Below, piece by piece: positions 1-64,000 of a stretch of 64,000 nucleotides of DNA. The stretch lies in IMG/VR virus record IMGVR_UViG_3300037424_001372, positions 1-64,000 of that record; one strand, written 5' to 3'. A model generated the notes under the pieces. It worked only from the letters and a program-made list of their open reading frames with translations, was not told where the DNA came from and searched no databases. Every line of letters begins with the position of its first letter. Position 1 is the first letter of the stretch. This DNA is from a virus (lineage: Duplodnaviria; Heunggongvirae; Uroviricota; Caudoviricetes). The position numbers and the translations under genes were made by a program.

Positions 1-82
1 TCATTGGTACATTGTATTAATTGGTTATATTTATAATACGAAAACCCCTTGCGATTGTTACAAGGGGTTTTAATTTAAATCA

Positions 83-544
83 TTACAATATATACTCATC
101 AGCAAAAGAAAAATACTCATACTCAGGTGTGACTACAATTGAATCCAATAAAGTCAATTCAATTGCTTCACAAGCTACTTTTAACTTCTTACTCATATTC
201 TTATCTGCTTCACTTGGGAATTTGATGCCACTTGGATGGTTGTGCATCAAAATTATTGACTGTGCCCCACAATTCAATGCAGTAACCAAAATCATTTTAA
301 TATCGACCATACAACCAACAGAACCACCAGTAGTATGGCGCATCCACCCCAAAGTATTATTGGCCCTATTGAGGAAAATAACAATCACTTCCTCATTGAT
401 TTCAATAGTATCCGTATTGAACATTGTTTTGGCTATCTCAACAATATCCTTGCTACCTGTGACTTTAATCTTTTGTACATTGCCCGATTTGTATTTCAAA
501 GTTATCTCGGGTAACATAGCTTTATAAGTTTTTGGTGTGCTCAT
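83..544 (-). CDS. radC: RadC-like JAB/MPN domain protein
   Basis: HNHPSG..PSEAD motif. Start moved to ATG 544 because a GTAAC-N16-CGTA promoter lies at 574-598. Confidence 0.85.
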   Translation of the reverse strand: MSTPKTYKAMLPEITLKYKSGNVQKIKVTGSKDIVEIAKTMFNTDTIEINEEVIVIFLNRANNTLGWMRHTTGGSVGCMVDIKMILVTALNCGAQSIILMHNHPSGIKFPSEADKNMSKKLKVACEAIELTLLDSIVVTPEYEYFSFADEYIL

Positions 545-602
545 GGTGTTTTTTAATTGGTTTCTGATTATTATACGAATCTTATTTAAAAATGTTACAC
601 TA

Positions 603-833
603 TTAACACACATAGTTTAACATTCTTTTTTCATACTCATTAATTTGCTCCATTGATAACCATGCTGGTTTTCTGTTAAGTACATTCCAAAGTCTTTTCA
701 TTTCTACGATATGATTTTCAACACTATCAGCCCATAAACATTTTACAGAACGATTGCCATAACCTAAAAAATATTCACAATCCGATTGTAATCTGCTTAA
801 CATCATATATTGAAACTGTTGTGGATTTGTCAT
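603..833 (-). CDS. LPD11-like (large polyvalent protein-associated domain) protein
   Basis: YMMLSRLQSDCEYFLGYG..LWA..KPAWLS pattern, recognised from memory. Confidence 0.7.
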   Translation of the reverse strand: MTNPQQFQYMMLSRLQSDCEYFLGYGNRSVKCLWADSVENHIVEMKRLWNVLNRKPAWLSMEQINEYEKRMLNYVC

Positions 834-909
834 TGTAGTGGATTTAATTGATTTTAAGCCTGTTTTAAGCTATTATTTTGAACATTGGTTATTGGACATT
901 AACAGGGCC

Positions 910-1596
910 TTATTGCCCTATTTGTGCCATTACTGGGGCCAATTTGTCTTGCAACATTGTCCTAACCCTGTTTATCATTACCTTTACATTTGACATTGAA
1001 ATATCCATAATTTCGGCAATCTCATTGTATTTCTTTTGTTCAATAAAGAACAATATTGCTATCTGTTTGTATCGTGGTTTCAAACCAGACATTGCAACAT
1101 GAACAGCATTTGAAATTTCATCGTTTTCAATTTGATTCGTATTATTTTCATCCTCAAATTGAAAAAATTCTTTGCCCGTTTCAGCATCCGCAAACATACC
1201 AACATTCACATATCTGTCAGAATGATTGGTACGGTAAGAATCAATAACGATATTCTTTGCAATATGATATAACCATGTCGTAATTTTACCAATATTCACA
1301 TCATAATTTTCAAGGTGCCTCTGAGCTTTTAAAAATACGTCATTGCACAATTCCTCAGCAATTTCAGATTTGTTGCCCACACGTGTATATATGAAGTAAT
1401 AAATTTGTTGATAGTGCTTTTTATAAATGGTTGTTATATCAACAAACCTAAAACCGTTTTTTTCAACATTCCAAGCCTGTTTAAGGCATTCGGACCATGT
1501 GTATGTATTATTCTCCATTCTGATAAATTTCCAAGCGTTTTTTAATACTGTTGATTTATTATACTTTTTTGCGGTGGTGGTGTTGGTGGTTGTCAT
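910..1596 (-). CDS. Phage-encoded ECF-type sigma-70 factor with N-terminal extension
   Basis: Region 2 (AEELCNDVFLK, TTWLYHIAKNIVID) and region 4 (YNEIAEIMDISMSNVKVMINR). Confidence 0.9.
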   Translation of the reverse strand: MTTTNTTTAKKYNKSTVLKNAWKFIRMENNTYTWSECLKQAWNVEKNGFRFVDITTIYKKHYQQIYYFIYTRVGNKSEIAEELCNDVFLKAQRHLENYDVNIGKITTWLYHIAKNIVIDSYRTNHSDRYVNVGMFADAETGKEFFQFEDENNTNQIENDEISNAVHVAMSGLKPRYKQIAILFFIEQKKYNEIAEIMDISMSNVKVMINRVRTMLQDKLAPVMAQIGQ

Positions 1597-1628
1597 GGTA
1601 ATGTGTTTTAATTGGTTTTGATTTCTTT

Positions 1629-1653
1629 TACGTCTATGTTATAAAAAGGTTTC
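1629..1653 (-). promoter_or_regulatory. ECF-type promoter GAAAC-N16-CGTA upstream of the ECF sigma gene
   Basis: One of nine identically spaced GWAAC-N16-CGTA motifs placed before genes. Confidence 0.75.
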
Positions 1654-1825
1654 GTTTTTAATTAAAAATCATACTATTTGTAATCATTCTAAATAAGGTC
1701 CTCACCTCGTTGTCTTGTCCGTTCTTTCATTATAATATTACAAAAAGGTTTTAATACCCCAAAATTATTTCATTATTTATAATTATTCTAAATAAGAAAA
1801 TAATTTAATCCTTTTGATTAAAAAC

Positions 1826-1850
1826 GAAACCTTTTCAATTCCCCATCGTA
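1826..1850 (+). promoter_or_regulatory. ECF-type promoter GAAAC-N16-CGTA
   Basis: Divergent copy upstream of ORF 1894. Confidence 0.7.
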
Positions 1851-1893
1851 TAACAACACATAAAACATTCACAAACCAATTAAATTCATAGCC

Positions 1894-2460
1894 ATGAACG
1901 CAAAAGAATTTTTCGAAAACTTTTCTAATTTTGGGGTTCAATTCATCAGTATTAAAAGCTATTTAGCTAAAACAACTGGTGAACTTGCCAACTATACCAT
2001 AAACGTGGGGTTATCTGTTGAAAATGCCAAAGAAAACGACCTGAAAAAATTACAAGGTTGTTCACTCGATGACCTTACCAAACTAAGCACAAAAACAGGC
2101 ATATCAATCGAAATTTGCCAAACCGCCCTTTCTGAACTTATCGCAAGTGCAGAAAAAAACCTCAATCCTGACATTACAAAAAGGTCAGCAGGTAGCCAAG
2201 CTCAAACAGATGCATATCTACAATTATGTAAAGGCATTAGAATGCATAAAGAAACAATGCAAATTTTCATCTTTGGGCAACATATCAGCAAACAAGTTAT
2301 ACAAAAAGGTGAATATAAAACCGTCAACAGTAGTGACAAAACTTTGGCCAAAAATGCCATCAAAAAATACTTAAACCTTACGACTGACAAATTCAGGGAA
2401 TTTACTTTATCAAACATAAGCGAGGTAAAAATCCAAGGCAAAGCAATTATATTTGCTTAA
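1894..2460 (+). CDS. hypothetical phage protein
   Basis: 188-aa ORF with promoter and downstream hairpin. Confidence 0.75.
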   Translation: MNAKEFFENFSNFGVQFISIKSYLAKTTGELANYTINVGLSVENAKENDLKKLQGCSLDDLTKLSTKTGISIEICQTALSELIASAEKNLNPDITKRSAGSQAQTDAYLQLCKGIRMHKETMQIFIFGQHISKQVIQKGEYKTVNSSDKTLAKNAIKKYLNLTTDKFREFTLSNISEVKIQGKAIIFA

Positions 2461-2479
2461 CATAAACTAAGTGTATAAT

Positions 2480-2504
2480 AAAGTGGTCAATTTTGACCAC
2501 TTTT
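2480..2504 (+). terminator. intrinsic terminator
   Basis: aaagtggtca-att-ttgaccactttt hairpin with T tract. Confidence 0.7.
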
Positions 2505-2649
2505 GTTTATGTTATTATCCTTTTCTATTTATCATAAACCAAAAGCGATTTTAAGCCTGTTTTTTAAGGTCATTTGTTATTCCAGTGGGTTGATATGGTT
2601 TAAAGATACTAATTAAAATTAGATAGGCGTGTGTTTTAAATAAGGAGTA

Positions 2650-2860
2650 TGTGGGGTATCCCCGGGGTATGGACCCCCCCTCCCTCCCCACCTTTTAGGG
2701 GGCGGGGTGCTACATGCCCAATTTCGCCAAGTCAAAAAAATCCCCCAAAAAAATTTTTATTGGTCTAAAAAGTGTTTTCCTATGGGGTTTAAAAGAGACT
2801 AAAAATCGAAAGTCAAAAAAATTTTCAAAAAAAAAAATATGACCCCCAAAAAAAAGAATA
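2650..2860. other. GC-rich G/C-run island followed by A-tracts (candidate terminus, pac site or origin)
   Basis: Non-coding G/C homopolymer runs in an otherwise very AT-rich window. Confidence 0.4.
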
Positions 2861-3228
2861 AATATGTTATCATTTAAAGTTCGTCACACCTACCGCACAA
2901 TATCTCTGAGTTAGGCTCCATTTACATAACAGTATACAAATATCTTTAGTTTTCTAATTTCTAAATGAAAATCAACATCTCTCCAACTCCAATATTGTTT
3001 TTTCTTTTTCCAATTATCGAAAACTAATTCAGCATATTCACCATACTCTTTTTGCCAATAAATTTTAACATAAAAACATATTATAACAATTTGTAAAATC
3101 CATTGCTTCTATTCCACATATGTTGTTTTGTTTTATTTTGTTTTAATTTGTATCATTGTGCATTTAATTAACATATTGCTAAATTGATAATTCACGACAT
3201 ATCTTACATGAAGCAGTTAGTAACAAGG

Positions 3229-3615
3229 CTATTCCCCAGCTTTTTTAACAAGTTCGGGGTTTTGATAGATTGTTCCAATTATCCTATAAATATCAGTGTG
3301 TTGTGGAAATCTTCGAGTAAATATTCCTAGATCATCTCCTAATCTATTAGCATGGACAAGAGTGAAATTATTACCATCAAAAAGAACCTCATAGTTACAA
3401 CCTTTTTCAGACAATGCTTTGAGTTGTACATTCACAATATCTCCCTGACATATCAAATTTTCATTCACATCCTCAGTTGCGCTGTATTGCATAATTTCCA
3501 AATTATGCCACTGTATTTGTCCAGCAAAATGTTCCATATCAGTAAATGAGAAATCTTGCATTCTTTCGACAATTCGGTTCCATGCTCTGAATTTAAATTG
3601 GTTTTGGTTTTTCAT
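3229..3615 (-). CDS. YopX family protein
   Basis: KFRAW..IMQY..GDIV..IIGTIYQNPEL. Confidence 0.85.
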   Translation of the reverse strand: MKNQNQFKFRAWNRIVERMQDFSFTDMEHFAGQIQWHNLEIMQYSATEDVNENLICQGDIVNVQLKALSEKGCNYEVLFDGNNFTLVHANRLGDDLGIFTRRFPQHTDIYRIIGTIYQNPELVKKAGE

Positions 3616-3740
3616 AATTTGACAAGTTTTTATTTAAACGAAGATGTGATAGATTTTGTTACCGTTATTATGGGGAACAATAGTAGATATGAACAATTAT
3701 TAATTGTATTATGATATTTATTGTCCATGTTAGTGGCAAT

Positions 3741-4073
3741 TTAAGAAATAAACCATAATTTGGCACTATTACTTAGATATTGTTTGTTAATATATTTTGC
3801 ACATTCTACAGCATCCTTTCGAGTTAAGAAAACTAAATCATCATTTGGATGCGTTTTAATATCGTGCCTAAAATGAAATCCTAAATCCTCGAAGTTTATA
3901 TCATAATACTTTGCAGGTTTATAGTTCTCGTAATTGTCAGCTATCTCAGCCCTCCAACCCTTTGCCCTGTCATTCCATTTCATGATTGTGATTGGAATTT
4001 TACGATATTTAGGAACATAAAAACTGCCACCAACATTATGTTTATGCAATTTGGGTTTTTGTGGTATATTCAT
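3741..4073 (-). CDS. hypothetical protein (N-terminus overlaps attC-like repeat)
   Basis: ORF track. Confidence 0.55.
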   Translation of the reverse strand: MNIPQKPKLHKHNVGGSFYVPKYRKIPITIMKWNDRAKGWRAEIADNYENYKPAKYYDINFEDLGFHFRHDIKTHPNDDLVFLTRKDAVECAKYINKQYLSNSAKLWFIS

Positions 4074-4162
4074 CTATATTGCAATTTATTAAGTTTCTAC
4101 TATTTTGACAGCACAGTTTTCTAATCCCCCGACTGCACAAACATTTAACGTTAATAGTAATA
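4022..4162 (-). repeat. attC-like imperfect inverted repeat
   Basis: CTATTAAC..TGTTTGTGCAGTCGGG / CCCAAATTGCATAAACA..GTTGGTGG immediately after a stop codon. Confidence 0.45.
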
Positions 4163-4163
4163 A

Positions 4164-5030
4164 TTATTCATATCTCATATTAATGGGTTGCAATTTCTTT
4201 TCGCCGTACGTTAAATTAAATCTTTTATCATGTCTATTGCCCGAACATAATTTATTAACACGGCTATTATCAATATTTAAAACGAATGCTGCATGATGGG
4301 TGTTATCGAATTTTTGTAATATTCGACCATTGTTATCATATTGTATGACGGTATAACGACTACTATGGGTTAACGGTTTATAATGTTTTTGTCTTTTATC
4401 TTTTTCTTGTTTTAAAATAACATCAATATGAATTCTTGTTGGAATCGTATTGAAATTATTTATTAAGTCAGTTTCTTTAAACCAATATGAATTTAATTTA
4501 AAATGCGATTTAAATGAATTAATTTTATTATTTTTAATTGCTTGATAAATTTTAGACTTAGCACTTCCATTAACGACTTTATAATCATTAAAAACGTTAA
4601 CACCAATTTCTCTGGCACTATTCCATATTTTTACTAAATGGCCGTTAACATCATATTGACAAATTCTTATATATTTACTTTCGGACAGTCTTTGCAAGGT
4701 ATTTGCATCACGTTGTTTACCTGTCCAATATTCTGGACCTCGTTTACCATCAAGCATCCACTGTGCATTTTTCAACGGATGTTGTTCGTTATATTTTTTA
4801 ATCACCTCATGGAATTTCACATCATACCATTTATCGGAATCTACTTCATGAAGTTTTTCGATATTAACGTTATCATTATTAAAAATAGACGATATTTTTT
4901 CATTATGATATGCAACAACAAGGTGTGATTTATTTATTACACCTTGTTTATTTTGTTTAATGGTTTTTCCAATATAATGATATTCGCCATTGGATTTAAT
5001 TCCATATATAATAGCCTTATCTGTTTCCAT
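4164..5030 (-). CDS. GIY-YIG-like homing endonuclease with NUMOD1-type domains
   Basis: IYGI..YHYIGKT plus two (I/V)xQYDxNG..(WNS/FDN) repeats. Confidence 0.7.
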   Translation of the reverse strand: METDKAIIYGIKSNGEYHYIGKTIKQNKQGVINKSHLVVAYHNEKISSIFNNDNVNIEKLHEVDSDKWYDVKFHEVIKKYNEQHPLKNAQWMLDGKRGPEYWTGKQRDANTLQRLSESKYIRICQYDVNGHLVKIWNSAREIGVNVFNDYKVVNGSAKSKIYQAIKNNKINSFKSHFKLNSYWFKETDLINNFNTIPTRIHIDVILKQEKDKRQKHYKPLTHSSRYTVIQYDNNGRILQKFDNTHHAAFVLNIDNSRVNKLCSGNRHDKRFNLTYGEKKLQPINMRYE

Positions 5031-5353
5031 TATAAATTCTTATCTAGTTTTTGATTATTACTTATTTCCTTTAAGTGTTTTAACATACTGCATTCACATT
5101 TTTCAAAAGTCACCCCGCTACCGAAAGAACCACCATAATAATGTTCACCATTACAAATTGGACAATCAGGGTTTATAGCAAGGTCTTTTTGAAGAGAGTT
5201 TATATTAAGTATAATAGATTGATTTTTAGCATTATTAAGTATGCTTATATCATCTAAAAGTTCGTAGATATCATCTAATTTATCTTCAGATATATTATAA
5301 CTATCGAGCAATCTTTTTAGTTGGTTTATTTTATATTTAATAAAATTATTCAT
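5030..5353 (-). CDS. hypothetical protein with Zn-ribbon (CPIC..CEC)
   Basis: ORF track. Confidence 0.6.
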   Translation of the reverse strand: MNNFIKYKINQLKRLLDSYNISEDKLDDIYELLDDISILNNAKNQSIILNINSLQKDLAINPDCPICNGEHYYGGSFGSGVTFEKCECSMLKHLKEISNNQKLDKNL

Positions 5354-5534
5354 AATTTAATTACTTTAATAAAAAATAATGTATGTTTTGAAAATTGTTG
5401 ATATTATATTAATTTCATTTTTTTAAAAAATTATCGTGTAAATATAATAAAAAAATAAATAACCTACAAACAAATGGCAAAAAAAAAGGATGTTCATAAT
5501 CGAACATCCTTAATCACAAAAATTTTACACCTTT

Positions 5535-6458
5535 TTATTGATCAATAGATTCATTTAATTTATTGTTTATAATCTGAGCATCCTCATTTATTTTTATTAC
5601 TAACGAATTTTCATATTGTTTTTCGATGACAGAATTACCATACATTTCTTCAATAACAGAATTGTCGTGCATTTCCAAGACCTTTGAATCTTCGTCCATA
5701 TAATTAACTTTTGAATTTTCGAACATTTTTTCGACTAAAGACCATTCCCACATTTCTTCAATAACAGAATGGTCGTGCATTTCAGATACTTTTGACATGT
5801 GCCTTAATCTATCTGCTTGTGATTCGTTATGCATTGCTTCGATATTAGCGTCACCTTTAAGGTTACCGATTCTTGAATGGTCGTGCATTTCGATTACTTT
5901 TGCTCTACCATACATTTTAATAATTTTAGAATAGTTTTTCATTTTATTGACTTTAGCTATTCCGGACATATTAACAATATTACTATTATCGCACATCTCA
6001 TCAATAACGGCACTATCTGTCATTATTTTAATTTCGGAATTTTTATCAAGTCGTTTAATATTGCTATTATTATACATACCAAATACAACCGAATGTTTCA
6101 CCTCATCGATCACACAATTTTTGGTTAATATAACCCCCTCATGTAAAATTAATTTCTTTCTTGATTTAATGATCATTGATTCAATAATTTTTTCTAATTT
6201 TACAATTGTTTGTCTTTTAAAATTATCAGTAAACCAGTCTGGATAATACGAGCCCGAATTTATTAATGTATAATTATTGATGTCATCGAGTCTTGAATTA
6301 ATGTTTGGTGAAAATATTGCACAAAAATAATTATTTTCTTTAATATCAATAGGTGTTAAATATTTATTAATTAAATCCTTATGTGATGAAGCAAATATAT
6401 CGTGAATAATATTTCCATTATTTTTTATTATTATCAAATAAAAATCATTCATTATCAT
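5535..6458 (-). CDS. 9-residue repeat (beta-solenoid-like) protein
   Basis: Tandem EMHDHSVIE-like 9-mers; late motif upstream at about 6469. Confidence 0.7.
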   Translation of the reverse strand: MIMNDFYLIIIKNNGNIIHDIFASSHKDLINKYLTPIDIKENNYFCAIFSPNINSRLDDINNYTLINSGSYYPDWFTDNFKRQTIVKLEKIIESMIIKSRKKLILHEGVILTKNCVIDEVKHSVVFGMYNNSNIKRLDKNSEIKIMTDSAVIDEMCDNSNIVNMSGIAKVNKMKNYSKIIKMYGRAKVIEMHDHSRIGNLKGDANIEAMHNESQADRLRHMSKVSEMHDHSVIEEMWEWSLVEKMFENSKVNYMDEDSKVLEMHDNSVIEEMYGNSVIEKQYENSLVIKINEDAQIINNKLNESIDQ

Positions 6459-6541
6459 ACTTTTATCAATAAATACTAATTAAAATAATTTTCAAAATTC
6501 TTGATAAATAAGGAAAGTATTATTATCTTGTAGCATTAATT

Positions 6542-6889
6542 TTGGATTTTAATATGATTAAATCAGATAATGGAAATGATAATGCGTTTGCGATTGATTC
6601 TGCTATTAGTTATAAGTTAGGCAGTAGGGAAGAAATTAAATTGTATGAACAAATTGGTGTCGCACTTAATTTAATTAAAGATGATTTCGAAATAGTTGAT
6701 AGCTGTATAGGTGATACAGGAATTGAATTTGGGATAACAACTAAATTTCCACATAAATTACCTGATGATATCGGTATATTGTTTTTCTCTATTAGTCACA
6801 ATTTCAATGTAGTTGTTAAAGAAACAAGTGATTATGTATATGATTTGAAAAGATATTTCAAAATCTTAATAAGAGAACGTAACAAATAG
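6542..6889 (+). CDS. hypothetical protein
   Basis: ORF track; TATCTTG promoter-like motif upstream. Confidence 0.55.
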   Translation: MDFNMIKSDNGNDNAFAIDSAISYKLGSREEIKLYEQIGVALNLIKDDFEIVDSCIGDTGIEFGITTKFPHKLPDDIGILFFSISHNFNVVVKETSDYVYDLKRYFKILIRERNK

Positions 6890-7722
6890 AATTTGTTATT
6901 GTATTATTTGCACGTTCAAACGAGAATAAAATGAATTAAAATATAAAAACTTTGTTTAAAAATATTTAATAAAGTGTCCAAAATAAAAGCCTTAACCTGT
7001 AACGATTAAGGCTTTTATTTTGTGGTTGATTATCGATTATTTTCTTTTTATTAATGATAGCATATCAGGTACATGTATTGTAATATCTTCAATTAATGAA
7101 TAATTTTTATCAAAAAATGCTATAATTTTTAAACAATCACTACCTTTATCAAAATTCCATCTGACAAAATAACAAGTATTTGTTATAAACAAAATAGTTA
7201 CAATTGTCAATGAACTAGGAGTTATATTATTATGTTTATTCCTTTCGACAATATATGTATTTCCTTTTTTATATATCATATTTATTAATCAATAAATCCA
7301 ATTATTTCTATGGTAGTTTGGTCACAAAGCATCTTTAATGTTTCACCATTTTCCTCGATATAAACAACAGTTTTTTTGTTAATTAATTTATCTTTGTGAT
7401 ATGTTCTACCAACTTTACCAGTTTTAGTTTTAACTAAATATCCAGAATTTTTACTCATGGTTTAATTATTTTTTTTACATACAACAGTAATATTCATTTT
7501 ATAAAAACTCTTTATTTTTTCATTATAATAAATAATTTGCCAACCATCAGTTGTTAGTTTATCAAAAAATATTTGTATATCTTCTTCACCATTAACATCG
7601 ATCATAATCCTTTTATATTTTTCCATATTGTTAATTTAACATACAAATATATGGGGATTTTGCTTCAAAAGCAATATTTTTTAGTATTTATATTAAACTA
7701 ATTTAATTTAAATATATTAAAA

Positions 7723-7902
7723 ATGGCTAAAATAAAAACAAAAAAAGAAAGAAATGTTGAAATCTTAGAACGAAGGGTTTCTGAAGAAGATAGATTAATT
7801 GCTGCATGGACTAAGTATGGTATTTCTGAGAAAAAAATAAATGATCTTAAAGAAAAAAAGAATAGACATGCTACAGAATTAACTGTTTGGAAAAATTCAT
7901 AA
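7723..7902 (+). CDS. small hypothetical protein (59 aa, not in ORF track)
   Basis: MAKIKTKKERNVEIL..; GTATTTATA motif at 7684. Confidence 0.55.
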   Translation: MAKIKTKKERNVEILERRVSEEDRLIAAWTKYGISEKKINDLKEKKNRHATELTVWKNS

Positions 7903-7906
7903 TATC

Positions 7907-8071
7907 ATGAGTAAGAATAAAGATGTTCTTAATTTAGAACATAAAATAATTGAAATTGAAAATAAAATTATAAAATTAAAAAATGTTGTTAATACTAATA
8001 AACAAGTAAACAATTTAAAAATTGAACTTTTAAAGTATCAAACTGCATTAGAAGAGCTACAATTCTCATAA
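7907..8071 (+). CDS. small coiled-coil protein (54 aa, not in ORF track)
   Basis: MSKNKDVLNLEHK..; follows previous ORF by 4 nt. Confidence 0.5.
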   Translation: MSKNKDVLNLEHKIIEIENKIIKLKNVVNTNKQVNNLKIELLKYQTALEELQFS

Positions 8072-8092
8072 TAAAATAAAAAAATCGATAGA

Positions 8093-8563
8093 TTAACTAT
8101 CGATTTTTTTATTTAAATAAGCACTTATGAATCTACGATCTCTATAATATTCCCCAGACCAAATATCCATAGTTTCAATAAATTGTTTATGCCCATTATT
8201 CCAATATGGAATAATATCATTAATCAAATTAATAATATCTTCTTCAGTATTGATTTTATTAGCAAAAAATAAATCTTTAATAACCACCATTATCCAAGTG
8301 CACAAATCTTTATCTAATTCATTATGATTGGTTCTAATCCATTCATAACTAAAATTTAGTGTGTAAACAAAAGTTTTTAAATGTAATTCATCTCTAAAAA
8401 CTTTTGTTGTAAAAGTTTCTAATATTGGAATAAATTTATTTTGGATAATCGTATAATTATCTAAAGGCATTGATAAAACCTTATCTCTTAAATTATTATT
8501 TATTAAATCTGTCATATGCTCTGGTTGTAATTTGACAAAGTTCAACATTATCAATAAATTCAT
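8093..8563 (-). CDS. hypothetical protein
   Basis: ORF track. Confidence 0.55.
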   Translation of the reverse strand: MNLLIMLNFVKLQPEHMTDLINNNLRDKVLSMPLDNYTIIQNKFIPILETFTTKVFRDELHLKTFVYTLNFSYEWIRTNHNELDKDLCTWIMVVIKDLFFANKINTEEDIINLINDIIPYWNNGHKQFIETMDIWSGEYYRDRRFISAYLNKKIDS

Positions 8564-8969
8564 CTAATGTTTTATATTAGAATAACTTATTGCATTACGT
8601 AAATAATGTTCAAAATTTTGAATCTAATTATGATGTTAATATTTAATCTCGCAACAGTAATCCATTGGTGCGGTATTGTTTATTTAAAACAACATCCTTA
8701 TATCTACTGGAAATGTATGTTTTACATTTAGGCATGATGATATCATCGAAATCATATTGTTGTTTTAAATTATTTATGTGTAACATAAAAAGGTGTGTAT
8801 TTTTCTTAAACCAATTGATTAAATGAATAAATCTTAAATCATAATACTTAAATCTTTATGACATGAGCAATAGGAATTTTGAACAATCTCATCGCTATCA
8901 TTATTTGTCATGTAAATTATATTAAATTAATTAGTAAAATACTTAATAACACACCTTTATGATAATTAT

Positions 8970-9446
8970 TTAAAGTTTTTCTTCAATCGGTTCATCACCA
9001 CCCCAAGGGATATCGGTATTGAAATTAAATTCATCGATTTCATCTTGGAGAGCATCGACTTTAAGTTGAAAGTCTGCAATAATATTATTACGTTTAGCCT
9101 CATCAAATTGAACTACGTAGTTTTTTATAACATTACTATAGCCACTAACTTCAGTACCTTCAGTAACACTGACTTCTTTCCAAAAAGAAATCAATGCTTT
9201 ATATTCTCCAATTAAGAATATTTTGGATTGTATCTCTCCATTAGCTTCATTAATAATATATTTTAATGAAGTAAGTGTTCCAATTTTCTTCAATAAATCG
9301 GCATATAAATTTTCAACACTGAAATTTTGACCATTTTTTGAACCTTCAAGGTATGAATTTTTATCTTTGATTTGTTGTTTTAATTTAGTTATTTCACCAA
9401 CCAAATTTTTCTTAAGTTTTAATGCTTTATATAATCTCATTTTCAA
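8970..9446 (-). CDS. DUF6847/DIP1984-like coiled-coil protein
   Basis: LYKALKLKK.L..EI and LQDEIDEFNFNT pattern. Confidence 0.55.
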   Translation of the reverse strand: MKMRLYKALKLKKNLVGEITKLKQQIKDKNSYLEGSKNGQNFSVENLYADLLKKIGTLTSLKYIINEANGEIQSKIFLIGEYKALISFWKEVSVTEGTEVSGYSNVIKNYVVQFDEAKRNNIIADFQLKVDALQDEIDEFNFNTDIPWGGDEPIEEKL

Positions 9447-9574
9447 ATTTTTAATAGGACAATGATATTAATATTATTTGACAAAAACAAGTATTATAAG
9501 TTTTTTTGTTCTAAAATTTTTATTGATCATCTATTTAATATATTGTAGATTCATCGTAATAATAAAATGTTGAT

Positions 9575-9907
9575 TTAAAAAATCTTGAATGATATTATTT
9601 CGTCAATAATTTCAGAATCACTAATTGACCAATTATCAAATTCATCAATACTCCCTAAAAATTCTTGTAATTTTAATAAATCTTCTTGATATGCTTCGTT
9701 TAACATCTCTTCTAAACTAGTGAAATCTAAACCAAAAACATATTCCTCTTCTTCATCATCATAATCATTATAAGAATTATCACAATACCCATTATCATTA
9801 GTATCATGTGACCAAATAATCACATTGCCATGTAGTTGCAATTCCCCGTTTAAACCATTTGACGAAAATTCATCTTGTAATACCTCATATAGTTCACTAA
9901 TATTCAT
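9575..9907 (-). CDS. acidic hypothetical protein
   Basis: ORF track. Confidence 0.6.
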   Translation of the reverse strand: MNISELYEVLQDEFSSNGLNGELQLHGNVIIWSHDTNDNGYCDNSYNDYDDEEEEYVFGLDFTSLEEMLNEAYQEDLLKLQEFLGSIDEFDNWSISDSEIIDEIISFKIF

Positions 9908-9987
9908 TGTTAATTAATTTATTGTTGAAATAATTTTTTCAATAAATAGAATGATAAGTGAAAAAAGGCTGTATTAATAAATATAAA

Positions 9988-10680
9988 TTAATTATTAGTT
10001 AATACTTTAACATTATTATCAAATAATTCGATATATATTGGAGGATTTACACATTCATATGCTTCATCAAGGTTACTTGCATTAATGAATGTAATTTCAT
10101 TAATATTTTTTACACCGTAACAATAATGAATATGGCCCATTACATTCATGATAGGTTTAATACGATTCATTATTTCATGATATAATGAAGGTGAACCAGT
10201 ATTAATTTTATCATATATACTCCAATCCATAATAGAATTCGGGGGTCCATGTGTTATTAACACATCGGTATCGTCTGGAATAAAACTCCAATGTTGTGCA
10301 AGTTTTTCTTCACTACGATTAAATGCCCAATTATGAAAAATTGGTTGTACTGGTGTTCCCCAAAATTTAATACCATCAATTTCAACACCATTATCTTGAA
10401 GATAGATAATGTTTTTTGGAATTAATTGTCTTGCCATAATTCCATTATATTCAAACATTTTATCATGATTACCTGCAATAAATATTTTGTGTTTAAATTG
10501 TTCCAAACCTGAAAACCATTTTACAAAATTACGAATTTCATGTTCTTTACCAATTGAACTAATATCACCACAATGAATAATTACATCGGCTTCAGGTAAT
10601 TTACCATCATCATAAAATTTTGTTAATTGTTTGTGTTTATTATGTGTATCTGAAATGATACAAATGGACATTTTTTTCAT
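9988..10680 (-). CDS. calcineurin-like metallophosphoesterase
   Basis: SDTH, HCGD, AGNHD, THGPP and GHIH motifs. Confidence 0.9.
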   Translation of the reverse strand: MKKMSICIISDTHNKHKQLTKFYDDGKLPEADVIIHCGDISSIGKEHEIRNFVKWFSGLEQFKHKIFIAGNHDKMFEYNGIMARQLIPKNIIYLQDNGVEIDGIKFWGTPVQPIFHNWAFNRSEEKLAQHWSFIPDDTDVLITHGPPNSIMDWSIYDKINTGSPSLYHEIMNRIKPIMNVMGHIHYCYGVKNINEITFINASNLDEAYECVNPPIYIELFDNNVKVLTNN

Positions 10681-10816
10681 AATTATTAGTATTTTTGTAT
10701 ATAATTTTATAAAGAATTAAAAACGTTGAGCAATTTTTATTACCAAGAATATCATATTTGTTTAAGAATTTAACTGATTCATTCTCAATATATTTGTTTA
10801 GATATGCTCAGATAAA

Positions 10817-11446
10817 TTATTTTTTCTTCAATTTTATATCAAATAAATCCTTATTAACCCTATTAGGTTTTATTTCGTTAACAATAAATTTATTTTTATC
10901 TATTTCATTAACATATTTCTGAGTAGCACTATTAACATAAAATATAGTATCTGTTTCACTAACAATTTGAACAATGCTAAGATAATCATGATTTTCTTTT
11001 TCTTTCACATAAACAACATTTTTTGCTTTTATTAATTCATTCTCCATTGCTTGATGATGCTCTTGGATATTTAATTCAAGCATTTGTTTTAATAGTCGTT
11101 TATTAGATTGGCCATAATCTAATATCATTATCAATTGTTTTTTATTAAAATCTTGATAATTATTTAATGTCATAATACCATCAATATAAACCTTATCAAT
11201 TCTTTGATTGACCACAATAAATCCTTCTTTCATTTCAGATTTCATTGAGAGCATTACGGAAGTATTTTCTTCGATAGTATTTTCAAGTTTATCAATCCTT
11301 GAATGAAATGATGATTTATATTGACCGAATGCGAAGGCTAATAAAATTAAACTACCTGCAATACTAATAATCCATTTTATAATTACTTTAGATTTATTCG
11401 GTTTTATATTTATTTCTTCAACAATATCATTTAATACAGTTTCCAT
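10817..11446 (-). CDS. membrane-anchored coiled-coil protein
   Basis: N-terminal TM segment WIISIAGSLILLAFAF; late motif upstream. Confidence 0.6.
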   Translation of the reverse strand: METVLNDIVEEINIKPNKSKVIIKWIISIAGSLILLAFAFGQYKSSFHSRIDKLENTIEENTSVMLSMKSEMKEGFIVVNQRIDKVYIDGIMTLNNYQDFNKKQLIMILDYGQSNKRLLKQMLELNIQEHHQAMENELIKAKNVVYVKEKENHDYLSIVQIVSETDTIFYVNSATQKYVNEIDKNKFIVNEIKPNRVNKDLFDIKLKKK

Positions 11447-11525
11447 TTAAGTACTTTTTTTAATATTAATGTTATTTATCATAAATACTAAAAAAGAATC
11501 ATATTGCTGGACAAATTACTAATAT

Positions 11526-12047
11526 TTAACCAATTTTATTATAAATATGAAGCAATTCTTTTAATGAATTTATTCTCATATTGCCAACATCATATTGTAA
11601 ATTATTACATGCAGAATACAAATAAGTTGTAATACCGGCATTATTTAATTCTTGATAATTTTTGATATAATCATCAACAAAAACATCAATACCAGATTTT
11701 TTTGCCACATCAATTTTACTACATTCCCTACCAATTGAGTGAACTGGTTTATCAGGAAATCCATGATTTAATAACCATTGTTTACTAACTTCAGAAGGTA
11801 CGTCTCTTGAAGTAATGTAGCAATGTGGTTCAAATGGTATGTCATCAGATTTTTGAAGTGGAGGTATGTTTAAAAAGAAATCATTTAATGTGTTATTTAA
11901 ATGCATTTCCACAAATCTTTCCTCAAACTTATCATCTATATGATATGAAGTAGGATTTGGATTAATATCTGGGTATTTAAGATACCATGCTTTAATAAAA
12001 TTAGCAAGCACTCCATCAATATCTAATCCAATTTTAAATGATTTCAT
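11526..12047 (-). CDS. 5'(3')-deoxyribonucleotidase (HAD/NT5C family)
   Basis: DIDGVLANF, ITSR and FVDD motifs. Confidence 0.85.
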   Translation of the reverse strand: MKSFKIGLDIDGVLANFIKAWYLKYPDINPNPTSYHIDDKFEERFVEMHLNNTLNDFFLNIPPLQKSDDIPFEPHCYITSRDVPSEVSKQWLLNHGFPDKPVHSIGRECSKIDVAKKSGIDVFVDDYIKNYQELNNAGITTYLYSACNNLQYDVGNMRINSLKELLHIYNKIG

Positions 12048-12645
12048 TTTTTCGAATGTTATTTAATGCAATGTATTTAACAAATTCTATCAAATTTGAT
12101 ATTGGGGGAATATTATCATAAATATAATCAAATCCATCATAATCATCTAAATCAATTTCTGATTGATGTAGCATATTTCTATCATCACCAGTTTTGCTTT
12201 TTAATGGGTCACCATTTAATCGAATTAAAATTCCGCCCTTCTCTTTAATTATTTTGGCTTCATTTTTAAAACGAACATCCGTCACAATCCAATTACATTC
12301 ATCGGTATATGAACCAAACAATGATAATATCCACGCATTATTATGTATAATATTTCTAATACCTTCGGTACCGACCTTTTGTTGCATTTCACCAACAGTC
12401 ATTCCCCATTCTGGTAAATATTTTAACTTACCTTCTCTTGAAAATGCATCTTCCTTAGAAATACCAGCAAGTATACTAACAATTAATTTCAAATTGTATG
12501 CAAATTTCTTGTTTTCAAATTCAATACCATATTCATTTTTCACATGTTCAATGAATAAGTCGGCAAAAGTATCTTTGCCACTACCGATTTTTCCACTGAT
12601 TGCGATTAGGTGGGGTCGTCCAATTTTCATTTCTAATTTCTCCAT
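12034..12645 (-). CDS. deoxynucleoside monophosphate kinase (T4 gp1-like)
   Basis: SGKIGSGKDT P-loop, QKVGTE, TDVRFKNE, HQSE. Confidence 0.9.
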   Translation of the reverse strand: MEKLEMKIGRPHLIAISGKIGSGKDTFADLFIEHVKNEYGIEFENKKFAYNLKLIVSILAGISKEDAFSREGKLKYLPEWGMTVGEMQQKVGTEGIRNIIHNNAWILSLFGSYTDECNWIVTDVRFKNEAKIIKEKGGILIRLNGDPLKSKTGDDRNMLHQSEIDLDDYDGFDYIYDNIPPISNLIEFVKYIALNNIRKNEII

Positions 12646-12657
12646 TTATATTACTAA

Positions 12658-13014
12658 TTATTCAAATACTTTAACACCAAACATTTCTTCAAGTTGTTTA
12701 TATGGTGCTTCAAACTTTTGAGTATCTGTTTTAATATTATCATTAATTGAATACACTTCAAGTTCTTCTGCTTCCATTTGATAATCTTCTTGTGTTTGTA
12801 GTTTTTCTATTTTACTTTTTTTTCTAATATCTGTCATATAAATAAACAACGCCCTAAGATGCCCCGGGGGTAAATCGGGATGTGAAACTATTCTTAATGA
12901 ACCTAATGGTTTATCATCTTGGTTATTTCTTAATAACCAACGAGCATCAACACGATGCTCGCTTACAAAACCTCTTAATCTTTCCCAATGACTATCATTT
13001 AAATCTAACTCCAT
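12658..13014 (-). CDS. hypothetical protein
   Basis: ORF track. Confidence 0.65.
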   Translation of the reverse strand: MELDLNDSHWERLRGFVSEHRVDARWLLRNNQDDKPLGSLRIVSHPDLPPGHLRALFIYMTDIRKKSKIEKLQTQEDYQMEAEELEVYSINDNIKTDTQKFEAPYKQLEEMFGVKVFE

Positions 13015-13301
13015 TACTTTTCAATTAAATCTGTTGAAATTATTCGTTCAGGACAACCATGAATTTCTAAGCATCTAACTGCCAAAGCAGCAACTTTTCT
13101 TAATTCATCAAGAGCCTGATTATTATCAAGATAATATATACTACTTTTGGCTTTATTTAAATGAAATTCAATATAATTAATCCATTCAGCAGGTGGTTTT
13201 TCTTCATCAGAAATACCATTTAATGATTTATAATCATTCCATTTTAAATCTTGATATTTTCGTTCAATATCTATATTTAGATATACTTCTTTACGTTCCA
13301 T
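13014..13301 (-). CDS. MazG-like all-alpha nucleotide pyrophosphohydrolase-like protein
   Basis: ERKYQD.KW..ELRKVAALAV; start moved to MERKEV. Confidence 0.5.
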   Translation of the reverse strand: MERKEVYLNIDIERKYQDLKWNDYKSLNGISDEEKPPAEWINYIEFHLNKAKSSIYYLDNNQALDELRKVAALAVRCLEIHGCPERIISTDLIEK

Positions 13302-13302
13302 A

Positions 13303-13728
13303 TTATTTACGATTAGCCTTACGACTAGCTTTAGCCAGTTTATTTTTCTTTTTACGTGCTTTCTTATATTCAACACCATAAGAATTAATTGTTATGTTTT
13401 TCATAACAACAATGTCGGTCCCAACTTTTTTAACAGGATGTTTTTGTTGGCGAACTTTACTTTTAGAGTTTTTTAATTGTTGAACATATAATGCTTTAAG
13501 TTCTTCTTCAGAAAGTTCACCATCTTCTGAGGCATTAATACCTTCTTCAATTTCATCTTCTGTAAGAGTTTCGCCAACAATTAAATTTTCGTTAGCACTA
13601 TTTACTTCAGAAAGTAAATTAGCAATTTTTTCGTTATTTTCAGTCATTTCCAAATGTTTTACAATGTCGTCCATAGTAAATGATATTTCAGGATATACCA
13701 CCCAATTATTATTATTCATTTTGGACAT
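13303..13728 (-). CDS. hypothetical protein with basic C-terminus
   Basis: ORF track. Confidence 0.6.
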   Translation of the reverse strand: MSKMNNNNWVVYPEISFTMDDIVKHLEMTENNEKIANLLSEVNSANENLIVGETLTEDEIEEGINASEDGELSEEELKALYVQQLKNSKSKVRQQKHPVKKVGTDIVVMKNITINSYGVEYKKARKKKNKLAKASRKANRK

Positions 13729-14735
13729 GTGATTATTTTTTTGTAAAACTAATGATTTCCTTCTTTAAATGCAAGAAAAAAGGGAGCTAACGCTCCCTTT
13801 TTATTAAAAATATTTATTAGACAAGTACTTTAGTCGATCAGTCATAGAAATATATGTGGATTAAAAATTTACTTTAGAACTTCTACTAAAATTTCTTATT
13901 TTAGTTTTTAATTTATTATTATTACAGTTATTACCACTATAATGATTCACATAATTATTATTATAATTTCTATTAATATTATTAATTGGTATAAAATGTA
14001 TTTGATAACAAGGTGTTAAAAAAAATCCAATGTAAAAAATGATTTTATTTTCAAAATTATTATTTGTCATATATTATTTGTTAATTGATATTAATTATTC
14101 ATTTCCAAATTTAAATATAATTTTTCTAATTATCATATAACTTGAAAAACAAATTGACATTATTTTAATGATAATTAAAAATCACAAAACTTATTTTCAC
14201 GCTAGTTTTAATCTTTTGGCAATTATTGTAACATGCCAATCGTCACAATATTTTATTGGTTTATTTTCTTGATATGAAAAAATTTCCCAATTATCATTCC
14301 CGATCTCATTTAATTTAGTCATTAAATCACCAATATTTTTAATATTGATTTCAATTCTAGCATACTCCCACATATCTAATATTTTAAAATAAATACTAAT
14401 TATAAATATTCTATTCAATACTTTTAATCAATAGTAGCTGATTGTAATATTTTCATCAAATGTTGGTAGGATATATTTAAAATATTCAGTTTCTGTAATA
14501 GTATATTTATATTTCTTTGGTAATAATAAACATGAAATTCTATATCCTCTTAATTTTTGATGTGAATCAATAGTTTTTATGTCATCTTCACTTAAAACAA
14601 CCATATAAGTTTCTTTATTGACATATTTGAAATCTGATTTCATTTCAATTTTATGCACAGAACTTGTGATATTTTTAATACCATAAACTTTTATAATATT
14701 CATAATTATGGGTTCATTTTATCAATATATGTTTT

Positions 14736-14848
14736 CACAGTATCTAAAGACACGGAAAAACCATGCAATTAGTTTACGATTTTAATAATCGATGGGATTA
14801 CTGATAACCCCTCTATCCCATCAGCAAAAACATTTGGGATTGCTTTTT
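14736..14848 (-). mobile_element. IS200/IS605 tnpB 3'-end / right-end remnant, copy 1
   Basis: Encodes KAIPNVFADGIEGLSVIPSIIKIVN*; near-identical copy at 18471-18585. Confidence 0.6.
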
Positions 14849-14879
14849 AAAAAAATGATAGATTTTTTCAAATATTTGA

Positions 14880-14959
14880 TGGTAACGGTGATGAGATTCG
14901 AACTCACATTGATTCCAATTACACTTCCACAGTTTAGAAGACTGTTGTGATACACCGTC
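14880..14959 (-). tRNA. tRNA-Arg(UCU), lacking a canonical D-arm, encoded CCA
   Basis: GACGGTG acceptor, ACAGT-CTTCTAA-ACTGT, GTGAG-TTCGAAT-CTCAT, ACCA end. Confidence 0.7.
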
Positions 14960-15264
14960 ATATTATTTTTTGTAAATGTATTCATTAATAATGAATAAAC
15001 AAATTTTTTTTAAAAAATATTTATAAATAATCAAATTCAATTGTTTAAATGTTATATAATTATTATTAATATTTACATAATTCACACATTAATGTCTTTT
15101 TTAAAAAAGAATGACTATTTATATGTAAATAACATTTAACATTAATAGAATATCCAACACATAATTTTGAGCATTCTGTCTGATTTGAACATCATATCTT
15201 GATTACAATCTATTGTTTAATAAATAACTGATCTGCCTTTGAGCCACATGTGCAAATAAATAAA

Positions 15265-15458
15265 TATTGTTTGGTGAACTCCCCAATTACTGTTCACTAT
15301 ATACTGCTTTAGTTAAGTTTTACGTTGCAACGGCTGAGTGAGGTTTGATGTATTATCAACTACTTGGCTTTCCCCATGTCATGGAAATTATAACAGGATT
15401 CGAACCCACGCCTTTCTAAGATATGTCTATCATAGATTTCATCATACATCCAAACAAT
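15265..15458 (-). ncRNA. candidate structured RNA containing a tRNA-like T-loop
   Basis: Closed by ATTGTTTGG..CCAAACAAT; contains GGGTTCGAATCC. Confidence 0.35.
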
Positions 15459-15467
15459 ATTTACTTG

Positions 15468-15541
15468 CGCCTCGAATAGGACTCGAACCTATAACCCACA
15501 GATTAACAGTCTGTTGCGCTAACCAATTACGCTATCGAGGC
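15468..15541 (-). tRNA. tRNA-Asn(GUU)
   Basis: ACAGA-CTGTTAA-TCTGT; full cloverleaf. Confidence 0.9.
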
Positions 15542-15554
15542 AATTTGTTGAGTA

Positions 15555-15962
15555 TTATTTACTCAACATTTCTTTAACAACGCTGCTTGATATTCTACCA
15601 TCAATTAAGGAAGCATTTGGGAGTTTTTTTATCTCACCCATAACTTTACCAATATCAGCCATTGAAGCATATCCGTTATCAGAAATTATCTTTGTAATAA
15701 TAGTACTGATTTCAGTCATATCCAACATTTGGGGCAAATATTTTGATAAAATTTCAACATCTTTAAATGACCCAACAATTTCAGCATCGTTAGATACTTT
15801 TCTAATTACTTTTACAGAAATTTCATCAGGTAACTCTTTACCATGTTTTTCAATTTCTCTCGCAAATTCACCCATAACAACTCTAAGAATTGATTTGGTG
15901 GCTTCGTCTTTGTTTAGCATAGCGGATTTCAAATCAACGCTAATTTGTTTTTGTATTGTCAT
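15555..15962 (-). CDS. GatB/YqeY domain protein
   Basis: DLKSAMLNKD..ILSKYLPQML..IGKVMG. Confidence 0.85.
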   Translation of the reverse strand: MTIQKQISVDLKSAMLNKDEATKSILRVVMGEFAREIEKHGKELPDEISVKVIRKVSNDAEIVGSFKDVEILSKYLPQMLDMTEISTIITKIISDNGYASMADIGKVMGEIKKLPNASLIDGRISSSVVKEMLSK

Positions 15963-16005
15963 AAATCTTTCAATAAAAATGTTTAGCAATATTTTATGAG
16001 ATGTG

Positions 16006-16079
16006 TGGGCCTGAAGGGATTTGAACCCCCTATCTCCTGATTATGAGTCAGATGCATCTACCAAATATGCTACAGGCCA
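16006..16079 (-). tRNA. tRNA-Met or Ile2 (CAU)
   Basis: TCTGA-CTCATAA-TCAGG. Confidence 0.85.
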
Positions 16080-16084
16080 ATGTG

Positions 16085-16170
16085 AGCAGATAGTGGAATT
16101 CGAACCCACGTTGTGATGTTATCTTTCCAGCTTGGAATGCTGGCACAATCGACCACTATGTGATATCTGC
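16085..16170 (-). tRNA. tRNA-Gly(UCC), extended variable region
   Basis: CCAGC-ATTCCAA-GCTGG; U73. Confidence 0.8.
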
Positions 16171-16173
16171 ATT

Positions 16174-16677
16174 TTAACATTTAAAAACTATAATGTCTTG
16201 TGGGGCTTTTTTATTACCACCAAAATAAAAACCTAGCATATAACCAAATCCATTTTTTTTAATAGGTATTACTTCATGTTTATAACAATTACCATCAACA
16301 AAATATAAAATACTATTTTCATTGGGATTGTATGATATCAAAACATGAACCCAAATATTTAAATCAACAGTAGTAATTATTTTAGGTTTTTGTCTAATAC
16401 CATTAATATATTCATAAGTTAGAATTTCGATACTATTGTTGTTAGAACTTGGCCTCCATCCTAATCTAAATGAATTATTATGATGTAATCCAATACTAAA
16501 GCCAAACAATTTATTTATATCTAATTGGTCGTTATCATTAAAATCATAAAGACATGAAGATGTAAACATAAACGATGTCGTTTTTGTTGTGGGACAATGT
16601 TTATTAACAATAATAGGTGTCGGAATCCATATTAATGGATAGTGACGACCACTTTTTATTTTAATTTTCTTAAACAT
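16174..16677 (-). CDS. hypothetical beta-rich phage protein
   Basis: INKLFGFS..HHNNS.R.GWR..YFGGNKKAP. Confidence 0.65.
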   Translation of the reverse strand: MFKKIKIKSGRHYPLIWIPTPIIVNKHCPTTKTTSFMFTSSCLYDFNDNDQLDINKLFGFSIGLHHNNSFRLGWRPSSNNNSIEILTYEYINGIRQKPKIITTVDLNIWVHVLISYNPNENSILYFVDGNCYKHEVIPIKKNGFGYMLGFYFGGNKKAPQDIIVFKC

Positions 16678-16877
16678 TATTTATCTTTTTTAAAGAACCA
16701 ACTATAACAAATAAATCCAATTGATATTACAAAAAATGATACAATACCGACATTAATATTATTGAATAGTAATCCCATACCAGTAGCTATAATACCAAAT
16801 AAGATAAATCGTGAAAAACCAATTAATAAATTAAGTAACACACTACCTAATCCATTTTTTTTAAAATATTTTCCCAT
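16677..16877 (-). CDS. small two-TM membrane protein
   Basis: Two hydrophobic segments. Confidence 0.6.
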   Translation of the reverse strand: MGKYFKKNGLGSVLLNLLIGFSRFILFGIIATGMGLLFNNINVGIVSFFVISIGFICYSWFFKKDK

Positions 16878-16931
16878 AATAATTTTATTTTAAGATAAAT
16901 ACCTTTATCAATAATAATATTAGTTTATTAA

Positions 16932-17297
16932 CTATATTTTCCAATCAATGAATTCTAATTGAAAATCATTTGAAATTAATTCTGATAAATTAACAACAAA
17001 TTCTTTAATAAATAAATTAAATTCATTTCGATTTGGTTTATAGTGACCGCTATTATTATTAATGTAAGTTATTTTACCATCCTCATTAATAATCATTTCA
17101 CCTGCCATTATAAGTTCTCGACATTTTTTATTTAATTTAAAGTGTCCGAAACCAAATAATAATTCGTTATCATTGTTGACAACAAAATCAATTTTTCGAT
17201 TTATCGCTTCATCAATAATATTAATCGAATCTTCAATTATTTCAAAATCATATGTTTTACTTCCTACTTGTGGTAAAAATTCTTTTAACAGTACCAT
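16932..17297 (-). CDS. SGHY-motif protein (polymorphic-toxin-like domain), paralog 2
   Basis: GHFKL..AGEM..GKI.YINNNSGHYKP. Confidence 0.55.
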   Translation of the reverse strand: MVLLKEFLPQVGSKTYDFEIIEDSINIIDEAINRKIDFVVNNDNELLFGFGHFKLNKKCRELIMAGEMIINEDGKITYINNNSGHYKPNRNEFNLFIKEFVVNLSELISNDFQLEFIDWKI

Positions 17298-17347
17298 TTT
17301 TTAATCATTTTTGAAGTGATACGATAATCTAAATAAAAAGTTACAAA

Positions 17348-17782
17348 TTATTCATGTCTTTTTTCAATTTGAGTTTCAGGCGTAGTTAAATTCATTTCTC
17401 TAAATAAATTATAAATATCTTGAACATTTTGATGACTTGGTTCATAATGACCCGATTCATTATTTAAATAAATAATTTTACCTTGGTCATTAATTTTAAT
17501 TTCACCAGCAGCTTTAATATTAGGTGCTTTTTTAGATAATTTATAATGTCCACCACCAATCGTTAAATTACCATCCATATCAACAACAAAATCATATAAT
17601 ATGTTTGGTTCGAATCTATTATCAAGAACTTCAACACTATCTGCAGTTACATTTGTTGGAAATTTACCTACTCTACTTAACTGTGGCGCATCGCTTTTTA
17701 ATGTAATGTTAGGTAATGTGCTAACATCAAATTCGTCAACAAAATCATTGATTTCTTCTTTGATAATATTAATAATATTCAT
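17348..17782 (-). CDS. SGHY-motif protein with IIKEE N-terminus, paralog 1
   Basis: GHYKL..AAGEI..GKI.YLNNESGHYEP; late motif upstream. Confidence 0.55.
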   Translation of the reverse strand: MNIINIIKEEINDFVDEFDVSTLPNITLKSDAPQLSRVGKFPTNVTADSVEVLDNRFEPNILYDFVVDMDGNLTIGGGHYKLSKKAPNIKAAGEIKINDQGKIIYLNNESGHYEPSHQNVQDIYNLFREMNLTTPETQIEKRHE

Positions 17783-17844
17783 AACAAAATTTTAATATAA
17801 ATACCATTAATAATTTAAAAATGATATTCAATCAATTTTTAATG

Positions 17845-17935
17845 CGGAAAGCAGAGGACCCGACCCCCATCCGATTTTACTCGAAACCATGTTTTCAAGA
17901 CATGTCGCCACTCCAATGTAACTGCTTTACTTTCC
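17845..17935 (-). tRNA. tRNA-Ser(UGA)
   Basis: CATGT-CTTGAAA-ACATG, long V arm, G73; T-loop divergent. Confidence 0.75.
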
Positions 17936-18056
17936 ATTATCTTTTATATAATTTTCAACCATCTAGTATATTGTCACAGTTTTTAATTTTCAAATTATTA
18001 TTATCATTTGTTATCCAACAAGTACCGTATTGTGAATTACAAAAAACGACCAAGGG

Positions 18057-18142
18057 CGGAGAGTAAGGGACTCGAACCCTTGCGCCACGAATGACCTAAC
18101 ACGTTAGCAATGTGCCCCCTTCACCAACTTGGGTAACTCTCC
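18057..18142 (-). tRNA. tRNA-Ser(GCU)
   Basis: GCACA-TTGCTAA-CGTGT, long V arm, G73. Confidence 0.9.
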
Positions 18143-18203
18143 GAAAATGACCTTATTCATTACAAACACAATATGTTGGTCAAACCAGTATTGATTGGTT
18201 TTG

Positions 18204-18278
18204 TCGCCTCGATGAGACTTGAACTCATAACTTCCACGTTATCAGCGTGGTGCTCTAACCAGATTGAACTACGAGGCA
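18204..18278 (-). tRNA. tRNA-Ile(GAU)
   Basis: CCACG-CTGATAA-CGTGG. Confidence 0.9.
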
Positions 18279-18330
18279 ATATAAAAAAGAACTCACTAAA
18301 TTGCTTTAGCTGGTTCTAAACTAATTGAAA

Positions 18331-18474
18331 CTATATTTCAATTTTACGAATTTCATTCAAAATTGCTTTTGGATTAATTTCACTAGTCGATACTTTTTCA
18401 TAGATATCACTAGAATATCCGAACAAGTTAATCAACTTTTCATTTTGTTTGAACATAGTACTACAATATCCACA
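18331..18474 (-). pseudogene. C-terminal relic of a probable TROVE/Ro60 protein
   Basis: CGYCSTMFKQNEKLINLFGYSSDIYEKVSTSEINPKAILNEIRKIEI* resembles the TROVE C-terminus; cut at a tnpB end; Y-RNA-like elements upstream. Confidence 0.5.
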
Positions 18475-18585
18475 GTATCTAAAAAAATATAAAAAATATG
18501 CAATTAGTTTACGATTTTAATAATCGATGGGATCACTGATAATCCCTCTATCCCATCAGCAAAAACATTTGGGACTGCTTTTTTT
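18471..18585 (-). mobile_element. IS200/IS605 tnpB 3'-end / right-end remnant, copy 2
   Basis: KKAVPNVFADGIEGLSVIPSIIKIVN*; duplicate of 14736-14848. Confidence 0.6.
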
Positions 18586-18628
18586 AATATAAAGAGTTTT
18601 TATACCGTTGGTATTATTTAGGTAAAAT

Positions 18629-18708
18629 AAGAGGGAATATTGATATCGATATTGTTTCAATGTTTGATTAACTGTCAAGTCGAAGTAACCGAATATCTTA
18701 CCACTTTT
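18629..18708 (-). ncRNA. Y-RNA-like element A
   Basis: AGTGGTAA..GGTTACTTCG 5' motif pairing with ..ATTCCCTCT 3' end. Confidence 0.5.
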
Positions 18709-18720
18709 AATGTTTAATTG

Positions 18721-18802
18721 TTGCGAGAGTGGGACTCGAACCCACGAGGCACTAGGCGGTAGGTTATGTGCCTACTAAGATACTAACTTCTTACATCTCG
18801 CA
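18721..18802 (-). tRNA. tRNA-Met(CAU), extended variable region, A33
   Basis: GTAGG-CACATAA-CCTAC; TGCGAGA acceptor. Confidence 0.7.
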
Positions 18803-18828
18803 ATATTTTTTTGCCCATTTTGGACTAG

Positions 18829-18967
18829 CAGGGAGGGCTGGAGTCGAACCCACATACTTTTGCACATAAAACAAATGCTTTAACCATTTCGAAGTAACCA
18901 AATCAATAACTACTATTGCTAGAGAATACTAGATTTAGTGAATTTTCTTTTTTTTAGCTACCTCCCC
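18829..18967 (-). ncRNA. tRNA-like RNA (UAU loop) with a permuted Y-RNA-like stem inserted in the D-loop (element B)
   Basis: GGGGAGG/CCTCCCT acceptor, GCT..AGC D-stem around an insert containing GGTTACTTCG, GGGTTCGACTCC T-loop. Confidence 0.45.
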
Positions 18968-18977
18968 ATATGATATT

Positions 18978-19108
18978 AGTAAGGGAAAGGGTGAAAGAGT
19001 GTCATTGTTGTAAAAAGCTGGAATTGAACCAGCAACTTTTTAATCCCAAATTAAACGTACTACCATTGTACAATTTTTACGAAGTAACTCTTTCTATCAC
19101 CACTTACT
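18978..19108 (-). ncRNA. Y-RNA-like element C enclosing a complete tRNA-Pro(UGG)-like cloverleaf (19009-19080)
   Basis: AGTAAGTGGTGATAGAAAGAGTTACTTC-[cloverleaf]-CACTCTTTCACCCTTTCCCTTACT. Confidence 0.55.
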
Positions 19109-19233
19109 ATATTGTAAGTAATTTTATTTTACATCTTCAGTATTTCAAATAACGTTTTTGTTTGACAAACATAAGATATTTTTTTTAATTCCAAACATTT
19201 TTTTTTAAAAAATTTAATATTTAAAAAATAACG

Positions 19234-19307
19234 CGCACATAATAGGATTTGAACCTATGACATTTCGCTTAACAGGCGAACGCTCTAACCAACTGAGCTA
19301 TATGTGC
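19234..19307 (-). tRNA. tRNA-Asn(GUU)
   Basis: TTCGC-CTGTTAA-GCGAA. Confidence 0.9.
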
Positions 19308-19312
19308 AAGAG

Positions 19313-19384
19313 AGTAGGTGACAGGATTCGAACCTGCATAAGATGGGTTGCAGCCAACTACCTAAACCGATCGGACACACCTAC
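19313..19384 (-). tRNA. tRNA-Cys(GCA)
   Basis: GTTGG-CTGCAAC-CCATC; U73. Confidence 0.85.
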
Positions 19385-19553
19385 ATAATTATAAAACATT
19401 TCGTCATTCATAACATTGTATGAATGTGCAGTAATCACCACGAGCAGGTAGTTTTATATGATTACCAAACCAGCATGTCAAAGGACTTTTTCTTTTTATA
19501 TTGTTATTACGACATATAATGTATTTATGTTACAATAATAACATATTTTTTTG

Positions 19554-19636
19554 AGCTGAGTGTCAGATTCGAACTGACGTGTCCTTTCGGATTTGGGTTA
19601 CAAAGCCAACGCAATCGACCACTATGCGAACTCAGC
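19554..19636 (-). tRNA. tRNA-Thr(UGU), extended variable arm
   Basis: TTGGC-TTTGTAA-CCCAA; TCC-GAAA-GGA V arm. Confidence 0.75.
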
Positions 19637-19649
19637 GAACTCATTAAAT

Positions 19650-19680
19650 AAAAAACCCGAATCTTTCGAATCGGGTTTTT
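19650..19680 (-). terminator. attenuator terminator of tRNA operon 1
   Basis: AAAAACCCGA-TTCGAAAGAT-TCGGGTTTTTT; competing strand GGGTTTTTGTTT at 19720-19731. Confidence 0.85.
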
Positions 19681-19701
19681 GTCTTTTGTTCAGAAATTTC
19701 G

Positions 19702-19836
19702 TTAAACTTCCGTATCACTAAACAAAAACCCATTATCACTTCTGTCACTACTATTAAACGAACAGAATATACTATTTCCATTGCGACTAATTGTAGTCGT
19801 TATAGAGCTAATGATATTTGTAAATAATGTTTTCAT
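19702..19836 (-). CDS. leader peptide 1 (44 aa), MKTLFTNIISSITTTISRNGNSIFCSFNSSDRSDNGFLFSDTEV
   Basis: Between promoter and terminator; composition matches downstream tRNAs. Confidence 0.8.
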   Translation of the reverse strand: MKTLFTNIISSITTTISRNGNSIFCSFNSSDRSDNGFLFSDTEV

Positions 19837-19897
19837 TTTTTATATTTTATAATTTTAATTGTCGGGAAAATCCCGTCTTGAGTTTATAAATACTCAG

Positions 19898-19928
19898 CAA
19901 AGATATAAAATGTTGATACAACTGCAAA
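19898..19928 (-). promoter_or_regulatory. Bacteroidota primary-sigma promoter of tRNA operon 1, with adjacent late motif
   Basis: TTTG-N19-TATCTTTG then GTATTTATA. Confidence 0.8.
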
Positions 19929-19956
19929 CTTTTTTTCATCTTTTTTGAAGAAAAAT

Positions 19957-20232
19957 TTATAACCTACTGATAATAAGTTCATTATTTTTTAAAACAATTG
20001 TATCTTTTTCTTCATATGATATCAATTTAAATTGAATTCTGGTGCAAGATACTGAGGACGTGACTTCAAAATGTCCATTAAAATCAGTATAGGTTGTGTC
20101 ACATTCAGTAGTAACACGTACACCACAAAGCTCTTCACCAGTATTCTTATCATATACATAACCACCAATTTTAGACGGTGTCGAATAAAGATTACACATT
20201 AAAATTCCTATTAATATTAATTTACTAATCAT
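19957..20232 (-). CDS. secreted carboxypeptidase-regulatory-like domain protein
   Basis: Signal peptide; G.VYDKNTGEEL.GV.V..TYTDFNGHF..ISY. Confidence 0.7.
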   Translation of the reverse strand: MISKLILIGILMCNLYSTPSKIGGYVYDKNTGEELCGVRVTTECDTTYTDFNGHFEVTSSVSCTRIQFKLISYEEKDTIVLKNNELIISRL

Positions 20233-20362
20233 AATTTCCTTTTTAAATAAAGACTTTGAAACAATAGATTATGTGTTAAATTAATTTTAAGTGTTTATTA
20301 TTATATTGAAAAAAAAAACCCCCCTAATTAATTAGGGAGATTTTTGAAGTGATAGATTAATA

Positions 20363-22633
20363 TCAGATTTTTTCTTCTTTTTCAGTTAAATTAAATGTGA
20401 AATCTAAATCTTTGCCATCTAAATTTAATGATAATTTATTTTCATCAAATGATTTAAATTCAATAAAATTCTTTTTTGATAGAATCAAAGAAAATTTAAT
20501 TTGAGCAATGTCTTGCAAATATTTTCTTCTTTGTTTGTTAAGAATAGCTGATTTAGTTTCCAAATAAGTTTTCAACACACCTTTTTGCTGTTCAACATTA
20601 AGTGATTTATATATATCAGAATCTAATTGTGCTCGATATTTTTTTATTGCATCTGCCATCACAAATTCATTGATTTTCAATGGTGCACCCGAATTAATTT
20701 TAGTAACAACATCCTCAACTTTAGGTAACGATGATAAACCTTTAATTTTAGTTTCAAGTACTACTGACATATAAAAATCAGTAGATTCTGCATTGGTTAC
20801 TTTAGGAGCAAAACCATTAAAATCGGTAATACCAACTTCTTTTAACCAATCTGCTGCTTCTTGTCCCAATAATTCAACGAACGACTTACTTGTTTTAGGA
20901 TACAAATCTTTACGATAATAATCGTAGACCTTTTTTTCGGCTTGAAGTTTAATCAACTCCCATTCCTTATTAGCTAATTCATTGGCTGAAAGTGCTTTCA
21001 CCATTTTCTTATTAACCAATGGAAGACTGGTAAGGTCGATAATAATCAATTGTACCACATGGTTATCATTAATTTTTGTATCAACAATACTACCTAATTC
21101 ATATTTCACATTATTAGCATTCAAAAGACTTACCAATTCAGGTGAATATGATACTGGAAGTTTAGTTATATTCACAATACCATCTTTAATAATTGTGAAA
21201 GTATTGTATTTGAATGATGCTACTTTATCAATACCAAATTTGTTTTCAGGAAGAATAGCTTCGCCTTCAATGAAAATCCTAATACTTAGGTTGGCACGAG
21301 ATTCATTCCAAACCAAATCAGTTAAAGGATAACCCCTATCAGGATTTGAATTAACGAAGTTAACATCAACCTTGCTTTCGTTAAGTTCAGCAGTCAACTT
21401 AGTTAATTCATCCATGCTTTTAGCTTCACTAAGTTTTTTCTTATCCGCTTCAGTTAAAATAGTTGCTGTTTTAACTTTTTTCCTACCAATTTTGTTATAC
21501 ACAAAATCTTCATGATTGGGATAAAACAAACATCCTTCGATATTACCCAAATCTTCAATAAGATTCATCAAACAATATGCATCATCTGCAACTGGTTTAA
21601 TTTGAACTTTACTTCCAAGTGGAAAACGTTTTGAAACATCAGCGACACATTCTTTGATAGCTGCTTTAAATGAGTTCAATTTTTGTTTACCAAAAGCATT
21701 AACCAACATTTGATAATGATATTGATCGCCAAGAGCATAAAATAATCTTTCTGCTTCGTCATTTAATAATTTATCAGAAAGAATATAAATACCTGCATAA
21801 AGTGCGGTATCTGTATCAGATGATTGTGTTCCGATTGCAAATGGTGAGAAGAAATATATTTCATTTACATCACTACCAACTAAAATTTTACCATCAGTAA
21901 TATTGTATAACAAAACACTTCCATTATTTACCGAAAATGCAAAATCATACAAATATTTATCAGTAATTTCAATAACTTTTTTCTTACCACTACCACCACT
22001 TGAAGAAATTTTTGCATCAAACAATGGTTCAAATTCATCAAAACCATCACAACTTATTTTTTCACCACCAAGAATAGCAGCCATTTCAGTTAATTTACGA
22101 GAATCAGCATAATATCCATATTCAACAAATGTTGAAGATGCAATATCATTTTCAATTGTTTTCAATGTTGAAATAACTTCATTCCAAGGACAGTCATTGT
22201 TATAACCATCAGTAAGAAAAATCATAGAGAATACTGAATCAGGACGATTTTTTTCAATCCTACCAATCAAATCTTTTACCAATTGAAGTGGTTTTAGAAA
22301 TGCAGTAAGACCTACTGGACGAAGCCATTTGTCAATAGCATCATGTAAATCAGTAAGAGTTTTAAGTGATTTAACTTCCACTTCTTCTTTAAGAATACCA
22401 GCATCCCTACTACCAGAAAACCAAACAATTGAGATTGTATCACCATCCTTCATAATGTTAGATAGTTTGTTTTTCAATTGTGTTCTAATTTGAGAGAGTT
22501 CGCCAGACATTGACCCTGATACGTCAACAACGAAGATGTGATTTGTTTTTTTAGGTACTTCTACAACAGCATTAGTATTCACCTTTTGAGTTGTGAGAAA
22601 ATAATTCTCACCAATTTTTACATTACTTTTCAT
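20363..22633 (-). CDS. large vWA-domain protein
   Basis: MIDAS DVSGSM and FLTDGY; ECF-type promoter at 22682-22706. Confidence 0.8.
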   Translation of the reverse strand: MKSNVKIGENYFLTTQKVNTNAVVEVPKKTNHIFVVDVSGSMSGELSQIRTQLKNKLSNIMKDGDTISIVWFSGSRDAGILKEEVEVKSLKTLTDLHDAIDKWLRPVGLTAFLKPLQLVKDLIGRIEKNRPDSVFSMIFLTDGYNNDCPWNEVISTLKTIENDIASSTFVEYGYYADSRKLTEMAAILGGEKISCDGFDEFEPLFDAKISSSGGSGKKKVIEITDKYLYDFAFSVNNGSVLLYNITDGKILVGSDVNEIYFFSPFAIGTQSSDTDTALYAGIYILSDKLLNDEAERLFYALGDQYHYQMLVNAFGKQKLNSFKAAIKECVADVSKRFPLGSKVQIKPVADDAYCLMNLIEDLGNIEGCLFYPNHEDFVYNKIGRKKVKTATILTEADKKKLSEAKSMDELTKLTAELNESKVDVNFVNSNPDRGYPLTDLVWNESRANLSIRIFIEGEAILPENKFGIDKVASFKYNTFTIIKDGIVNITKLPVSYSPELVSLLNANNVKYELGSIVDTKINDNHVVQLIIIDLTSLPLVNKKMVKALSANELANKEWELIKLQAEKKVYDYYRKDLYPKTSKSFVELLGQEAADWLKEVGITDFNGFAPKVTNAESTDFYMSVVLETKIKGLSSLPKVEDVVTKINSGAPLKINEFVMADAIKKYRAQLDSDIYKSLNVEQQKGVLKTYLETKSAILNKQRRKYLQDIAQIKFSLILSKKNFIEFKSFDENKLSLNLDGKDLDFTFNLTEKEEKI

Positions 22634-22969
22634 ACAATAAAAATATAAATTACAGTTATTTATTTTCAATCAAATTATCTATACGAAATTCGTATATCAA
22701 TGTTACGTTTTTTTACAAATTTTCAATATAAAAACACTGAAATTTATTTTGTGTAAACATAAAAAAACCCTAGATATTTCTAAGGGAGTTTTAATATAAT
22801 AAAAAACTAATTCACTAGTACCTTCAACTGTATTGTAGTCATCAATAAACACATTTCCATGATAATTATTGATGACATTAGTAAATATTATAAATAATTG
22901 CTTACCCAATAAATGACCAATGGTTTGACTAATATCATATGTTGAAATTATCCAAAATTTTATGGTCAT

Positions 22970-23170
22970 TAGTTATTCATGTTAATGTACACTCATTAAC
23001 ATGAATTATTTCATCTCTGCTAGGTTCAGAAGAATAGGTTCTCAAGTTATTATAACTCATTTTTGAGTGTTTCTTAACATAACATTTTGAATGTATTAAG
23101 ACATCTACTTCCAAACCAGTTATTCATATTTCAATAGTAAAACTACATTGAAGCACAAATCTTCAAAAAT
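22970..23170 (-). ncRNA. candidate structured RNA or mobile-element end
   Basis: Several hairpins ending in TTCATGTTAATG-AGTGTA-CATTAACATGAA. Confidence 0.3.
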
Positions 23171-23190
23171 AAAATTTAACTAACAAACAA

Positions 23191-23300
23191 TTATTTATTA
23201 TTTTCTACGATTAACCTACATAATTCAATGAATTCATCTGAACTGAGCATATGTTTCATTAGATTAATTAGTTTATACACCCACGCAACATTATTTTTTA
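23191..23300 (-). pseudogene. C-terminal remnant of an HNH-type endonuclease
   Basis: NNVAWVYKLINLMK..LSSDEFIELC. Confidence 0.5.
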
Positions 23301-23302
23301 TA

Positions 23303-26300
23303 TTACGAACACTTGCTCCAAGAACAATTTTGACATGAAATGCACCCCTCAGCAAAAATAAACTCAGTTCCATGACATTCAGGACATTTGCCTTTTACCT
23401 TTTCCCCATCTTTAATATATCGCTTTAACGTTCTAACCACACCATTTTTCCATGTATTAATATATTCTTCTTTAAAATTTAAGGAATCGATTAATTCATA
23501 TGCATAAATTAATGGCATACCGTGTCTTAAAATTCCTGAAATTAATTTAGCGTAGTTCCAAAATTCTGGATTGAATGCATGATTTAAGCCAGTATGTGTT
23601 TGTTTAACACCATCTGTATCGATATACTCAATATCATATCTTTTCATCTTAATTTTTTCAGCCTTTTCGTTAAGTTCTTCAGTTTCAATAATATTCTTAA
23701 CGACTTCACAGTCCTTAATGTTAACAGGAAGATTACTTAATCCATTCTCCAATTTACCAGTAAATAATTCATACGGTCTACCATCTTTAACACCAACAAC
23801 AGCAATCCATTTTTCTAAATTATTTTGGAATCTATGTATTTCACCCTTTAATCTTTTCGGACGTTTAGGTGCATGATTTTCATGAAACTCGACTTCACGT
23901 TCTTTATTCTTTTTATCGTTATCTGATATTAATACCCCTGAACGACTACCATCACGATAAATGGTAATACCCTTACAGCCACTTCTCCATGCAGTTTCAT
24001 ATATTTTAGCAACCAATTCTTCGGTGGCATCGTTTGGAATATTCACAGTGGTACTGATGGAATGGTCAATATTTGATTGAATTCTACCTTGCATTTCAAC
24101 CTTTTTAACCCAATCAACATCATTTGATGTGGCTTTATGATACGGTGACTGTTTGACAATTTCATCGATTTGAATATTTGTCATGGATTTAACAACATCG
24201 ACATCATAACCTTTAACTTTTAACCAAACCTCAAATTTATGATGGAAAACAGAATATTCCATCCAAGCAACACCTTCATCATCAACAAAATCGATACGTA
24301 CATCTTTTTCTTGTGGATTAATTTTACGTCTACGCCGATAAACTGGGAGAAAAACAGGTTCGATACCTGATGTTGTTTGTGTCATAAGACTTACACTACC
24401 TGTTGGTGCAATAGTTAATAATGCAATATTTCTACGACCATATTTAACCATATCATCATATAGTTGTTGATCCTCATTTTTTATCCTATTAATAAATGGA
24501 TTATTTAATTCCTTAGATATATCAAAAATTGGAAAAGTACCACGTTCTTTAGCTAATTCAACCGAAGAGCGATATGCTTCAAGTTTTAATGTTTTATGCA
24601 CTAATTCAGCGAAATCATTACTTTGTTCTGTACCATAAATTAAATTTAATGCAGCCAACATATCACCCTCAGCAGTAATACCTAAACCTGTACGACGACC
24701 AAGTTCAGCTTTACGTCTAATTTCTAACCACAATTCCCTTTCAATAGTTTTTACATATTCAGGTTCAGGGTCATTTTCAATTTTAGCTAATATTGCATCG
24801 ATTTTTTCTAATTCTAAATCAATAATATCATCCATATAGCGTTGAGCTAACCTAACATCACCACTAAATAATTTAAAATCAAAATAAGCGTTATCTGTAA
24901 ATGGATTGATGACATAACCAAACAAATTAACTACCAATAAACGACAGCTATCATATGGGGGTAGTGGTAATTCACCACAATTTGAAGTTACAACACCATT
25001 AAAACACCCCCTACCTCTTTTTTCTTCAGTAAAACAATATACTTTTTCAGCATCATCACATTCTTCAATTGATATTACCTTTATAAATCGAGATGCATCA
25101 CGATTCAGATTAATATCATCGATTTTAACCCTAAATGTTCTCAACCCTAAATCATGTAGCTTCTTTACGTTACTTGCATTAATAATTAAACGATATGACT
25201 TATTACAATCATATTCAACGCCATTTATTTCATGTAATCCACCATCTTTTTCATCAATAACTGAACCATTTACACCAAAAGTATTTAAAACATGAAGCTT
25301 AATATTCATTAGAAATTCTCTATCGATTGATGAAATACTAATTGCTCCTTCTTCTGAATTTAAACTACCATCTGAATCAATAATACCTGCTAACCATGAA
25401 AGTATTTGAGTATGTGATAAATTAAATTCATCATTATATTTAGGCACATATTTTTTAGGGTCAACCAGTGATAACATATTTATCGGCAATTTAACTCTAA
25501 CAGTAATTTTATCATTTTCAATAGACTCTGATTTATTTCCAATTATATTTAAATGATTAATGAGTTTCTTTTTTTCACCATATAATGAAATATGATGGGT
25601 AGACTCTCTTTTTATAAAACCATCACCCACGAAAAAACCTAATGTATAATAATCATTGGACGATATTTCATCTGTAATCGAAATCGATTGACCAAAATAT
25701 CTAGGTAACACAGGAAAATCATATTTTTCAAGTTTATCATTAATTTTCAAATCTTTGGCTTCTTTTTTTATCGATTTACCATCTCTACTATATCCATCCC
25801 AAGTATAAAACCCATGATATAATGTACATTTTAATTCTGAACCATCTGAAAATTTAATTTTCAACATTTTCTGATTGGTTCCTGTAATTGAAGGAATAAC
25901 TTTAGAGAATTCCCTACCATTCCATACATTTACTTTATGACCTGCAACACTACCAATTTCAACATAACCCATATCAGTTAAAATCAAAGTATCTTCACTA
26001 ACGCAAGGATTTGTACTTCTTTCAATCCATTCTTCACCATAACATGAAGGAATTGATTCTCTAATTAACGTGTCCCAAAACAAAATCCCCGGTTCTGCTG
26101 ATTTCCATGCATTATATATTATTTTATTCCACAATTTACGTGAATCTATTGTTTTAGTGAATTTAGGATTATCTGAATCAATTGGAAACTGTTGTTGATA
26201 TTTACCATCACCAAACACCGAATTCATGAACTCATCATCGAGTTTAATTGAAATATTAGCATTAGTAACCTGACCTTCAGCTAATTTAGCATCAACAAAT

Positions 26301-26884
26301 GATTCTGCATCAGGATGTTTTGATGATATCGATAACATTAACGCACCACGCCTACCTGATTGAGCAACTTCTTTAGTTGTATTCGAGTAACGTGTCATAA
26401 ATGGTACAACACCTGTCGATGATATTGCATCATTTTTAACCGGTGAATTATTTGGACGAATATATGATAAGTCATGACCTACACCACCCCTACGTTTCAT
26501 TAATTGTGCCTGTTCTTGATCTGTTTTAAAAATGCTTCCATATGAATCAAATTTATTACCAATAACAAAACAATTACCTAATGAAGTGACTTGATAATTA
26601 TTTCCAATACCTGACATTGGAGAACCTTGAGGTATTATTCTCTTAAACCCCTTTAATGTGTCATAGATTTTAGATTCTGGTGTTGGATTAGGGTATTTAC
26701 TTTCGATTCTAGCTATTTCACTTGCTATGCGTTTATGCATATCATCAGGAGTTAACTCACAATAATTACCATTATCATCCTTTAAACAGTACTTTTTACC
26801 ACACACGTCAGCAGCTAATGAATCACCATTAAAATACTCTAATGTAGCCTTTTCGACTTCACTTTTTTGATATTTTTTTACCAT
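23303..26884 (-). CDS. nrdJ: class II (AdoCbl-dependent) ribonucleotide reductase with intein
   Basis: SLGNCFV, GGVG, RRGALM, TNP|CGE, TIAPTGS, GCKGITIYRDGSR, C-terminal Zn ribbon. Confidence 0.92.
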   Translation of the reverse strand: MVKKYQKSEVEKATLEYFNGDSLAADVCGKKYCLKDDNGNYCELTPDDMHKRIASEIARIESKYPNPTPESKIYDTLKGFKRIIPQGSPMSGIGNNYQVTSLGNCFVIGNKFDSYGSIFKTDQEQAQLMKRRGGVGHDLSYIRPNNSPVKNDAISSTGVVPFMTRYSNTTKEVAQSGRRGALMLSISSKHPDAESFVDAKLAEGQVTNANISIKLDDEFMNSVFGDGKYQQQFPIDSDNPKFTKTIDSRKLWNKIIYNAWKSAEPGILFWDTLIRESIPSCYGEEWIERSTNPCVSEDTLILTDMGYVEIGSVAGHKVNVWNGREFSKVIPSITGTNQKMLKIKFSDGSELKCTLYHGFYTWDGYSRDGKSIKKEAKDLKINDKLEKYDFPVLPRYFGQSISITDEISSNDYYTLGFFVGDGFIKRESTHHISLYGEKKKLINHLNIIGNKSESIENDKITVRVKLPINMLSLVDPKKYVPKYNDEFNLSHTQILSWLAGIIDSDGSLNSEEGAISISSIDREFLMNIKLHVLNTFGVNGSVIDEKDGGLHEINGVEYDCNKSYRLIINASNVKKLHDLGLRTFRVKIDDINLNRDASRFIKVISIEECDDAEKVYCFTEEKRGRGCFNGVVTSNCGELPLPPYDSCRLLVVNLFGYVINPFTDNAYFDFKLFSGDVRLAQRYMDDIIDLELEKIDAILAKIENDPEPEYVKTIERELWLEIRRKAELGRRTGLGITAEGDMLAALNLIYGTEQSNDFAELVHKTLKLEAYRSSVELAKERGTFPIFDISKELNNPFINRIKNEDQQLYDDMVKYGRRNIALLTIAPTGSVSLMTQTTSGIEPVFLPVYRRRRKINPQEKDVRIDFVDDEGVAWMEYSVFHHKFEVWLKVKGYDVDVVKSMTNIQIDEIVKQSPYHKATSNDVDWVKKVEMQGRIQSNIDHSISTTVNIPNDATEELVAKIYETAWRSGCKGITIYRDGSRSGVLISDNDKKNKEREVEFHENHAPKRPKRLKGEIHRFQNNLEKWIAVVGVKDGRPYELFTGKLENGLSNLPVNIKDCEVVKNIIETEELNEKAEKIKMKRYDIEYIDTDGVKQTHTGLNHAFNPEFWNYAKLISGILRHGMPLIYAYELIDSLNFKEEYINTWKNGVVRTLKRYIKDGEKVKGKCPECHGTEFIFAEGCISCQNCSWSKCS
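24980..26005 (-). mobile_element. LAGLIDADG intein (342 aa) in the RNR NPCGE active site
   Basis: CVSEDTLI..LAGIIDSDG..GVVTSN|C. Confidence 0.9.
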
Positions 26885-27105
26885 ATTTAAAATAATTTTT
26901 TATAAAATTTATTATTACAAAGCTACCCCTTGACTCAGATAAATACAAGTGTTTTAAAAAACATATTCAAAAATTTTTAAGTTTTTTTAATTAAAAATGA
27001 AATTAATTTTTAAAATGTTTATTAACAAAATGTTATAAAAAAAGGGACTAAATAGTCCCATAAAAAACAGAAATTAGTATAAAAACAGAAAGATATTATT
27101 ATTTT

Positions 27106-27831
27106 TTATTTGTTAATATATTTGAAATCATCTTGTTCATTATTAATTAGTGATTTTGACCTTGTTTTAAAATCAGCATTGGTTGAACTCATGCTTCGAT
27201 ATGATATTGCTGCATCGTTTAAAGTACTTGACATATTAAACACACCGTTCATTGATGCCGTATATGTGTATGTATTGGAGCCACTTATACCGAAACTTGT
27301 TCCAACACTAAATGCATCTTGATTGGCTGCAAGATAAATAAAATTCCAATTATTATCTTCACATTCTTTAATTAATTTTTTTACATCATTAAGATTAAAT
27401 TCTCGACTAGAATTTTCTTGACCATCTGTGATGACACAAACCAATACTTTAGAAGGTGCTTCATTACCTAATTTAACATGGTTAGCATTAACATTATTAA
27501 TAGTTTTACCAATAGCATCATAAAGAGCAGTCATTCCACGAGGAAACCAAACTTTTTTACTAATGTCTTCAACTTTTTTAATATCAACATTATCATAAAG
27601 TAGTTCATATTCATCATCAAATAGTGCAACACTTAAAGTAGCTTCATCTGACAATTCTTTTTGTTGTTTAATGAAAGTATTAAATCCACCAATACTATCA
27701 TCCATAATATTTGACATAGAACCACTTCTATCTAAAATACAAACTATTTGAGTTTTTTCGTTGGTGTTAAAAATTTCTTCGGTAACAGTAGTGGTGACTG
27801 TGGTAATTACTTTTTTATTTATATTAGTCAT
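27106..27831 (-). CDS. vWA-domain protein
   Basis: DRSGSM, TALYDAIG, ITDGQENSS, YLAANQD. Confidence 0.85.
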   Translation of the reverse strand: MTNINKKVITTVTTTVTEEIFNTNEKTQIVCILDRSGSMSNIMDDSIGGFNTFIKQQKELSDEATLSVALFDDEYELLYDNVDIKKVEDISKKVWFPRGMTALYDAIGKTINNVNANHVKLGNEAPSKVLVCVITDGQENSSREFNLNDVKKLIKECEDNNWNFIYLAANQDAFSVGTSFGISGSNTYTYTASMNGVFNMSSTLNDAAISYRSMSSTNADFKTRSKSLINNEQDDFKYINK

Positions 27832-27971
27832 TTATACATAAGTATTAATTATAAAATTATTTTAAGTAAATGTAATATGTTTTAATAAAAATGGCAAGAA
27901 ATATTTTAATTTAGATTTAATTACAATGAAAATATTTAAAATAAAAAACCAGTTAATTCTTTAACTGGTTG

Positions 27972-28056
27972 TGAGAGTGGCAGGATTCGAACCTGCTGTG
28001 TTTCTATGTGTCAGATTTACAGTCTGATGCCCATCCACCATCTGAGCAGCACTCCC
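27972..28056 (-). tRNA. tRNA-Tyr(GUA)
   Basis: TCAGA-CTGTAAA-TCTGA, long V arm. Confidence 0.85.
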
Positions 28057-28066
28057 GAATAAAAAC

Positions 28067-28096
28067 AAAAAACCTGATTCATTTGAATCGGGTTTT
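28067..28096 (-). terminator. terminator directly upstream of tRNA-Tyr
   Basis: AAAACCCGATTC-AAAT-GAATCAGGTTTTTT. Confidence 0.75.
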
Positions 28097-28163
28097 GATT
28101 ATCCTGTTTGCTATAGTTATTACTTAACTATGTTTCGCTTTACGGCAAACAATACCGTTAAAA

Positions 28164-28275
28164 TAAATCTAACAAAATCTACAACTTTGTTAGATTTTAT
28201 TCTTCTTGTTTCACTGAGGGTCTAATGACTTACTCTCCACAAGCGTTAATTCGGTAGAACGGCTACCTATTTTTA
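28164..28275 (-). mobile_element. tnpB-type 3'-end / right-end remnant (second family)
   Basis: KIGSRSTELTLVESKSLDPQ* followed by GAAACAAGAA and an AAATCTAACAAA..TTTGTTAGATTT hairpin. Confidence 0.5.
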
Positions 28276-28672
28276 TTATTTGATTATCTTTACAATTATC
28301 ATTATTATGAATATAAAAACAATATATTAAACAAAAAAACACTTTTTATTAAATTTATTTTTTAATAATATTTTTTACCAGTTGCTTTAATAATTAAAAA
28401 TTTTTTCTTTTTTTTAAATCGTTCACAAATATATGATATAAATACGACATAAACAACAAAAAGTTATAAATAAAATGAAACTTTTTACAACCTTTTGAAA
28501 ATCAGTTAAATAATTTTTACCAAATGTTTTAAGTTTCAACTAATATAATTGTCCAATACCAATATAAAATACATCATTATTATCATTTCGAATGTGCATA
28601 CATACATATTCCATAGTAAATATTTTATAATAAATCTAACATTCAAACGTATTTATACTAAATTAGATAATA

Positions 28673-29122
28673 ATGAAATTGAATAATATAATCAACGAAG
28701 AACTTGAAAACCTAATTAATGAAGGTTATGTGATGGAACATGATAATTTTAAGTTCAGTCAAAATGTAAAAACTTGTTCGTTTTATAATTATGAATCATT
28801 TTCAACTGACCATGATATTGATATTAGCGAATATGAAATTGTTATTAATTGGCGTATTGGTTTTTGGTTAAATAATATGGGTGTTGAGAATTTCATTGTT
28901 CAAGGAGATAATGTTATTGGGACTTATACTGTTTTATTATTAGATAAACAAACTGATGAAAAAGTTCAGGAAATTGAAAAAAATATTGCTGAAATTCCTT
29001 GGAAATTTGAAATAGATGACGCTAAATTATATTTAAACAAATCATTATACGTTGAATTTCTTGAATTCGATTTTAAAACAAAAATTTGCAGAATCACGTT
29101 CTATGACCCGGCAAATTATTAA
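28673..29122 (+). CDS. late protein with IINEE/LINE N-terminus
   Basis: GTATTTATA at 28649. Confidence 0.7.
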   Translation: MKLNNIINEELENLINEGYVMEHDNFKFSQNVKTCSFYNYESFSTDHDIDISEYEIVINWRIGFWLNNMGVENFIVQGDNVIGTYTVLLLDKQTDEKVQEIEKNIAEIPWKFEIDDAKLYLNKSLYVEFLEFDFKTKICRITFYDPANY

Positions 29123-29216
29123 TATATTGGGATTTGCTGTTGGTGTGGGACCCAAACCCTCGATATTTGGTATGGTTCTAATGCATTACCATAAACTAAC
29201 TGGCAATGTTTCGACA

Positions 29217-29501
29217 TCACCAAATAATGTCGAAAATTTCATTATTCCTACGAATATTTCTAACGGTTATTTTCGTTGGTTTATACATCCATTGTTTTTG
29301 ATTTTTTGAAACTAATTTCCAATTTGGATATCTTAACTCATTATTATTAAATCCACCATACCATTTAGTAGTTTGGTTTTCATTTTTATGATATTTACAA
29401 TGAGAACAATGAATTTTAGATTTTCTTTCGAGATATTGTTTATATGCTCGATTAAATTCACCACGATTAGTGGTGTCGTCCATGATATTTTTAACTCTCA
29501 T
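29217..29501 (-). CDS. hypothetical protein (CxxC..H motif)
   Basis: ORF track. Confidence 0.6.
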   Translation of the reverse strand: MRVKNIMDDTTNRGEFNRAYKQYLERKSKIHCSHCKYHKNENQTTKWYGGFNNNELRYPNWKLVSKNQKQWMYKPTKITVRNIRRNNEIFDIIW

Positions 29502-29857
29502 TATATTAGAGGTATTATTAGAGTTTTGTTATAAAGCTAATTTTCGCATCAAATATGGGCCAATTCTTAAATTTAATGAGCCACATTTTATATGTTTTTG
29601 ATCCATAAAATTAAAATCCACAAGTTTTTTAACTTTATATTAAAAAATATTAATTCTTTTTATTAATAGTTTTTTTATATTCAATTTTTTTCCTTTCAGA
29701 TTTTTTTACTTGCTTTCCACAACCACAATCATCCTTTTTATTTTCATTTTTTTTCATATATTTTTTTTCTTTATTTATTAAAAATTTACCAATTCCATAA
29801 TCAATCTATTTTGATTCTAATATAATTATATCATTAAAACCACCACAATTATTATAT

Positions 29858-30121
29858 CTATTTCAATAGAATGTTCCAGTTATTTTTAAATAAATCTTCA
29901 TATTCACTACCATCACATAAATTTAATTGAATATATGCATCACCGGTAATAATTCCTAATATTAAATACTTTGGATTTGTAATATTTTTAAAATGTTTGA
30001 ATTCAAATGCTCTCACAACATATTCTTCACCTTGCAAACATTTTAATAGAACATTACCATCATCACTATATTTAAAAAAAACTGCCGGTATAAAATGAAT
30101 TTCATGTATAACCTTTTCCAT
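29858..30121 (-). CDS. hypothetical protein
   Basis: ORF track. Confidence 0.55.
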   Translation of the reverse strand: MEKVIHEIHFIPAVFFKYSDDGNVLLKCLQGEEYVVRAFEFKHFKNITNPKYLILGIITGDAYIQLNLCDGSEYEDLFKNNWNILLK

Positions 30122-30127
30122 AAATCT

Positions 30128-30850
30128 TTATTTGTTTTTTGGTTCTTTCCTGAAACTCCATTTATCAAAACCAAATTTAGCTATTTTATATTTATCATCA
30201 ATTTCAATAATATTTTTTTCACTAGAACCTAATACGCCACCAATGAACATTTGTATTTCTTGAAATGCTTGAAATGCATCAAAAATTCTATAAAACTCAT
30301 ATTCTTTAAGAATTGGATTATTTATTTGGGTAATATTCGATCTATGAAGGTAATATGATTCACGATTAAAATCTATTACAAATATAGGTGAATTAATTTC
30401 TCTAAACATATTAATACAATCATATGACATAATATAATTAATATCACTATTTAAATCACTTTTATAGTAATGATCAACAATAAATTCTTTGATATTATCA
30501 AACTCGTATACAATATCAAATAATTCTTGATTGAAGTTATATCCTGATTCATTAATAATTTCTTTGTTGTAGAAAAGTTTCCAACCAAGATAAAGTTTTC
30601 CACAAAAACCAATTATAAAACTACTACAACCTACATATCGTTTATTTTTTTTTCTATCAATAGTAGAATGCCCTAAATTAATAAATGGATTATTTCTAAG
30701 ACCACGGTTATTACCATAATGAAACTCTTTCAACATTTCATTATTTTTGGTAATTTCAATAGTATGTCGTTCATATACTATGGTTTTATCAATGCCCATT
30801 GTACCTGCAACACCATCATAATAATCTTTAAATTTTGATATTATATACAT
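30128..30850 (-). CDS. conserved phage hypothetical protein
   Basis: IISKFKDYYD..IGFCGK.Y..GFDKWSFRK. Confidence 0.7.
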   Translation of the reverse strand: MYIISKFKDYYDGVAGTMGIDKTIVYERHTIEITKNNEMLKEFHYGNNRGLRNNPFINLGHSTIDRKKNKRYVGCSSFIIGFCGKLYLGWKLFYNKEIINESGYNFNQELFDIVYEFDNIKEFIVDHYYKSDLNSDINYIMSYDCINMFREINSPIFVIDFNRESYYLHRSNITQINNPILKEYEFYRIFDAFQAFQEIQMFIGGVLGSSEKNIIEIDDKYKIAKFGFDKWSFRKEPKNK

Positions 30851-31260
30851 TAGTAATTATATTTACGTTCAACAATAACTCTTCTCCACTTATCCGTTTT
30901 ATAATCAATTATCCAAACAGTAATATTAAAGTCCATTGCAATTGTCATTAATTTATCAATGTGAGCATTTTCTTCCTCACCATTAACAATTAATAATACT
31001 CCTGTTTTTTTTTGCGTTACCTTTCCATACAATAGTGATTGACCAATACTTTCGGCCCATTTTTCGGCAAAATCAACTTCAATTGCAAAAGTATCTGTCA
31101 TAATATCGACACGCACATTATGCATTTCTTTTAAAACGACTTCAATTTTACCCTTAATAGCTTCTGCAAAAATTTTTTGATAATAACTTTCTCTTTGTTT
31201 TGTTTGAGAAAATGCTGTTATTGAACAAACTAATAACACTAATAATACAATCTTTTTCAT
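30850..31260 (-). CDS. secreted PD-(D/E)xK-fold-like protein
   Basis: Signal peptide; RVD..AIEVDFA.KW.ESIGQ.L.Y. Confidence 0.55.
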   Translation of the reverse strand: MKKIVLLVLLVCSITAFSQTKQRESYYQKIFAEAIKGKIEVVLKEMHNVRVDIMTDTFAIEVDFAEKWAESIGQSLLYGKVTQKKTGVLLIVNGEEENAHIDKLMTIAMDFNITVWIIDYKTDKWRRVIVERKYNY

Positions 31261-31328
31261 ATGGAAAAAATTTACGCTAAAAATATTATTTTTTACGAAT
31301 TAAAACAAGAATTGTTACAAAAAAAATG

Positions 31329-31411
31329 TATATAAGGTGGGATTCGAACCCACGAACTCCAAAGAGAATGGTTTTGGAGACCATCGCCTTTAACCACTCG
31401 GCAAACTACGT
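31329..31411 (-). tRNA. tRNA-Trp(CCA) with long V arm, weak acceptor stem (possibly degenerate)
   Basis: ATGGT-CTCCAAA-ACCAT; CTC-TTTG-GAG arm. Confidence 0.55.
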
Positions 31412-31418
31412 GTTAAAA

Positions 31419-31898
31419 TTACAAAACATGTAATTTAGTTATTAAATATGAGATAGTTATTGCAATAAACACAATGTTTTCAACCCACCAAATATAATTT
31501 TTTCTACTTAATATGACTGCAAATATTGATAATCCAATTGAAATTAAATTTAGCCATAATAAATGTTGATTAAAATAAATATCTGCTTGTGATGCTAACA
31601 TACCAATAATTGCTGCAGGTAAATGAACTTGTCTTACAAATTTTTCTTTAATTTGAGCCGCAGCACCTACAAAAGCAATTCCAGTACCAGCTAAGAACAT
31701 TAATCCACTTTCTCCCAATATTATAGCTAGAAATGCAAATCCCCAACAAAATAATGTGAATAAAAAATTCCAATTAGTTGGTAAACAATAATAGCTGTTT
31801 GAAATTGATTTTTGAATACCATATTTAGTCCATATTGTAGTAACATAACTCCAATAAATGGTTTGCATGATAATAAATAAAATCCATTGATAATCCAT
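31419..31898 (-). CDS. multi-pass membrane protein
   Basis: About five hydrophobic helices; SISNSYY motif. Confidence 0.7.
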   Translation of the reverse strand: MDYQWILFIIMQTIYWSYVTTIWTKYGIQKSISNSYYCLPTNWNFLFTLFCWGFAFLAIILGESGLMFLAGTGIAFVGAAAQIKEKFVRQVHLPAAIIGMLASQADIYFNQHLLWLNLISIGLSIFAVILSRKNYIWWVENIVFIAITISYLITKLHVL

Positions 31899-31920
31899 AG
31901 TAGTAAGTTTATAATAAATA

Positions 31921-32445
<525 letters not shown>

Positions 32446-32515
32446 GTTATTAACTTTTAACAAAAGTAATGTTTGATAATTAATTTATCGAGATTTTTAA
32501 AAAATTTATAAATTG

Positions 32516-32587
32516 CACGCCTGAGAGGACTCGAACCCCTAACGTCTGGTTTTGGAGACCAGCATTCTACCATTGAATTACAGACGT
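32516..32587 (-). tRNA. tRNA-Trp(CCA)
   Basis: CTGGT-CTCCAAA-ACCAG; G73. Confidence 0.9.
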
Positions 32588-32592
32588 ATATG

Positions 32593-32667
32593 TAGCACAC
32601 ATGGGATTCGAACCCATACCTGTATAGTTTTTGAAACTACTCCCTCTACCCGTTGGGGCACTGTGCT
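32593..32667 (-). tRNA. tRNA-Leu(CAA), short variable loop
   Basis: GTAGT-TTCAAAA-ACTAT; A73. Confidence 0.75.
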
Positions 32668-32670
32668 ATA

Positions 32671-33456
32671 TTAATTATATTTATTATTCCAATTTTCAAT
32701 TCTAATTAATAATTCTTCTAAAGTTATTGAACATCTGAAATTTTTACTAATGTTATCATTATGAATCATTAATCTACAATTTGCAGGATGATTAATTATA
32801 TCTGAACTAATACCATTTTCAAAACCAAATTTTATTGAAATCATATGGTCACGACTAATACCATTTAAATTATCGCCTCTATTTTTAGCTTTATACTAAC
32901 CATATTTTTCAACTAATGTAAAATCGAATTCATTTGGATAATCAGCTAAATTAAATTTACATTCATTATAATATTTCTGATATTCATTAATATTTTTACT
33001 ATCATAAATTCGTTTACAATCTAAAGAACAAAAAACCCGTTTTCGATTCTTATAATTTAATACAGCATTACAATGTTTACAATAATTAGGCGATAAACCA
33101 TATTTGTACATATTTTCTTTAATATTTAACCTTTTTATTATTGCATCATTAATATTTTTTTTAGCTATATCGCTAAAATTTCTTTTACTATTAACTCTAA
33201 TACTATTATTAAATATTGCAGAACATGATTTTGAACAAAATTTTGCATTTTTTTCTGAAGAATAGAAAATATTATTACATTGTGAACAATATTTAGCATT
33301 TTTTTTCTTAAATTCATTATTACATTTTATCGAACAAAAATGTTTTCTTCCTAACTTTTCAGAACGATTATATTCACTCAATGTTTTTTCAAATTCTTTA
33401 TCACAATTTTCACAAGAAATTATAATTAATTTTCTATTATCTTTCCAACTATTCAT
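32671..33456 (-). pseudogene. Zn-finger HNH-like endonuclease with in-frame TAG (32896-32898)
   Basis: FCS..C repeats; frame continues KYG*YKAKNRGDNLNGISRDH..HPANC. Confidence 0.75.
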
Positions 33457-33529
33457 ATTTATAATTTACTATAAATACGTAAATATTTGAAAAATGTGGA
33501 ATACTTCGAATTCGAACTTGTATTATTAG

Positions 33530-33603
33530 TGGAGTCGATGGAGTATGATTCCACAACCTTCTGCTTGCAAAGCAGATGCTCTATCCATTTGAGCTACGAC
33601 CCC
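33530..33603 (-). tRNA. tRNA-Ala(UGC)
   Basis: TCTGC-TTTGCAA-GCAGA; G3:U70; divergent T-loop. Confidence 0.85.
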
Positions 33604-33612
33604 ATGTTATTG

Positions 33613-33699
33613 TATCTTAGGTCGGATTCGAACCGACACGGGCATTCCTGCCCAAGGGATTTTAAGTCCCTCATGTGCTACCAATTTCATCACTAAGAC
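33613..33699 (-). tRNA. tRNA-Leu(UAA)
   Basis: AGGGA-CTTAAAA-TCCCT; long V arm. Confidence 0.9.
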
Positions 33700-33705
33700 A
33701 TTTAG

Positions 33706-33780
33706 TACGAGTGGTGGGAGTCGAACCCACAAATTTCAGTTTCTAAGACTGTTGCCTCTTAACCGTTCGGCTACACTCGC
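33706..33780 (-). tRNA. tRNA-Leu(UAG), short variable loop
   Basis: ACAGT-CTTAGAA-ACTGA. Confidence 0.8.
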
Positions 33781-34271
33781 ATTTCTTTTTCAAGTATTGA
33801 ATGACAATTAGAACAAACAATAATTAAATTATTAAATTCATTATTAAAATGATTTCCATCAATATGATGTAGTTCGATTGGTATTTCTTGTCCTAACCAA
33901 GTATCATTACCACATTTTTCACATTTATGTTTTTTATAACCATCCCTAATTAATTTTAATTTTAATTTATGTGAACTAACATTACTTCCATTATAACAAT
34001 ATTCAAGAGCATTTTTTTTATTAAATGTTCTACCTTTATTAAAAGCACTACCTACAAAATGTGTAAATGAAATATTAAAATCAATTGCTCTTTTTTTTAT
34101 ATGAGTTTGTGAACCTGTCATTGGTTTAACTCCCAATATTCTACAAACATCAGCCCATGTTGTCGAACATTTAATAGCATTTTCTAATTGCTCATTAGTA
34201 TATTTATTTCTCATTAGTATATATGTTTTTATATAAATAGTAATGTGTATACTAAAAAGATTAAATTTCAA
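33771..34271 (-). CDS. HNH homing endonuclease
   Basis: CEKCG..ELHHIDGNHFNN..NL..CSNCH; stop overlaps tRNA-Leu 5' end. Confidence 0.85.
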   Translation of the reverse strand: MKFNLFSIHITIYIKTYILMRNKYTNEQLENAIKCSTTWADVCRILGVKPMTGSQTHIKKRAIDFNISFTHFVGSAFNKGRTFNKKNALEYCYNGSNVSSHKLKLKLIRDGYKKHKCEKCGNDTWLGQEIPIELHHIDGNHFNNEFNNLIIVCSNCHSILEKEMRV

Positions 34272-34297
34272 TATAATTACACAATATTATAATTAAG

Positions 34298-34371
34298 TAC
34301 CCCTAATCAGATTCGAACTGATACATTATACGGTCTTAACGTATTGCCTCTGCCAATTGGACTATAGGGGC
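34298..34371 (-). tRNA. tRNA-Leu(AAG), short variable loop
   Basis: ATACG-TTAAGAC-CGTAT. Confidence 0.75.
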
Positions 34372-34385
34372 GTATTATAAATTAG

Positions 34386-34475
34386 CATGAGCAGGGGGAT
34401 TCGAACCTAATTGCTATAGTCATCCCATTTTTCCTCTCGGACGAGGAACGTCTTACCACGTTAGACGATGCCCAT
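34386..34475 (-). tRNA. degenerate tRNA, Asp/Glu-like body, anticodon undetermined
   Basis: ATGGGCA/TGCTCAT acceptor, G73, irregular anticodon loop, poor T-stem. Confidence 0.4.
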
Positions 34476-34482
34476 ATTTTAG

Positions 34483-34557
34483 TGCTTTCTATTGGAGTCG
34501 AACCAATGACTTCCACATTGTAAGAGCGACACTCTAAACCAACTGAGTTAAGAAAGC
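34483..34557 (-). tRNA. tRNA-Val(UAC), weak anticodon stem
   Basis: CTTACAA loop; GCTTTCT acceptor. Confidence 0.7.
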
Positions 34558-34566
34558 AAATAATAG

Positions 34567-34639
34567 TACATCTGATAGGACTCGAACCTATGGTGTCTTG
34601 TTTGTAATACAAGTGCTTTTGCCACTAAGCTACAGATGC
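34567..34639 (-). tRNA. tRNA-Val(UAC)
   Basis: CTTGT-ATTACAA-ACAAG. Confidence 0.85.
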
Positions 34640-34709
34640 ATGTAGGGTGGTGTAGTAGCGAACATCACCACCCTAGATAGCCGAAGCTATAACGGTCCTA
34701 AACCGTATG

Positions 34710-34781
34710 TATTCGGACGGGGAATCGAACCCCGATTTTTGGGATGAAAACCCAACTTCCTTGCCGTTAGAAGACCCGAAC
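34710..34781 (-). tRNA. tRNA-Glu(UUC)
   Basis: TTGGG-TTTTCAT-CCCAA. Confidence 0.85.
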
Positions 34782-34784
34782 ATA

Positions 34785-35558
34785 TTATTTTTCATATCTA
34801 AATTTCCAACTTCTAATTGTATTATCACTGACCTTATATTTATAACCAGCACCTCGATATCCCAATTCACTAATATCTTTAATTAATTGCTCATAAGATG
34901 GTTTAATTTGATTTTTTACAAATCTACCTAACTTCCATCCATTATTTAAATATACATTTAAATCAATTTTATTTATTTTTTTATCTAATTCATTTTTAAA
35001 TACCCAACAAGTACCAAATTGTGAATTATTTTCTTTAATTCCTCTACCACGATGAGATATACTCATTTTATTTTTAGATTCATCAGTATGTTTTTTATTG
35101 GTGAATGTATTATATTTTAATACACCATCAATATGCATTTTTTTAAATCTATTACTTGCTCTTTTTTTATGATTTTCAATAAAATTAGGGTCTAACCAAA
35201 GTTTATTTAAAAAATTTGTTGAACCTTCTCTAATTTTTTTAATAGATTCTTCACACAACCCATTAAGACCACCTTCACCACCCAATTTCAAATTCATACA
35301 CATTGGGTCTTTTAATGTATTTTCATTAACCAATTCCTTTTCAGCCTCTTTTAATAATTTTCGTGATTCAAAATATTTAAGAATTTCAAATATGTGATTT
35401 TCTTTACCATATTTATTTATTGAATACCACAATCTTTTTCCACTTCCATAATAACCATCATTAATATTATTAGTACTATGCATGCCATAATAATAACGAT
35501 TATTTATATTATTAGTTATTTTATATAAATAATTAAATTTTCTTTCACTTCTTGCCTT
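34785..35558 (-). pseudogene. GIY-YIG/NUMOD3 homing endonuclease, start codon apparently mutated
   Basis: Frame open upstream of the track ORF: (AAG)ARSERKFNYLYKITN..YYYGMHST; NUMOD3 KKHTDESKNKMS. Confidence 0.65.
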
Positions 35559-35603
35559 CTTAATATTTTTTATAAATACTAAGATGGTACAAAAAGTTCA
35601 AGG

Positions 35604-35678
35604 TAGTGCCAACGGGGTTCGAACCCGCACATGACCAGTTTGAAGGACTGGTGACTTAACCAGTTTGCCAATAGCACC
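35604..35678 (-). tRNA. tRNA-Glu(UUC)
   Basis: CCAGT-CCTTCAA-ACTGG (C33). Confidence 0.8.
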
Positions 35679-35680
35679 AT

Positions 35681-36292
35681 TTATATTGTTTTTAAATTAA
35701 TGAAAAGTTCATAACCTAAAACATTTAAAATTTTAATTAAATTATTAATAGTAACATTTGATTTATTTAATTCAATTGTTTTTATTGTTCGTAAACTAAC
35801 TTCTGAAATATTAGATAGTTGTTGTTGTGTAATATTTAATATTTTACGTCTTCTTTTTATTAAAGAACCAATATCAGATTCATTTCCAAATTTCATTAAT
35901 GAATTATTTAATTGTTCCATTAATATTTTTTCTCTATATTCTATTTGTTGTTTTAATTTTTCATTATAATTATTCAAATTATTATTATATGAATCAGTAA
36001 TTAAGTAATTAAATAAATCATGATTATCATTTAATAATTTTCCAACCCAATATTTTTCTTTATCAACTAATTGTGTCCAATCAGAAACATTTTCTAATAC
36101 AATAACAGTTGGTGTATAATCATTCATTTTAAGTTCATTAATCCAATCATTTACTAATGGATTGTGTGAATGTGTTAAATGTGATTCAGCTCTTTTAACT
36201 CCGTTAATAGATTTACCAACATATTTAAATTCATCTGTTCTAGGGTCTTTTAAACCATAAATAATATTTTCATTCATAAACATTTTTAACAT
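35681..36292 (-). CDS. GIY-YIG domain fused to XRE helix-turn-helix
   Basis: IYGLKDPR..YVGKS; RRKILNITQQQLS..VSLRTI..IE. Confidence 0.75.
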   Translation of the reverse strand: MLKMFMNENIIYGLKDPRTDEFKYVGKSINGVKRAESHLTHSHNPLVNDWINELKMNDYTPTVIVLENVSDWTQLVDKEKYWVGKLLNDNHDLFNYLITDSYNNNLNNYNEKLKQQIEYREKILMEQLNNSLMKFGNESDIGSLIKRRRKILNITQQQLSNISEVSLRTIKTIELNKSNVTINNLIKILNVLGYELFINLKTI

Positions 36293-36461
36293 AAATACTA
36301 ATAATGTTTATTAAAAGTGCTATATAATATACGATTTTTTTTTTATTTAAATGACGAACTATTATTTTACTGTTAAAACAGTATTTTAATTTTTATTATA
36401 ACTAAATAATATAATATATTGCACTTTTACTTAAAAATTACTGGTTTAGCAGTAATTTTAG

Positions 36462-36534
36462 CACTCCCGATGGGACTCGAACCCACATAACCCGCATAGA
36501 CAGTGCGGTCGGCAACCTTTGCCACCACAGGGGT
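36462..36534 (-). tRNA. tRNA-Asp(GUC)
   Basis: CCGCA-CTGTCTA-TGCGG; G73. Confidence 0.75.
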
Positions 36535-36549
36535 GTTTAATAACTAGGG

Positions 36550-36621
36550 CGGTCTATGCGAGACTCGAACTCGCTTCTCATGGCTGACAACCACAAAGGA
36601 TAACCCATACCCTAATAGACC
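36550..36621 (-). tRNA. tRNA-Asp(GUC)
   Basis: GTGG-TTGTCAG-CCAT; G73. Confidence 0.7.
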
Positions 36622-36633
36622 AATTTTCCCAAT

Positions 36634-36645
36634 ATGTCAAAGAAC
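36634..36645 (-). promoter_or_regulatory. boxA-like antitermination signal
   Basis: GTTCTTTGACAT; similar at 38428-38438, 19475-19486 and 19143-19153. Confidence 0.6.
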
Positions 36646-36656
36646 GTAACTTCTAT

Positions 36657-36699
36657 AAAAAAAAAGAACCCGACTCGTTTTAGTTAGTCGGGTTCTTTT
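36657..36699 (-). terminator. attenuator terminator of tRNA operon 2
   Basis: AAAAGAACCCGACT-loop-AGTCGGGTTCTTTTTTTTT; competing strand TGTCGGGT at 36733-36740. Confidence 0.85.
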
Positions 36700-36720
36700 A
36701 TTATAAAAGAAAGGAGTGTG

Positions 36721-36831
36721 TTATTTCACATTACCCGACAAAGTATAGTAATCCTCGTCTGCCCATAAAAGAGCATCTACCACTAACATGGCTTCAAGGA
36801 CTAATGATAATATGTCTAGTAATTTTTTCAT
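36721..36831 (-). CDS. leader peptide 2 (36 aa), MKKLLDILSLVLEAMLVVDALLWADEDYYTLSGNVK
   Basis: Between promoter and terminator; composition matches downstream tRNAs. Confidence 0.82.
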   Translation of the reverse strand: MKKLLDILSLVLEAMLVVDALLWADEDYYTLSGNVK

Positions 36832-36874
36832 CTTGATTTTATTTAAATCTGTTTGTTTCTATCTAAATACGTAG

Positions 36875-36905
36875 CAAAGTTATAAAATGTTACAACAACT
36901 GCAAA
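36875..36905 (-). promoter_or_regulatory. Bacteroidota primary-sigma promoter of tRNA operon 2
   Basis: TTTG-N19-TAACTTTG; near-identical to the operon 1 promoter. Confidence 0.8.
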
Positions 36906-36912
36906 CTTTTTT

Positions 36913-37335
36913 TCAAATATTTTTATCTTTTTTTATTGTTGGTGTTATAACTATCTGATAATCATTAATTTCATATGTTTTAAATAATGACATAATGTTC
37001 ATAGTTCCGTATGGATTCATTGAATGTACCATGATATTTGTGGGTACGTCTAATTTATTATCCATACAATAATCAATAAGCCATTTAGCACAATGATAAC
37101 CAGTTTTTTCATATGTTTCATCATTGTAATCGAAATTTTGCTTTTTATAATGTATATCAGCAAGGTCATGGTCAAATGAAATAATATTTGGTAAACCTTT
37201 GCTTTGAATAATATTAATGAATGCAAAATAATTTCGTACTATATGCCATTTTTCATCCATATATATTGGAAGATGCATATACTTGAAAGCATCTTTAGGC
37301 ATTCTGTAATCGTCAAGAAATGGATTATAGCTCAT
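36913..37335 (-). CDS. cyclic-phosphate processing receiver-domain protein
   Basis: FLDDYRMP..ISFDHDL..TGYHCAKWL..VHSMNPYG. Confidence 0.75.
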   Translation of the reverse strand: MSYNPFLDDYRMPKDAFKYMHLPIYMDEKWHIVRNYFAFINIIQSKGLPNIISFDHDLADIHYKKQNFDYNDETYEKTGYHCAKWLIDYCMDNKLDVPTNIMVHSMNPYGTMNIMSLFKTYEINDYQIVITPTIKKDKNI

Positions 37336-37470
37336 TATTATCTTTTTTAATTATTATTTTATCAACATTTCTACGAACTTTAGAAGTATATTTTTTACCT
37401 CTTTTTTTCATATGTGTACACCATTCACCATTAAGGAACGAATTTTCTTTATGTCCAACTCTTAATTTGC

Positions 37471-37704
37471 TTATAACATGATTTTATTATCTCTAGCAAA
37501 AACTTGAATATAATGTTTCAAATTTTTAATCATTTCTTCTTTAGTGAGATTTTCATCAACATCTTTTAATGATGAATAAATTTCTCGAAGAAATTCAATT
37601 AATTCTGTTTGTTTATTATAATTCAATTCAAATTGTAAATCAATTAATTTTGATTTTAAATCTTCATTTTCTTCTTGAAGTTTATCAATTAATTCTTCCG
37701 ACAT
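37471..37704 (-). CDS. coiled-coil hypothetical protein
   Basis: ECF-type promoter at 37725-37749. Confidence 0.6.
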   Translation of the reverse strand: MSEELIDKLQEENEDLKSKLIDLQFELNYNKQTELIEFLREIYSSLKDVDENLTKEEMIKNLKHYIQVFARDNKIML

Positions 37705-37799
37705 GATTTATAATTTTTAGATGATACGTTATTTATTGAAAAATGTTTCAATTATTATTGAATTTTTCTATAAATACTTTAATTAAAAGTAATTGAGTG

Positions 37800-37882
37800 T
37801 TGTCCCCACAGGATTCGAACCTGTAAACCCTAATGGGTGTCTGCTTCAAAGACAGATGCAATAACCATTCTGCCAGAGGACA
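37800..37882 (-). tRNA. tRNA-Gln(UUG), extended variable arm
   Basis: TCTGT-CTTTGAA-GCAGA; ACCC-ATTA-GGGT arm; U1-A72. Confidence 0.8.
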
Positions 37883-37934
37883 ATTTTAAATTTTGCAATT
37901 TTAATTGAAATATAATCATTATCGCAAAATATAG

Positions 37935-38008
37935 CAGTCTCGGTAGGATTCGAACCTACATTCTTCTGATTCAGAGTCAGGGGCGTTAGCCAATTGCGCT
38001 ACGAGACT
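37935..38008 (-). tRNA. tRNA-Gln(CUG)
   Basis: CCTGA-CTCTGAA-TCAGA. Confidence 0.85.
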
Positions 38009-38138
38009 ATATACCTTTTATGACTAGACTTTTACTAGCAATTGAGTGTATCAGAACACTACCCTCGTCCCACATTGTTTACAGTTCTCTAAGTGAACCA
38101 CGAGTGACTTCTTATATCATCCACATAAAAGGATTTAG

Positions 38139-38214
38139 GGTGAAAGACGGGACTCGAACCCGCAAATTCCTGATTCACAGTCAGGCAAGTCTAACCAATT
38201 CCTTTACAATCACC
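38139..38214 (-). tRNA. tRNA-His(GUG)
   Basis: CCTGA-CTGTGAA-TCAGG; G-1:C73. Confidence 0.8.
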
Positions 38215-38224
38215 ATTTAAATAG

Positions 38225-38299
38225 TCGGGATGGCAGGATTCGAACCTGCGAGTTCTCTTGCTTCCAATGCAAGCGGGGTGACCTCTCCCCAACATCCCG
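38225..38299 (-). tRNA. tRNA-Pro(UGG)
   Basis: CTTGC-ATTGGAA-GCAAG; C1:G72, A73. Confidence 0.85.
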
Positions 38300-38331
38300 A
38301 AATATTGTCCCTAATATACATATTTGAGACA

Positions 38332-38408
38332 TGGGGTGAACGATGGGACTCGAACCCACAACTATCAGAACCACAATCTGACGTTCTACCAATTGAACTA
38401 CGTCCACC
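38332..38408 (-). tRNA. tRNA-His(GUG), encoded CCA
   Basis: TCAGA-TTGTGGT-TCTGA; G-1:C73. Confidence 0.9.
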
Positions 38409-38447
38409 ATTTGTTATAAAACCAACTTTTCAAAGAACATTATTTTG

Positions 38448-38543
38448 TCAGGAATGTGGGATTCGAACCCACGGATGACAACGCCTTTGTGTCATCGCTG
38501 GTTTCCAAGACCAGCAGCTTAAACATTACTCGACCGCTTCCTG
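38448..38543 (-). tRNA. tRNA-Pro(UGG) with very long variable arm
   Basis: CTGGT-CTTGGAA-ACCAG; GATGACA..TGTCATC arm; C1:G72, A73. Confidence 0.7.
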
Positions 38544-38553
38544 TTATTTGTTG

Positions 38554-38626
38554 TAGGGATGACGAGGCTCGAACTCGCATAATTCCCGCTTCCAATGCGG
38601 GTCGTCTCCCAATTGACTTCACCACT
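38554..38626 (-). tRNA. tRNA-Pro(UGG), divergent
   Basis: CCCGC-ATTGGAA-GCGGG. Confidence 0.65.
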
Positions 38627-38638
38627 CTATATTTTTTG

Positions 38639-38709
38639 TTGTCCTCAGAGGATTCGGACCTCTACGCCAACAGTCAAAGTGTTGTGTGCTACCATTACAC
38701 TAGAGGACA
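38639..38709 (-). tRNA. tRNA-Gln(UUG)
   Basis: CAACA-CTTTGAC-TGTTG; U1-A72. Confidence 0.85.
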
Positions 38710-38748
38710 ATAAAAAACCCACTCTTTTCAGAATGGGTTTTTTATTGT
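38707..38748 (-). terminator. attenuator terminator of tRNA operon 3
   Basis: ACAATAAAAAACCCATTC-TGAAAA-GAGTGGGTTTTTTATTGT; competing strand GAATGGG..TATTGTT at 38789-38807. Confidence 0.85.
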
Positions 38749-38764
38749 TTTTCAAGTGAGGTAT

Positions 38765-38893
38765 TTATCCCCAAGATTCTTCATGATTAACAATAGGATT
38801 CCCATTCACCATCCTTTGTGGATGTTGTGGTTGTTGGGGCTGATGCATTACTACTATTTCCATTGTTTCTTTTTTTAAAAATCGTTTCTTCAT
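38765..38893 (-). CDS. leader peptide 3 (42 aa), MKKRFLKKETMEIVVMHQPQQPQHPQRMVNGNPIVNHEESWG
   Basis: Ten consecutive His/Gln/Pro codons upstream of eight Gln/Pro/His tRNAs. Confidence 0.88.
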   Translation of the reverse strand: MKKRFLKKETMEIVVMHQPQQPQHPQRMVNGNPIVNHEESWG

Positions 38894-38941
38894 TTTTTAA
38901 GTTTTAGATAAATTTATTACCCTTGACTTATAAATACGATG

Positions 38942-38972
38942 CAAATATACTAATTGCTATCATAATAGCAAA
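38942..38972 (-). promoter_or_regulatory. Bacteroidota primary-sigma promoter of tRNA operon 3, with adjacent late motif
   Basis: TTTG-N19-TATATTTG then GTATTTATA. Confidence 0.8.
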
Positions 38973-39153
38973 TTTTTTTAAAAAATTATTTATTATTTAA
39001 CACATTGTATTTATCTGGCTCAAATGTTTGTCAAAATCAATATTTTATATTCTTCTTACTGGCATGACAATTATATTACATTCAATAACTAAAAATATTT
39101 TGGAATTATTGTAATAAAGAATAAGAAATTACATTTCAAACTTTTATGTTGAT

Positions 39154-39345
39154 TCATGTATTGATTCTACTTTTTAAATCGTTAATATATTCTTCAGCTT
39201 CTCTAGCTAATCTGGCATCAACATTCCATAGTGTTTCTAACCATGCAGGTTCATTATTTTCAACGAATATTTCTTCATTTATTGTCATACTGCCTACTTT
39301 ATGCATCATTTCAAAAAGCATTTTTTTATTATTAATAGATTTCAT
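39154..39345 (-). CDS. small protein with K.LFEMM.KV..INE N-terminus
   Basis: N-terminus similar to ORF 42430. Confidence 0.55.
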   Translation of the reverse strand: MKSINNKKMLFEMMHKVGSMTINEEIFVENNEPAWLETLWNVDARLAREAEEYINDLKSRINT

Positions 39346-39435
39346 ATTTAATAATTAATTTTTCCAATATTATTTTTATATTAAATTTTGTATTACATTC
39401 TCTATAATTGTTTGGACTTTATTTCTCTACTCGTT

Positions 39436-40023
39436 TTAGCAATATGAAATATTACGAATATTATCTTTCATTTCACTTGTTCTAATTGGAAGGCTTTCAG
39501 ATTCAATATAATTTTGAATAAAATGACGAATGAGCAATGTTTGAATTCTTGATGGAGCATTATCAAATGCAATAAATTTAATTTCATCACCTTCCATGTT
39601 CCACATACTTACAAAAATATCATTCCATTCAAACGAATCGAACCATTTATCTGTTTGAGGTTCATTGTGATAATTACCAACATCTTCTTTACCATCAACA
39701 TTAGCATATATATTATCGCCTTTAAAAAGTATGTTAAATTTTACAGGTTCTTTTGTCGAATCATATAAATAAGCAATATCGATGGCATATTCTAAAGATA
39801 TATTATTGTTATCACCAATTTCCCAATTACCTGAAACATATGATTCTGTTTTTTTTAGAACTTTAACATTATTTTTATTCAAAAGTGAATCACAAATAAA
39901 TTGTTTTTGCAAATCTTCATTTAACAACAATTCATTAGCTTCTTGTTCTTTAAGAAATCTATCGTTACTAAGAAAATCAAATTTAGATACTTCTTCTTTA
40001 ACTATTTTAAGTATGTTTATCAT
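39436..40023 (-). CDS. late protein with IVKEE N-terminus
   Basis: Late motif at about 40047. Confidence 0.7.
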   Translation of the reverse strand: MINILKIVKEEVSKFDFLSNDRFLKEQEANELLLNEDLQKQFICDSLLNKNNVKVLKKTESYVSGNWEIGDNNNISLEYAIDIAYLYDSTKEPVKFNILFKGDNIYANVDGKEDVGNYHNEPQTDKWFDSFEWNDIFVSMWNMEGDEIKFIAFDNAPSRIQTLLIRHFIQNYIESESLPIRTSEMKDNIRNISYC

Positions 40024-40085
40024 AAATTTAAATAAGAATTTCGATCATAAATACTATTAAAAAAGTATTGTAAATAATAATATAA

Positions 40086-40289
40086 TCACCATTTACCTAA
40101 ATAACATACAGATTTAAGACTTCTTACTTTTGCGGGCATAAAGCATCCACACAATGCACATGTATTAGTCTTAGTTAATTTAGGACACTCGACACATATT
40201 GTAATACGTTTTTTTGCAGTTTCCTCTACTTCAGGACTTGGAAATGTGTAATTTTTCCAACCATTATATATTTCATTTAATTTGCTCAT
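40086..40289 (-). CDS. small Cys-rich protein (DUF6171-like)
   Basis: R..IC..CP..C..CGCFM.AK..C..GKW. Confidence 0.7.
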   Translation of the reverse strand: MSKLNEIYNGWKNYTFPSPEVEETAKKRITICVECPKLTKTNTCALCGCFMPAKVRSLKSVCYLGKW

Positions 40290-40476
40290 ATATTTTTAAA
40301 CTTTTTACTTAAGATCGTAAGTCGTCAATTTGTTGACCTGAATCATTAAGAATTAATTTTTGTTGTTCATCATACGGATAATTTTTAATAAAATCAACAT
40401 TAACAGGAAAAAAACTTCCATTTAATATGATTATTATTAGCATTATCGTCATTTTTTTTCAAAAATATTATTCATG

Positions 40477-42357
40477 TTATCTATAAATTATTCTTCCTCC
40501 TTTAGAAACCTTAATATTCTTATTAAGATCATTCCTACTTTCAATAATTGCATTATGCAATATTTCTGATGAATTTAATGCTTTATCATATAGTCTAAGT
40601 TTTTGAATTCCTCCAATAAAATTAGAATCAAAATTTTGTTCAATCAATAAACCAGATTTACTTTCGTCCCGAACTAAAATATCTGATGCAACATATTCAA
40701 AATCTTTAACATAAATAGTACCTCCACTAATAAGTTCATCATCAGTTTCAATCAATAATCCCAAAAATACGTAATTTTGACCAGAATTATCAGGCGTTCT
40801 AAATATATTATTTAATGTAATCCAATTTTGTTCACCAGTCAATATTGAACCAGTTAACAGATAATTATATTCAATATCGTTAACTATGTTAATATCAACA
40901 TCGTCCGAATAAACAATAAGACAGATTTCATTATTTGTTTCAGAATTAAATAAACCATCCACATATATTGAAGTACTGCCAGTATAATCTCTATTACTTA
41001 TCACTGAAATTGGTTGATTAAATTTAATAAAAAATGAATTTCCTGTTGTTCCAGTATATTCAATACTCATAACAGTTAAAGGTATTTCAACATCAGGATT
41101 ACAATTATTATTAGTATGAAATTTAGTATCATTAACACTTAATAACAAACCATCAATAGTAGTATCACCAGTTAATGGTATGTAACAATCTGTTGGAATT
41201 GGATTAACATTGACAGAAAAATAATTGTTAACATATAAATCATCTTGACCATTATAAATAACATATGTTTGATAATCATAGTGATAAGAATGTTTTAAAC
41301 CAAAACTACCACCGCCCCAGCTAATTGAAAACGGTTCACCGATTTGTTTTTCTCTATCATTATTAAATAATTTAAAATAAAATTCTGGAAATTCTTTTAC
41401 CATCCAAACTGCTCTACCATTAACATAGAATATTAATTTACCTGTTCTACGTTCAGCACATTCTAATAATGATTTATCTGATATAATTTCATCAGGGGTA
41501 TATGTAATATTGATGAGAGTCCAACCAGTTAAAGGTATTACATTTATTGATGAACAATTGGTTATTATAATGCCGTTATCATCGATATATTTATAACCAA
41601 TTTTTTTATCTTCAGTAATTTCAAAAGCAATTACATTATTTTTTATATTGGTAATTGGTGTTGCTTCTTTATATTGAGTTTTATACATGTTTGATTCAGG
41701 AGAACTAAATCCTAAATTTAATGATTCATAAGCCTCTAAAGCATTTAAATAATTATTTTCGCTAGTGTCAACACCACCAGAAATTTCATTATTGATAATA
41801 AATGTTTCACCACTAAAATATGTATTATACTTATCTTCAGAACGAGCACCCATCATATAAAATATACCTTGTGATTCAGGAACTAAGTTTATAAGAGTTT
41901 CGATAGTAATACCATTATTATATCTCGAAGGAAATAATTCATAATCATATTTATCGAGTTTAAAAAATCCTTGTAAATATCCACCATTTAAATCAAAATA
42001 ATTACCAGTATTACCCGTAGTTACAGCAGACATTGATAAATATTCTGTAGTGGCAGTTACGCCACTATAATCATAAATTGTTGGGTTAATAACATTATTA
42101 TATCCAATTCGATACATTGAAAATAAATTATCTTTTGGGGTCAATGTAATTCCACTCCACATAATATTAGTCCTACCATTATCAAATTCAGTTAAACCAA
42201 AATCATGTAAATTAATATTGTCTGTAATAGCTCCCGACCATTTAGTTAAACTTAACGCTGTTAAACCAGTATTTAAATCCCATGATTTTAAATTTGTTAG
42301 GTCGATCTGTATTGCTAAATTTTGTGTGATAATATCATTTAAACATTCTAAACTCAT
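40477..42357 (-). CDS. virion structural protein with LamG/concanavalin-like elements
   Basis: LIFYVNG..; FIGGIQKLRLYDKALNSSEILHN. Confidence 0.65.
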   Translation of the reverse strand: MSLECLNDIITQNLAIQIDLTNLKSWDLNTGLTALSLTKWSGAITDNINLHDFGLTEFDNGRTNIMWSGITLTPKDNLFSMYRIGYNNVINPTIYDYSGVTATTEYLSMSAVTTGNTGNYFDLNGGYLQGFFKLDKYDYELFPSRYNNGITIETLINLVPESQGIFYMMGARSEDKYNTYFSGETFIINNEISGGVDTSENNYLNALEAYESLNLGFSSPESNMYKTQYKEATPITNIKNNVIAFEITEDKKIGYKYIDDNGIIITNCSSINVIPLTGWTLINITYTPDEIISDKSLLECAERRTGKLIFYVNGRAVWMVKEFPEFYFKLFNNDREKQIGEPFSISWGGGSFGLKHSYHYDYQTYVIYNGQDDLYVNNYFSVNVNPIPTDCYIPLTGDTTIDGLLLSVNDTKFHTNNNCNPDVEIPLTVMSIEYTGTTGNSFFIKFNQPISVISNRDYTGSTSIYVDGLFNSETNNEICLIVYSDDVDINIVNDIEYNYLLTGSILTGEQNWITLNNIFRTPDNSGQNYVFLGLLIETDDELISGGTIYVKDFEYVASDILVRDESKSGLLIEQNFDSNFIGGIQKLRLYDKALNSSEILHNAIIESRNDLNKNIKVSKGGRIIYR

Positions 42358-42429
42358 TTTATATAAGAATTTAATAATAAATACTAAAGCTAAATAAATA
42401 TCATTTAGTATTTATGTGAAAATTAAATT

Positions 42430-42789
42430 ATGAAAACAAATAGTAAACAAAGACTTTTTGAAGTTATGGGTAGATTAGATAAAACATTTAAAACAAAATT
42501 AAATGAAGAATTTGAATCAGAAGTAGAAGAAATTGAAACAACTAATGATGCTATGATAACTCCTGAAGCAAATGAACCTAAAGAACTTAGTACTGATGAA
42601 AAACTTGCGGCATTAACTGCAAAAATTGATAGTTTATATGCTATGGTTCATGGTGATGAAAATGGTGAAGAAGAAGCAGAAGAAAAAGAAGAAAATATTG
42701 AAGGAGAATCTTCTGAAGATGAAATTGAAATTTCTGAAGTAAAGAAACCAAAAATTCCTGTTGCAAATATTGCTAAAGTCGGAAAATAA
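42430..42789 (+). CDS. acidic late protein (probable head-internal)
   Basis: GTATTTAT at 42408; LNEE motif. Confidence 0.65.
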   Translation: MKTNSKQRLFEVMGRLDKTFKTKLNEEFESEVEEIETTNDAMITPEANEPKELSTDEKLAALTAKIDSLYAMVHGDENGEEEAEEKEENIEGESSEDEIEISEVKKPKIPVANIAKVGK

Positions 42790-43621
42790 TTTTTCAATTA
42801 AACATGATATGAACGAAATTAAGAAAAATCCAAGATATTGGTCAAGTAAATATTGGAGAACACATAATATTTCAGATGTTTTGAAAGAAACTATTGAGCC
42901 GAATAATGTTGATGTATCATCAATTCAATTACATGATACGTTAAATCCTCTTATATGGGAATCAGATGACATAATTAAATCTGATATTAGAAAAATATTA
43001 TTATTAAATGCCAAAAGATTTATTGAATTTTCTGGTGTTGGGAATTTAAAGTTCAAAGATGTTATTTTAACTGGTAGTCTTGCTAATTATAATTATAATG
43101 AAAATTCTGATTTAGATGTTCATATTATTCTTGATTTCAATCAAATATCAAGCAATAAAGATTTCATAGGCGATTATTTTAAATTAAAAAAACAATTGTG
43201 GTCGGAAGAATTACCGATACAAGTTAAAGGATATGATGTTGAAACATATTTTCAAGATAGTTCTGAGCCACATCATTCATCAGGGACTTATTCGTTAGTA
43301 AAAAATGAATGGTTGAAAAAACCAACAAAAAAAATCATTAATATCAATACAGCAAATATTCAATTAAAATCTGCTGACATTATGAATACCATCGATGATT
43401 TAGAATCAAATCAAAACGAAAAAAACTTCTTGAGAAAACATGATGAATTAAAGAAAAAAATAAAAAAATATAGACAATCTGGCTTAGATAAAAATGGCGA
43501 ATTTTCTGTAGAAAATTTAGTATTTAAAGTTCTTCGAAATACTGGTTATTTAGAGAAAATGGTAAAAATGAAAAATAATTATTTAAGCAAAGAACTAAGT
43601 CTCAATGAGTTCATTAATTAG
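42761..43621 (+). CDS. Pol-beta-superfamily nucleotidyltransferase
   Basis: LTGSLANYNYNENSDLDVH; GEFSVENLVFKVLR; true start probably about 42805-42809. Confidence 0.8.
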   Translation: MQILLKSENNFSIKHDMNEIKKNPRYWSSKYWRTHNISDVLKETIEPNNVDVSSIQLHDTLNPLIWESDDIIKSDIRKILLLNAKRFIEFSGVGNLKFKDVILTGSLANYNYNENSDLDVHIILDFNQISSNKDFIGDYFKLKKQLWSEELPIQVKGYDVETYFQDSSEPHHSSGTYSLVKNEWLKKPTKKIININTANIQLKSADIMNTIDDLESNQNEKNFLRKHDELKKKIKKYRQSGLDKNGEFSVENLVFKVLRNTGYLEKMVKMKNNYLSKELSLNEFIN

Positions 43622-43624
43622 GTT

Positions 43625-43876
43625 ATGAAAAAAACATTTATTGTTCGAAAAAAACAACTAAAAGAATATCTCGAAAGAAAAAAATCAGATAAAATCTTTT
43701 ATAATATAATGGAATCTTTACATTATAATATAAAATTTCTTAATGAAAATGTGTCTCATTTAAATGCAAATCAATCTGTAATAGATGATTATAAAAGAAA
43801 AAATCTAATAACCCCAATTGTTTATAAAATGCTGATAAGAAATAAAATCATTGATGAAAATTATGAAATTATTTAA
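43625..43876 (+). CDS. hypothetical late protein
   Basis: ORF track. Confidence 0.55.
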   Translation: MKKTFIVRKKQLKEYLERKKSDKIFYNIMESLHYNIKFLNENVSHLNANQSVIDDYKRKNLITPIVYKMLIRNKIIDENYEII

Positions 43877-43953
43877 GATAATCATTTTTTTAATTAAAAT
43901 TAAGTATTTATAAAAAAATATAAACAAATAATTCGGAATAAAAATATCTTGAA

Positions 43954-46539
43954 ATGAAAAAAAACATATCGGAAGAAGCACTATATGCAAGAATGAGAAA
44001 TCTTGCCAACATTGGTCACGTTTCAATAAAAGAATCTCATACTCGTAATATAGGCACTTTAATAGATTACAAGAGAGCAATTAATGGTGTTGCATATGGT
44101 ATTATTAAGGAAAATCACCACTATTATATTAAAAAGGGTGGTATAAATGAAAGTTTATCTGCAGCAGATTTTACTTATATTGGTGGTTTATCAAATATCA
44201 CAGAATATCAATATAGTAAATTATCTGAAGCAGAAAAACAACTTCCATTAGTATTACAAACAATTTCAGAAGGTTATGCGACTAAAATATCTAAAAACGG
44301 TGGTAAATTAAATGAAGATGCCGCTGGTGAAGAAATTGATATGGCTACCGATAAATTATCTGATTTAGATACTGCTACCGATGCAGCAAACGCATCAACA
44401 ATAGAACCTGAAGGTGATGATGAAATGAATGCTGGTCTCGATGCCATGCCTACGGATGATACTGCTCCCGAAGAGGATATCGATTTACCTGTTGGTGATG
44501 AAGAAATTAGTGTTGATAATGAAGAAGCTCCTGAAGGCGATGTTAATTTACCTGATGATAATCAAGAGAGTGATGTAAATAAAGAAATTGAAAAAAATTT
44601 AGGTAAATTAACAAACACTTTAAGAAAAACAGAATTAACCGATTCACAAACAAAATCATATGTAAACACATTTCTTTCGGCATTTAAAGATAAATTTCCT
44701 GATATTGAGATTGAGGATAGAAAGAAAATGGCTGAAAAAATTACTAAAGTAGTACCACCAGAAGATATTGAAGATTTAGGTACTAATGTTGAAGATACTG
44801 AAAGTACTCCAGTAGAAGAAGGCGAATGTTCAGAATGTGGTGGTTTTGCACAATATGCTGAATCTCGTGGATATAATGGTCAATCAATTCAAGAATGTGA
44901 TGATGAAGAAATGACTAATTTAATTAGTGGTTATGCCAATTCTAAAGAAGATGATGATAATGAAATTGGTGAACATGATTTTAAAGCTATTGCATTATTC
45001 ATAACACCAGAAATCATCGAAAAATTAAAAGGTGATTATGGTCACGATGATTTAGCAAATAATGTACAACCTTTTTCAACAGAAATGAATGAAGAAGATA
45101 AAAGTATGCAAATTGCCGAACTTTTTGGTGGATTGAAGAATGCCTTTAATAAAGTTGGTAGTGATGTTAAAAATGTTGCTCAAAAAGGTGCGCAAGCAGT
45201 TAATCAATATGCACAAGGAGTTAAACAATCATATCATGCCGGTGAAGTTCCTGCTGAAGTTAAAAAACTTGAAGGCATTGCTGCCAATTTGGGCCAACAA
45301 ATTAACTCATTGAATCAAAGATTACAAAAAGCTGGTAAACAACCAGTTAATACTAGTAGTATTTTAACAACAATAAAAAATCAGATTGTCGCAGGTAAAA
45401 CCGCAAATATTGGTAAATATGCTAATGAGGGTGAAATGCCAATTGATAACACTCAAGTTCAATCGGTGGAAGAAGATGTTAATATCGATTCATTTAATGT
45501 TGATGACGAAGAAGGTAGTACTGAAGAGACGCCTAATATTTCAGGAGGTTTTCAATCATTAGGTGGTGGGGTTGTTAAACCTGATGGTGCTCAAACAACA
45601 ACTGTTGAAGTAACTAAAGGTGCTGTTAATGTAACAATGAATGAAAGTGAAATTAAACTTAGAAAATACATTCACAATAGACTTAAAGAACATGCTGGTA
45701 TTAGAAAACCAAGTTTAAACGAGGTCGCAAAATCAAGCACATTAAAAAAACTTGATAAAATGATTGATGAACAATTTAAGAATCATAAACCTAATGTTGA
45801 TGAAGGTTTAGGTGATTTTTTAGGTAAGGTTGGTAGAAATATTGGTTCAACTATGGGTATTGATGCAGCAATTCAACCCAAAATAAAAGCAGATTTACCG
45901 AAATATATTCAAAGTAATGATTTAAATGGAATCGATAAATTGTTTAAGACGGCATTTCCTTCAATAAGCGGTGCCGTGAAACAAAGGATACCAAATATGA
46001 GCGTAAATCAAAAAGCTAATTTATTGAATCAAGCAGCAAACGACCCAGATGGCATTGGTAATGTTGGAATTAAGCGAAGTGAGGTTGGTTTTGAGCCCAT
46101 ATATATTCCAGCAAATAAAGCAGGATTATCTGCTGGTTATCAAGTAGCTGAACAGTTTCCTAAAGTAGATGAAGGTTTAGGTGATATGATTAATAAGATG
46201 GGTAGAAATATTGGTTCTAGTATGGGTCTTGATGTCGCCATTCAACCCAAAATAAAAGCAGATTTACCGAAATATGTTCAAAATAATGATTTAAACGGAA
46301 TCGATAAATTGTTTAAAACAGCATTCCCTTCAATAAGTGGCGGTGTGAAACAAAGAATTGCAAATATAAGTGGAAGTCAAAAAGTTGGTTTATTAAATCA
46401 AGCAGCAAATGATCCCGATGGTATTGGTAATGTTGGAGTTAAACGAAGCGAGGTTGGTTTTGAGCCAACATATATTCCGGCAAATAAAGCAGGATTATCT
46501 GCTGGTTATCAAGTAGCTGAACGAAAAAATAATGTATAA
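43954..46539 (+). CDS. large acidic head-associated protein with C-terminal tandem duplication
   Basis: GTATTTATA upstream; many (L/V/M)NE and VEE motifs. Confidence 0.7.
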   Translation: MKKNISEEALYARMRNLANIGHVSIKESHTRNIGTLIDYKRAINGVAYGIIKENHHYYIKKGGINESLSAADFTYIGGLSNITEYQYSKLSEAEKQLPLVLQTISEGYATKISKNGGKLNEDAAGEEIDMATDKLSDLDTATDAANASTIEPEGDDEMNAGLDAMPTDDTAPEEDIDLPVGDEEISVDNEEAPEGDVNLPDDNQESDVNKEIEKNLGKLTNTLRKTELTDSQTKSYVNTFLSAFKDKFPDIEIEDRKKMAEKITKVVPPEDIEDLGTNVEDTESTPVEEGECSECGGFAQYAESRGYNGQSIQECDDEEMTNLISGYANSKEDDDNEIGEHDFKAIALFITPEIIEKLKGDYGHDDLANNVQPFSTEMNEEDKSMQIAELFGGLKNAFNKVGSDVKNVAQKGAQAVNQYAQGVKQSYHAGEVPAEVKKLEGIAANLGQQINSLNQRLQKAGKQPVNTSSILTTIKNQIVAGKTANIGKYANEGEMPIDNTQVQSVEEDVNIDSFNVDDEEGSTEETPNISGGFQSLGGGVVKPDGAQTTTVEVTKGAVNVTMNESEIKLRKYIHNRLKEHAGIRKPSLNEVAKSSTLKKLDKMIDEQFKNHKPNVDEGLGDFLGKVGRNIGSTMGIDAAIQPKIKADLPKYIQSNDLNGIDKLFKTAFPSISGAVKQRIPNMSVNQKANLLNQAANDPDGIGNVGIKRSEVGFEPIYIPANKAGLSAGYQVAEQFPKVDEGLGDMINKMGRNIGSSMGLDVAIQPKIKADLPKYVQNNDLNGIDKLFKTAFPSISGGVKQRIANISGSQKVGLLNQAANDPDGIGNVGVKRSEVGFEPTYIPANKAGLSAGYQVAERKNNV
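45796..46521 (+). repeat. 369-bp (123-aa) tandem duplication
   Basis: VDEGLGD..AGLSAGYQVAE at 45796-46152 and 46165-46521. Confidence 0.9.
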
Positions 46540-46551
46540 TAAATGACAATA

Positions 46552-46580
46552 AAAAAACCTGAAGGAATTCAGGTTTTTTT
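46552..46580 (+). terminator. intrinsic terminator
   Basis: aaaaaacctgaa-ggaa-ttcaggttttttt. Confidence 0.8.
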
Positions 46581-46635
46581 ATATTGTAACTAATTTTAAA
46601 ATTTTTCGTATTATCAATGAACAAACATTGATTTT

Positions 46636-47031
46636 ATGAAGAAGTATAATAAAATATTTGATGGTTATAAATTATTTTATAACCCAAAACTAAGTAAAGA
46701 GTTTAAGAGAATTTCAACATTAGATGAATATTTTTCAGATTTAAATAAGACTCGAAATAAATGTGTTATTGAATATAATGATAAAATTCATGTCACATTA
46801 AGCAGGAAATTAATTTCAGAAAAAATTTCAATTATTCTATTATTATTCTCATTACTTTTATTTCAATATAATCAAACATCATTCACAATATTAATAATAA
46901 CATCATTAATATCGATATTATTATCATTCCACTGGAATAATTCATTAAAATTATACATTAAATCGTTTAATATGTGTATAACGATCATCAATATGGATAT
47001 TGAAGAATATGGACAAAAAAACTTCAAATAA
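46636..47031 (+). CDS. two-TM membrane protein
   Basis: ECF-type promoter at 46586-46610. Confidence 0.55.
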   Translation: MKKYNKIFDGYKLFYNPKLSKEFKRISTLDEYFSDLNKTRNKCVIEYNDKIHVTLSRKLISEKISIILLLFSLLLFQYNQTSFTILIITSLISILLSFHWNNSLKLYIKSFNMCITIINMDIEEYGQKNFK

Positions 47032-47065
47032 CAATATTTTCAAGTATTTATTATAAACTATAATT

Positions 47066-47542
47066 ATGTCTTACGATGAAAAGAAATTAAAATTAATCTA
47101 TGTTTTAAAAATAGGTTATAACACTAAAGACGAAGGATTATATGAATTTATTTTTTCATTAGACCATACTAATATTGATGTAGAAGGATGGTGTTGGGAT
47201 TTATCTCCGGCATGTGATAACGCATTGCCTCCAACAAAAGATTATTATAATACCATAATTAATTTAAAAACAAGCTCATTTGACTTGTTTTGTTTACATG
47301 AAGCGGTTGATAGAGAATATATGCATGGTTACCACACAATACATGCATTGGCTTTTGAAACTGAAAGGAATTCGGGAAATAATGGTTTTAATGATTATGA
47401 TAAAATGTTTGGTGATGAAGATAAACCATTATTGGTATTTCATTATGGAATGTCATTAGAAAAAATTAGAGAAATGTTAAATGATAGAAATATTATTTTA
47501 AAAAATAATGAATTTATTGAAGCATCTTCGGTTGAATTTTAA
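47066..47542 (+). CDS. conserved late hypothetical protein upstream of terminase
   Basis: GTATTTAT at 47044. Confidence 0.7.
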   Translation: MSYDEKKLKLIYVLKIGYNTKDEGLYEFIFSLDHTNIDVEGWCWDLSPACDNALPPTKDYYNTIINLKTSSFDLFCLHEAVDREYMHGYHTIHALAFETERNSGNNGFNDYDKMFGDEDKPLLVFHYGMSLEKIREMLNDRNIILKNNEFIEASSVEF

Positions 47543-47718
47543 TAAAAAGTTGATTGTCATGAGGTAAAACTGTTAAGAAAACGTAGTGATGCGTTTTCAG
47601 CACTTAAGGTTCATCTTACCGTTCGGAAGAAGGAAATCGAAGCACGCAACGTCTGGAAATGTTGTGTGCTTTGCTATTTTAATATTATTATAAGTATTTA
47701 TGAAAAAAAATACTTATA

Positions 47719-50661
47719 ATGAGCGATGAATTTGATTTAGAATTAGATAATACATCAAAAGAAAAGGGATTTGATATAAATCCTAATTTGAATGATGAGA
47801 GTGATAAATTTCCAGACCACGTTCCTTTAGTTCCAATAGATACGCAAAGAGAAAAAGAAAAAGAAGAAACTCGTAAATTAGCAAAAAAACTTCGCAATAA
47901 AAGTGGTAATGCTGAACCTATTATTATTACTAAGGCAGGTGTAATAAAAAAAGCTAGTGAATTAACTGTATTTGAACAAGAAGATGAAATTGTTCAATGT
48001 GTTACAGACCCAATATATTTTATTGAGACTTATTTAACAATATTTGACCAAACTCAAGGTATTGCCGGTATGATAGTGCCTTTTAAGCTATTTGATTATC
48101 AAAAAGATTTAATAAGAACATATTTAGATGAAAGATTTGTTGTGGCCAACAAATATCGTCAGGCAGGTATTTCAACCACCACATGTGCATATATCGCTTG
48201 GTATGTAATGTTTAACAAAAACAGACAAGTTGCAATTGTAGCAGATAAACTTGAAACTGCTATGGGTGAGTTAATGTCGGATGTTGTTGATTTTATTGAA
48301 AGTTGTCCCAAATGGTTAAAACCTAAAACAGGTAAAGCAAGTGAAAAGAATTTAAAAGATACTCAAAAACTAAAAATCTACGATAATGAATCTAAATTAG
48401 GTGCATTTGCATCAAAATCATTACGTGGTTATACACCTACGTTATTATTTTGGGATGAGACAGCTTGGGCTGAAAAAGGAGATAAATTCTGGACAGCAGC
48501 ATTACCCTCTCTAGTAACTGGAGGTAGGGCAATTATGGTTTCTTGTGTTACTAAAGATACTTACATATATACTAATAAAGGCATTAAACAAATTAAAGAT
48601 TTTATTCCAAATGAAGCATTGGGTGCATATATAATCGATGAATATGAAATATTGGGTAAAGATAAATTAAGGAAAGGAACGTTATTTTTTAATAATGGTT
48701 ATGTCGATACATTGAAAATTAAAACAACTTTTTCTGAGTTGGAATCTAGTTATAACCATAAATATTGGGCATATAAAACAAGCGAAAACAAATATGGTAT
48801 ATATAAAACAAATGAACTGGAAGTTGGTGATTATATATCAATACAATATGGGATGAATATTTGGGGTAATAATGATAGTTGTTCGGATTTTAAACCTACG
48901 ATAACACATCATAATAGAAATATTTTTAACACAACAAAAATAACCAAAGATATTGCATATCTTATCGGTTTATATATTTCAGAAGGTTCTGCAATAAAAA
49001 AAAGTAAAAAAAATTATGATTATTATGGTATTACAATTACATGTGGTGACAATATTTCAGGAATATTGAATGCCTTAAATCTTAATTATTCTTGTACAGA
49101 TTCATTACATTATGTAATATCATCATTAAACTTAGTAGAATATTTAAAATATTTGGGATTTGATTTATCAAAAAAAGCACCACAAAAAATAATACCGCCA
49201 AGATTATTCGAAATGAGCCGAGACAATATTATTGCAATGATTCAAGGCATAATGGATGGTGATGGTTGGGTTAGTTATAAAAAAACAAATAAATTATCCG
49301 TTGGCATTGGGCTATCATCAAAAGAACTAATTCAACAATTAAGGATATTATTTGGAAATTTTGGAATATTGACTTATTATAACGAATCATTAACATCACC
49401 AACAAAAATAGTTAATGTTAGTTCTAATAAATATACTATTGAAGCATCGAATTCATATGCATTAAAATATTTTGATGAAATCGGTTTTAGGTTCAATAGA
49501 AAACAGATAAAAAAAGATTTATTTAATATTAATAAATTAAAACATTTGGGTGTTGTCGATAATATACCAAATGGGAAAGAAATCGCATATAAAATTTATA
49601 ATGAAATAAAAAAATATGGTAAATTACAAGAATTAAAAACACATGATATAAAAATTGATGGCTGGATCAGTAGAAAAAAACAAAAATCTAATTCATGTTC
49701 AAGAAAAATGTTATTAAATTTTTTTAATTTAGAAAAAAATAATTTATCGAATAATATACTAAACGAAATAAATCCAATATTATCTAATAATCAATATTGG
49801 ACAAAAATTAAATTAATTGAACGATCTAAGAATTATACATATGATTTTTCATTACCAAATGAACCTGAAGAACCAAATGATTTTCATCATTCTGTAATAT
49901 ATAATCAAATAATTGGCTACCAAACACCATCAGGTCTTGATGCTGTATTCTACAAAACATTTGATGGAGCAAAAAATAAAAAAAATGAAAATAATTTCTA
50001 TGCGGTTGAACTTTGGTGGTATAATGATCCTCGATATAATAAAAATCTATACTGGGTAAAAAACAAAAATAGGGAAAATGAAATTAGAATCGAGGATAAT
50101 GGTCGAACTAAGGAACAACGAATGCAATTGGTTGAAGATGGGTGGGTAGCATCAAATGAATGGTTCGAATCACAAATTAGAAACGCAAATGGTGATATGC
50201 GTAAGGTTGCACAAGAATTATTGTGTGTTTATGGTGATGCATTGTTGACTATAAGAAATAAATCTACAATGAAAATTGAATTTATTTCTATTAGAGATTT
50301 ATATAATAAATTAAAAGAACAAAATAATTCTTCAAAGTTTTTATATGAAAATAAATCAATAAATAAAATGAAATTATTAAATAAAATACTTGCAATTAAT
50401 ATTGAAAAATATAAAACTAGTAGGGCAACATCTATATTTAAAAAAGACTATCCTGAATTAATTAAATTAGTTAATCATCACACCATTGATATGCAGATTT
50501 GTCGGTCAAATAAGATAATGTATGCAAAATTATTGTTTTTAAAAAAATATTATGGTAATATTAACAACATTATTATTAATAATAATGTTATGATATTTAA
50601 TAATAAGACTAGTGATTTTATTGAAAAAGCAAGTAATGCAACAAAAAACATCAATATTTAA
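47719..50661 (+). CDS. terL: terminase large subunit, N-terminal gene (ATPase; contiguous intein plus split-intein N fragment)
   Basis: DPIYFIETY, FKLFDYQ, KYRQAGIST, LFWDETAW, S|TPSG, QELL|CVYGD. Confidence 0.92.
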   Translation: MSDEFDLELDNTSKEKGFDINPNLNDESDKFPDHVPLVPIDTQREKEKEETRKLAKKLRNKSGNAEPIIITKAGVIKKASELTVFEQEDEIVQCVTDPIYFIETYLTIFDQTQGIAGMIVPFKLFDYQKDLIRTYLDERFVVANKYRQAGISTTTCAYIAWYVMFNKNRQVAIVADKLETAMGELMSDVVDFIESCPKWLKPKTGKASEKNLKDTQKLKIYDNESKLGAFASKSLRGYTPTLLFWDETAWAEKGDKFWTAALPSLVTGGRAIMVSCVTKDTYIYTNKGIKQIKDFIPNEALGAYIIDEYEILGKDKLRKGTLFFNNGYVDTLKIKTTFSELESSYNHKYWAYKTSENKYGIYKTNELEVGDYISIQYGMNIWGNNDSCSDFKPTITHHNRNIFNTTKITKDIAYLIGLYISEGSAIKKSKKNYDYYGITITCGDNISGILNALNLNYSCTDSLHYVISSLNLVEYLKYLGFDLSKKAPQKIIPPRLFEMSRDNIIAMIQGIMDGDGWVSYKKTNKLSVGIGLSSKELIQQLRILFGNFGILTYYNESLTSPTKIVNVSSNKYTIEASNSYALKYFDEIGFRFNRKQIKKDLFNINKLKHLGVVDNIPNGKEIAYKIYNEIKKYGKLQELKTHDIKIDGWISRKKQKSNSCSRKMLLNFFNLEKNNLSNNILNEINPILSNNQYWTKIKLIERSKNYTYDFSLPNEPEEPNDFHHSVIYNQIIGYQTPSGLDAVFYKTFDGAKNKKNENNFYAVELWWYNDPRYNKNLYWVKNKNRENEIRIEDNGRTKEQRMQLVEDGWVASNEWFESQIRNANGDMRKVAQELLCVYGDALLTIRNKSTMKIEFISIRDLYNKLKEQNNSSKFLYENKSINKMKLLNKILAINIEKYKTSRATSIFKKDYPELIKLVNHHTIDMQICRSNKIMYAKLLFLKKYYGNINNIIINNNVMIFNNKTSDFIEKASNATKNINI
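48544..49923 (+). mobile_element. LAGLIDADG intein (460 aa) ending Tyr-Gln before Thr
   Basis: CVTKDTYI..IGLYISEG..IQGIMDGDG..YNQIIGYQ|T. Confidence 0.85.
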
Positions 50662-51035
50662 TCGAAATAAAAAATCAAATAATATAATTTAAAATATGTT
50701 AAATTTTTATAATGTACATAAATACTGAATATGAAATCTTAAATTCGTCAGGTAATTTTGTTGATTTTGCCGGAATAAGTATGTCTGAAAATAATGTCGG
50801 TTATAAAATAACTCTTGAGAATGGTGATACTATTACCGTAAGTGAAAATCACATATTCATTGCAGGTAATATAAATGTTTTTGTTAAATCAATAATACCC
50901 AATGTGTCATATTTAACAACAATTGATGGAGATTTTTTTGTAACAAATGTTACTAAAATCGATAATTGTGATTTTTATGATATTGTTGATAGTGAAAATG
51001 CAGAATATTTTGCAAATAATATATTAAATCATAAT
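50224..51035 (+). mobile_element. naturally (atypically) split intein: IntN 50224-50661, IntC 50712-51035
   Basis: CVYGDALLTIR..IRDLYNKL // MYINTEYEILNSSG..SENH..FYDI..YFANNILNHN|C. Confidence 0.85.
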
Positions 51036-52013
51036 TGTTCTTTTCTTGGTTCTGGTGATAACTTTATTGCTGAAGAATATCTTAAACGTATTCAAGAACA
51101 TGAAGTTAGACCACCAATTCGTCAAGAATATCTCGATGGTAACATGTGGATATTTGAAGACTCTATTATTGGCGAAACATACATTATGGCGTTGGATGCA
51201 TCCCCGGGTCATGGTGAAGATAATTCAACGATTAATATTTTAAAAACGTGTGAAATTATTGAAGAAAAGATCGTTACAAAAAATGGTAAAACTAAAAAAA
51301 TAAAAATCAAACGTCATAAAGTTGAGCAAGTTGCAGAATATTATGGTAAAATAAGTCCACAAATATTAGCCGAAATAGCATATCAATATGGTAAACGTTA
51401 TAATGATGCTTATTGTGTCGTTGATGTAACCGGTGGTCATGGTGTTCACACTGTTGAAAAAATGTTAGAAATTGGGTATGAAAATATTCACTATGCCGAA
51501 GTAATTCATAAACCAACCAGAGATAGATTACAAGGTTACATAAAAAAAGGTCAAAAAGTCATGTCTGATGGAGCTATTTCAAACGTAGATTTAATTCCCG
51601 GATTCTTCATTGGTAATAATAGACCTTCGGTACTTCTTGAAATGCAAAGAGCTATTCATTTGGAAGATATTGTTATTAGGTCTAATAGATTATTAAGCGA
51701 ATTAAAGACATTTGTAACTGTCCCCGGAAACAGAGTGGCAGATCATAAGCGTACTTTTCATGATGACAGTATTATGGGACTTTCGATAGGTTTATTCGTA
51801 TTAAATTTTGACATGGCCAGATTTAAACAAAGTAAAGGTGTTGCTGAAAAAATGATTAATGCAATTATTACTAATAACGATATTTCTACCATGAAAATAA
51901 ATAAAGAAATGAAAAATAAACCAACTATTTCACCAAACAGTTCATCACCTTTAAATCCTTATGGAGTTAACTCATGGTTATTTCAAGGAATGAAAAATCT
52001 AAATGAAAGATGA
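50712..52013 (+). CDS. terL: terminase large subunit, C-terminal gene (IntC plus RNase H-like nuclease)
   Basis: CSFLGSG, YIMALDASPG.GEDNS, HDDSIM. Confidence 0.9.
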   Translation: MYINTEYEILNSSGNFVDFAGISMSENNVGYKITLENGDTITVSENHIFIAGNINVFVKSIIPNVSYLTTIDGDFFVTNVTKIDNCDFYDIVDSENAEYFANNILNHNCSFLGSGDNFIAEEYLKRIQEHEVRPPIRQEYLDGNMWIFEDSIIGETYIMALDASPGHGEDNSTINILKTCEIIEEKIVTKNGKTKKIKIKRHKVEQVAEYYGKISPQILAEIAYQYGKRYNDAYCVVDVTGGHGVHTVEKMLEIGYENIHYAEVIHKPTRDRLQGYIKKGQKVMSDGAISNVDLIPGFFIGNNRPSVLLEMQRAIHLEDIVIRSNRLLSELKTFVTVPGNRVADHKRTFHDDSIMGLSIGLFVLNFDMARFKQSKGVAEKMINAIITNNDISTMKINKEMKNKPTISPNSSSPLNPYGVNSWLFQGMKNLNER

Positions 52014-52084
52014 AATGTATTTATATATAATCGACTTTTCAATAAAATCTTAGTATTTATAAAAAAATATAAATTATTATAATA

Positions 52085-55000
52085 ATGGCAAACGAAAATA
52101 ATAGTAAGAATACTATATATCAAGAACTAAATAAGTTGTTAAATCTTGATGGCTTTGGGTTTCAGGAATCAAATGCGACAATACATTCTCAAATTCCTGA
52201 AGAATCTAAAATAATTATTAAAGGTAATTCACCAGAAGAAATACATAGAAAAGGACTTGAAATTGAACAAAAAAATAAAATTAAAAACAAGTTCTTTAGA
52301 ACCACTGATAGAAGTTTTCAAAAAGCACTTCAATATGAAGCAGCAAGACTTCCGGCATATATGGATTATGAGGGAATGGAATATTATCCTATCATTTCAT
52401 CCGCTTTAGATTTATTTATGGAGGAAGCAACTACAATAGGTATTAATGGTAAAATGTTAAATGTTCATTCAAACAAAGAAAGAATAAAAACATTATTAGA
52501 AGATTTTTTTTATAATACTGTAAATGTTAATGTTAATCTGCCATTTTGGACGAGGAACGTGGTAAAATATGGTGATGATTTTGTATTATTATACGGTGAA
52601 AGAAAAAAAGGGATTACACATGTCAAACAATTGGTAAATTATGAAATTGAACGTTTTGAACGTATTCAAAATGGTAAATCAATAGTCAAGTTTAAAGAAA
52701 GAATGACTGGTGATGAATTTAATGTTTTTGAAATAGCGCATTTTCGTTTGCTTGGCGATGACAAATATTTACCATATGGAAGTTGTTTATTATCAGATAC
52801 TTATGTAAAAACAAATAAAGGAACCAAACAAATTAAAAATATTGTAAAAGATGATATTGTAATTGGATTTGATATTAAGACACAGAAAAAAATTGAGACA
52901 ACAGTATTAGACACAATTAAAAGTGGTAAAAAGGAAGTATTTAAAATATCAACAAAACATAATTATATAGATTCCTCTAAAGAACATAAATTTTTAATAT
53001 ATGATGATAATATTAATAATTTTAGGTATGAATTTGTTGAAAATTTAAAAATTGGTGATAAATTAATAATTAATGATTCTGATAAGAATGACACAATAAA
53101 AAATATTAATAAAGAAGAAAAGGTTACTATTGATAGATTAAAAAGAAAGTTTCGTTATTATCAAAATATTGATAATATTCCTAATACTATAACAACTGAG
53201 TTCGCCCAATTTATTGGATTTATGTTTGGGGATGGATGGATATCACATAATAAAGACATATCATTTGCACTTGGTGAATATGAAACACAAAATTTAAAAT
53301 ATATAAATTTATTAGAAAAATTTTCTGGTGTTAAACCCAAACTAATTAAACCCAATATTAAAGTTAATTACAATTATTCACAAGTAAATGTTGGTTCTAA
53401 AATGCTGGCAACAATATTGATTGAATTGGGTTTTCATGGTAAGTTTAATGAAAAAAGAATACCTGATTGGATTTTTGATTCGCCTAAAGAAATTAGAGAG
53501 GCATTTTTAGATGGATTTGTTGATGCGGATGGGTCAATATTTATTGATAAATGGGATTGTGTGAGATATTCGATTGAATTGGGAAATAATGAACTTATAA
53601 AAGATTTAAAATATTTGGTTCAATCATTGGGATATAAATCTGGAAAAATTTCTACCAGAAAAAGAATCGATGATAAATTTATTAAAGGAAGAAAAATCAA
53701 TTCAAACACATCACACTATTTTTATTTTTTCAAAACAATAAATAAACAAATAAAAAAGTATGATGTAAATAATAGATTTTCAAATGAATTTATTGTTGAA
53801 CCAATAATTTCAATTGAAAATATTGGAGTACATGATGTTTACGATATACACGTTGATAATGAAAATCATAATTTTTTCGCCAATAATATCGTTGTCCATA
53901 ATTCTGTATTAAATAAAGTTCGTAGAGTTTTCAGACAATTAATAATGGCTGAAGATGCTATGTTAACATATAGAATCATTCGTGCCGGTGAGAAAAAAGT
54001 GTTTAAAATTGATGTGGGTAATATTGATGAGGATGATATTGAAGAATATATTTATAAAGTAGCGACTACATTTAAAAAAGTAAGTCAAGTAAATCCTAAT
54101 GATGGTCAAATTGATTATCGTTTTAATATTTTAGGTAATGATGAAGATTATTTTATACCAGTAAGAAATGCAAATACTCAAACAGGTATTGATACCTTAC
54201 CGGGTGCATGTTTATCTTTAGAAACTAAAATTGAATTACTTGATGGTCGTAGTTTAGAATTAAGCGAAATTATCACAGAATTTAATTCAGGAAAGGAACT
54301 TTGGTCATATTCGATTAATCCTAAATCAGGGCAAATCGTTCCGGGTAAGATTACTTGGGCAGGTGTGACTAGAAAAAATACTGATGTAATTAAAATTACA
54401 TTAGATAATGGAGAATCAATTATATGTACACCTGACCATAAATTCCCAACTAAATTTAATGGTACTAAAGAAGCCAAAGATTTAATTGTTGGTGAATCTA
54501 TGTGGGCTTTTAATAAAAAGAAAAGTATTATAAAGGGCGGTAGTGGAATTGATAATACATATGAAATGATTTACGATCATTCAACGAATGATTGGAGATA
54601 TACTCATAGAATGGTGGCACATTACTTGAAAGAAAATGATTTATGTGAAGTTTTTGCATATAAAATATATGATAATAACATGCAAACAATTCATCATAAA
54701 GATTTTAACAGATATAATAATAGTCCACAGAATATATGTTATATGAATTCTAAAGACCATTTTTACTATCATCACGATTTTGCTAAAGAAATGTATGAAA
54801 CATATTCAGACGAAACAAAATTAATTCATAAAAATCTTAGAAAAACTGGTGTTAAGAATTATTGGGATAATATTACAACTGAAGAATTGCAACAAAAAAA
54901 GGTTGTTGCTAAGAATAATTCGATAAAATCAAGAGATAAGGCGAATAAAACCTTTAATAATAATCCCAATAAAATTAATATTATTAAATTAAGGGGAGAA

Positions 55001-56482
55001 TCAATTAGCAAAATTAAATCACTTGACGATAATAAGACGAAACAATCAGAGATAGCTAAATCTCGATGGAAAAATACTAATTTAAGAGAAATTATTATTG
55101 AGAAACAATCGATAAAATATTCACAAAAATTATTAGATTTATTAATTGGTTATTATAATGAATATGGAAGAATTGATTTAATCCTTGAAAAGAATATTAA
55201 TGTCAATAATTCCGAATGGTTAAATGAATTTAAATCATTGAATTCAAATAATAAACAATTGAATAAAATGACTGAAATTACTCGCAATAACATTGATAAA
55301 ATGTTGAAATATTTCGGTTATTCTAATTGGAATGATTTTAAACATAAAATGCCTTATTATAATCACAAAATAAAGTTAATCGAGTGGTTAGATGAAAAAC
55401 AAAATACTGGTACAATTACTATTGATGGTCAAGAGGAACTACATGATTATCACACATTTGCACTTTCGTGTGGCATTTTTACAAAGAATTCTAATCTTGA
55501 CCAGATTCAAGATATTGAATATCTTCGTGATAATCTATTTATTGGACTTGGTGTGCCTAAACCATTTTTAAGTTTTCAAGATGCTGCTGGTGGTGGTAAA
55601 AACTTAGCACAATATGACATACGTTTTGCTAAAAAAATAAATCGTATTCAACAAGCTATGGTTCAGGAATTAAATAAAATGGCTATAATACATTTATATT
55701 TATTAGGTTATAGTGGTGAAGATTTAAATAGTTTTCAAATAACATTAACCAATCCAAGTACTCAACAAGAATTATTAAAATCTGAATTGTTGAGAGAGAA
55801 AGCACAAACGTATACCGAATTAACTCGTGGCGAAAATGGTATTGCTGCTATGTCACATACAGCAGCAAAGCGATTGGTTTTCAATATGAGTGATAAAGAA
55901 ATTGTTGAAGACTTGAAACAACAAAAAATGGAAAAAGTTGTTATGCAAGAACTTGCAGACTCACCAGTATCAATTAAAAAGAGTGGATTATTTACTGACA
56001 TAGATAAAAGATTTGGTGAGCCTATTGAAGGGATGGCGATTTCGAATGATAATGAAGGTGGAATACAGCCCACTGGAAGTAATGCTGGTTCTCCTATGGG
56101 AGGTGCACCTCAAGGTGATAAACTTGGCGGTACCAATACTTCTCCAATGGGAGGTGAAGCTGGTTCACCTGTGGGGAGTGTTCCACCTAGCGGTGAAATG
56201 GGGGGTACTCCTATGATGGAAAATAGAATGTTGAATAATAGTTATGATAGTCATGTTGAAAAATTAGTATATGGTGACGATAAAGAAATTGAATATGATA
56301 AAAATAAACAAAAAGAAATTATTCAAGAAAATAATCAGATTAATATTAATTTAAATAAAAATGCATTTGAAATGATTAATGAAATTGATCAACTATTAAA
56401 AAATTCTGAAACTATTAATAAAAAATATGGTTCGACTGAAAATGTTGAAGATATTGATTTTGATAATTTAGATGACATTTAA
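52085..56482 (+). CDS. T4 gp20-like portal protein with two inteins
   Basis: ISSALDL..EE, EDAMLTYRIIRAGEKKVFKIDVGN, EDYFIP.R, IDTLPG, DIRFAKKINRIQ. Confidence 0.92.
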   Translation: MANENNSKNTIYQELNKLLNLDGFGFQESNATIHSQIPEESKIIIKGNSPEEIHRKGLEIEQKNKIKNKFFRTTDRSFQKALQYEAARLPAYMDYEGMEYYPIISSALDLFMEEATTIGINGKMLNVHSNKERIKTLLEDFFYNTVNVNVNLPFWTRNVVKYGDDFVLLYGERKKGITHVKQLVNYEIERFERIQNGKSIVKFKERMTGDEFNVFEIAHFRLLGDDKYLPYGSCLLSDTYVKTNKGTKQIKNIVKDDIVIGFDIKTQKKIETTVLDTIKSGKKEVFKISTKHNYIDSSKEHKFLIYDDNINNFRYEFVENLKIGDKLIINDSDKNDTIKNINKEEKVTIDRLKRKFRYYQNIDNIPNTITTEFAQFIGFMFGDGWISHNKDISFALGEYETQNLKYINLLEKFSGVKPKLIKPNIKVNYNYSQVNVGSKMLATILIELGFHGKFNEKRIPDWIFDSPKEIREAFLDGFVDADGSIFIDKWDCVRYSIELGNNELIKDLKYLVQSLGYKSGKISTRKRIDDKFIKGRKINSNTSHYFYFFKTINKQIKKYDVNNRFSNEFIVEPIISIENIGVHDVYDIHVDNENHNFFANNIVVHNSVLNKVRRVFRQLIMAEDAMLTYRIIRAGEKKVFKIDVGNIDEDDIEEYIYKVATTFKKVSQVNPNDGQIDYRFNILGNDEDYFIPVRNANTQTGIDTLPGACLSLETKIELLDGRSLELSEIITEFNSGKELWSYSINPKSGQIVPGKITWAGVTRKNTDVIKITLDNGESIICTPDHKFPTKFNGTKEAKDLIVGESMWAFNKKKSIIKGGSGIDNTYEMIYDHSTNDWRYTHRMVAHYLKENDLCEVFAYKIYDNNMQTIHHKDFNRYNNSPQNICYMNSKDHFYYHHDFAKEMYETYSDETKLIHKNLRKTGVKNYWDNITTEELQQKKVVAKNNSIKSRDKANKTFNNNPNKINIIKLRGESISKIKSLDDNKTKQSEIAKSRWKNTNLREIIIEKQSIKYSQKLLDLLIGYYNEYGRIDLILEKNINVNNSEWLNEFKSLNSNNKQLNKMTEITRNNIDKMLKYFGYSNWNDFKHKMPYYNHKIKLIEWLDEKQNTGTITIDGQEELHDYHTFALSCGIFTKNSNLDQIQDIEYLRDNLFIGLGVPKPFLSFQDAAGGGKNLAQYDIRFAKKINRIQQAMVQELNKMAIIHLYLLGYSGEDLNSFQITLTNPSTQQELLKSELLREKAQTYTELTRGENGIAAMSHTAAKRLVFNMSDKEIVEDLKQQKMEKVVMQELADSPVSIKKSGLFTDIDKRFGEPIEGMAISNDNEGGIQPTGSNAGSPMGGAPQGDKLGGTNTSPMGGEAGSPVGSVPPSGEMGGTPMMENRMLNNSYDSHVEKLVYGDDKEIEYDKNKQKEIIQENNQININLNKNAFEMINEIDQLLKNSETINKKYGSTENVEDIDFDNLDDI
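52784..53902 (+). mobile_element. LAGLIDADG intein (373 aa)
   Basis: CLLSDTYV..FLDGFVDADG..NIVVHN|S. Confidence 0.9.
54209..55489 (+). mobile_element. HNH-containing intein (427 aa)
   Basis: CLSLETKI..CTPDH..YTHRMVA..IHHKDFNRYNN..GIFTKN|S. Confidence 0.85.
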
Positions 56483-56527
56483 GTTAATTGATAATAATTT
56501 CAGTATTTATAATTAAAATAATTAAAC

Positions 56528-57325
56528 ATGAAAAACATTAATATTGGAATAGCAAATCTAATTTTGTCAAAAAAATTAACCGATTCAACAATTAACAATA
56601 ACCTAATTGTTGAATCTAAAAATAATTTAAGTGATTACATTAACATAATTAAAAATTCTCCAATACTACAATTAGAATTTAAAGTTTATGATAATATTGA
56701 ACATAAACACATTGATAATGATATGTTTATTAAGGAGTATATTAATAATAACATTAAACTATTTGAAGTATATACCATTGAAGAAATTAATATTGAACAT
56801 GCTAAATTACAAAATTTTATCACTGAAGATATCATAAAAAATTTAAATAACGAAAATTATAATTTAGAAAAAGTTAATTTATTTAATTCGATCAATAGTT
56901 TAATAGTTGAATCACTAAAGATTGGTAATGATGTTAATGTTAATGAAATGGTAGAATCTTTCATAGTTGTTTTTAATCACATAAAAAATAATAAACAATC
57001 ATTGGTTGAAAATATTAATGAGAATGTTGTTAATGAAGATGTTATTGAAATTGCCGTGGATAAATTTAATAAAAAATATAAATTACTTGATGAATCTGAT
57101 AAATATTTATTAAATAATTTAATTAAATCATCTGAATCTAATAAAAAAACGATATTTGAAGCATATAAAACCGAAACTTTATCATTATTAGAACAAGCAG
57201 ATAGTGATGATATTCATAATGAAATTACAAGTGCAATAAAAAAGATTAATGAAATGAAATATGATGAAAAAACCATAATAGATACAATCATTAATCTTCA
57301 TGAATTCAAAAAAGAATTACTTTAA
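56528..57325 (+). CDS. late head-module protein
   Basis: GTATTTATA at 56503; follows portal. Confidence 0.65.
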   Translation: MKNINIGIANLILSKKLTDSTINNNLIVESKNNLSDYINIIKNSPILQLEFKVYDNIEHKHIDNDMFIKEYINNNIKLFEVYTIEEINIEHAKLQNFITEDIIKNLNNENYNLEKVNLFNSINSLIVESLKIGNDVNVNEMVESFIVVFNHIKNNKQSLVENINENVVNEDVIEIAVDKFNKKYKLLDESDKYLLNNLIKSSESNKKTIFEAYKTETLSLLEQADSDDIHNEITSAIKKINEMKYDEKTIIDTIINLHEFKKELL

Positions 57326-58164
57326 GCTAAATTAGAATTATGTTGTTTAGAATTAGGGCTGCTAAAATTTTTAGCAGCTACTTCTGTTATATCTAATTCT
57401 GAATAACCAAAATTTTCAAACAAATTTTTAAATATTTTATAAACATAATCAATCCCTTCTTTTTCATACCCACCACCTTTTTTAGTAGCATTATTAATAC
57501 TTTCAACATATGATGATGATTGGACATACCCCGGACCTCTATTATAACCAAATAATGCACAACTTGCTAATTTATCGCATCTTTCTGAAATATAATTCAT
57601 GTAAACAAATTGTGCTTTAATCATAATTTCAGGATTATCGATAATATTTTGATGTATAATAGCTCTGTTTTCACGACCAAGGGCATTATCAACAATAAAA
57701 GGGTTTTTAGGTGGTGTTCCATTTGGTGCGAAAGTATATCCATTAACATTTCTACTGATAGCTTTTCTTTCATCATCAGTAAATTTTCCATAAAGACCTC
57801 TCATTATCACATCAAAAACAGTAACTGATATAAATTGGCAAATTCCAGAGGCGGTGCTTGTTTTGGCATAATTCCAAACTTTAAATAATGATTCTTGATA
57901 TGCTTGAGCTGCCAAAATATTAACATCAAGTTGATAAATATTAGCATATTTATTATACCATTTAATTAATGCTTCCCCTAATTCGGAATTCGTTTTAATA
58001 CCACCATTAATATCAGGATTTGATGTCCATATAACATCTATCGATTGTGGTGAACAATACGGTAGAACGTATTTATTTTTACCACTAAGTAATGAATTAC
58101 CATTACCATTACATATTGTACGAATATATTTTTCGGCTTCTGGTTTAAGTTTTACGGCTCCCAT
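57322..58164 (-). CDS. lytic transglycosylase (SLT-like)
   Basis: AQAYQES.F, ASGICQF, YNRGPG. Confidence 0.8.
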   Translation of the reverse strand: MGAVKLKPEAEKYIRTICNGNGNSLLSGKNKYVLPYCSPQSIDVIWTSNPDINGGIKTNSELGEALIKWYNKYANIYQLDVNILAAQAYQESLFKVWNYAKTSTASGICQFISVTVFDVIMRGLYGKFTDDERKAISRNVNGYTFAPNGTPPKNPFIVDNALGRENRAIIHQNIIDNPEIMIKAQFVYMNYISERCDKLASCALFGYNRGPGYVQSSSYVESINNATKKGGGYEKEGIDYVYKIFKNLFENFGYSELDITEVAAKNFSSPNSKQHNSNLA

Positions 58165-58190
58165 AATATTTTATTTTAAATAATTTATTT

Positions 58191-61100
58191 TTAACCAATT
58201 CTTAATGAATTTGATGTGTTATTATACATAGCACTATGATTAACATTATTATCATTACTTATTGATAACGGTGTTGTTTGATTGTTTTCGATTAAACTTA
58301 AATCAATATCTAATCCAGTAAATGCTAATGGGCTAGTTACTCGTGGTATTGGATATTGTAATAATTTAGTACCTGAAAATGTTGTTGTCATTTTATTAGC
58401 AGTAATGTTATGTTCAACAGTTAAAATAATATAAGCACCATTAAACATTGGAATATTTTCTAATTGAAAATATTGTGTTGGTTGAATCATGGCATTACCC
58501 AATCCAGTAATACTTGCTTTATAAGACCTATTTTCATATAAATTATATAAGTTTTGTCCTTTAGGTACTTGAGCAGTTGGATTATTGTCACCAGCTAATC
58601 GAGATAATATTTGAATACTTTCATTAGTTTCGGGATATTCTTTACTGTCAATTTTAATATCAGTAAACATTGATTGATTTTGTTCACCAAATTTAACCCT
58701 AAAAGCGCGAACTTGTCTCCAAGGAAAATCAGATAAATTATTTTCTTGAGTGTCATTTTCAGTGTCTTGAGCCTCAGTTGGTTTGGTTGTATTAAAATCG
58801 CCAATACTCATTGTTCCCATATCGATAATCGAATCTGGTTCAAAACCATTGCCATGAATGGATGGGTAACTAGAAGTACCACCAACATACATACATACAA
58901 AATATGTGTTTTGAGCATCATCATATCCACCGGTATGTATTTTAAATGTGTCCATCCAACTATTGACATCATTGAATTTTAAAAAATTTTGAAGTGGGAA
59001 AAATTCAAAGCCATTTGCACTTAATAATTGTGATAATACTGAATATAAGCTTACATTAGGGTCTTCATATAAATCAACCAACATTTCAGCATTTATCATC
59101 GTATCACCAATAGGATTCATACCTCTATCAACAAAAGCAAACATATCGATTAATTTTTTACCTTGACCATTAAATGGGAATCCTGTTGGATTTAAATTAC
59201 CTCCTGTTAACCATTTATCATTAATATTTTTAAACGAATAATATAATTGATTTATAACATCCTTGTCACCCTTACTTTTTTTAGCTGCCTCATCCTTTTC
59301 TTTTAAATCTTTTAAATATATTTTACAATATGAATCTAATGCAATGAAAAATTTTTGAAAAAAATTATCATTAATATTTTTTTTCTGATTATTATCATTT
59401 TGTGTTTTTAACGATATATAATTAATCGGATATGTATCATTAGTTTTAAATGTTATGTCAGATAAATTAAGTAATGTTGTTCTTTCCATTAAACTTGTAA
59501 TAATATTACTTCTACTACCTTTACCAATAGCATTATCATTAACTAATGTATCATTTGAACCAGTATTTGGATCAAGGTAATATCTTATGCCAACAGAAAT
59601 ATTTTGAAACATTCTAGTACTGCCAATTGAATAATTTTTTGCTTGTTCGTATACGTGATTGATGTCGGATGCTAAATCATCATAATCACCATTAATAAAC
59701 TCACTATAATAATTTTGAAAAAAATCTTTATCTTTTACCGATAAAAAATGATTAACATCATGTAAATCGGCCAATATATAATAACCACCATTTGATAGAT
59801 TAGCTGCTGTCGAACCAGTACAAAAGTCAATAATATCGTTTTCCCAATTATTTCTAACTGCATCAACTAATAAACCTATATACGATATATAGAAAAAAGG
59901 TACTTCAATTGCTGAAGGAGTATCAAAAACTAGACTACTTAAATTATTGGGATAAGTATTAAAAGGGCTTGCGGTTGTACCAAAATTAGATAATATTAAC
60001 AACGAACCCATGTGACGATTTTCGTTAATTTTTTCAATTGTTTCATCGTTTAACGAATCCATCCAAACATCTAAAATATTTTTACCTTGTTTTAATAACG
60101 ATCTATCTCTACTGTTATTGGTTGTGAAAGCAGAATTACCACTATAATATGGGATCATAATTGTTTCACCATAATTATAAACATATTCATCAGCAGATTT
60201 TTTGGGAAAATTGGAATTATAGCGAGTTATACTAACACCATTATTTGTTGAAGTATGTGTTGAGTAATCTCCCACCAAATATCTTGTATTCGTAATAATA
60301 CCGTTAATATTATCATCATAACCATCATCACTATTATGATCTCTTAAATATAATACATTTTCGTTTGTGAATTGATAAATCAATTCTTCTGCTGATTTAC
60401 CTCTTCCAAATATAGTTTTATACCAATTTCTAGTTGCATCATAACGAAATTTTTTAACTATGTCTTGAGAATTTGAATCTGAATCTTCAACAGGTTGTAA
60501 ATCAATATTTTTATCAGTTAATAATACGCCTTTAAAATTAATATCATTTTTATTAACATAAATATTGCCTTCAGTCGGTGTTAATGAAAAACTTAATGGA
60601 TTATCATTATTAAAATTATATAAATTACCCGCATCACCATCTGTCAATTTATTTAAATAATTATCATAAAAACTTTGAATATTATTTTTATATTTATTCG
60701 AAAAATCAATTAACATATCACCATCTCTTTTTTTTACAATACCTTTCACAATATTAAGAGCTTCTGATTTTGAATATAATTCGAGATACGCCTTAGATTT
60801 TTCATTTTCATTACTATAGAAATTAGTAGATAAAAATCCTTGGCTCAACATATAAAATCTCTTGATAAATGTTTTAAAAATATCGTCAACAACATTATCA
60901 CTCATATTAGTATATGGTGTTTCAGGTGAAATATTGCTCAAACTTGAATCATATGGTGAAATAGGTATCCATTCATATGTTCCGTCATCATTTTGATTTT
61001 CTCTAGCATTAAATCTAAATAAATTATTTTTTTGTAGTTGGAATGTATCAATAAAATCATAAATTAAATTCATTTCAGGGAATTCTACGACTTTTGACAA

Positions 61101-62804
61101 TTCTATTGGTGCAACTCTTTCATTTTTTCTACCTCCGAAAACAGGACTGTCTTCAATAATCAATGGAAATGAATATATTTTATCTGGAATTCCATTGGCA
61201 GATATATTACCATCAACGCCATTATTATATCCGATAATAGCTTGTTTATTTTCTGAAATATTATGTGAATTAAATGCTTTTTCGGAAGTATTTCTCATTA
61301 TTGTAAATAAGTCATCAACATCATTTAAAATGATTTTAAATATGTTATAAATGGTAGGTTTCATACCTAATCCAGTTGTGATCATATTATTAATCTTATT
61401 ATTTAAATTATTTGCTAATTTTATTTTATTTTCTTCCAACTCATGTTTTTTCTTATAAAGTTTTTGATAATATTTACTAATATCAACAACATAATATTCG
61501 GTTTCCACATTTTCATTTGTTTCAACATTATAACCATTTAATATTGAAGTTGCTTTAATTATATCTTCTTGTTTAAATTCAATTGAAGATATTTTATAAT
61601 TCAATAATTTATCTCTAAAAGAATTTAATGTGATTTCAAAAGAGCTAAGATTTTTGGTAGAATATTGGTATGGGTTTGCAACAGGTAATATTTTATTCAT
61701 ATAATCAGGAAATACATAATCTTCCGATGTTAATGCAATATTTGTTGATGATATGAATCCTAATAATAATTTATCGTTTATAGTTGTTTTTAATCCACCA
61801 GTTTTTTCATCTGAAATTAATTTTTTATATTCATTAACATTATTAGTAATTTTAATTTGATTATTTTCACCTGCACGAGTAGCTGTTGTAGTTGTACTGG
61901 TATTGCTTTCGGGTGATTGGATTAATAAATAAGGAGTATTAACACTATTTAAATCATCATTTTCTTTAATTGCAGTATGATTAAAATTATATAATATTTG
62001 ATTAATATTATCAATATCATTTACAGCATGTTGATATTCTTTATTTTCAATATCAGTTTCTAATTTTTCCGATAATGAAGAATATAAATTTTTTAATTTT
62101 AATATTAAAGCATAAGTGTTTTGAGGTTCAGTACCTGCTTTAGCATCGACTGATTCTGGGTTTGTTATTAATGGGAAATTAATGGCATATCTAAACAAAA
62201 TGTCGGCCAACGGTGCAAAAGTCAGTGCAACAAATTTAGCATCAATAATAAAATTACCATTATTTGAATTAAATTCTGATGTATATTTAACTAAATGTAG
62301 TTTATATGTCAAAGGTTTTCCATAATAACCTTTAAAAGTTAATGTGAAAATTGGTGGTGGAAAATCAAATAACATTCTATACGGTGAATCTTTTTCATTA
62401 AAAAATGACAAACCACGAATATCAACAAATTTTATGTCAATTTGAGGGACGAATGAAGAATTTATGGTAATTTTAATATTATCAATACCAAATCCTTCAT
62501 AATTCATTCCATTACCAGTACTCCCGTCATAATAATTTGTAGTAAAATTTAAATAATTAGGATTATTTTTATCATCATCTTGATTATTACCTAAAAAATT
62601 AATTTTTTTAGGACTTGTACTTGAAGTATCTTGACCTTTAATAATAGTTGTTCTCCCTTTACTTTCCGCAGTAAGTTCTGCAAAAATATACATATCTTCA
62701 TATTTTGGTATACCATAATACAAATTAGTGTTTATGTTAATGCAATTAGGGTCTATTAATATTACATTGCCATTAGTAATTGGGTTACAATCAATAATAC
62801 TCAT
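58191..62804 (-). CDS. large tail/baseplate hub-like structural protein
   Basis: 1537 aa; C-terminal GNAMIQPTQYFQL.NIPMFNGAY.I..VEH; adjacent to transglycosylase. Confidence 0.65.
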   Translation of the reverse strand: MSIIDCNPITNGNVILIDPNCININTNLYYGIPKYEDMYIFAELTAESKGRTTIIKGQDTSSTSPKKINFLGNNQDDDKNNPNYLNFTTNYYDGSTGNGMNYEGFGIDNIKITINSSFVPQIDIKFVDIRGLSFFNEKDSPYRMLFDFPPPIFTLTFKGYYGKPLTYKLHLVKYTSEFNSNNGNFIIDAKFVALTFAPLADILFRYAINFPLITNPESVDAKAGTEPQNTYALILKLKNLYSSLSEKLETDIENKEYQHAVNDIDNINQILYNFNHTAIKENDDLNSVNTPYLLIQSPESNTSTTTTATRAGENNQIKITNNVNEYKKLISDEKTGGLKTTINDKLLLGFISSTNIALTSEDYVFPDYMNKILPVANPYQYSTKNLSSFEITLNSFRDKLLNYKISSIEFKQEDIIKATSILNGYNVETNENVETEYYVVDISKYYQKLYKKKHELEENKIKLANNLNNKINNMITTGLGMKPTIYNIFKIILNDVDDLFTIMRNTSEKAFNSHNISENKQAIIGYNNGVDGNISANGIPDKIYSFPLIIEDSPVFGGRKNERVAPIELSKVVEFPEMNLIYDFIDTFQLQKNNLFRFNARENQNDDGTYEWIPISPYDSSLSNISPETPYTNMSDNVVDDIFKTFIKRFYMLSQGFLSTNFYSNENEKSKAYLELYSKSEALNIVKGIVKKRDGDMLIDFSNKYKNNIQSFYDNYLNKLTDGDAGNLYNFNNDNPLSFSLTPTEGNIYVNKNDINFKGVLLTDKNIDLQPVEDSDSNSQDIVKKFRYDATRNWYKTIFGRGKSAEELIYQFTNENVLYLRDHNSDDGYDDNINGIITNTRYLVGDYSTHTSTNNGVSITRYNSNFPKKSADEYVYNYGETIMIPYYSGNSAFTTNNSRDRSLLKQGKNILDVWMDSLNDETIEKINENRHMGSLLILSNFGTTASPFNTYPNNLSSLVFDTPSAIEVPFFYISYIGLLVDAVRNNWENDIIDFCTGSTAANLSNGGYYILADLHDVNHFLSVKDKDFFQNYYSEFINGDYDDLASDINHVYEQAKNYSIGSTRMFQNISVGIRYYLDPNTGSNDTLVNDNAIGKGSRSNIITSLMERTTLLNLSDITFKTNDTYPINYISLKTQNDNNQKKNINDNFFQKFFIALDSYCKIYLKDLKEKDEAAKKSKGDKDVINQLYYSFKNINDKWLTGGNLNPTGFPFNGQGKKLIDMFAFVDRGMNPIGDTMINAEMLVDLYEDPNVSLYSVLSQLLSANGFEFFPLQNFLKFNDVNSWMDTFKIHTGGYDDAQNTYFVCMYVGGTSSYPSIHGNGFEPDSIIDMGTMSIGDFNTTKPTEAQDTENDTQENNLSDFPWRQVRAFRVKFGEQNQSMFTDIKIDSKEYPETNESIQILSRLAGDNNPTAQVPKGQNLYNLYENRSYKASITGLGNAMIQPTQYFQLENIPMFNGAYIILTVEHNITANKMTTTFSGTKLLQYPIPRVTSPLAFTGLDIDLSLIENNQTTPLSISNDNNVNHSAMYNNTSNSLRIG

Positions 62805-63001
62805 ATTTTTTTCTCATAAATACATAAATAAAATTTGTGTATTAGATATTGAACGAAACTAATTTATTTTTATAAATAAAAATATAATAAAATTACAAAT
62901 GACATGGGAGTTATTATATTTTTTTATAGATATGAATATTATAATATTATCCAAATAATAAAATTAATATTTCAACTATTTATATCAAAAGAATTTAATT
63001 C

Positions 63002-64000
63002 ATGTTAAATAAACAATTAAGTAAAATATTACAAAAAGGTGACACGGGTTTTGGGATTTTAATTGAAAGTGATGCAGGGTATATTAATTATGATACAAAT
63101 AAAGATATTTTAAATGAAGCATTTGAATTAAAACCTAATGAACCAGTATTAATAAATTGTATTTTACAAAAATGGGGAGTTAAAAACAAAAACGGTAGGA
63201 TTTATCCTAAAGATGTTTTATTGTCACAAGCTAATTTATATCAAGATTTAGTCAATACAAACAGTGCTGTTTCCGAAGCTGATCATCCTGATTGTGTAAA
63301 TGCTTCTGAATCAATGATATGTACTAAAGACGGGTGGAAATCATTTGATGAAATTTCTGATGATGAGGAAATTTTAACATTAAATACCACTACCAATAAA
63401 ATTGAAATACAAAGAATTGAAAAGAAAATATATGAACCTTATAAAGGTAAGATGTATAAATTCAAAAATAAAAACACTCTTGAGCTAACAGTAACACCAA
63501 ATCATAGATTTTTGGTTGAAGATTCGAAAGGTGATAAAAAATATTATTTTGCTAAAGAAATTTATGATGATAAAAATGGTGTTTTATCTAATGGAAAGAA
63601 TAAATTACTTAAAACAGCAGAATGGAATGGTGAATATAATGATTTTTTCACACTTAAAGGTATTGATTTAAATGATTTGGTTGTTAGGAAAAAAGATTTA
63701 AGAGAAAAATATTCTTCAGACATTCAAATAAAATCACAAGATTGGTTCGCTTTTTTAGGAATTTATCTGGCTGATGGTCATTCATGTGGAACAATATCTG
63801 GGAAAGAAAAATCACGAGGATATAATGTGGTTATAACACAAAAAAAACCAAAAACCCAAATAGCTATCGAAGAATTATTAGATAAATTACCTTTTGAATA
63901 TTATATAATTGAATATGTTGATGGTAAAAAACAATATCATATTCATGATGCAAGACTATATAAATATTTATCTGTTTTGGGGTCTTCAGCTACTAAATAT
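63002..64000 (+). CDS. T4 gp21-like prohead protease with intein (partial, not in ORF track)
   Basis: KNKNGRIYP..SEADHPD|CVNAS..VTPNH..FLGIYLADG; intein starts at 63293 and runs off the window. Confidence 0.88.
   Translation, partial: MLNKQLSKILQKGDTGFGILIESDAGYINYDTNKDILNEAFELKPNEPVLINCILQKWGVKNKNGRIYPKDVLLSQANLYQDLVNTNSAVSEADHPDCVNASESMICTKDGWKSFDEISDDEEILTLNTTTNKIEIQRIEKKIYEPYKGKMYKFKNKNTLELTVTPNHRFLVEDSKGDKKYYFAKEIYDDKNGVLSNGKNKLLKTAEWNGEYNDFFTLKGIDLNDLVVRKKDLREKYSSDIQIKSQDWFAFLGIYLADGHSCGTISGKEKSRGYNVVITQKKPKTQIAIEELLDKLPFEYYIIEYVDGKKQYHIHDARLYKYLSVLGSSATKY

Follow-up and report, generated by a model that had tools for sequence, protein, structure and literature searches.

The stretch of DNA analysed here, hereafter the window, comprises 64,000 nucleotides of a phage genome of ~325 kb. 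On its minus strand lie, in this order, a promoter, a short open reading frame (ORF) with two internal hairpins, an intrinsic terminator and a series of tRNA genes interspersed with several ORFs (Table 1); we refer to the part up to the terminator as leader 1 and to the genes behind it as tRNA unit 1. The 44-residue peptide quoted in a first-pass annotation is the product of this ORF, whose ATG follows the -7 box of the promoter at a distance of 62 nt. As is expected of an attenuator, a short ATG-initiated ORF is thereby found just 3' of a promoter and 5' of the genes to be regulated. The promoter motif, which we take to be of the Bacteroidota type from its consensus, is also kept in front of leader 1 by nine relatives, and a near-identical copy stands before a second leader (36875-36905).

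The tRNA set that the first-pass annotation had assigned to this operon is largely correct. The genes for Thr, Cys, Ile, Gly and Arg, both copies for Asn, one for Ser and one with a CAU anticodon are solid, but the second Ser and the second CAU tRNA remain below threshold, and tRNA-Pro(UGG), with which a motif scan noted a promoter-like motif at 19195-19166, had been overlooked. The doubtful CAU sequence has no Rfam tRNA match even at E <= 10, and the Ser(UGA)-like sequence, for which Rfam likewise gave no match, is probably decayed. The solid CAU tRNA stands where relatives have Ile(UAU) or Met(CAU). Besides tRNAs, the unit contains a YqeY-like gene, also conserved in unit 1 of three relatives (L004, L007 and L012), and a non-coding element that at least 17 relatives share at 80-91% identity (nearly invariant in alignment A2). 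Decayed tRNA fragments and scars of insertion sequence (IS) ends, which had also been proposed, were not borne out: the fragments at 15186-15253 and 15385-15451 score only 14-18 bits, below significance, and the supposed scars are two members of a dispersed structured repeat family (~120 nt, six copies), which has compensatory base changes and in whose copies nothing marks IS ends.

Table 1. Features of leader 1 and tRNA unit 1, and the tRNA gene in unit 3 that bears on the tRNA-Phe question
Feature	Position	Strand	Basis or remark
Promoter, TTTG-N19-TAnnTTTG (presumed Bacteroidota type)	19898..19928	-	strict motif scan
Leader-1 ORF, 44 codons + stop	19702..19836	-	ATG start; frame kept open in relatives
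Hairpin A, CGACT(A)/(T)AGTCG, within codons T-T..S-R	19784..19799	-	folding of orthologues
Hairpin B, TTCTGTT/GACAGAA	19740..19767	-	5' arm = codons I-F-C including Phe24 TTC
Antiterminator strand (region 2), GGGTTTTTGTTT, codons G-F-L-F	19720..19731	-	RNAduplex
Intrinsic terminator + U-run	19650..19684	-	hairpin -14.2 kcal/mol, with U-run at 19680-19650; motif scan
tRNA-Thr(UGU), 84 nt, long variable arm	19553..19636	-	ARAGORN/Rfam-level solid call
Conserved non-coding element 5' of tRNA-Cys, no assigned function	19385..19490	-	alignment of relatives
tRNA-Cys(GCA)	19312..19384	-	solid call
tRNA-Asn(GUU)	19233..19307	-	solid call
tRNA-Pro(UGG)	19009..19080	-	67.6 bits
Doubtful CAU tRNA	18720..18802	-	ARAGORN only
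tRNA-Ile(GAU)	18203..18278	-	solid call
tRNA-Ser(GCU)	18054..18143	-	solid call; 90% identical to L007 Ser(GCU)
Ser(UGA)-like, sub-threshold	17844..17930	-	ARAGORN only at 90% threshold
Four ORFs (144, 121, 66, 167 aa) in relatives' tRNA-Phe slot	16174..17782	-	
tRNA-Gly(UCC), 87 nt	16084..16170	-	solid call
tRNA with CAU anticodon (Met, or Ile2 reading ATA)	16005..16079	-	solid call
YqeY-like protein gene	15555..15989	-	Pfam PF09424, E = 4.6e-19
tRNA-Asn(GUU), second copy	15467..15541	-	solid call
tRNA-Arg(UCU)	14883..14959	-	Rfam only, 36.2 bits; anticodon loop CTTCTAA read from sequence
Long-arm tRNA-Gln(UUG)	37800..37882	-	Rfam alignment; miscalled Phe(GAA) by ARAGORN at 37799-37882

The leader peptide had been said to fit the tRNA set of the operon, and indeed 23 of its residues 6-30 belong to the set T/N/I/S/R/G/C, the two exceptions being Phe24 and Phe27. 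In long ORFs of this genome, the same set makes up 42% of residues; a composition of 23/25 is reached by leader 1 alone among 823 small ORFs and by none of 65,667 long-ORF windows, which disposes of the objection that an AT-rich background (27% GC) might explain the bias. On the codon level, 20 of the 28 codons from position 3 to 30 can be read by solid unit-1 tRNAs, compared with 32% genome-wide (P = 2e-5). The Ser codons are mostly AGY (7/9 versus 36% genome-wide), and Gly is encoded twice, by GGA or GGG. Leader 1 thereby has another property of an attenuator, an enrichment in codons for amino acids served by the downstream tRNAs.

This arrangement is widely conserved. We find the ORF together with its terminator and antiterminator in 36 distinct relatives, in which the frame stays open at 38-45 codons, and the absence of the ORF or of the antiterminator pairing from relatives, which would have refuted the proposal, was not observed. 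When the 36 distinct leader-1 peptides are compared, 83% of residues in the N-terminal segment belong to the set at a mean identity of only 39%, so the composition of this segment has been kept despite sequence drift. The codons at which a stalled ribosome would free the antiterminator strand are in-set in 90% of cases (860/960 in 36 leaders), compared with 69% (348/504) in the tail. A peptide motif, SRNGNxIFCS, is also conserved in leader 1 of relatives.

On the RNA level, hairpin A forms in 10/10 orthologues with differing loops (alignment A1 shows no variation in its columns), and relatives have hairpin B as ATTCTG/CAGAAAT, with a loop of at least 4 nt; the sequence ATATTCTGT is conserved even at synonymous sites. 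Phe24, Arg18 and further conserved codons of leader 1 fall within these hairpins. Closer to the end of the ORF lies region 2, whose pairing with the terminator arm had been proposed before; we find that GGGTTTTTGTTT can form a 12-bp duplex of -16.2 kcal/mol with GACAAAAACCC (19683..19673) in the terminator 5' arm (RNAduplex; z = -4.9, matched by none of 300 shuffles). The segment predicted to pair best with the 5' arm falls in the terminal part of the ORF in all ten orthologues examined (z = -1.5 to -5.0), 34 of the 36 leaders use the same position, and the sequence (C)GGGT is conserved though its reading frame varies between genomes. The 5' arm and its flank (19673-19684) are common to terminator and antiterminator. 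As in an attenuator, the intrinsic terminator separates the leader from the tRNA genes; it is present in all relatives examined, with stem sequences that vary while the pairing is retained. The scan detected a terminator (-13 to -16 kcal/mol) in 9/10 orthologues and missed that of L010 because its U-run is interrupted.

Folding predictions for truncated transcripts depend on the position of the ribosome. When transcripts are cut before the terminator 3' arm, a ribosome at codons 8-27 lets the 5' arm pair with the ORF, in 10/10 orthologues, and one at about codons 33-39 leaves this arm partly or wholly free. At equilibrium, the full-length RNA is predicted to prefer the terminator at most ribosome positions in most relatives, and the switch would therefore depend on kinetic, co-transcriptional folding. 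Truncated RNA without any ribosome also makes the antiterminator, and leader 1, unlike the trp leader, has no obvious 'superattenuated' state. A ribosome placed at the last codon, represented by a simple 27-nt mask, exposes region 2 once more in several sequences.

Leader 1 is not the only element of this kind. The window contains two more of the same build, leaders 2 and 3, each with a promoter, a terminator and a tRNA block of its own to which its codons correspond (D/E/V/L/A/W for leader 2, H/Q/P for leader 3); a fourth leader, rich in Lys and Tyr codons, precedes Lys/Tyr tRNAs in relatives. Nevertheless, leader 1 and its tRNA set track each other imperfectly rather than tightly. Pro codons are absent from leader 1 although tRNA-Pro(UGG) is part of unit 1, its CGC codon has no reader here after the loss of Arg(ACG), and L012 retains Ile and Asn codons while ARAGORN finds no such tRNAs there.

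From Phe24 and Phe27, the first-pass annotation had predicted that the operon of related phages includes a tRNA-Phe. The available sequence extends through tRNA-Gly(UCC) in 24 distinct leader-1 lineages, this genome included; of these, the orthologous block contains one to three tRNA-Phe(GAA) genes in 23/23 relatives, directly 5' of tRNA-Gly(UCC) in 21 of them, just as anticipated. This genome alone has no tRNA-Phe in unit 1, where we found no GAA stem-loop; four ORFs without Pfam or PHROG matches occupy the slot, and homologues of the 167-aa one sit further downstream within relatives' unit 1. ARAGORN reports a single Phe(GAA) elsewhere, at the end of the His/Gln/Pro unit (unit 3), with an anticodon stem of five Watson-Crick pairs, and if this call were right, tRNA-Phe would have moved rather than been lost and could still supply Phe. 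We consider this very improbable. The Rfam covariance-model alignment shifts the stem two bases earlier (UCUGU/GCAGA), giving the loop CUUUGAA with anticodon UUG and the normal single base between D and anticodon stems, where the ARAGORN register needs three. The gene is ~80% identical to the long-arm tRNA-Gln(UUG) of relatives at the same position, with the same loop (the string CTGTCTTTGAAGCAG is identical in L023 and L025), but only 47-60% identical to their Phe tRNAs; it shares the 5' acceptor strand TGTCCTC with Gln(UUG) at 38638-38709, and unit 3 of relatives contains only Pro, His and Gln tRNAs. The marks of a tRNA-Phe, namely GAA in a 7-nt loop, standard geometry and kinship to Phe tRNAs, are not met. 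As no further Phe candidate exists among the genome's 34 Rfam tRNAs and the only ARAGORN call is a misread Gln(UUG), the genome is without tRNA-Phe, in keeping with the first pass, which had found none; the gene has been lost, and the Phe codons of the leader are now orphans, like CGC. Their number in leader 1 of this genome, five, is the joint highest, despite the absence of tRNA-Phe.

We think it likely, in the absence of expression data, that leader 1 is a ribosome-sensed transcription attenuator of tRNA unit 1. Its anatomy, conservation, composition and predicted alternative pairings are observed, as is the loss of tRNA-Phe, whereas the translation of the ORF, the stalling-dependent readthrough and the physiological trigger are inferred only. 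Transcription would start at the promoter, and the ORF would be translated while it emerges. A ribosome that is slow on codons 3-30 (Thr, Asn, Ile, Ser, Arg, Gly, Cys and Phe) would leave region 2 unoccupied and free to pair with the terminator 5' arm before the 3' arm exists, and RNA polymerase would enter the tRNA genes; a ribosome reaching codons ~33-44 would cover region 2, upon which the terminator would fold and transcription end. Slow decoding of its own codon classes would thus switch unit 1 on, and an abundance of its tRNAs would switch it off. The Phe codons are most likely an inherited part of the sensor, from an ancestral unit with tRNA-Phe beside tRNA-Gly(UCC), the former having presumably been lost here through local rearrangement. 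A literature search found no paper on this phage tRNA attenuator system.

It is conceivable, if rather unlikely, that the Phe codons have been kept by RNA structure and shared ancestry, in a conserved structured RNA, and not for sensing Phe. The codon make-up would then be frozen, and the fulfilled prediction would reflect only a slower evolution of the leader than of the complement of tRNA genes. In line with this, the Phe24 codon (TTC) pairs in hairpin B with GAA of an AGA codon, so that its retention may be structural and need not imply sensing, and the conservation of this hairpin extends to synonymous sites. Hairpin A has kept CGC, which makes up only 2% of Arg codons genome-wide, after Arg(ACG) had gone; L012 likewise keeps codons without matching tRNAs, and Phe codons have not been purged from the present leader. 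Given that conserved codons lie in both hairpins, part of the match between leader and tRNAs is held by structure and shared descent. What remains unexplained, however, is the unstructured N-terminal segment, with its composition retained at low identity, and the existence of four different leaders that each fit their own tRNA block; moreover, most Phe codons (at positions 5 and 27, and in variable segments of relatives) lie outside the hairpin arms. This explanation is also compatible with attenuation and weakens only the claim of Phe sensing in this genome. Far less credible is that the ORF encodes a functional peptide or is untranslated, that the hairpin merely ends an upstream transcript and that the likeness to the tRNA set is due to AT-richness or chance. 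A GC content of 27% makes N, I, S, T, K and F frequent residues, and the conservation of SRNGNxIFCS could be that of a peptide motif, but this motif coincides with the RNA hairpins, the composition is unique among the small ORFs and long-ORF windows, and three other leaders fit three other tRNA sets. Furthermore, the upstream vWA gene ends at a separate terminator (20345-20309), and leader 1 has a promoter of its own.

The proposed ribosome-sensed attenuator of tRNA genes has parallels in other systems. Multivalent leader-peptide attenuators are found in enterobacteria, such as thrL (Thr/Ile) and the ilvGMEDA leader (Ile/Leu/Val), besides trpL, hisL and pheL. The last of these is reviewed in PMC3082878. 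Like the enterobacterial leaders, leader 1 has a short ORF rich in relevant codons with an intrinsic terminator just downstream, and an alternative pairing is predicted to capture the terminator 5' arm, with the position of the ribosome proposed to decide between the two. Unlike them, it is set in a phage with presumed Bacteroidota-type promoters, precedes tRNA genes instead of biosynthetic or synthetase genes and samples at least eight amino-acid classes; its antiterminator strand lies within the 3' end of the ORF and not beyond the stop codon, and no anti-antiterminator (1:2) state is evident. A classical amino-acid operon leader was rejected, since the genes downstream are tRNAs and the scores against Rfam Thr_leader (RF00506; 17.7 bits, E = 9.2) and Trp_leader (RF00513; 17.5 bits, E = 7.4) are at chance level, below the gathering scores of 55 and 41, respectively. 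T-box riboswitches likewise choose between terminator and antiterminator in a leader RNA according to tRNA status, but they bind uncharged tRNA directly and without a leader ORF; Rfam gave no T-box match in the window at gathering thresholds, nor in 14600-19960 at E <= 10. In its make-up, the thrL peptide resembles leader 1, as stretches of Thr and of Ile precede a G-N-G.

Leader 1, the 44-codon ORF lying 5' of the tRNA block unit 1 (14883-19636), is in our reading probably a ribosome-sensed transcription attenuator of that unit. Its composition is as described in the first-pass annotation: 23 of residues 6-30 belong to the set T/N/I/S/R/G/C, with Phe24 and Phe27 as the only exceptions. The window has a GC content of ~27%, and an AT-rich background as the cause of this composition is ruled out by comparison with the rest of the genome. 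While 42% of long-ORF residues belong to the set, the 23/25 score is reached by leader 1 alone among 823 small ORFs and by none of 65,667 windows of long ORFs. On the codon level, 20 of the 28 codons at positions 3-30 have a direct reader among the solid unit-1 tRNAs, compared with 32% genome-wide (P = 2e-5). In agreement with Ser(GCU), serine is encoded by AGY in seven of nine cases (36% genome-wide), and the two glycine codons, each GGA or GGG, are in agreement with Gly(UCC).

The ORF is flanked by a promoter and a terminator (see table). The promoter motif, which we take to be the Bacteroidota consensus, occurs in its strict form only five times in the 64 kb on the minus strand; three of these copies lie directly 5' of the three leaders of the window, and the one preceding leader 2 is near-identical to that of leader 1. 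The antiterminator proposed earlier, in which region 2 at the 3' end of the ORF pairs with the 5' arm and flank of the terminator, was recovered as a duplex of 12 bp and -16.2 kcal/mol, an energy matched by none of 300 dinucleotide shuffles. GTTCTTTGACAT is ruled out as a sigma-70 promoter of the first tRNA, because it is merely 13-20 nt away from the 5' end of this gene.

Coordinates of the features of unit 1, its leader region and the dispersed repeat
Feature	Position	Strand	Remarks
Terminator closing the upstream vWA gene	20345-20309	minus	
91-aa ORF	between vWA terminator and leader-1 promoter	minus	
Promoter	19928-19898	minus	TTTG-N19-TAnnTTTG; strict motif scan
Leader-1 ORF	19836..19702	minus	44-residue peptide, as quoted in the first-pass annotation
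Hairpin A			CGAC(T)/(A)GTCG; codons T-T..S-R
Hairpin B	19767-19740 (this genome)		(A)TTCTG/CAGAA(T); codons I-F-C and G-R-N; TTCTGTT/GACAGAA in this genome
Region 2 (antiterminator strand)	19731-19720	minus	GGGTTTTTGTTT; pairs with 19684-19673
Terminator	19680-19650	minus	AAAAACCCGATTC-GAAA-GATTCGGGTTTTTT; -14.2 kcal/mol
First tRNA, tRNA-Thr	5' end at 19636	minus	
Solid tRNAs of unit 1		minus	Thr(UGU), Cys, Asn, Pro(UGG), Ile(GAU), Ser(GCU), Gly(UCC), CAU (16005-16079), Asn, Arg(UCU)
Gly(UCC)	16084-16170		preceded by four ORFs, 16174-17782
~120-nt repeat, window copies	14736-14866, 18471-18601		
~120-nt repeat, other genome copies	206116-206250, 241937-242079, 248963-249102, 273079-273218		

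Relatives were collected with the vWA protein encoded upstream of leader 1 (12 viral and 59 metagenomic loci, 62-83% identity). No close relative of this genome was found in the phage GenBank collection, and the best vWA-protein identity among the 71 loci is ~80%. Leader 1 is recognizable in 49 loci, corresponding to 36 distinct peptides, all of which keep the core xR(N/I)(G/E)..(I/V/T)(F/S)C. Each also has, downstream, a hairpin whose 5' and 3' cores are of the CCCG and CGGGT types, respectively, and the ten that were studied in detail retain the U-run after it. In the N-terminal segment of the peptide, 83% of residues belong to T/C/N/I/S/F/G/R/M at a mean identity of only 39%, so that its conserved feature is composition and not sequence. 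Furthermore, the in-set share is 90% (860/960) among codons at which ribosome stalling would keep region 2 free, as opposed to 69% in the tail (348/504); given the relatedness of the sequences, the corresponding Fisher P value of 1e-21 is an indication rather than a probability.

Structures were derived from per-sequence folds, because MAFFT misaligned several sequences at their CCCG cores (alignment A1). In all ten closely studied orthologues, the best pairing between ORF and terminator 5' arm falls at the 3' end of the ORF, within its final 10-35 nt (z = -1.5 to -5.0), as it does in 34 of 36 leaders overall. The flank co-varies (ACAAAAA/TTTTTGT in this genome, CAGAA/TTCTG and AGACCCGAC/GTCGGGTCT in the relatives' loci L004 and L071), in a manner that the U-run cannot copy. 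The (C)GGGT motif is retained in differing frames (GGG TTT in this genome, aCG GGT in L004), and the constraint therefore acts on the RNA. Two more hairpins within the ORF, A and B, are conserved, although their loops vary, and might have a role in pausing or timing.

Folds of transcripts cut just 5' of the terminator 3' arm, computed for ten sequences with ribosomes at different positions, are in line with a switch up to a point. With the ribosome at codons 8-27, the 5' arm and the ORF form a duplex in 10/10 sequences, and at approximately codons 33-39 the arm becomes partly or fully unpaired. Three results count against a switch: equilibrium folds of the full-length RNA mostly keep the terminator, the truncated transcript forms the antiterminator even without a ribosome, and, in several sequences, region 2 becomes free again when the last codon is covered by a simple ribosome mask. 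For the attenuator model to work, folding must therefore be kinetic and the terminating ribosome must act as a steric block; both points are inferred. Attenuation by leader peptides is textbook knowledge for amino-acid operons, and the layout of leader 1 is like that of the multivalent attenuators thrL and the ilv leader; it differs from leaders of this type in that the genes it would control are tRNAs. A T-box identity was rejected, and the curated Thr and Trp leader families matched at chance level only, which excludes membership in them. Another leader-peptide attenuator is that of pheL (PMC3082878). A full-text literature search found no description of this principle applied to tRNA genes. 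We consider ribosome-sensed attenuation by leader 1 plausible, with its mechanism untested.

From the two Phe exceptions among residues 6-30 of the leader, the first-pass annotation had predicted that relatives carry tRNA-Phe in the orthologous operon. Indeed, among 24 distinct lineages covered through tRNA-Gly(UCC), unit 1 includes tRNA-Phe(GAA) in 23, with one to three genes each, and in 21 of these Phe immediately precedes Gly(UCC); the only lineage without is this genome. The relatives thus provide a natural experiment, in which a prediction made from the leader alone is borne out in 23/23, and the single exception shows that leaders outlive their matching genes. Here, the Phe slot is filled by four ORFs that no relative shares at this place and that had no match in Pfam or PHROG searches. 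Homologues of one of them lie further downstream in relatives' units, which points to a local rearrangement. Two others are paralogous (16932-17297 and 17348-17782, minus strand; 39-50% identity by tblastn), without homologues in the relatives' loci. No remnant of the Phe gene was detected in unit 1 by BLAST against the relatives' tRNAs, and a scan of 14,800-19,640 yielded no GAA stem-loop; the sole ARAGORN call at a lowered threshold, AAA within an ORF, is implausible.

A relocation of the gene into unit 3, the His/Gln/Pro block, had to be considered, as ARAGORN makes one tRNA-Phe call in the genome, at 37799-37882. This tRNA is only 47-60% identical to the relatives' Phe tRNAs, compared with ~80% for their long-arm tRNA-Gln(UUG) at the same place in the unit, and the string CTGTCTTTGAAGCAG is identical in it and in the relatives' loci L023 and L025. 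Aligned to the Rfam model, it has the stem UCUGU/GCAGA, the loop CUUUGAA, the anticodon UUG and normal junction geometry, and it shares its 5' acceptor strand with Gln(UUG) 38638-38709. Together with the absence of Phe from unit 3 of the relatives, this rules out relocation. The record, of which the window is the first 64 kb, comprises 324,744 bp and is 100% complete (CheckV); since this call is a Gln(UUG), misread by ARAGORN, and the other 33 Rfam tRNAs include no Phe candidate, there is no credible tRNA-Phe in the genome, and the earlier statement to this effect extends genome-wide. As a practical warning, long-arm tRNA-Gln(UUG) can be mistaken for tRNA-Phe here.

Leader 1 contains five Phe codons, the joint maximum among the 36 leaders (2-5), so there is no sign of an adjustment after the loss. 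Phe24 (TTC) lies within the 5' arm of hairpin B, and a rare CGC codon persists in hairpin A, though Arg(ACG) is likewise gone. Conversely, unit 1 includes Pro(UGG) without any Pro codon in the leader, and the leader of the relative's locus L012 retains Ile and Asn codons, for which ARAGORN finds no tRNAs there. Leaders thus record ancestral content rather than closely tracking current content.

All tRNA genes of the window are on the minus strand, and the two sister leaders are each unique genome-wide for their residue set: leader 2 (start ~36830), rich in L/D/V/E/A/W, precedes Asp, Glu, Val, Leu, Ala and Trp tRNAs, and leader 3 (start ~38893), which includes HQPQQPQHPQ, precedes Gln, Pro and His tRNAs. 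A fourth, Lys/Tyr-rich leader family (..KYYFGKKSYKK..RIGN) is found in six relatives (L005, L010, L011, L013, L014, L023), followed by a terminator and Lys and Tyr tRNAs. In this genome, the Lys/Tyr leader and tRNA-Lys are absent, and the fourth unit (27971-28096) has only a terminator remnant or similar hairpin (28096-28067) and one tRNA-Tyr left. It is possible, if rather tentative, that the leaders form a decoding-capacity sensor, in which four channels would gauge the reading speed of their codon classes and activate the corresponding tRNA block upon depletion or cleavage of host tRNAs, for instance by anticodon nucleases or host shut-off, with composition also recording ancestral tRNA content. 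If so, phage tRNA supply would be under feedback from decoding speed, and lost tRNA genes would be predictable from the leader alone, as for Phe here; this would be relevant to the question of why tRNA genes are found in phages, and to phage responses against host defenses that target tRNAs.

While the original observation and its Phe prediction stand, several details needed correction. The solid tRNA calls were confirmed, but Pro(UGG) at 19009-19080 had been missed. For a second Ser (UGA-like, 17844-17930), the ARAGORN threshold has to be lowered and Rfam gives no hit, a second CAU (18720-18802) lacks Rfam support, and the supposed decayed tRNA fragments (~15186-15253, 15385-15451) score a non-significant 14-18 bits. 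The supposed IS-end scars belong to a ~120-nt dispersed element with six copies, of which they are two; no IS features were seen in it, and Rfam has no match for it. It forms three hairpins, with compensatory changes in the most diverged copy (ATCCC/GGGAT to ATTCC/GGAAT, CGAT/ATCG to AGAT/ATCT), and an ORF starts at most ~65 nt downstream of five of the six copies.

Among the relatives examined, only L067 has a Pro tRNA in unit 1. The nearest sequence neighbours of the one found here are Thr tRNAs (~60-65% identity), and a promoter-like motif, TTTG-N18-TAnnTTTG, lies upstream (19166-19195). A gene for a YqeY-like protein (15555-15989, minus strand; PF09424, E = 4.6e-19) sits among the tRNA genes and is conserved in unit 1 of L004, L007 and L012. 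Several normally short-armed tRNAs have long variable arms, namely Thr (84 nt, 19553-19636), Gly(UCC) (87 nt), Gln(UUG) (83 nt, 37800-37882) and the Pro(UGG) at 38449-38541 (93 nt); some share a D-arm sequence, the same kind is present in relatives, and the scaffold can lead ARAGORN to a wrong anticodon register.

Just 5' of tRNA-Cys (19385-19490, minus strand) lies a non-coding element of ~85 nt, which at least 17 relatives share at 80-91% identity and which is near-invariant in a nine-sequence alignment, and so better conserved than the tRNAs. It starts with GTTCTTTGACATGCTGG, which recurs 13-20 nt 5' of the first tRNA, after the terminator of leader 2 (36634-36644) and after those of most leaders in the relatives. 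Finally, a ~28-nt motif containing GGTTACTTCG (minus strand) is present in three copies (19077-19104, 18887-18914 and 18678-18705), which adjoin tRNA or tRNA-like bodies.

Follow-up and report, generated by a model that had tools for sequence, protein, structure and literature searches.

The closest described counterparts of the locus reported here are the leader-peptide attenuators trpL, hisL, pheL and leuL of E. coli and Salmonella. In these, a short leader carrying a series of regulatory codons is translated, and four segments form mutually exclusive 1:2, 2:3 and 3:4 hairpins. An intrinsic terminator precedes the first gene under control, and the position of the stop codon lets the terminating ribosome mask segment 2. 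The element described here is similar to them in each of these respects. In the multivalent leaders thrL (Thr/Ile) and ilvGMEDA (Ile/Val/Leu), several amino acids are sampled, and stalling at codons for any one of them is enough to open the operon, as is proposed here. The pheST operon of E. coli, with its pheM leader, likewise places a translation component that serves the sensed amino acid under a leader-peptide attenuator. T-box riboswitches also sense the state of a specific tRNA, with a terminator/antiterminator switch upstream of translation-related genes. To our knowledge, leader-peptide attenuation, a textbook mechanism, is known for enzymes and synthetases and not for tRNA genes. Full-text literature searches, though not exhaustive, turned up no report of tRNA genes under such attenuation.

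The locus belongs to an uncultured phage. The window, which is the whole stretch of DNA analysed here (64,000 nucleotides), covers positions 1 to 64,000 of an IMG/VR virus record (IMGVR_UViG_3300037424_001372) of 324,744 bp that is estimated to be complete. Its G+C content is about 27%. A T4-like portal protein and a ribonucleotide reductase are encoded in the window, and inteins interrupt both. ARAGORN places 30 of the 33 tRNA genes of the genome within the window, all on the minus strand. When 5.6 kb around the locus was compared with deposited phage genomes, only tRNA-sized matches and a short match to Cellulophaga phages were obtained, and no annotated relative. The short similarity to Cellulophaga phage DNA and the promoter form TTTG-N19-TAnnTTTG, which is the Bacteroidota consensus, point to a host in the Bacteroidota. 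Leader-peptide attenuation is plausible in this host group, as a flavobacterium transcriptome gave strong clues for it at amino-acid operons (PMC9723704) and leader-like small ORFs were noted in a study of Bacteroides (PMC7366714).

Comparison of the window with its relatives suggests that a tRNA operon of this phage is controlled by a four-segment, ribosome-mediated leader-peptide transcription attenuator, a reading to which we assign a probability of roughly 0.7. An earlier note on this DNA had interpreted the locus as an attenuator. That interpretation is supported: all its architectural predictions are borne out by the window as well as by 35 distinct relatives, and comparative evidence lends the attenuator architecture strong support. 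The tRNAs concerned would probably be made only when ribosomes read Gln/Pro/His codons slowly.

Promoter, leader and the eight-tRNA operon

The unit is read from the minus strand. Its putative promoter of the Bacteroidota type (38972-38942), read from the sequence, consists of TTTG (38972-38969), a 19-nt spacer and TATATTTG (38949-38942). A perfect inverted repeat, TTGCTAT-N4-ATAGCAA (38971-38954), lies within the promoter spacer and is unique in the window. Scanning the window for the promoter pattern gives six matches. Three of them are the promoters of this and two parallel leader units, and none falls inside the Gln/Pro/His tRNA cluster.

The leader ORF has 42 codons (38893-38765) and its stop codon is at 38767-38765. 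An in-frame alternative start at 38863 gives a leader of 32 codons, in which the spacing from start to run agrees with that of the relatives. In frame in this ORF, at 38845-38816, are the ten consecutive His/Gln/Pro codons that the earlier note had pointed out: CAT CAG CCC CAA CAA CCA CAA CAT CCA CAA, encoding HQPQQPQHPQ. Q, P and H together make up 7.4% of the residues in the long ORFs of the phage, and about 3e-6 Q/P/H runs of ten residues would be expected by chance in six frames of the genome. This is the only Q/P/H run of at least eight residues in those six frames. The codon run is real, and chance falls far short of explaining it. The 5' leader thus contains a short ORF in which regulatory codons are clustered, which is one of the features defining an attenuator.

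Downstream, the terminator and a strand complementary to its 5' arm can be recognized. Segment 2 (38807-38789), the antiterminator strand, is composed of GAATGGG (38807-38801) and TATTGTT (38795-38789). Segment 3 (38749-38731), composed of AACAATA and CCCATTC, is the terminator 5' arm and is common to the antiterminator and the terminator. The loop GAAA (38729-38726) is followed by segment 4 (38725-38712), which comprises the terminator 3' arm AGAGTGGG and a U-tract of six (38717-38712). The pairing of GAATGGG..TATTGTT with AACAATA..CCCATTC, proposed in the earlier note, is reproduced at -14.7 kcal/mol in folds that omit the terminator 3' arm. The terminator hairpin, which is strong and has a bidirectional form, has a core of -14.7 kcal/mol and reaches -25.6 kcal/mol with added A/U pairs. 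Only 2 nt separate the end of its U-tract from the start of tRNA-Gln at 38709; the two do abut, as had been noticed. An intrinsic terminator, a stem with U6, therefore stands ahead of the first regulated gene, which is another defining feature of attenuators.

Segment 1 (38867-38836) is composed of AACAATGG (38867-38860), which includes the second ATG, and CCCC (38839-38836), which is inside the run. In folds of the untranslated leader it pairs with segment 2. In the window, AACAATGG pairs with CTATTGTT (38796-38789), and CCCC pairs with the G's of segment 2. This 1:2 hairpin was overlooked in the earlier note.

The stop codon of the window is 32 nt past segment 2. This is the least canonical feature of this copy, and it counts against the attenuator reading. 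A ribosome terminating there would occupy the 37-nt loop that the TATTGTT:AACAATA helix closes, not segment 2 itself, and this too would presumably block the antiterminator.

The operon (38709-37799) consists of eight tRNAs that read only Gln, Pro and His codons, based on ARAGORN, Rfam and homologue alignments. In order, these are tRNA-Gln(UUG) (38709-38638), tRNA-Pro(UGG) (38626-38554), tRNA-Pro(UGG) (38541-38449), tRNA-His(GUG) (38407-38332), tRNA-Pro(UGG) (38299-38224), tRNA-His(GUG) (38213-38138), tRNA-Gln(CUG) (38008-37934) and tRNA-Gln(UUG) (37882-37799). The first tRNA-Pro is detected by Rfam only (33.3 bits), and its anticodon was read from the loop. The second is 93 nt in length with a long extra arm, and the last tRNA-Gln is 84 nt with a long arm. 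The last one is tRNA-Phe(GAA) according to ARAGORN, which is ruled out by compensatory changes in the anticodon stem of its homologues: TCTGT/GCAGA, TCGCC/GGCGA and TCGGT/GCCGA. This covariation indicates that the loop is CTTTGAA and thus that the anticodon is UUG (Gln), read from the homologue alignment. The eight Gln/Pro/His tRNAs of the earlier note are all found, including its assignment of the last one, and so is the lack of any further tRNA in the cluster; the 129-nt gap at 38137-38009 has no RNA-family match in Rfam. Outside the unit, there are a further tRNA-Pro (19080-19009) and a tRNA-Gln near 294.3 kb, which counts against the attenuator reading. The last tRNA is followed only by a weak AT-rich hairpin and then by protein genes at 37704-37471 and 37335-36913. 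The operon could thus extend into these genes.

Two parallel units are present in the window, also on the minus strand. Leader 1 (19836-19702, promoter 19928-19898) and leader 2 (36831-36721, promoter 36905-36875) each precede another tRNA operon, and each contains a segment complementary to the 5' arm of its own terminator. Amino acids of its own operon account for 65% of the residues of leader 1, compared with a background of 43% (p = 0.003), and for 66% of leader 2, compared with 31% (p = 2e-5). Neither Q, P nor H is seen among the 78 residues of leaders 1 and 2 (p = 0.0025). Leader 2 is conserved in relatives, and the frame of its segment 2 (GTCGGGT) differs between the window and the relatives.

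Relatives and the constraints on coding and RNA parts

Relatives were collected in two ways. A search with the neighbouring 195-aa protein, and then with an alignment of it, gave 43 loci from viral metagenomes with 32-53% identity. A scan for DNA encoding QPQPQQHP gave 44 matches, about 29 of which are the leader/tRNA unit in AT-rich contigs; the remaining ones are GC-rich chance matches without tRNAs. The protein search and the codon-pattern scan together yielded 35 distinct relatives, and 36 leaders were aligned, including that of the window. All 35 relatives contain a short ORF with a Q/P/H run, the segment GAATGGGG, which is complementary to the terminator 5' arm, and a terminator, followed by Pro/His/Gln tRNAs. 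A leader, a spacer and a terminator are present at each locus in which the stretch ahead of the Pro/His/Gln tRNAs is covered. The leader of the relatives has 18-25 codons, with the consensus start MKNLVNI and QPQPQQHPQ after it. A spacer follows the leader, and then come CCCCATTC, a loop, GAGTGGGG and a U-tract, which constitute the terminator. In some relatives a small Lys-rich ORF lies between the terminator and the first tRNA, and this is counted against the attenuator reading.

The aligned leaders display different constraints on their coding and RNA parts. In the relatives the ATG is invariant, and the run is without exception in frame with it, with no stop codon interrupting the frame from the ATG to the end of the run. 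The column entropy of the run is 0.26, 0.28 and 0.86 at codon positions 1, 2 and 3, respectively. The third positions are about three times as variable as the first and second, which indicates translation. This is the pattern expected if the conserved property of the run is the amino acid, and hence the tRNA used. Six nucleotides past the run, GAATGGGG is invariant at all positions, wobble positions included. In 31 sequences its reading is Glu-Trp-Gly; a +1 shift makes it Val-Asn-Gly in the window, L100 has Thr-Gly, and in L053, L054 and L056 the stop codon overlaps it. Its invariance despite different frames and the overlap with stop codons can be explained only by a constraint at the RNA level. 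As a comparative example the family is clean: constraint on codons in one stretch gives way to constraint on RNA in the next.

The conserved N-terminus MKNLVNI, together with a terminator that is strong and bidirectional in form, could be taken to mean that the ORF is an independent small-protein gene with a terminator of its own. The tRNAs would then be transcribed by constitutive readthrough or from unrecognized promoters, and the codon match would be a coincidence. The C-terminal half of the peptide is, however, not conserved as protein, with its three different frames and its early end in three relatives. The run, with its minute genome-wide chance, adjoins cognate tRNAs, and the codon/tRNA match recurs in the two parallel units. 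The U-tract lies too close to tRNA-Gln for a promoter to fit in between. We regard a small-protein gene as hardly credible.

The same alignment bears on whether the locus could be an RNA element that works without translation, with an incidental ORF. Such an element might serve in processing or stability, bind a protein or a tRNA, or be a C-rich entry site for Rho. In its favour, a helix between the start-codon segment and the segment that follows the stop codon is conserved; this could account for the constancy of the N-terminal codons without a peptide. The run is also rich in C and A and poor in G. The C-rich run as a Rho entry site was ranked low. The invariant ATG, the frame that is always open to the end of the run and the period-of-three variation argue against an RNA-only element. 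Leaders 1 and 2 are not C-rich, yet they match their own tRNA sets. Neither a T-box (RF00230) nor another RNA family was matched in an Rfam scan of 14000-40000 at an E-value threshold. An element of this kind is very unlikely on these grounds.

The loss of tRNA-His might be expected to track the loss of His codons from the leader. L011/L026, L046 and L009 seemed to be without tRNA-His in ARAGORN. Rfam and inspection revealed diverged His(GUG) tRNAs in all three, and this comparison therefore has no power.

Conserved pairings and the proposed switch

The pairings of segments 2, 3 and 4 are conserved in the family. Over 288 cells, 96.9% of the 2:3 positions are paired, and slid controls do not exceed 62%. 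In four relatives (L045, L050, L053 and L100), one 2:3 pair is doubly changed from UA to CG, and each time a matching third change is found in segment 4. The antiterminator covariation amounts to one column in these four sequences, which is counted against the attenuator reading. The tree of the neighbouring protein has only two well-supported inner branches, and the change from UA to CG may have had one origin or several. The 3:4 pairing is 97.9% paired in the family with four doubly changed pairs, with slid controls again at or below 62%, and this terminator is the consensus structure obtained by RNAalifold. In L054 the terminator is TCTCATTC/GAATGAGA; the G's of segment 2 are retained there and still pair by G-U. 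The 2:3 and 3:4 hairpins are mutually exclusive and use a common strand, with matched changes in three strands, as is characteristic of attenuators. The canonical 2-3-4 motif had no exact match among 185,579 prokaryote genomes scanned.

Folding predicts the 1:2 hairpin for the window and for nearly all relatives. In the family 73.6% of its positions are paired, compared with at most 48% in slid controls, and one pair is seen as GC, AU and GU. This support is weaker than that for 2:3 and 3:4. In the relatives, the start-codon segment pairs with the sequence at and after the stop codon, and CCCCA of the run pairs with TGGGG of segment 2. For an estimate of switching, each sequence was folded up to the end of segment 3. 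With everything 5' of segment 2 removed, which mimics a stalled ribosome, the mean 2:3 pair probability is 0.96. With the whole untranslated leader it falls to 0.16, because the long 1:2 hairpin forms. A 1:2 hairpin that holds segment 2 in the untranslated leader, also a defining feature of attenuators, is thus predicted, and judging from these folds, all four segments of the trp/his paradigm are present.

The spacing in the relatives is consistent with such a switch. The run ends 3-13 nt before segment 2. Measured from the end of segment 2, the stop codon falls between 12 nt upstream and 10 nt downstream; in 34 of the 35 relatives its distance from segment 2 is at most about 12 nt. This indicates that a stalled ribosome would free segment 2 and a terminating ribosome would cover it.

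From this anatomy we infer stalling, switching, the physiological signal and a dependence of readthrough on Gln/Pro/His decoding, as follows. The transcript would start at the host-type promoter, and the short leader would be translated. If Gln, Pro or His decoding were slow, the ribosome would stall in the ten-codon run, the 1:2 hairpin would be broken and segment 2 would become free. The free segment 2 would pair with segment 3, no terminator would form, and RNA polymerase would enter the eight tRNA genes. If decoding were smooth, the ribosome would pass segment 2 to the stop codon and come to rest either on segment 2 or between it and segment 3. The terminator would then form from segments 3 and 4, and transcription would end 2 nt before the first tRNA. 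If the leader were not translated, the 1:2 hairpin would hold segment 2 and the terminator would form as well. The products of the operon are the tRNAs that read the test codons, which implies negative feedback on usable tRNA-Gln, tRNA-Pro and tRNA-His in the infected cell. Bacteroidota are not known to couple transcription and translation tightly, and this counts against the attenuator reading.

What such a switch would report can be discussed further. To a stalled ribosome, a missing tRNA and an uncharged tRNA are indistinguishable, and the leader-peptide attenuators known to us all respond to amino-acid supply. The locus might thus be a real ribosome-driven attenuator that reports amino-acid starvation or general translation capacity and serves as a timing or stress switch; the possible extension of the operon into the protein genes would fit this as well. 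However, amino-acid starvation is not relieved by additional tRNA, and in such a switch the match of codons to products would thus be purposeless. Three leaders each match their own tRNA set, which fits the sensing of supply. We therefore consider a starvation or capacity switch unlikely, and prefer an attenuator that responds to the supply of the tRNAs encoded in its own operon.

It can be speculated, tentatively and at somewhat less than even odds, that the tRNA genes in giant phages of Bacteroidota are organized as demand-controlled modules, in which each operon is gated by a leader written in the codons of its own tRNAs. The phage might detect which host tRNAs are depleted by host shut-off, codon-usage mismatch or anticodon-nuclease defence, and replace exactly the missing set. 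Why large phages carry many tRNAs and when these are expressed is an open question, on which the locus bears. A codon-matched attenuator would mean that the ribosome itself senses the tRNA supply, which would be corrected set by set. It would also link phage tRNAs, codon demand and host defences that target tRNAs in a testable manner. In addition, the unit would provide a compact natural device for sensing how fast chosen codons are decoded, and it could be put to use in Bacteroidota, for which few regulatory parts are characterized.

Comparison with described attenuators and switches

If this reading is true, the unit would be the first known leader-peptide attenuation of tRNA genes, and it would form a direct feedback loop on decoding capacity. 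The unit does not belong to any leader family in Rfam, which is a point against the attenuator reading: the best match to the leader models is the Thr leader with 29.9 bits, compared with the cut-off of 55, and it covers the terminator only. With respect to the His, Thr, Trp and Leu leaders, the unit neither reaches the Rfam gathering score nor has biosynthetic enzymes downstream.

T-box riboswitches bind tRNA directly, without a ribosome, via a specifier codon and the T-box motif, neither of which is in the phage unit. The pheM leader of pheST controls a synthetase and senses a single amino acid, whereas the phage unit would control tRNAs. In contrast to thrL and the ilvGMEDA leader, in which the sampled amino acids share a common biosynthetic pathway, the set sampled by the phage leader (Gln, Pro and His) is defined by the tRNAs of the operon. 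The phage element differs from trpL, hisL, pheL and leuL in that it would regulate tRNA genes and not enzymes, and in that its promoter points to a Bacteroidota host. It resembles them neither in sequence nor in any Rfam model. Unlike the products of those operons, the product of the phage operon would feed back directly on the decoding step that is sensed.

Attenuator-like units of operons 2 and 1

Besides leader 3, the leader ORF ahead of the Gln/Pro/His tRNAs (operon 3), two other leader ORFs in the window lie within attenuator-like units. The second unit (36657–36905, minus strand) consists of a promoter (36905–36875), a leader ORF rich in L/D/V/E/A/W (leader 2; 36831–36721), a complementary segment and a terminator (36695–36657), all on the minus strand. 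The sequence GTCGGGT at 36739–36733 is the complement of ACCCGAC in this terminator. tRNAs for Asp, Glu, Val, Leu, Ala and Trp follow downstream. The unit is kept among relatives, the homologous loci from viral metagenomes, and there GTCGGG is followed immediately by a stop codon. The reading frame of the GTCGGGT bases in the window differs from that in the relatives.

The third unit (19650–19928, minus strand) contains a promoter (19928–19898, minus), a leader ORF rich in T/N/I/S/C/G (leader 1; 19836–19702, minus), a complementary segment and a terminator arm. Here, AATGGGTTTTTG (19734–19723) is complementary to the terminator arm at 19683–19650, and the downstream tRNAs are Thr, Cys, Asn, Met, Ile, Ser, Gly and Arg(UCU). 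Another terminator-like hairpin with a U-tract (AAAACCCGATTC...; 28057–28100, minus) is located upstream of tRNA-Tyr; neither an intact leader ORF nor a promoter match was found upstream of it.

Additional elements of the leader-3 region

The spacer of the leader-3 promoter is filled by a perfect 7-bp inverted repeat, TTGCTAT-N4-ATAGCAA (38954–38971), which occurs once in the whole window. A dimeric DNA-binding protein could use this repeat as its operator. The other element is the conserved motif AGTTTTAGGTTAAAC, in the spacer that separates segment 2 from segment 3, two of the pairing strands of the proposed attenuator (columns about 105–120 of A3, the alignment including the relatives; e.g., 2035–2050 of the relative L017). 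This motif is not needed for the four-segment model, and its GGTT can pair with AACC immediately 5' of segment 3.

Protein genes and gene order around the tRNA operons

Directly 3' of the Gln/Pro/His tRNAs, a 140-aa protein is encoded (36913–37335, minus) that matches PF20274, the cyclic-phosphate processing receiver domain (E = 2.5e-19). Judging by the Pfam name, this family is linked to the processing of cyclic-phosphate RNA ends. The gene and the tRNA operon may share a transcript. In the relative L005, a 42-codon Lys-rich ORF (5305–5433, minus) separates the terminator from the first tRNA, and such an ORF is also seen in L006, L013, L025 and L097. The attenuator in these five loci would gate the small Lys-rich protein as well.

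The gene for the 195-aa neighbour (39436–40023) runs in the same direction as the tRNA operon in the window, whereas it is divergent from the operon in all relatives (e.g., L005 5989–6612). This difference in gene order implies a putative local inversion. ORFs similar to GIY-YIG and NUMOD3 homing endonucleases are present among the operon-2 tRNAs (34785–35483 and 35681–36292), and the ribonucleotide reductase and portal genes are split by inteins with LAGLIDADG domains (23303–26884, 47719–50661 and 52085–56482).

tRNA sorting and long extra arms

The distribution of the tRNAs among the operons partly follows the base with which their codons start. This base is always C for operon 3 (37799–38709), which reads only CAN and CCN codons. 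Operon 2 (31329–36622) contains tRNAs for Asp, Glu, Val and Ala, with codons starting with G, and operon 1 (14883–19636) contains those for Thr, Asn, Ile, Met, Ser(AGY) and Arg(AGA), with codons starting with A. The exceptions are Leu, Trp, Cys, Gly and one Pro. Within the Gln/Pro/His cluster, a 129-nt gap (38009–38137, minus) is without a tRNA or RNA-family match; its counterpart in the relatives is ~58 nt.

Six tRNAs of 83–93 nt in the window, all on the minus strand, combine a long extra arm with anticodons for Pro (38449–38541), Gln (37799–37882), Trp (31329–31411), Thr (19553–19636), Met (18720–18802) and Gly (16084–16170). In the alignment with homologues, the long-arm Pro and Gln tRNAs are kept in relatives, with compensatory changes. 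The usual tRNAs for these six amino acids are short-arm tRNAs.
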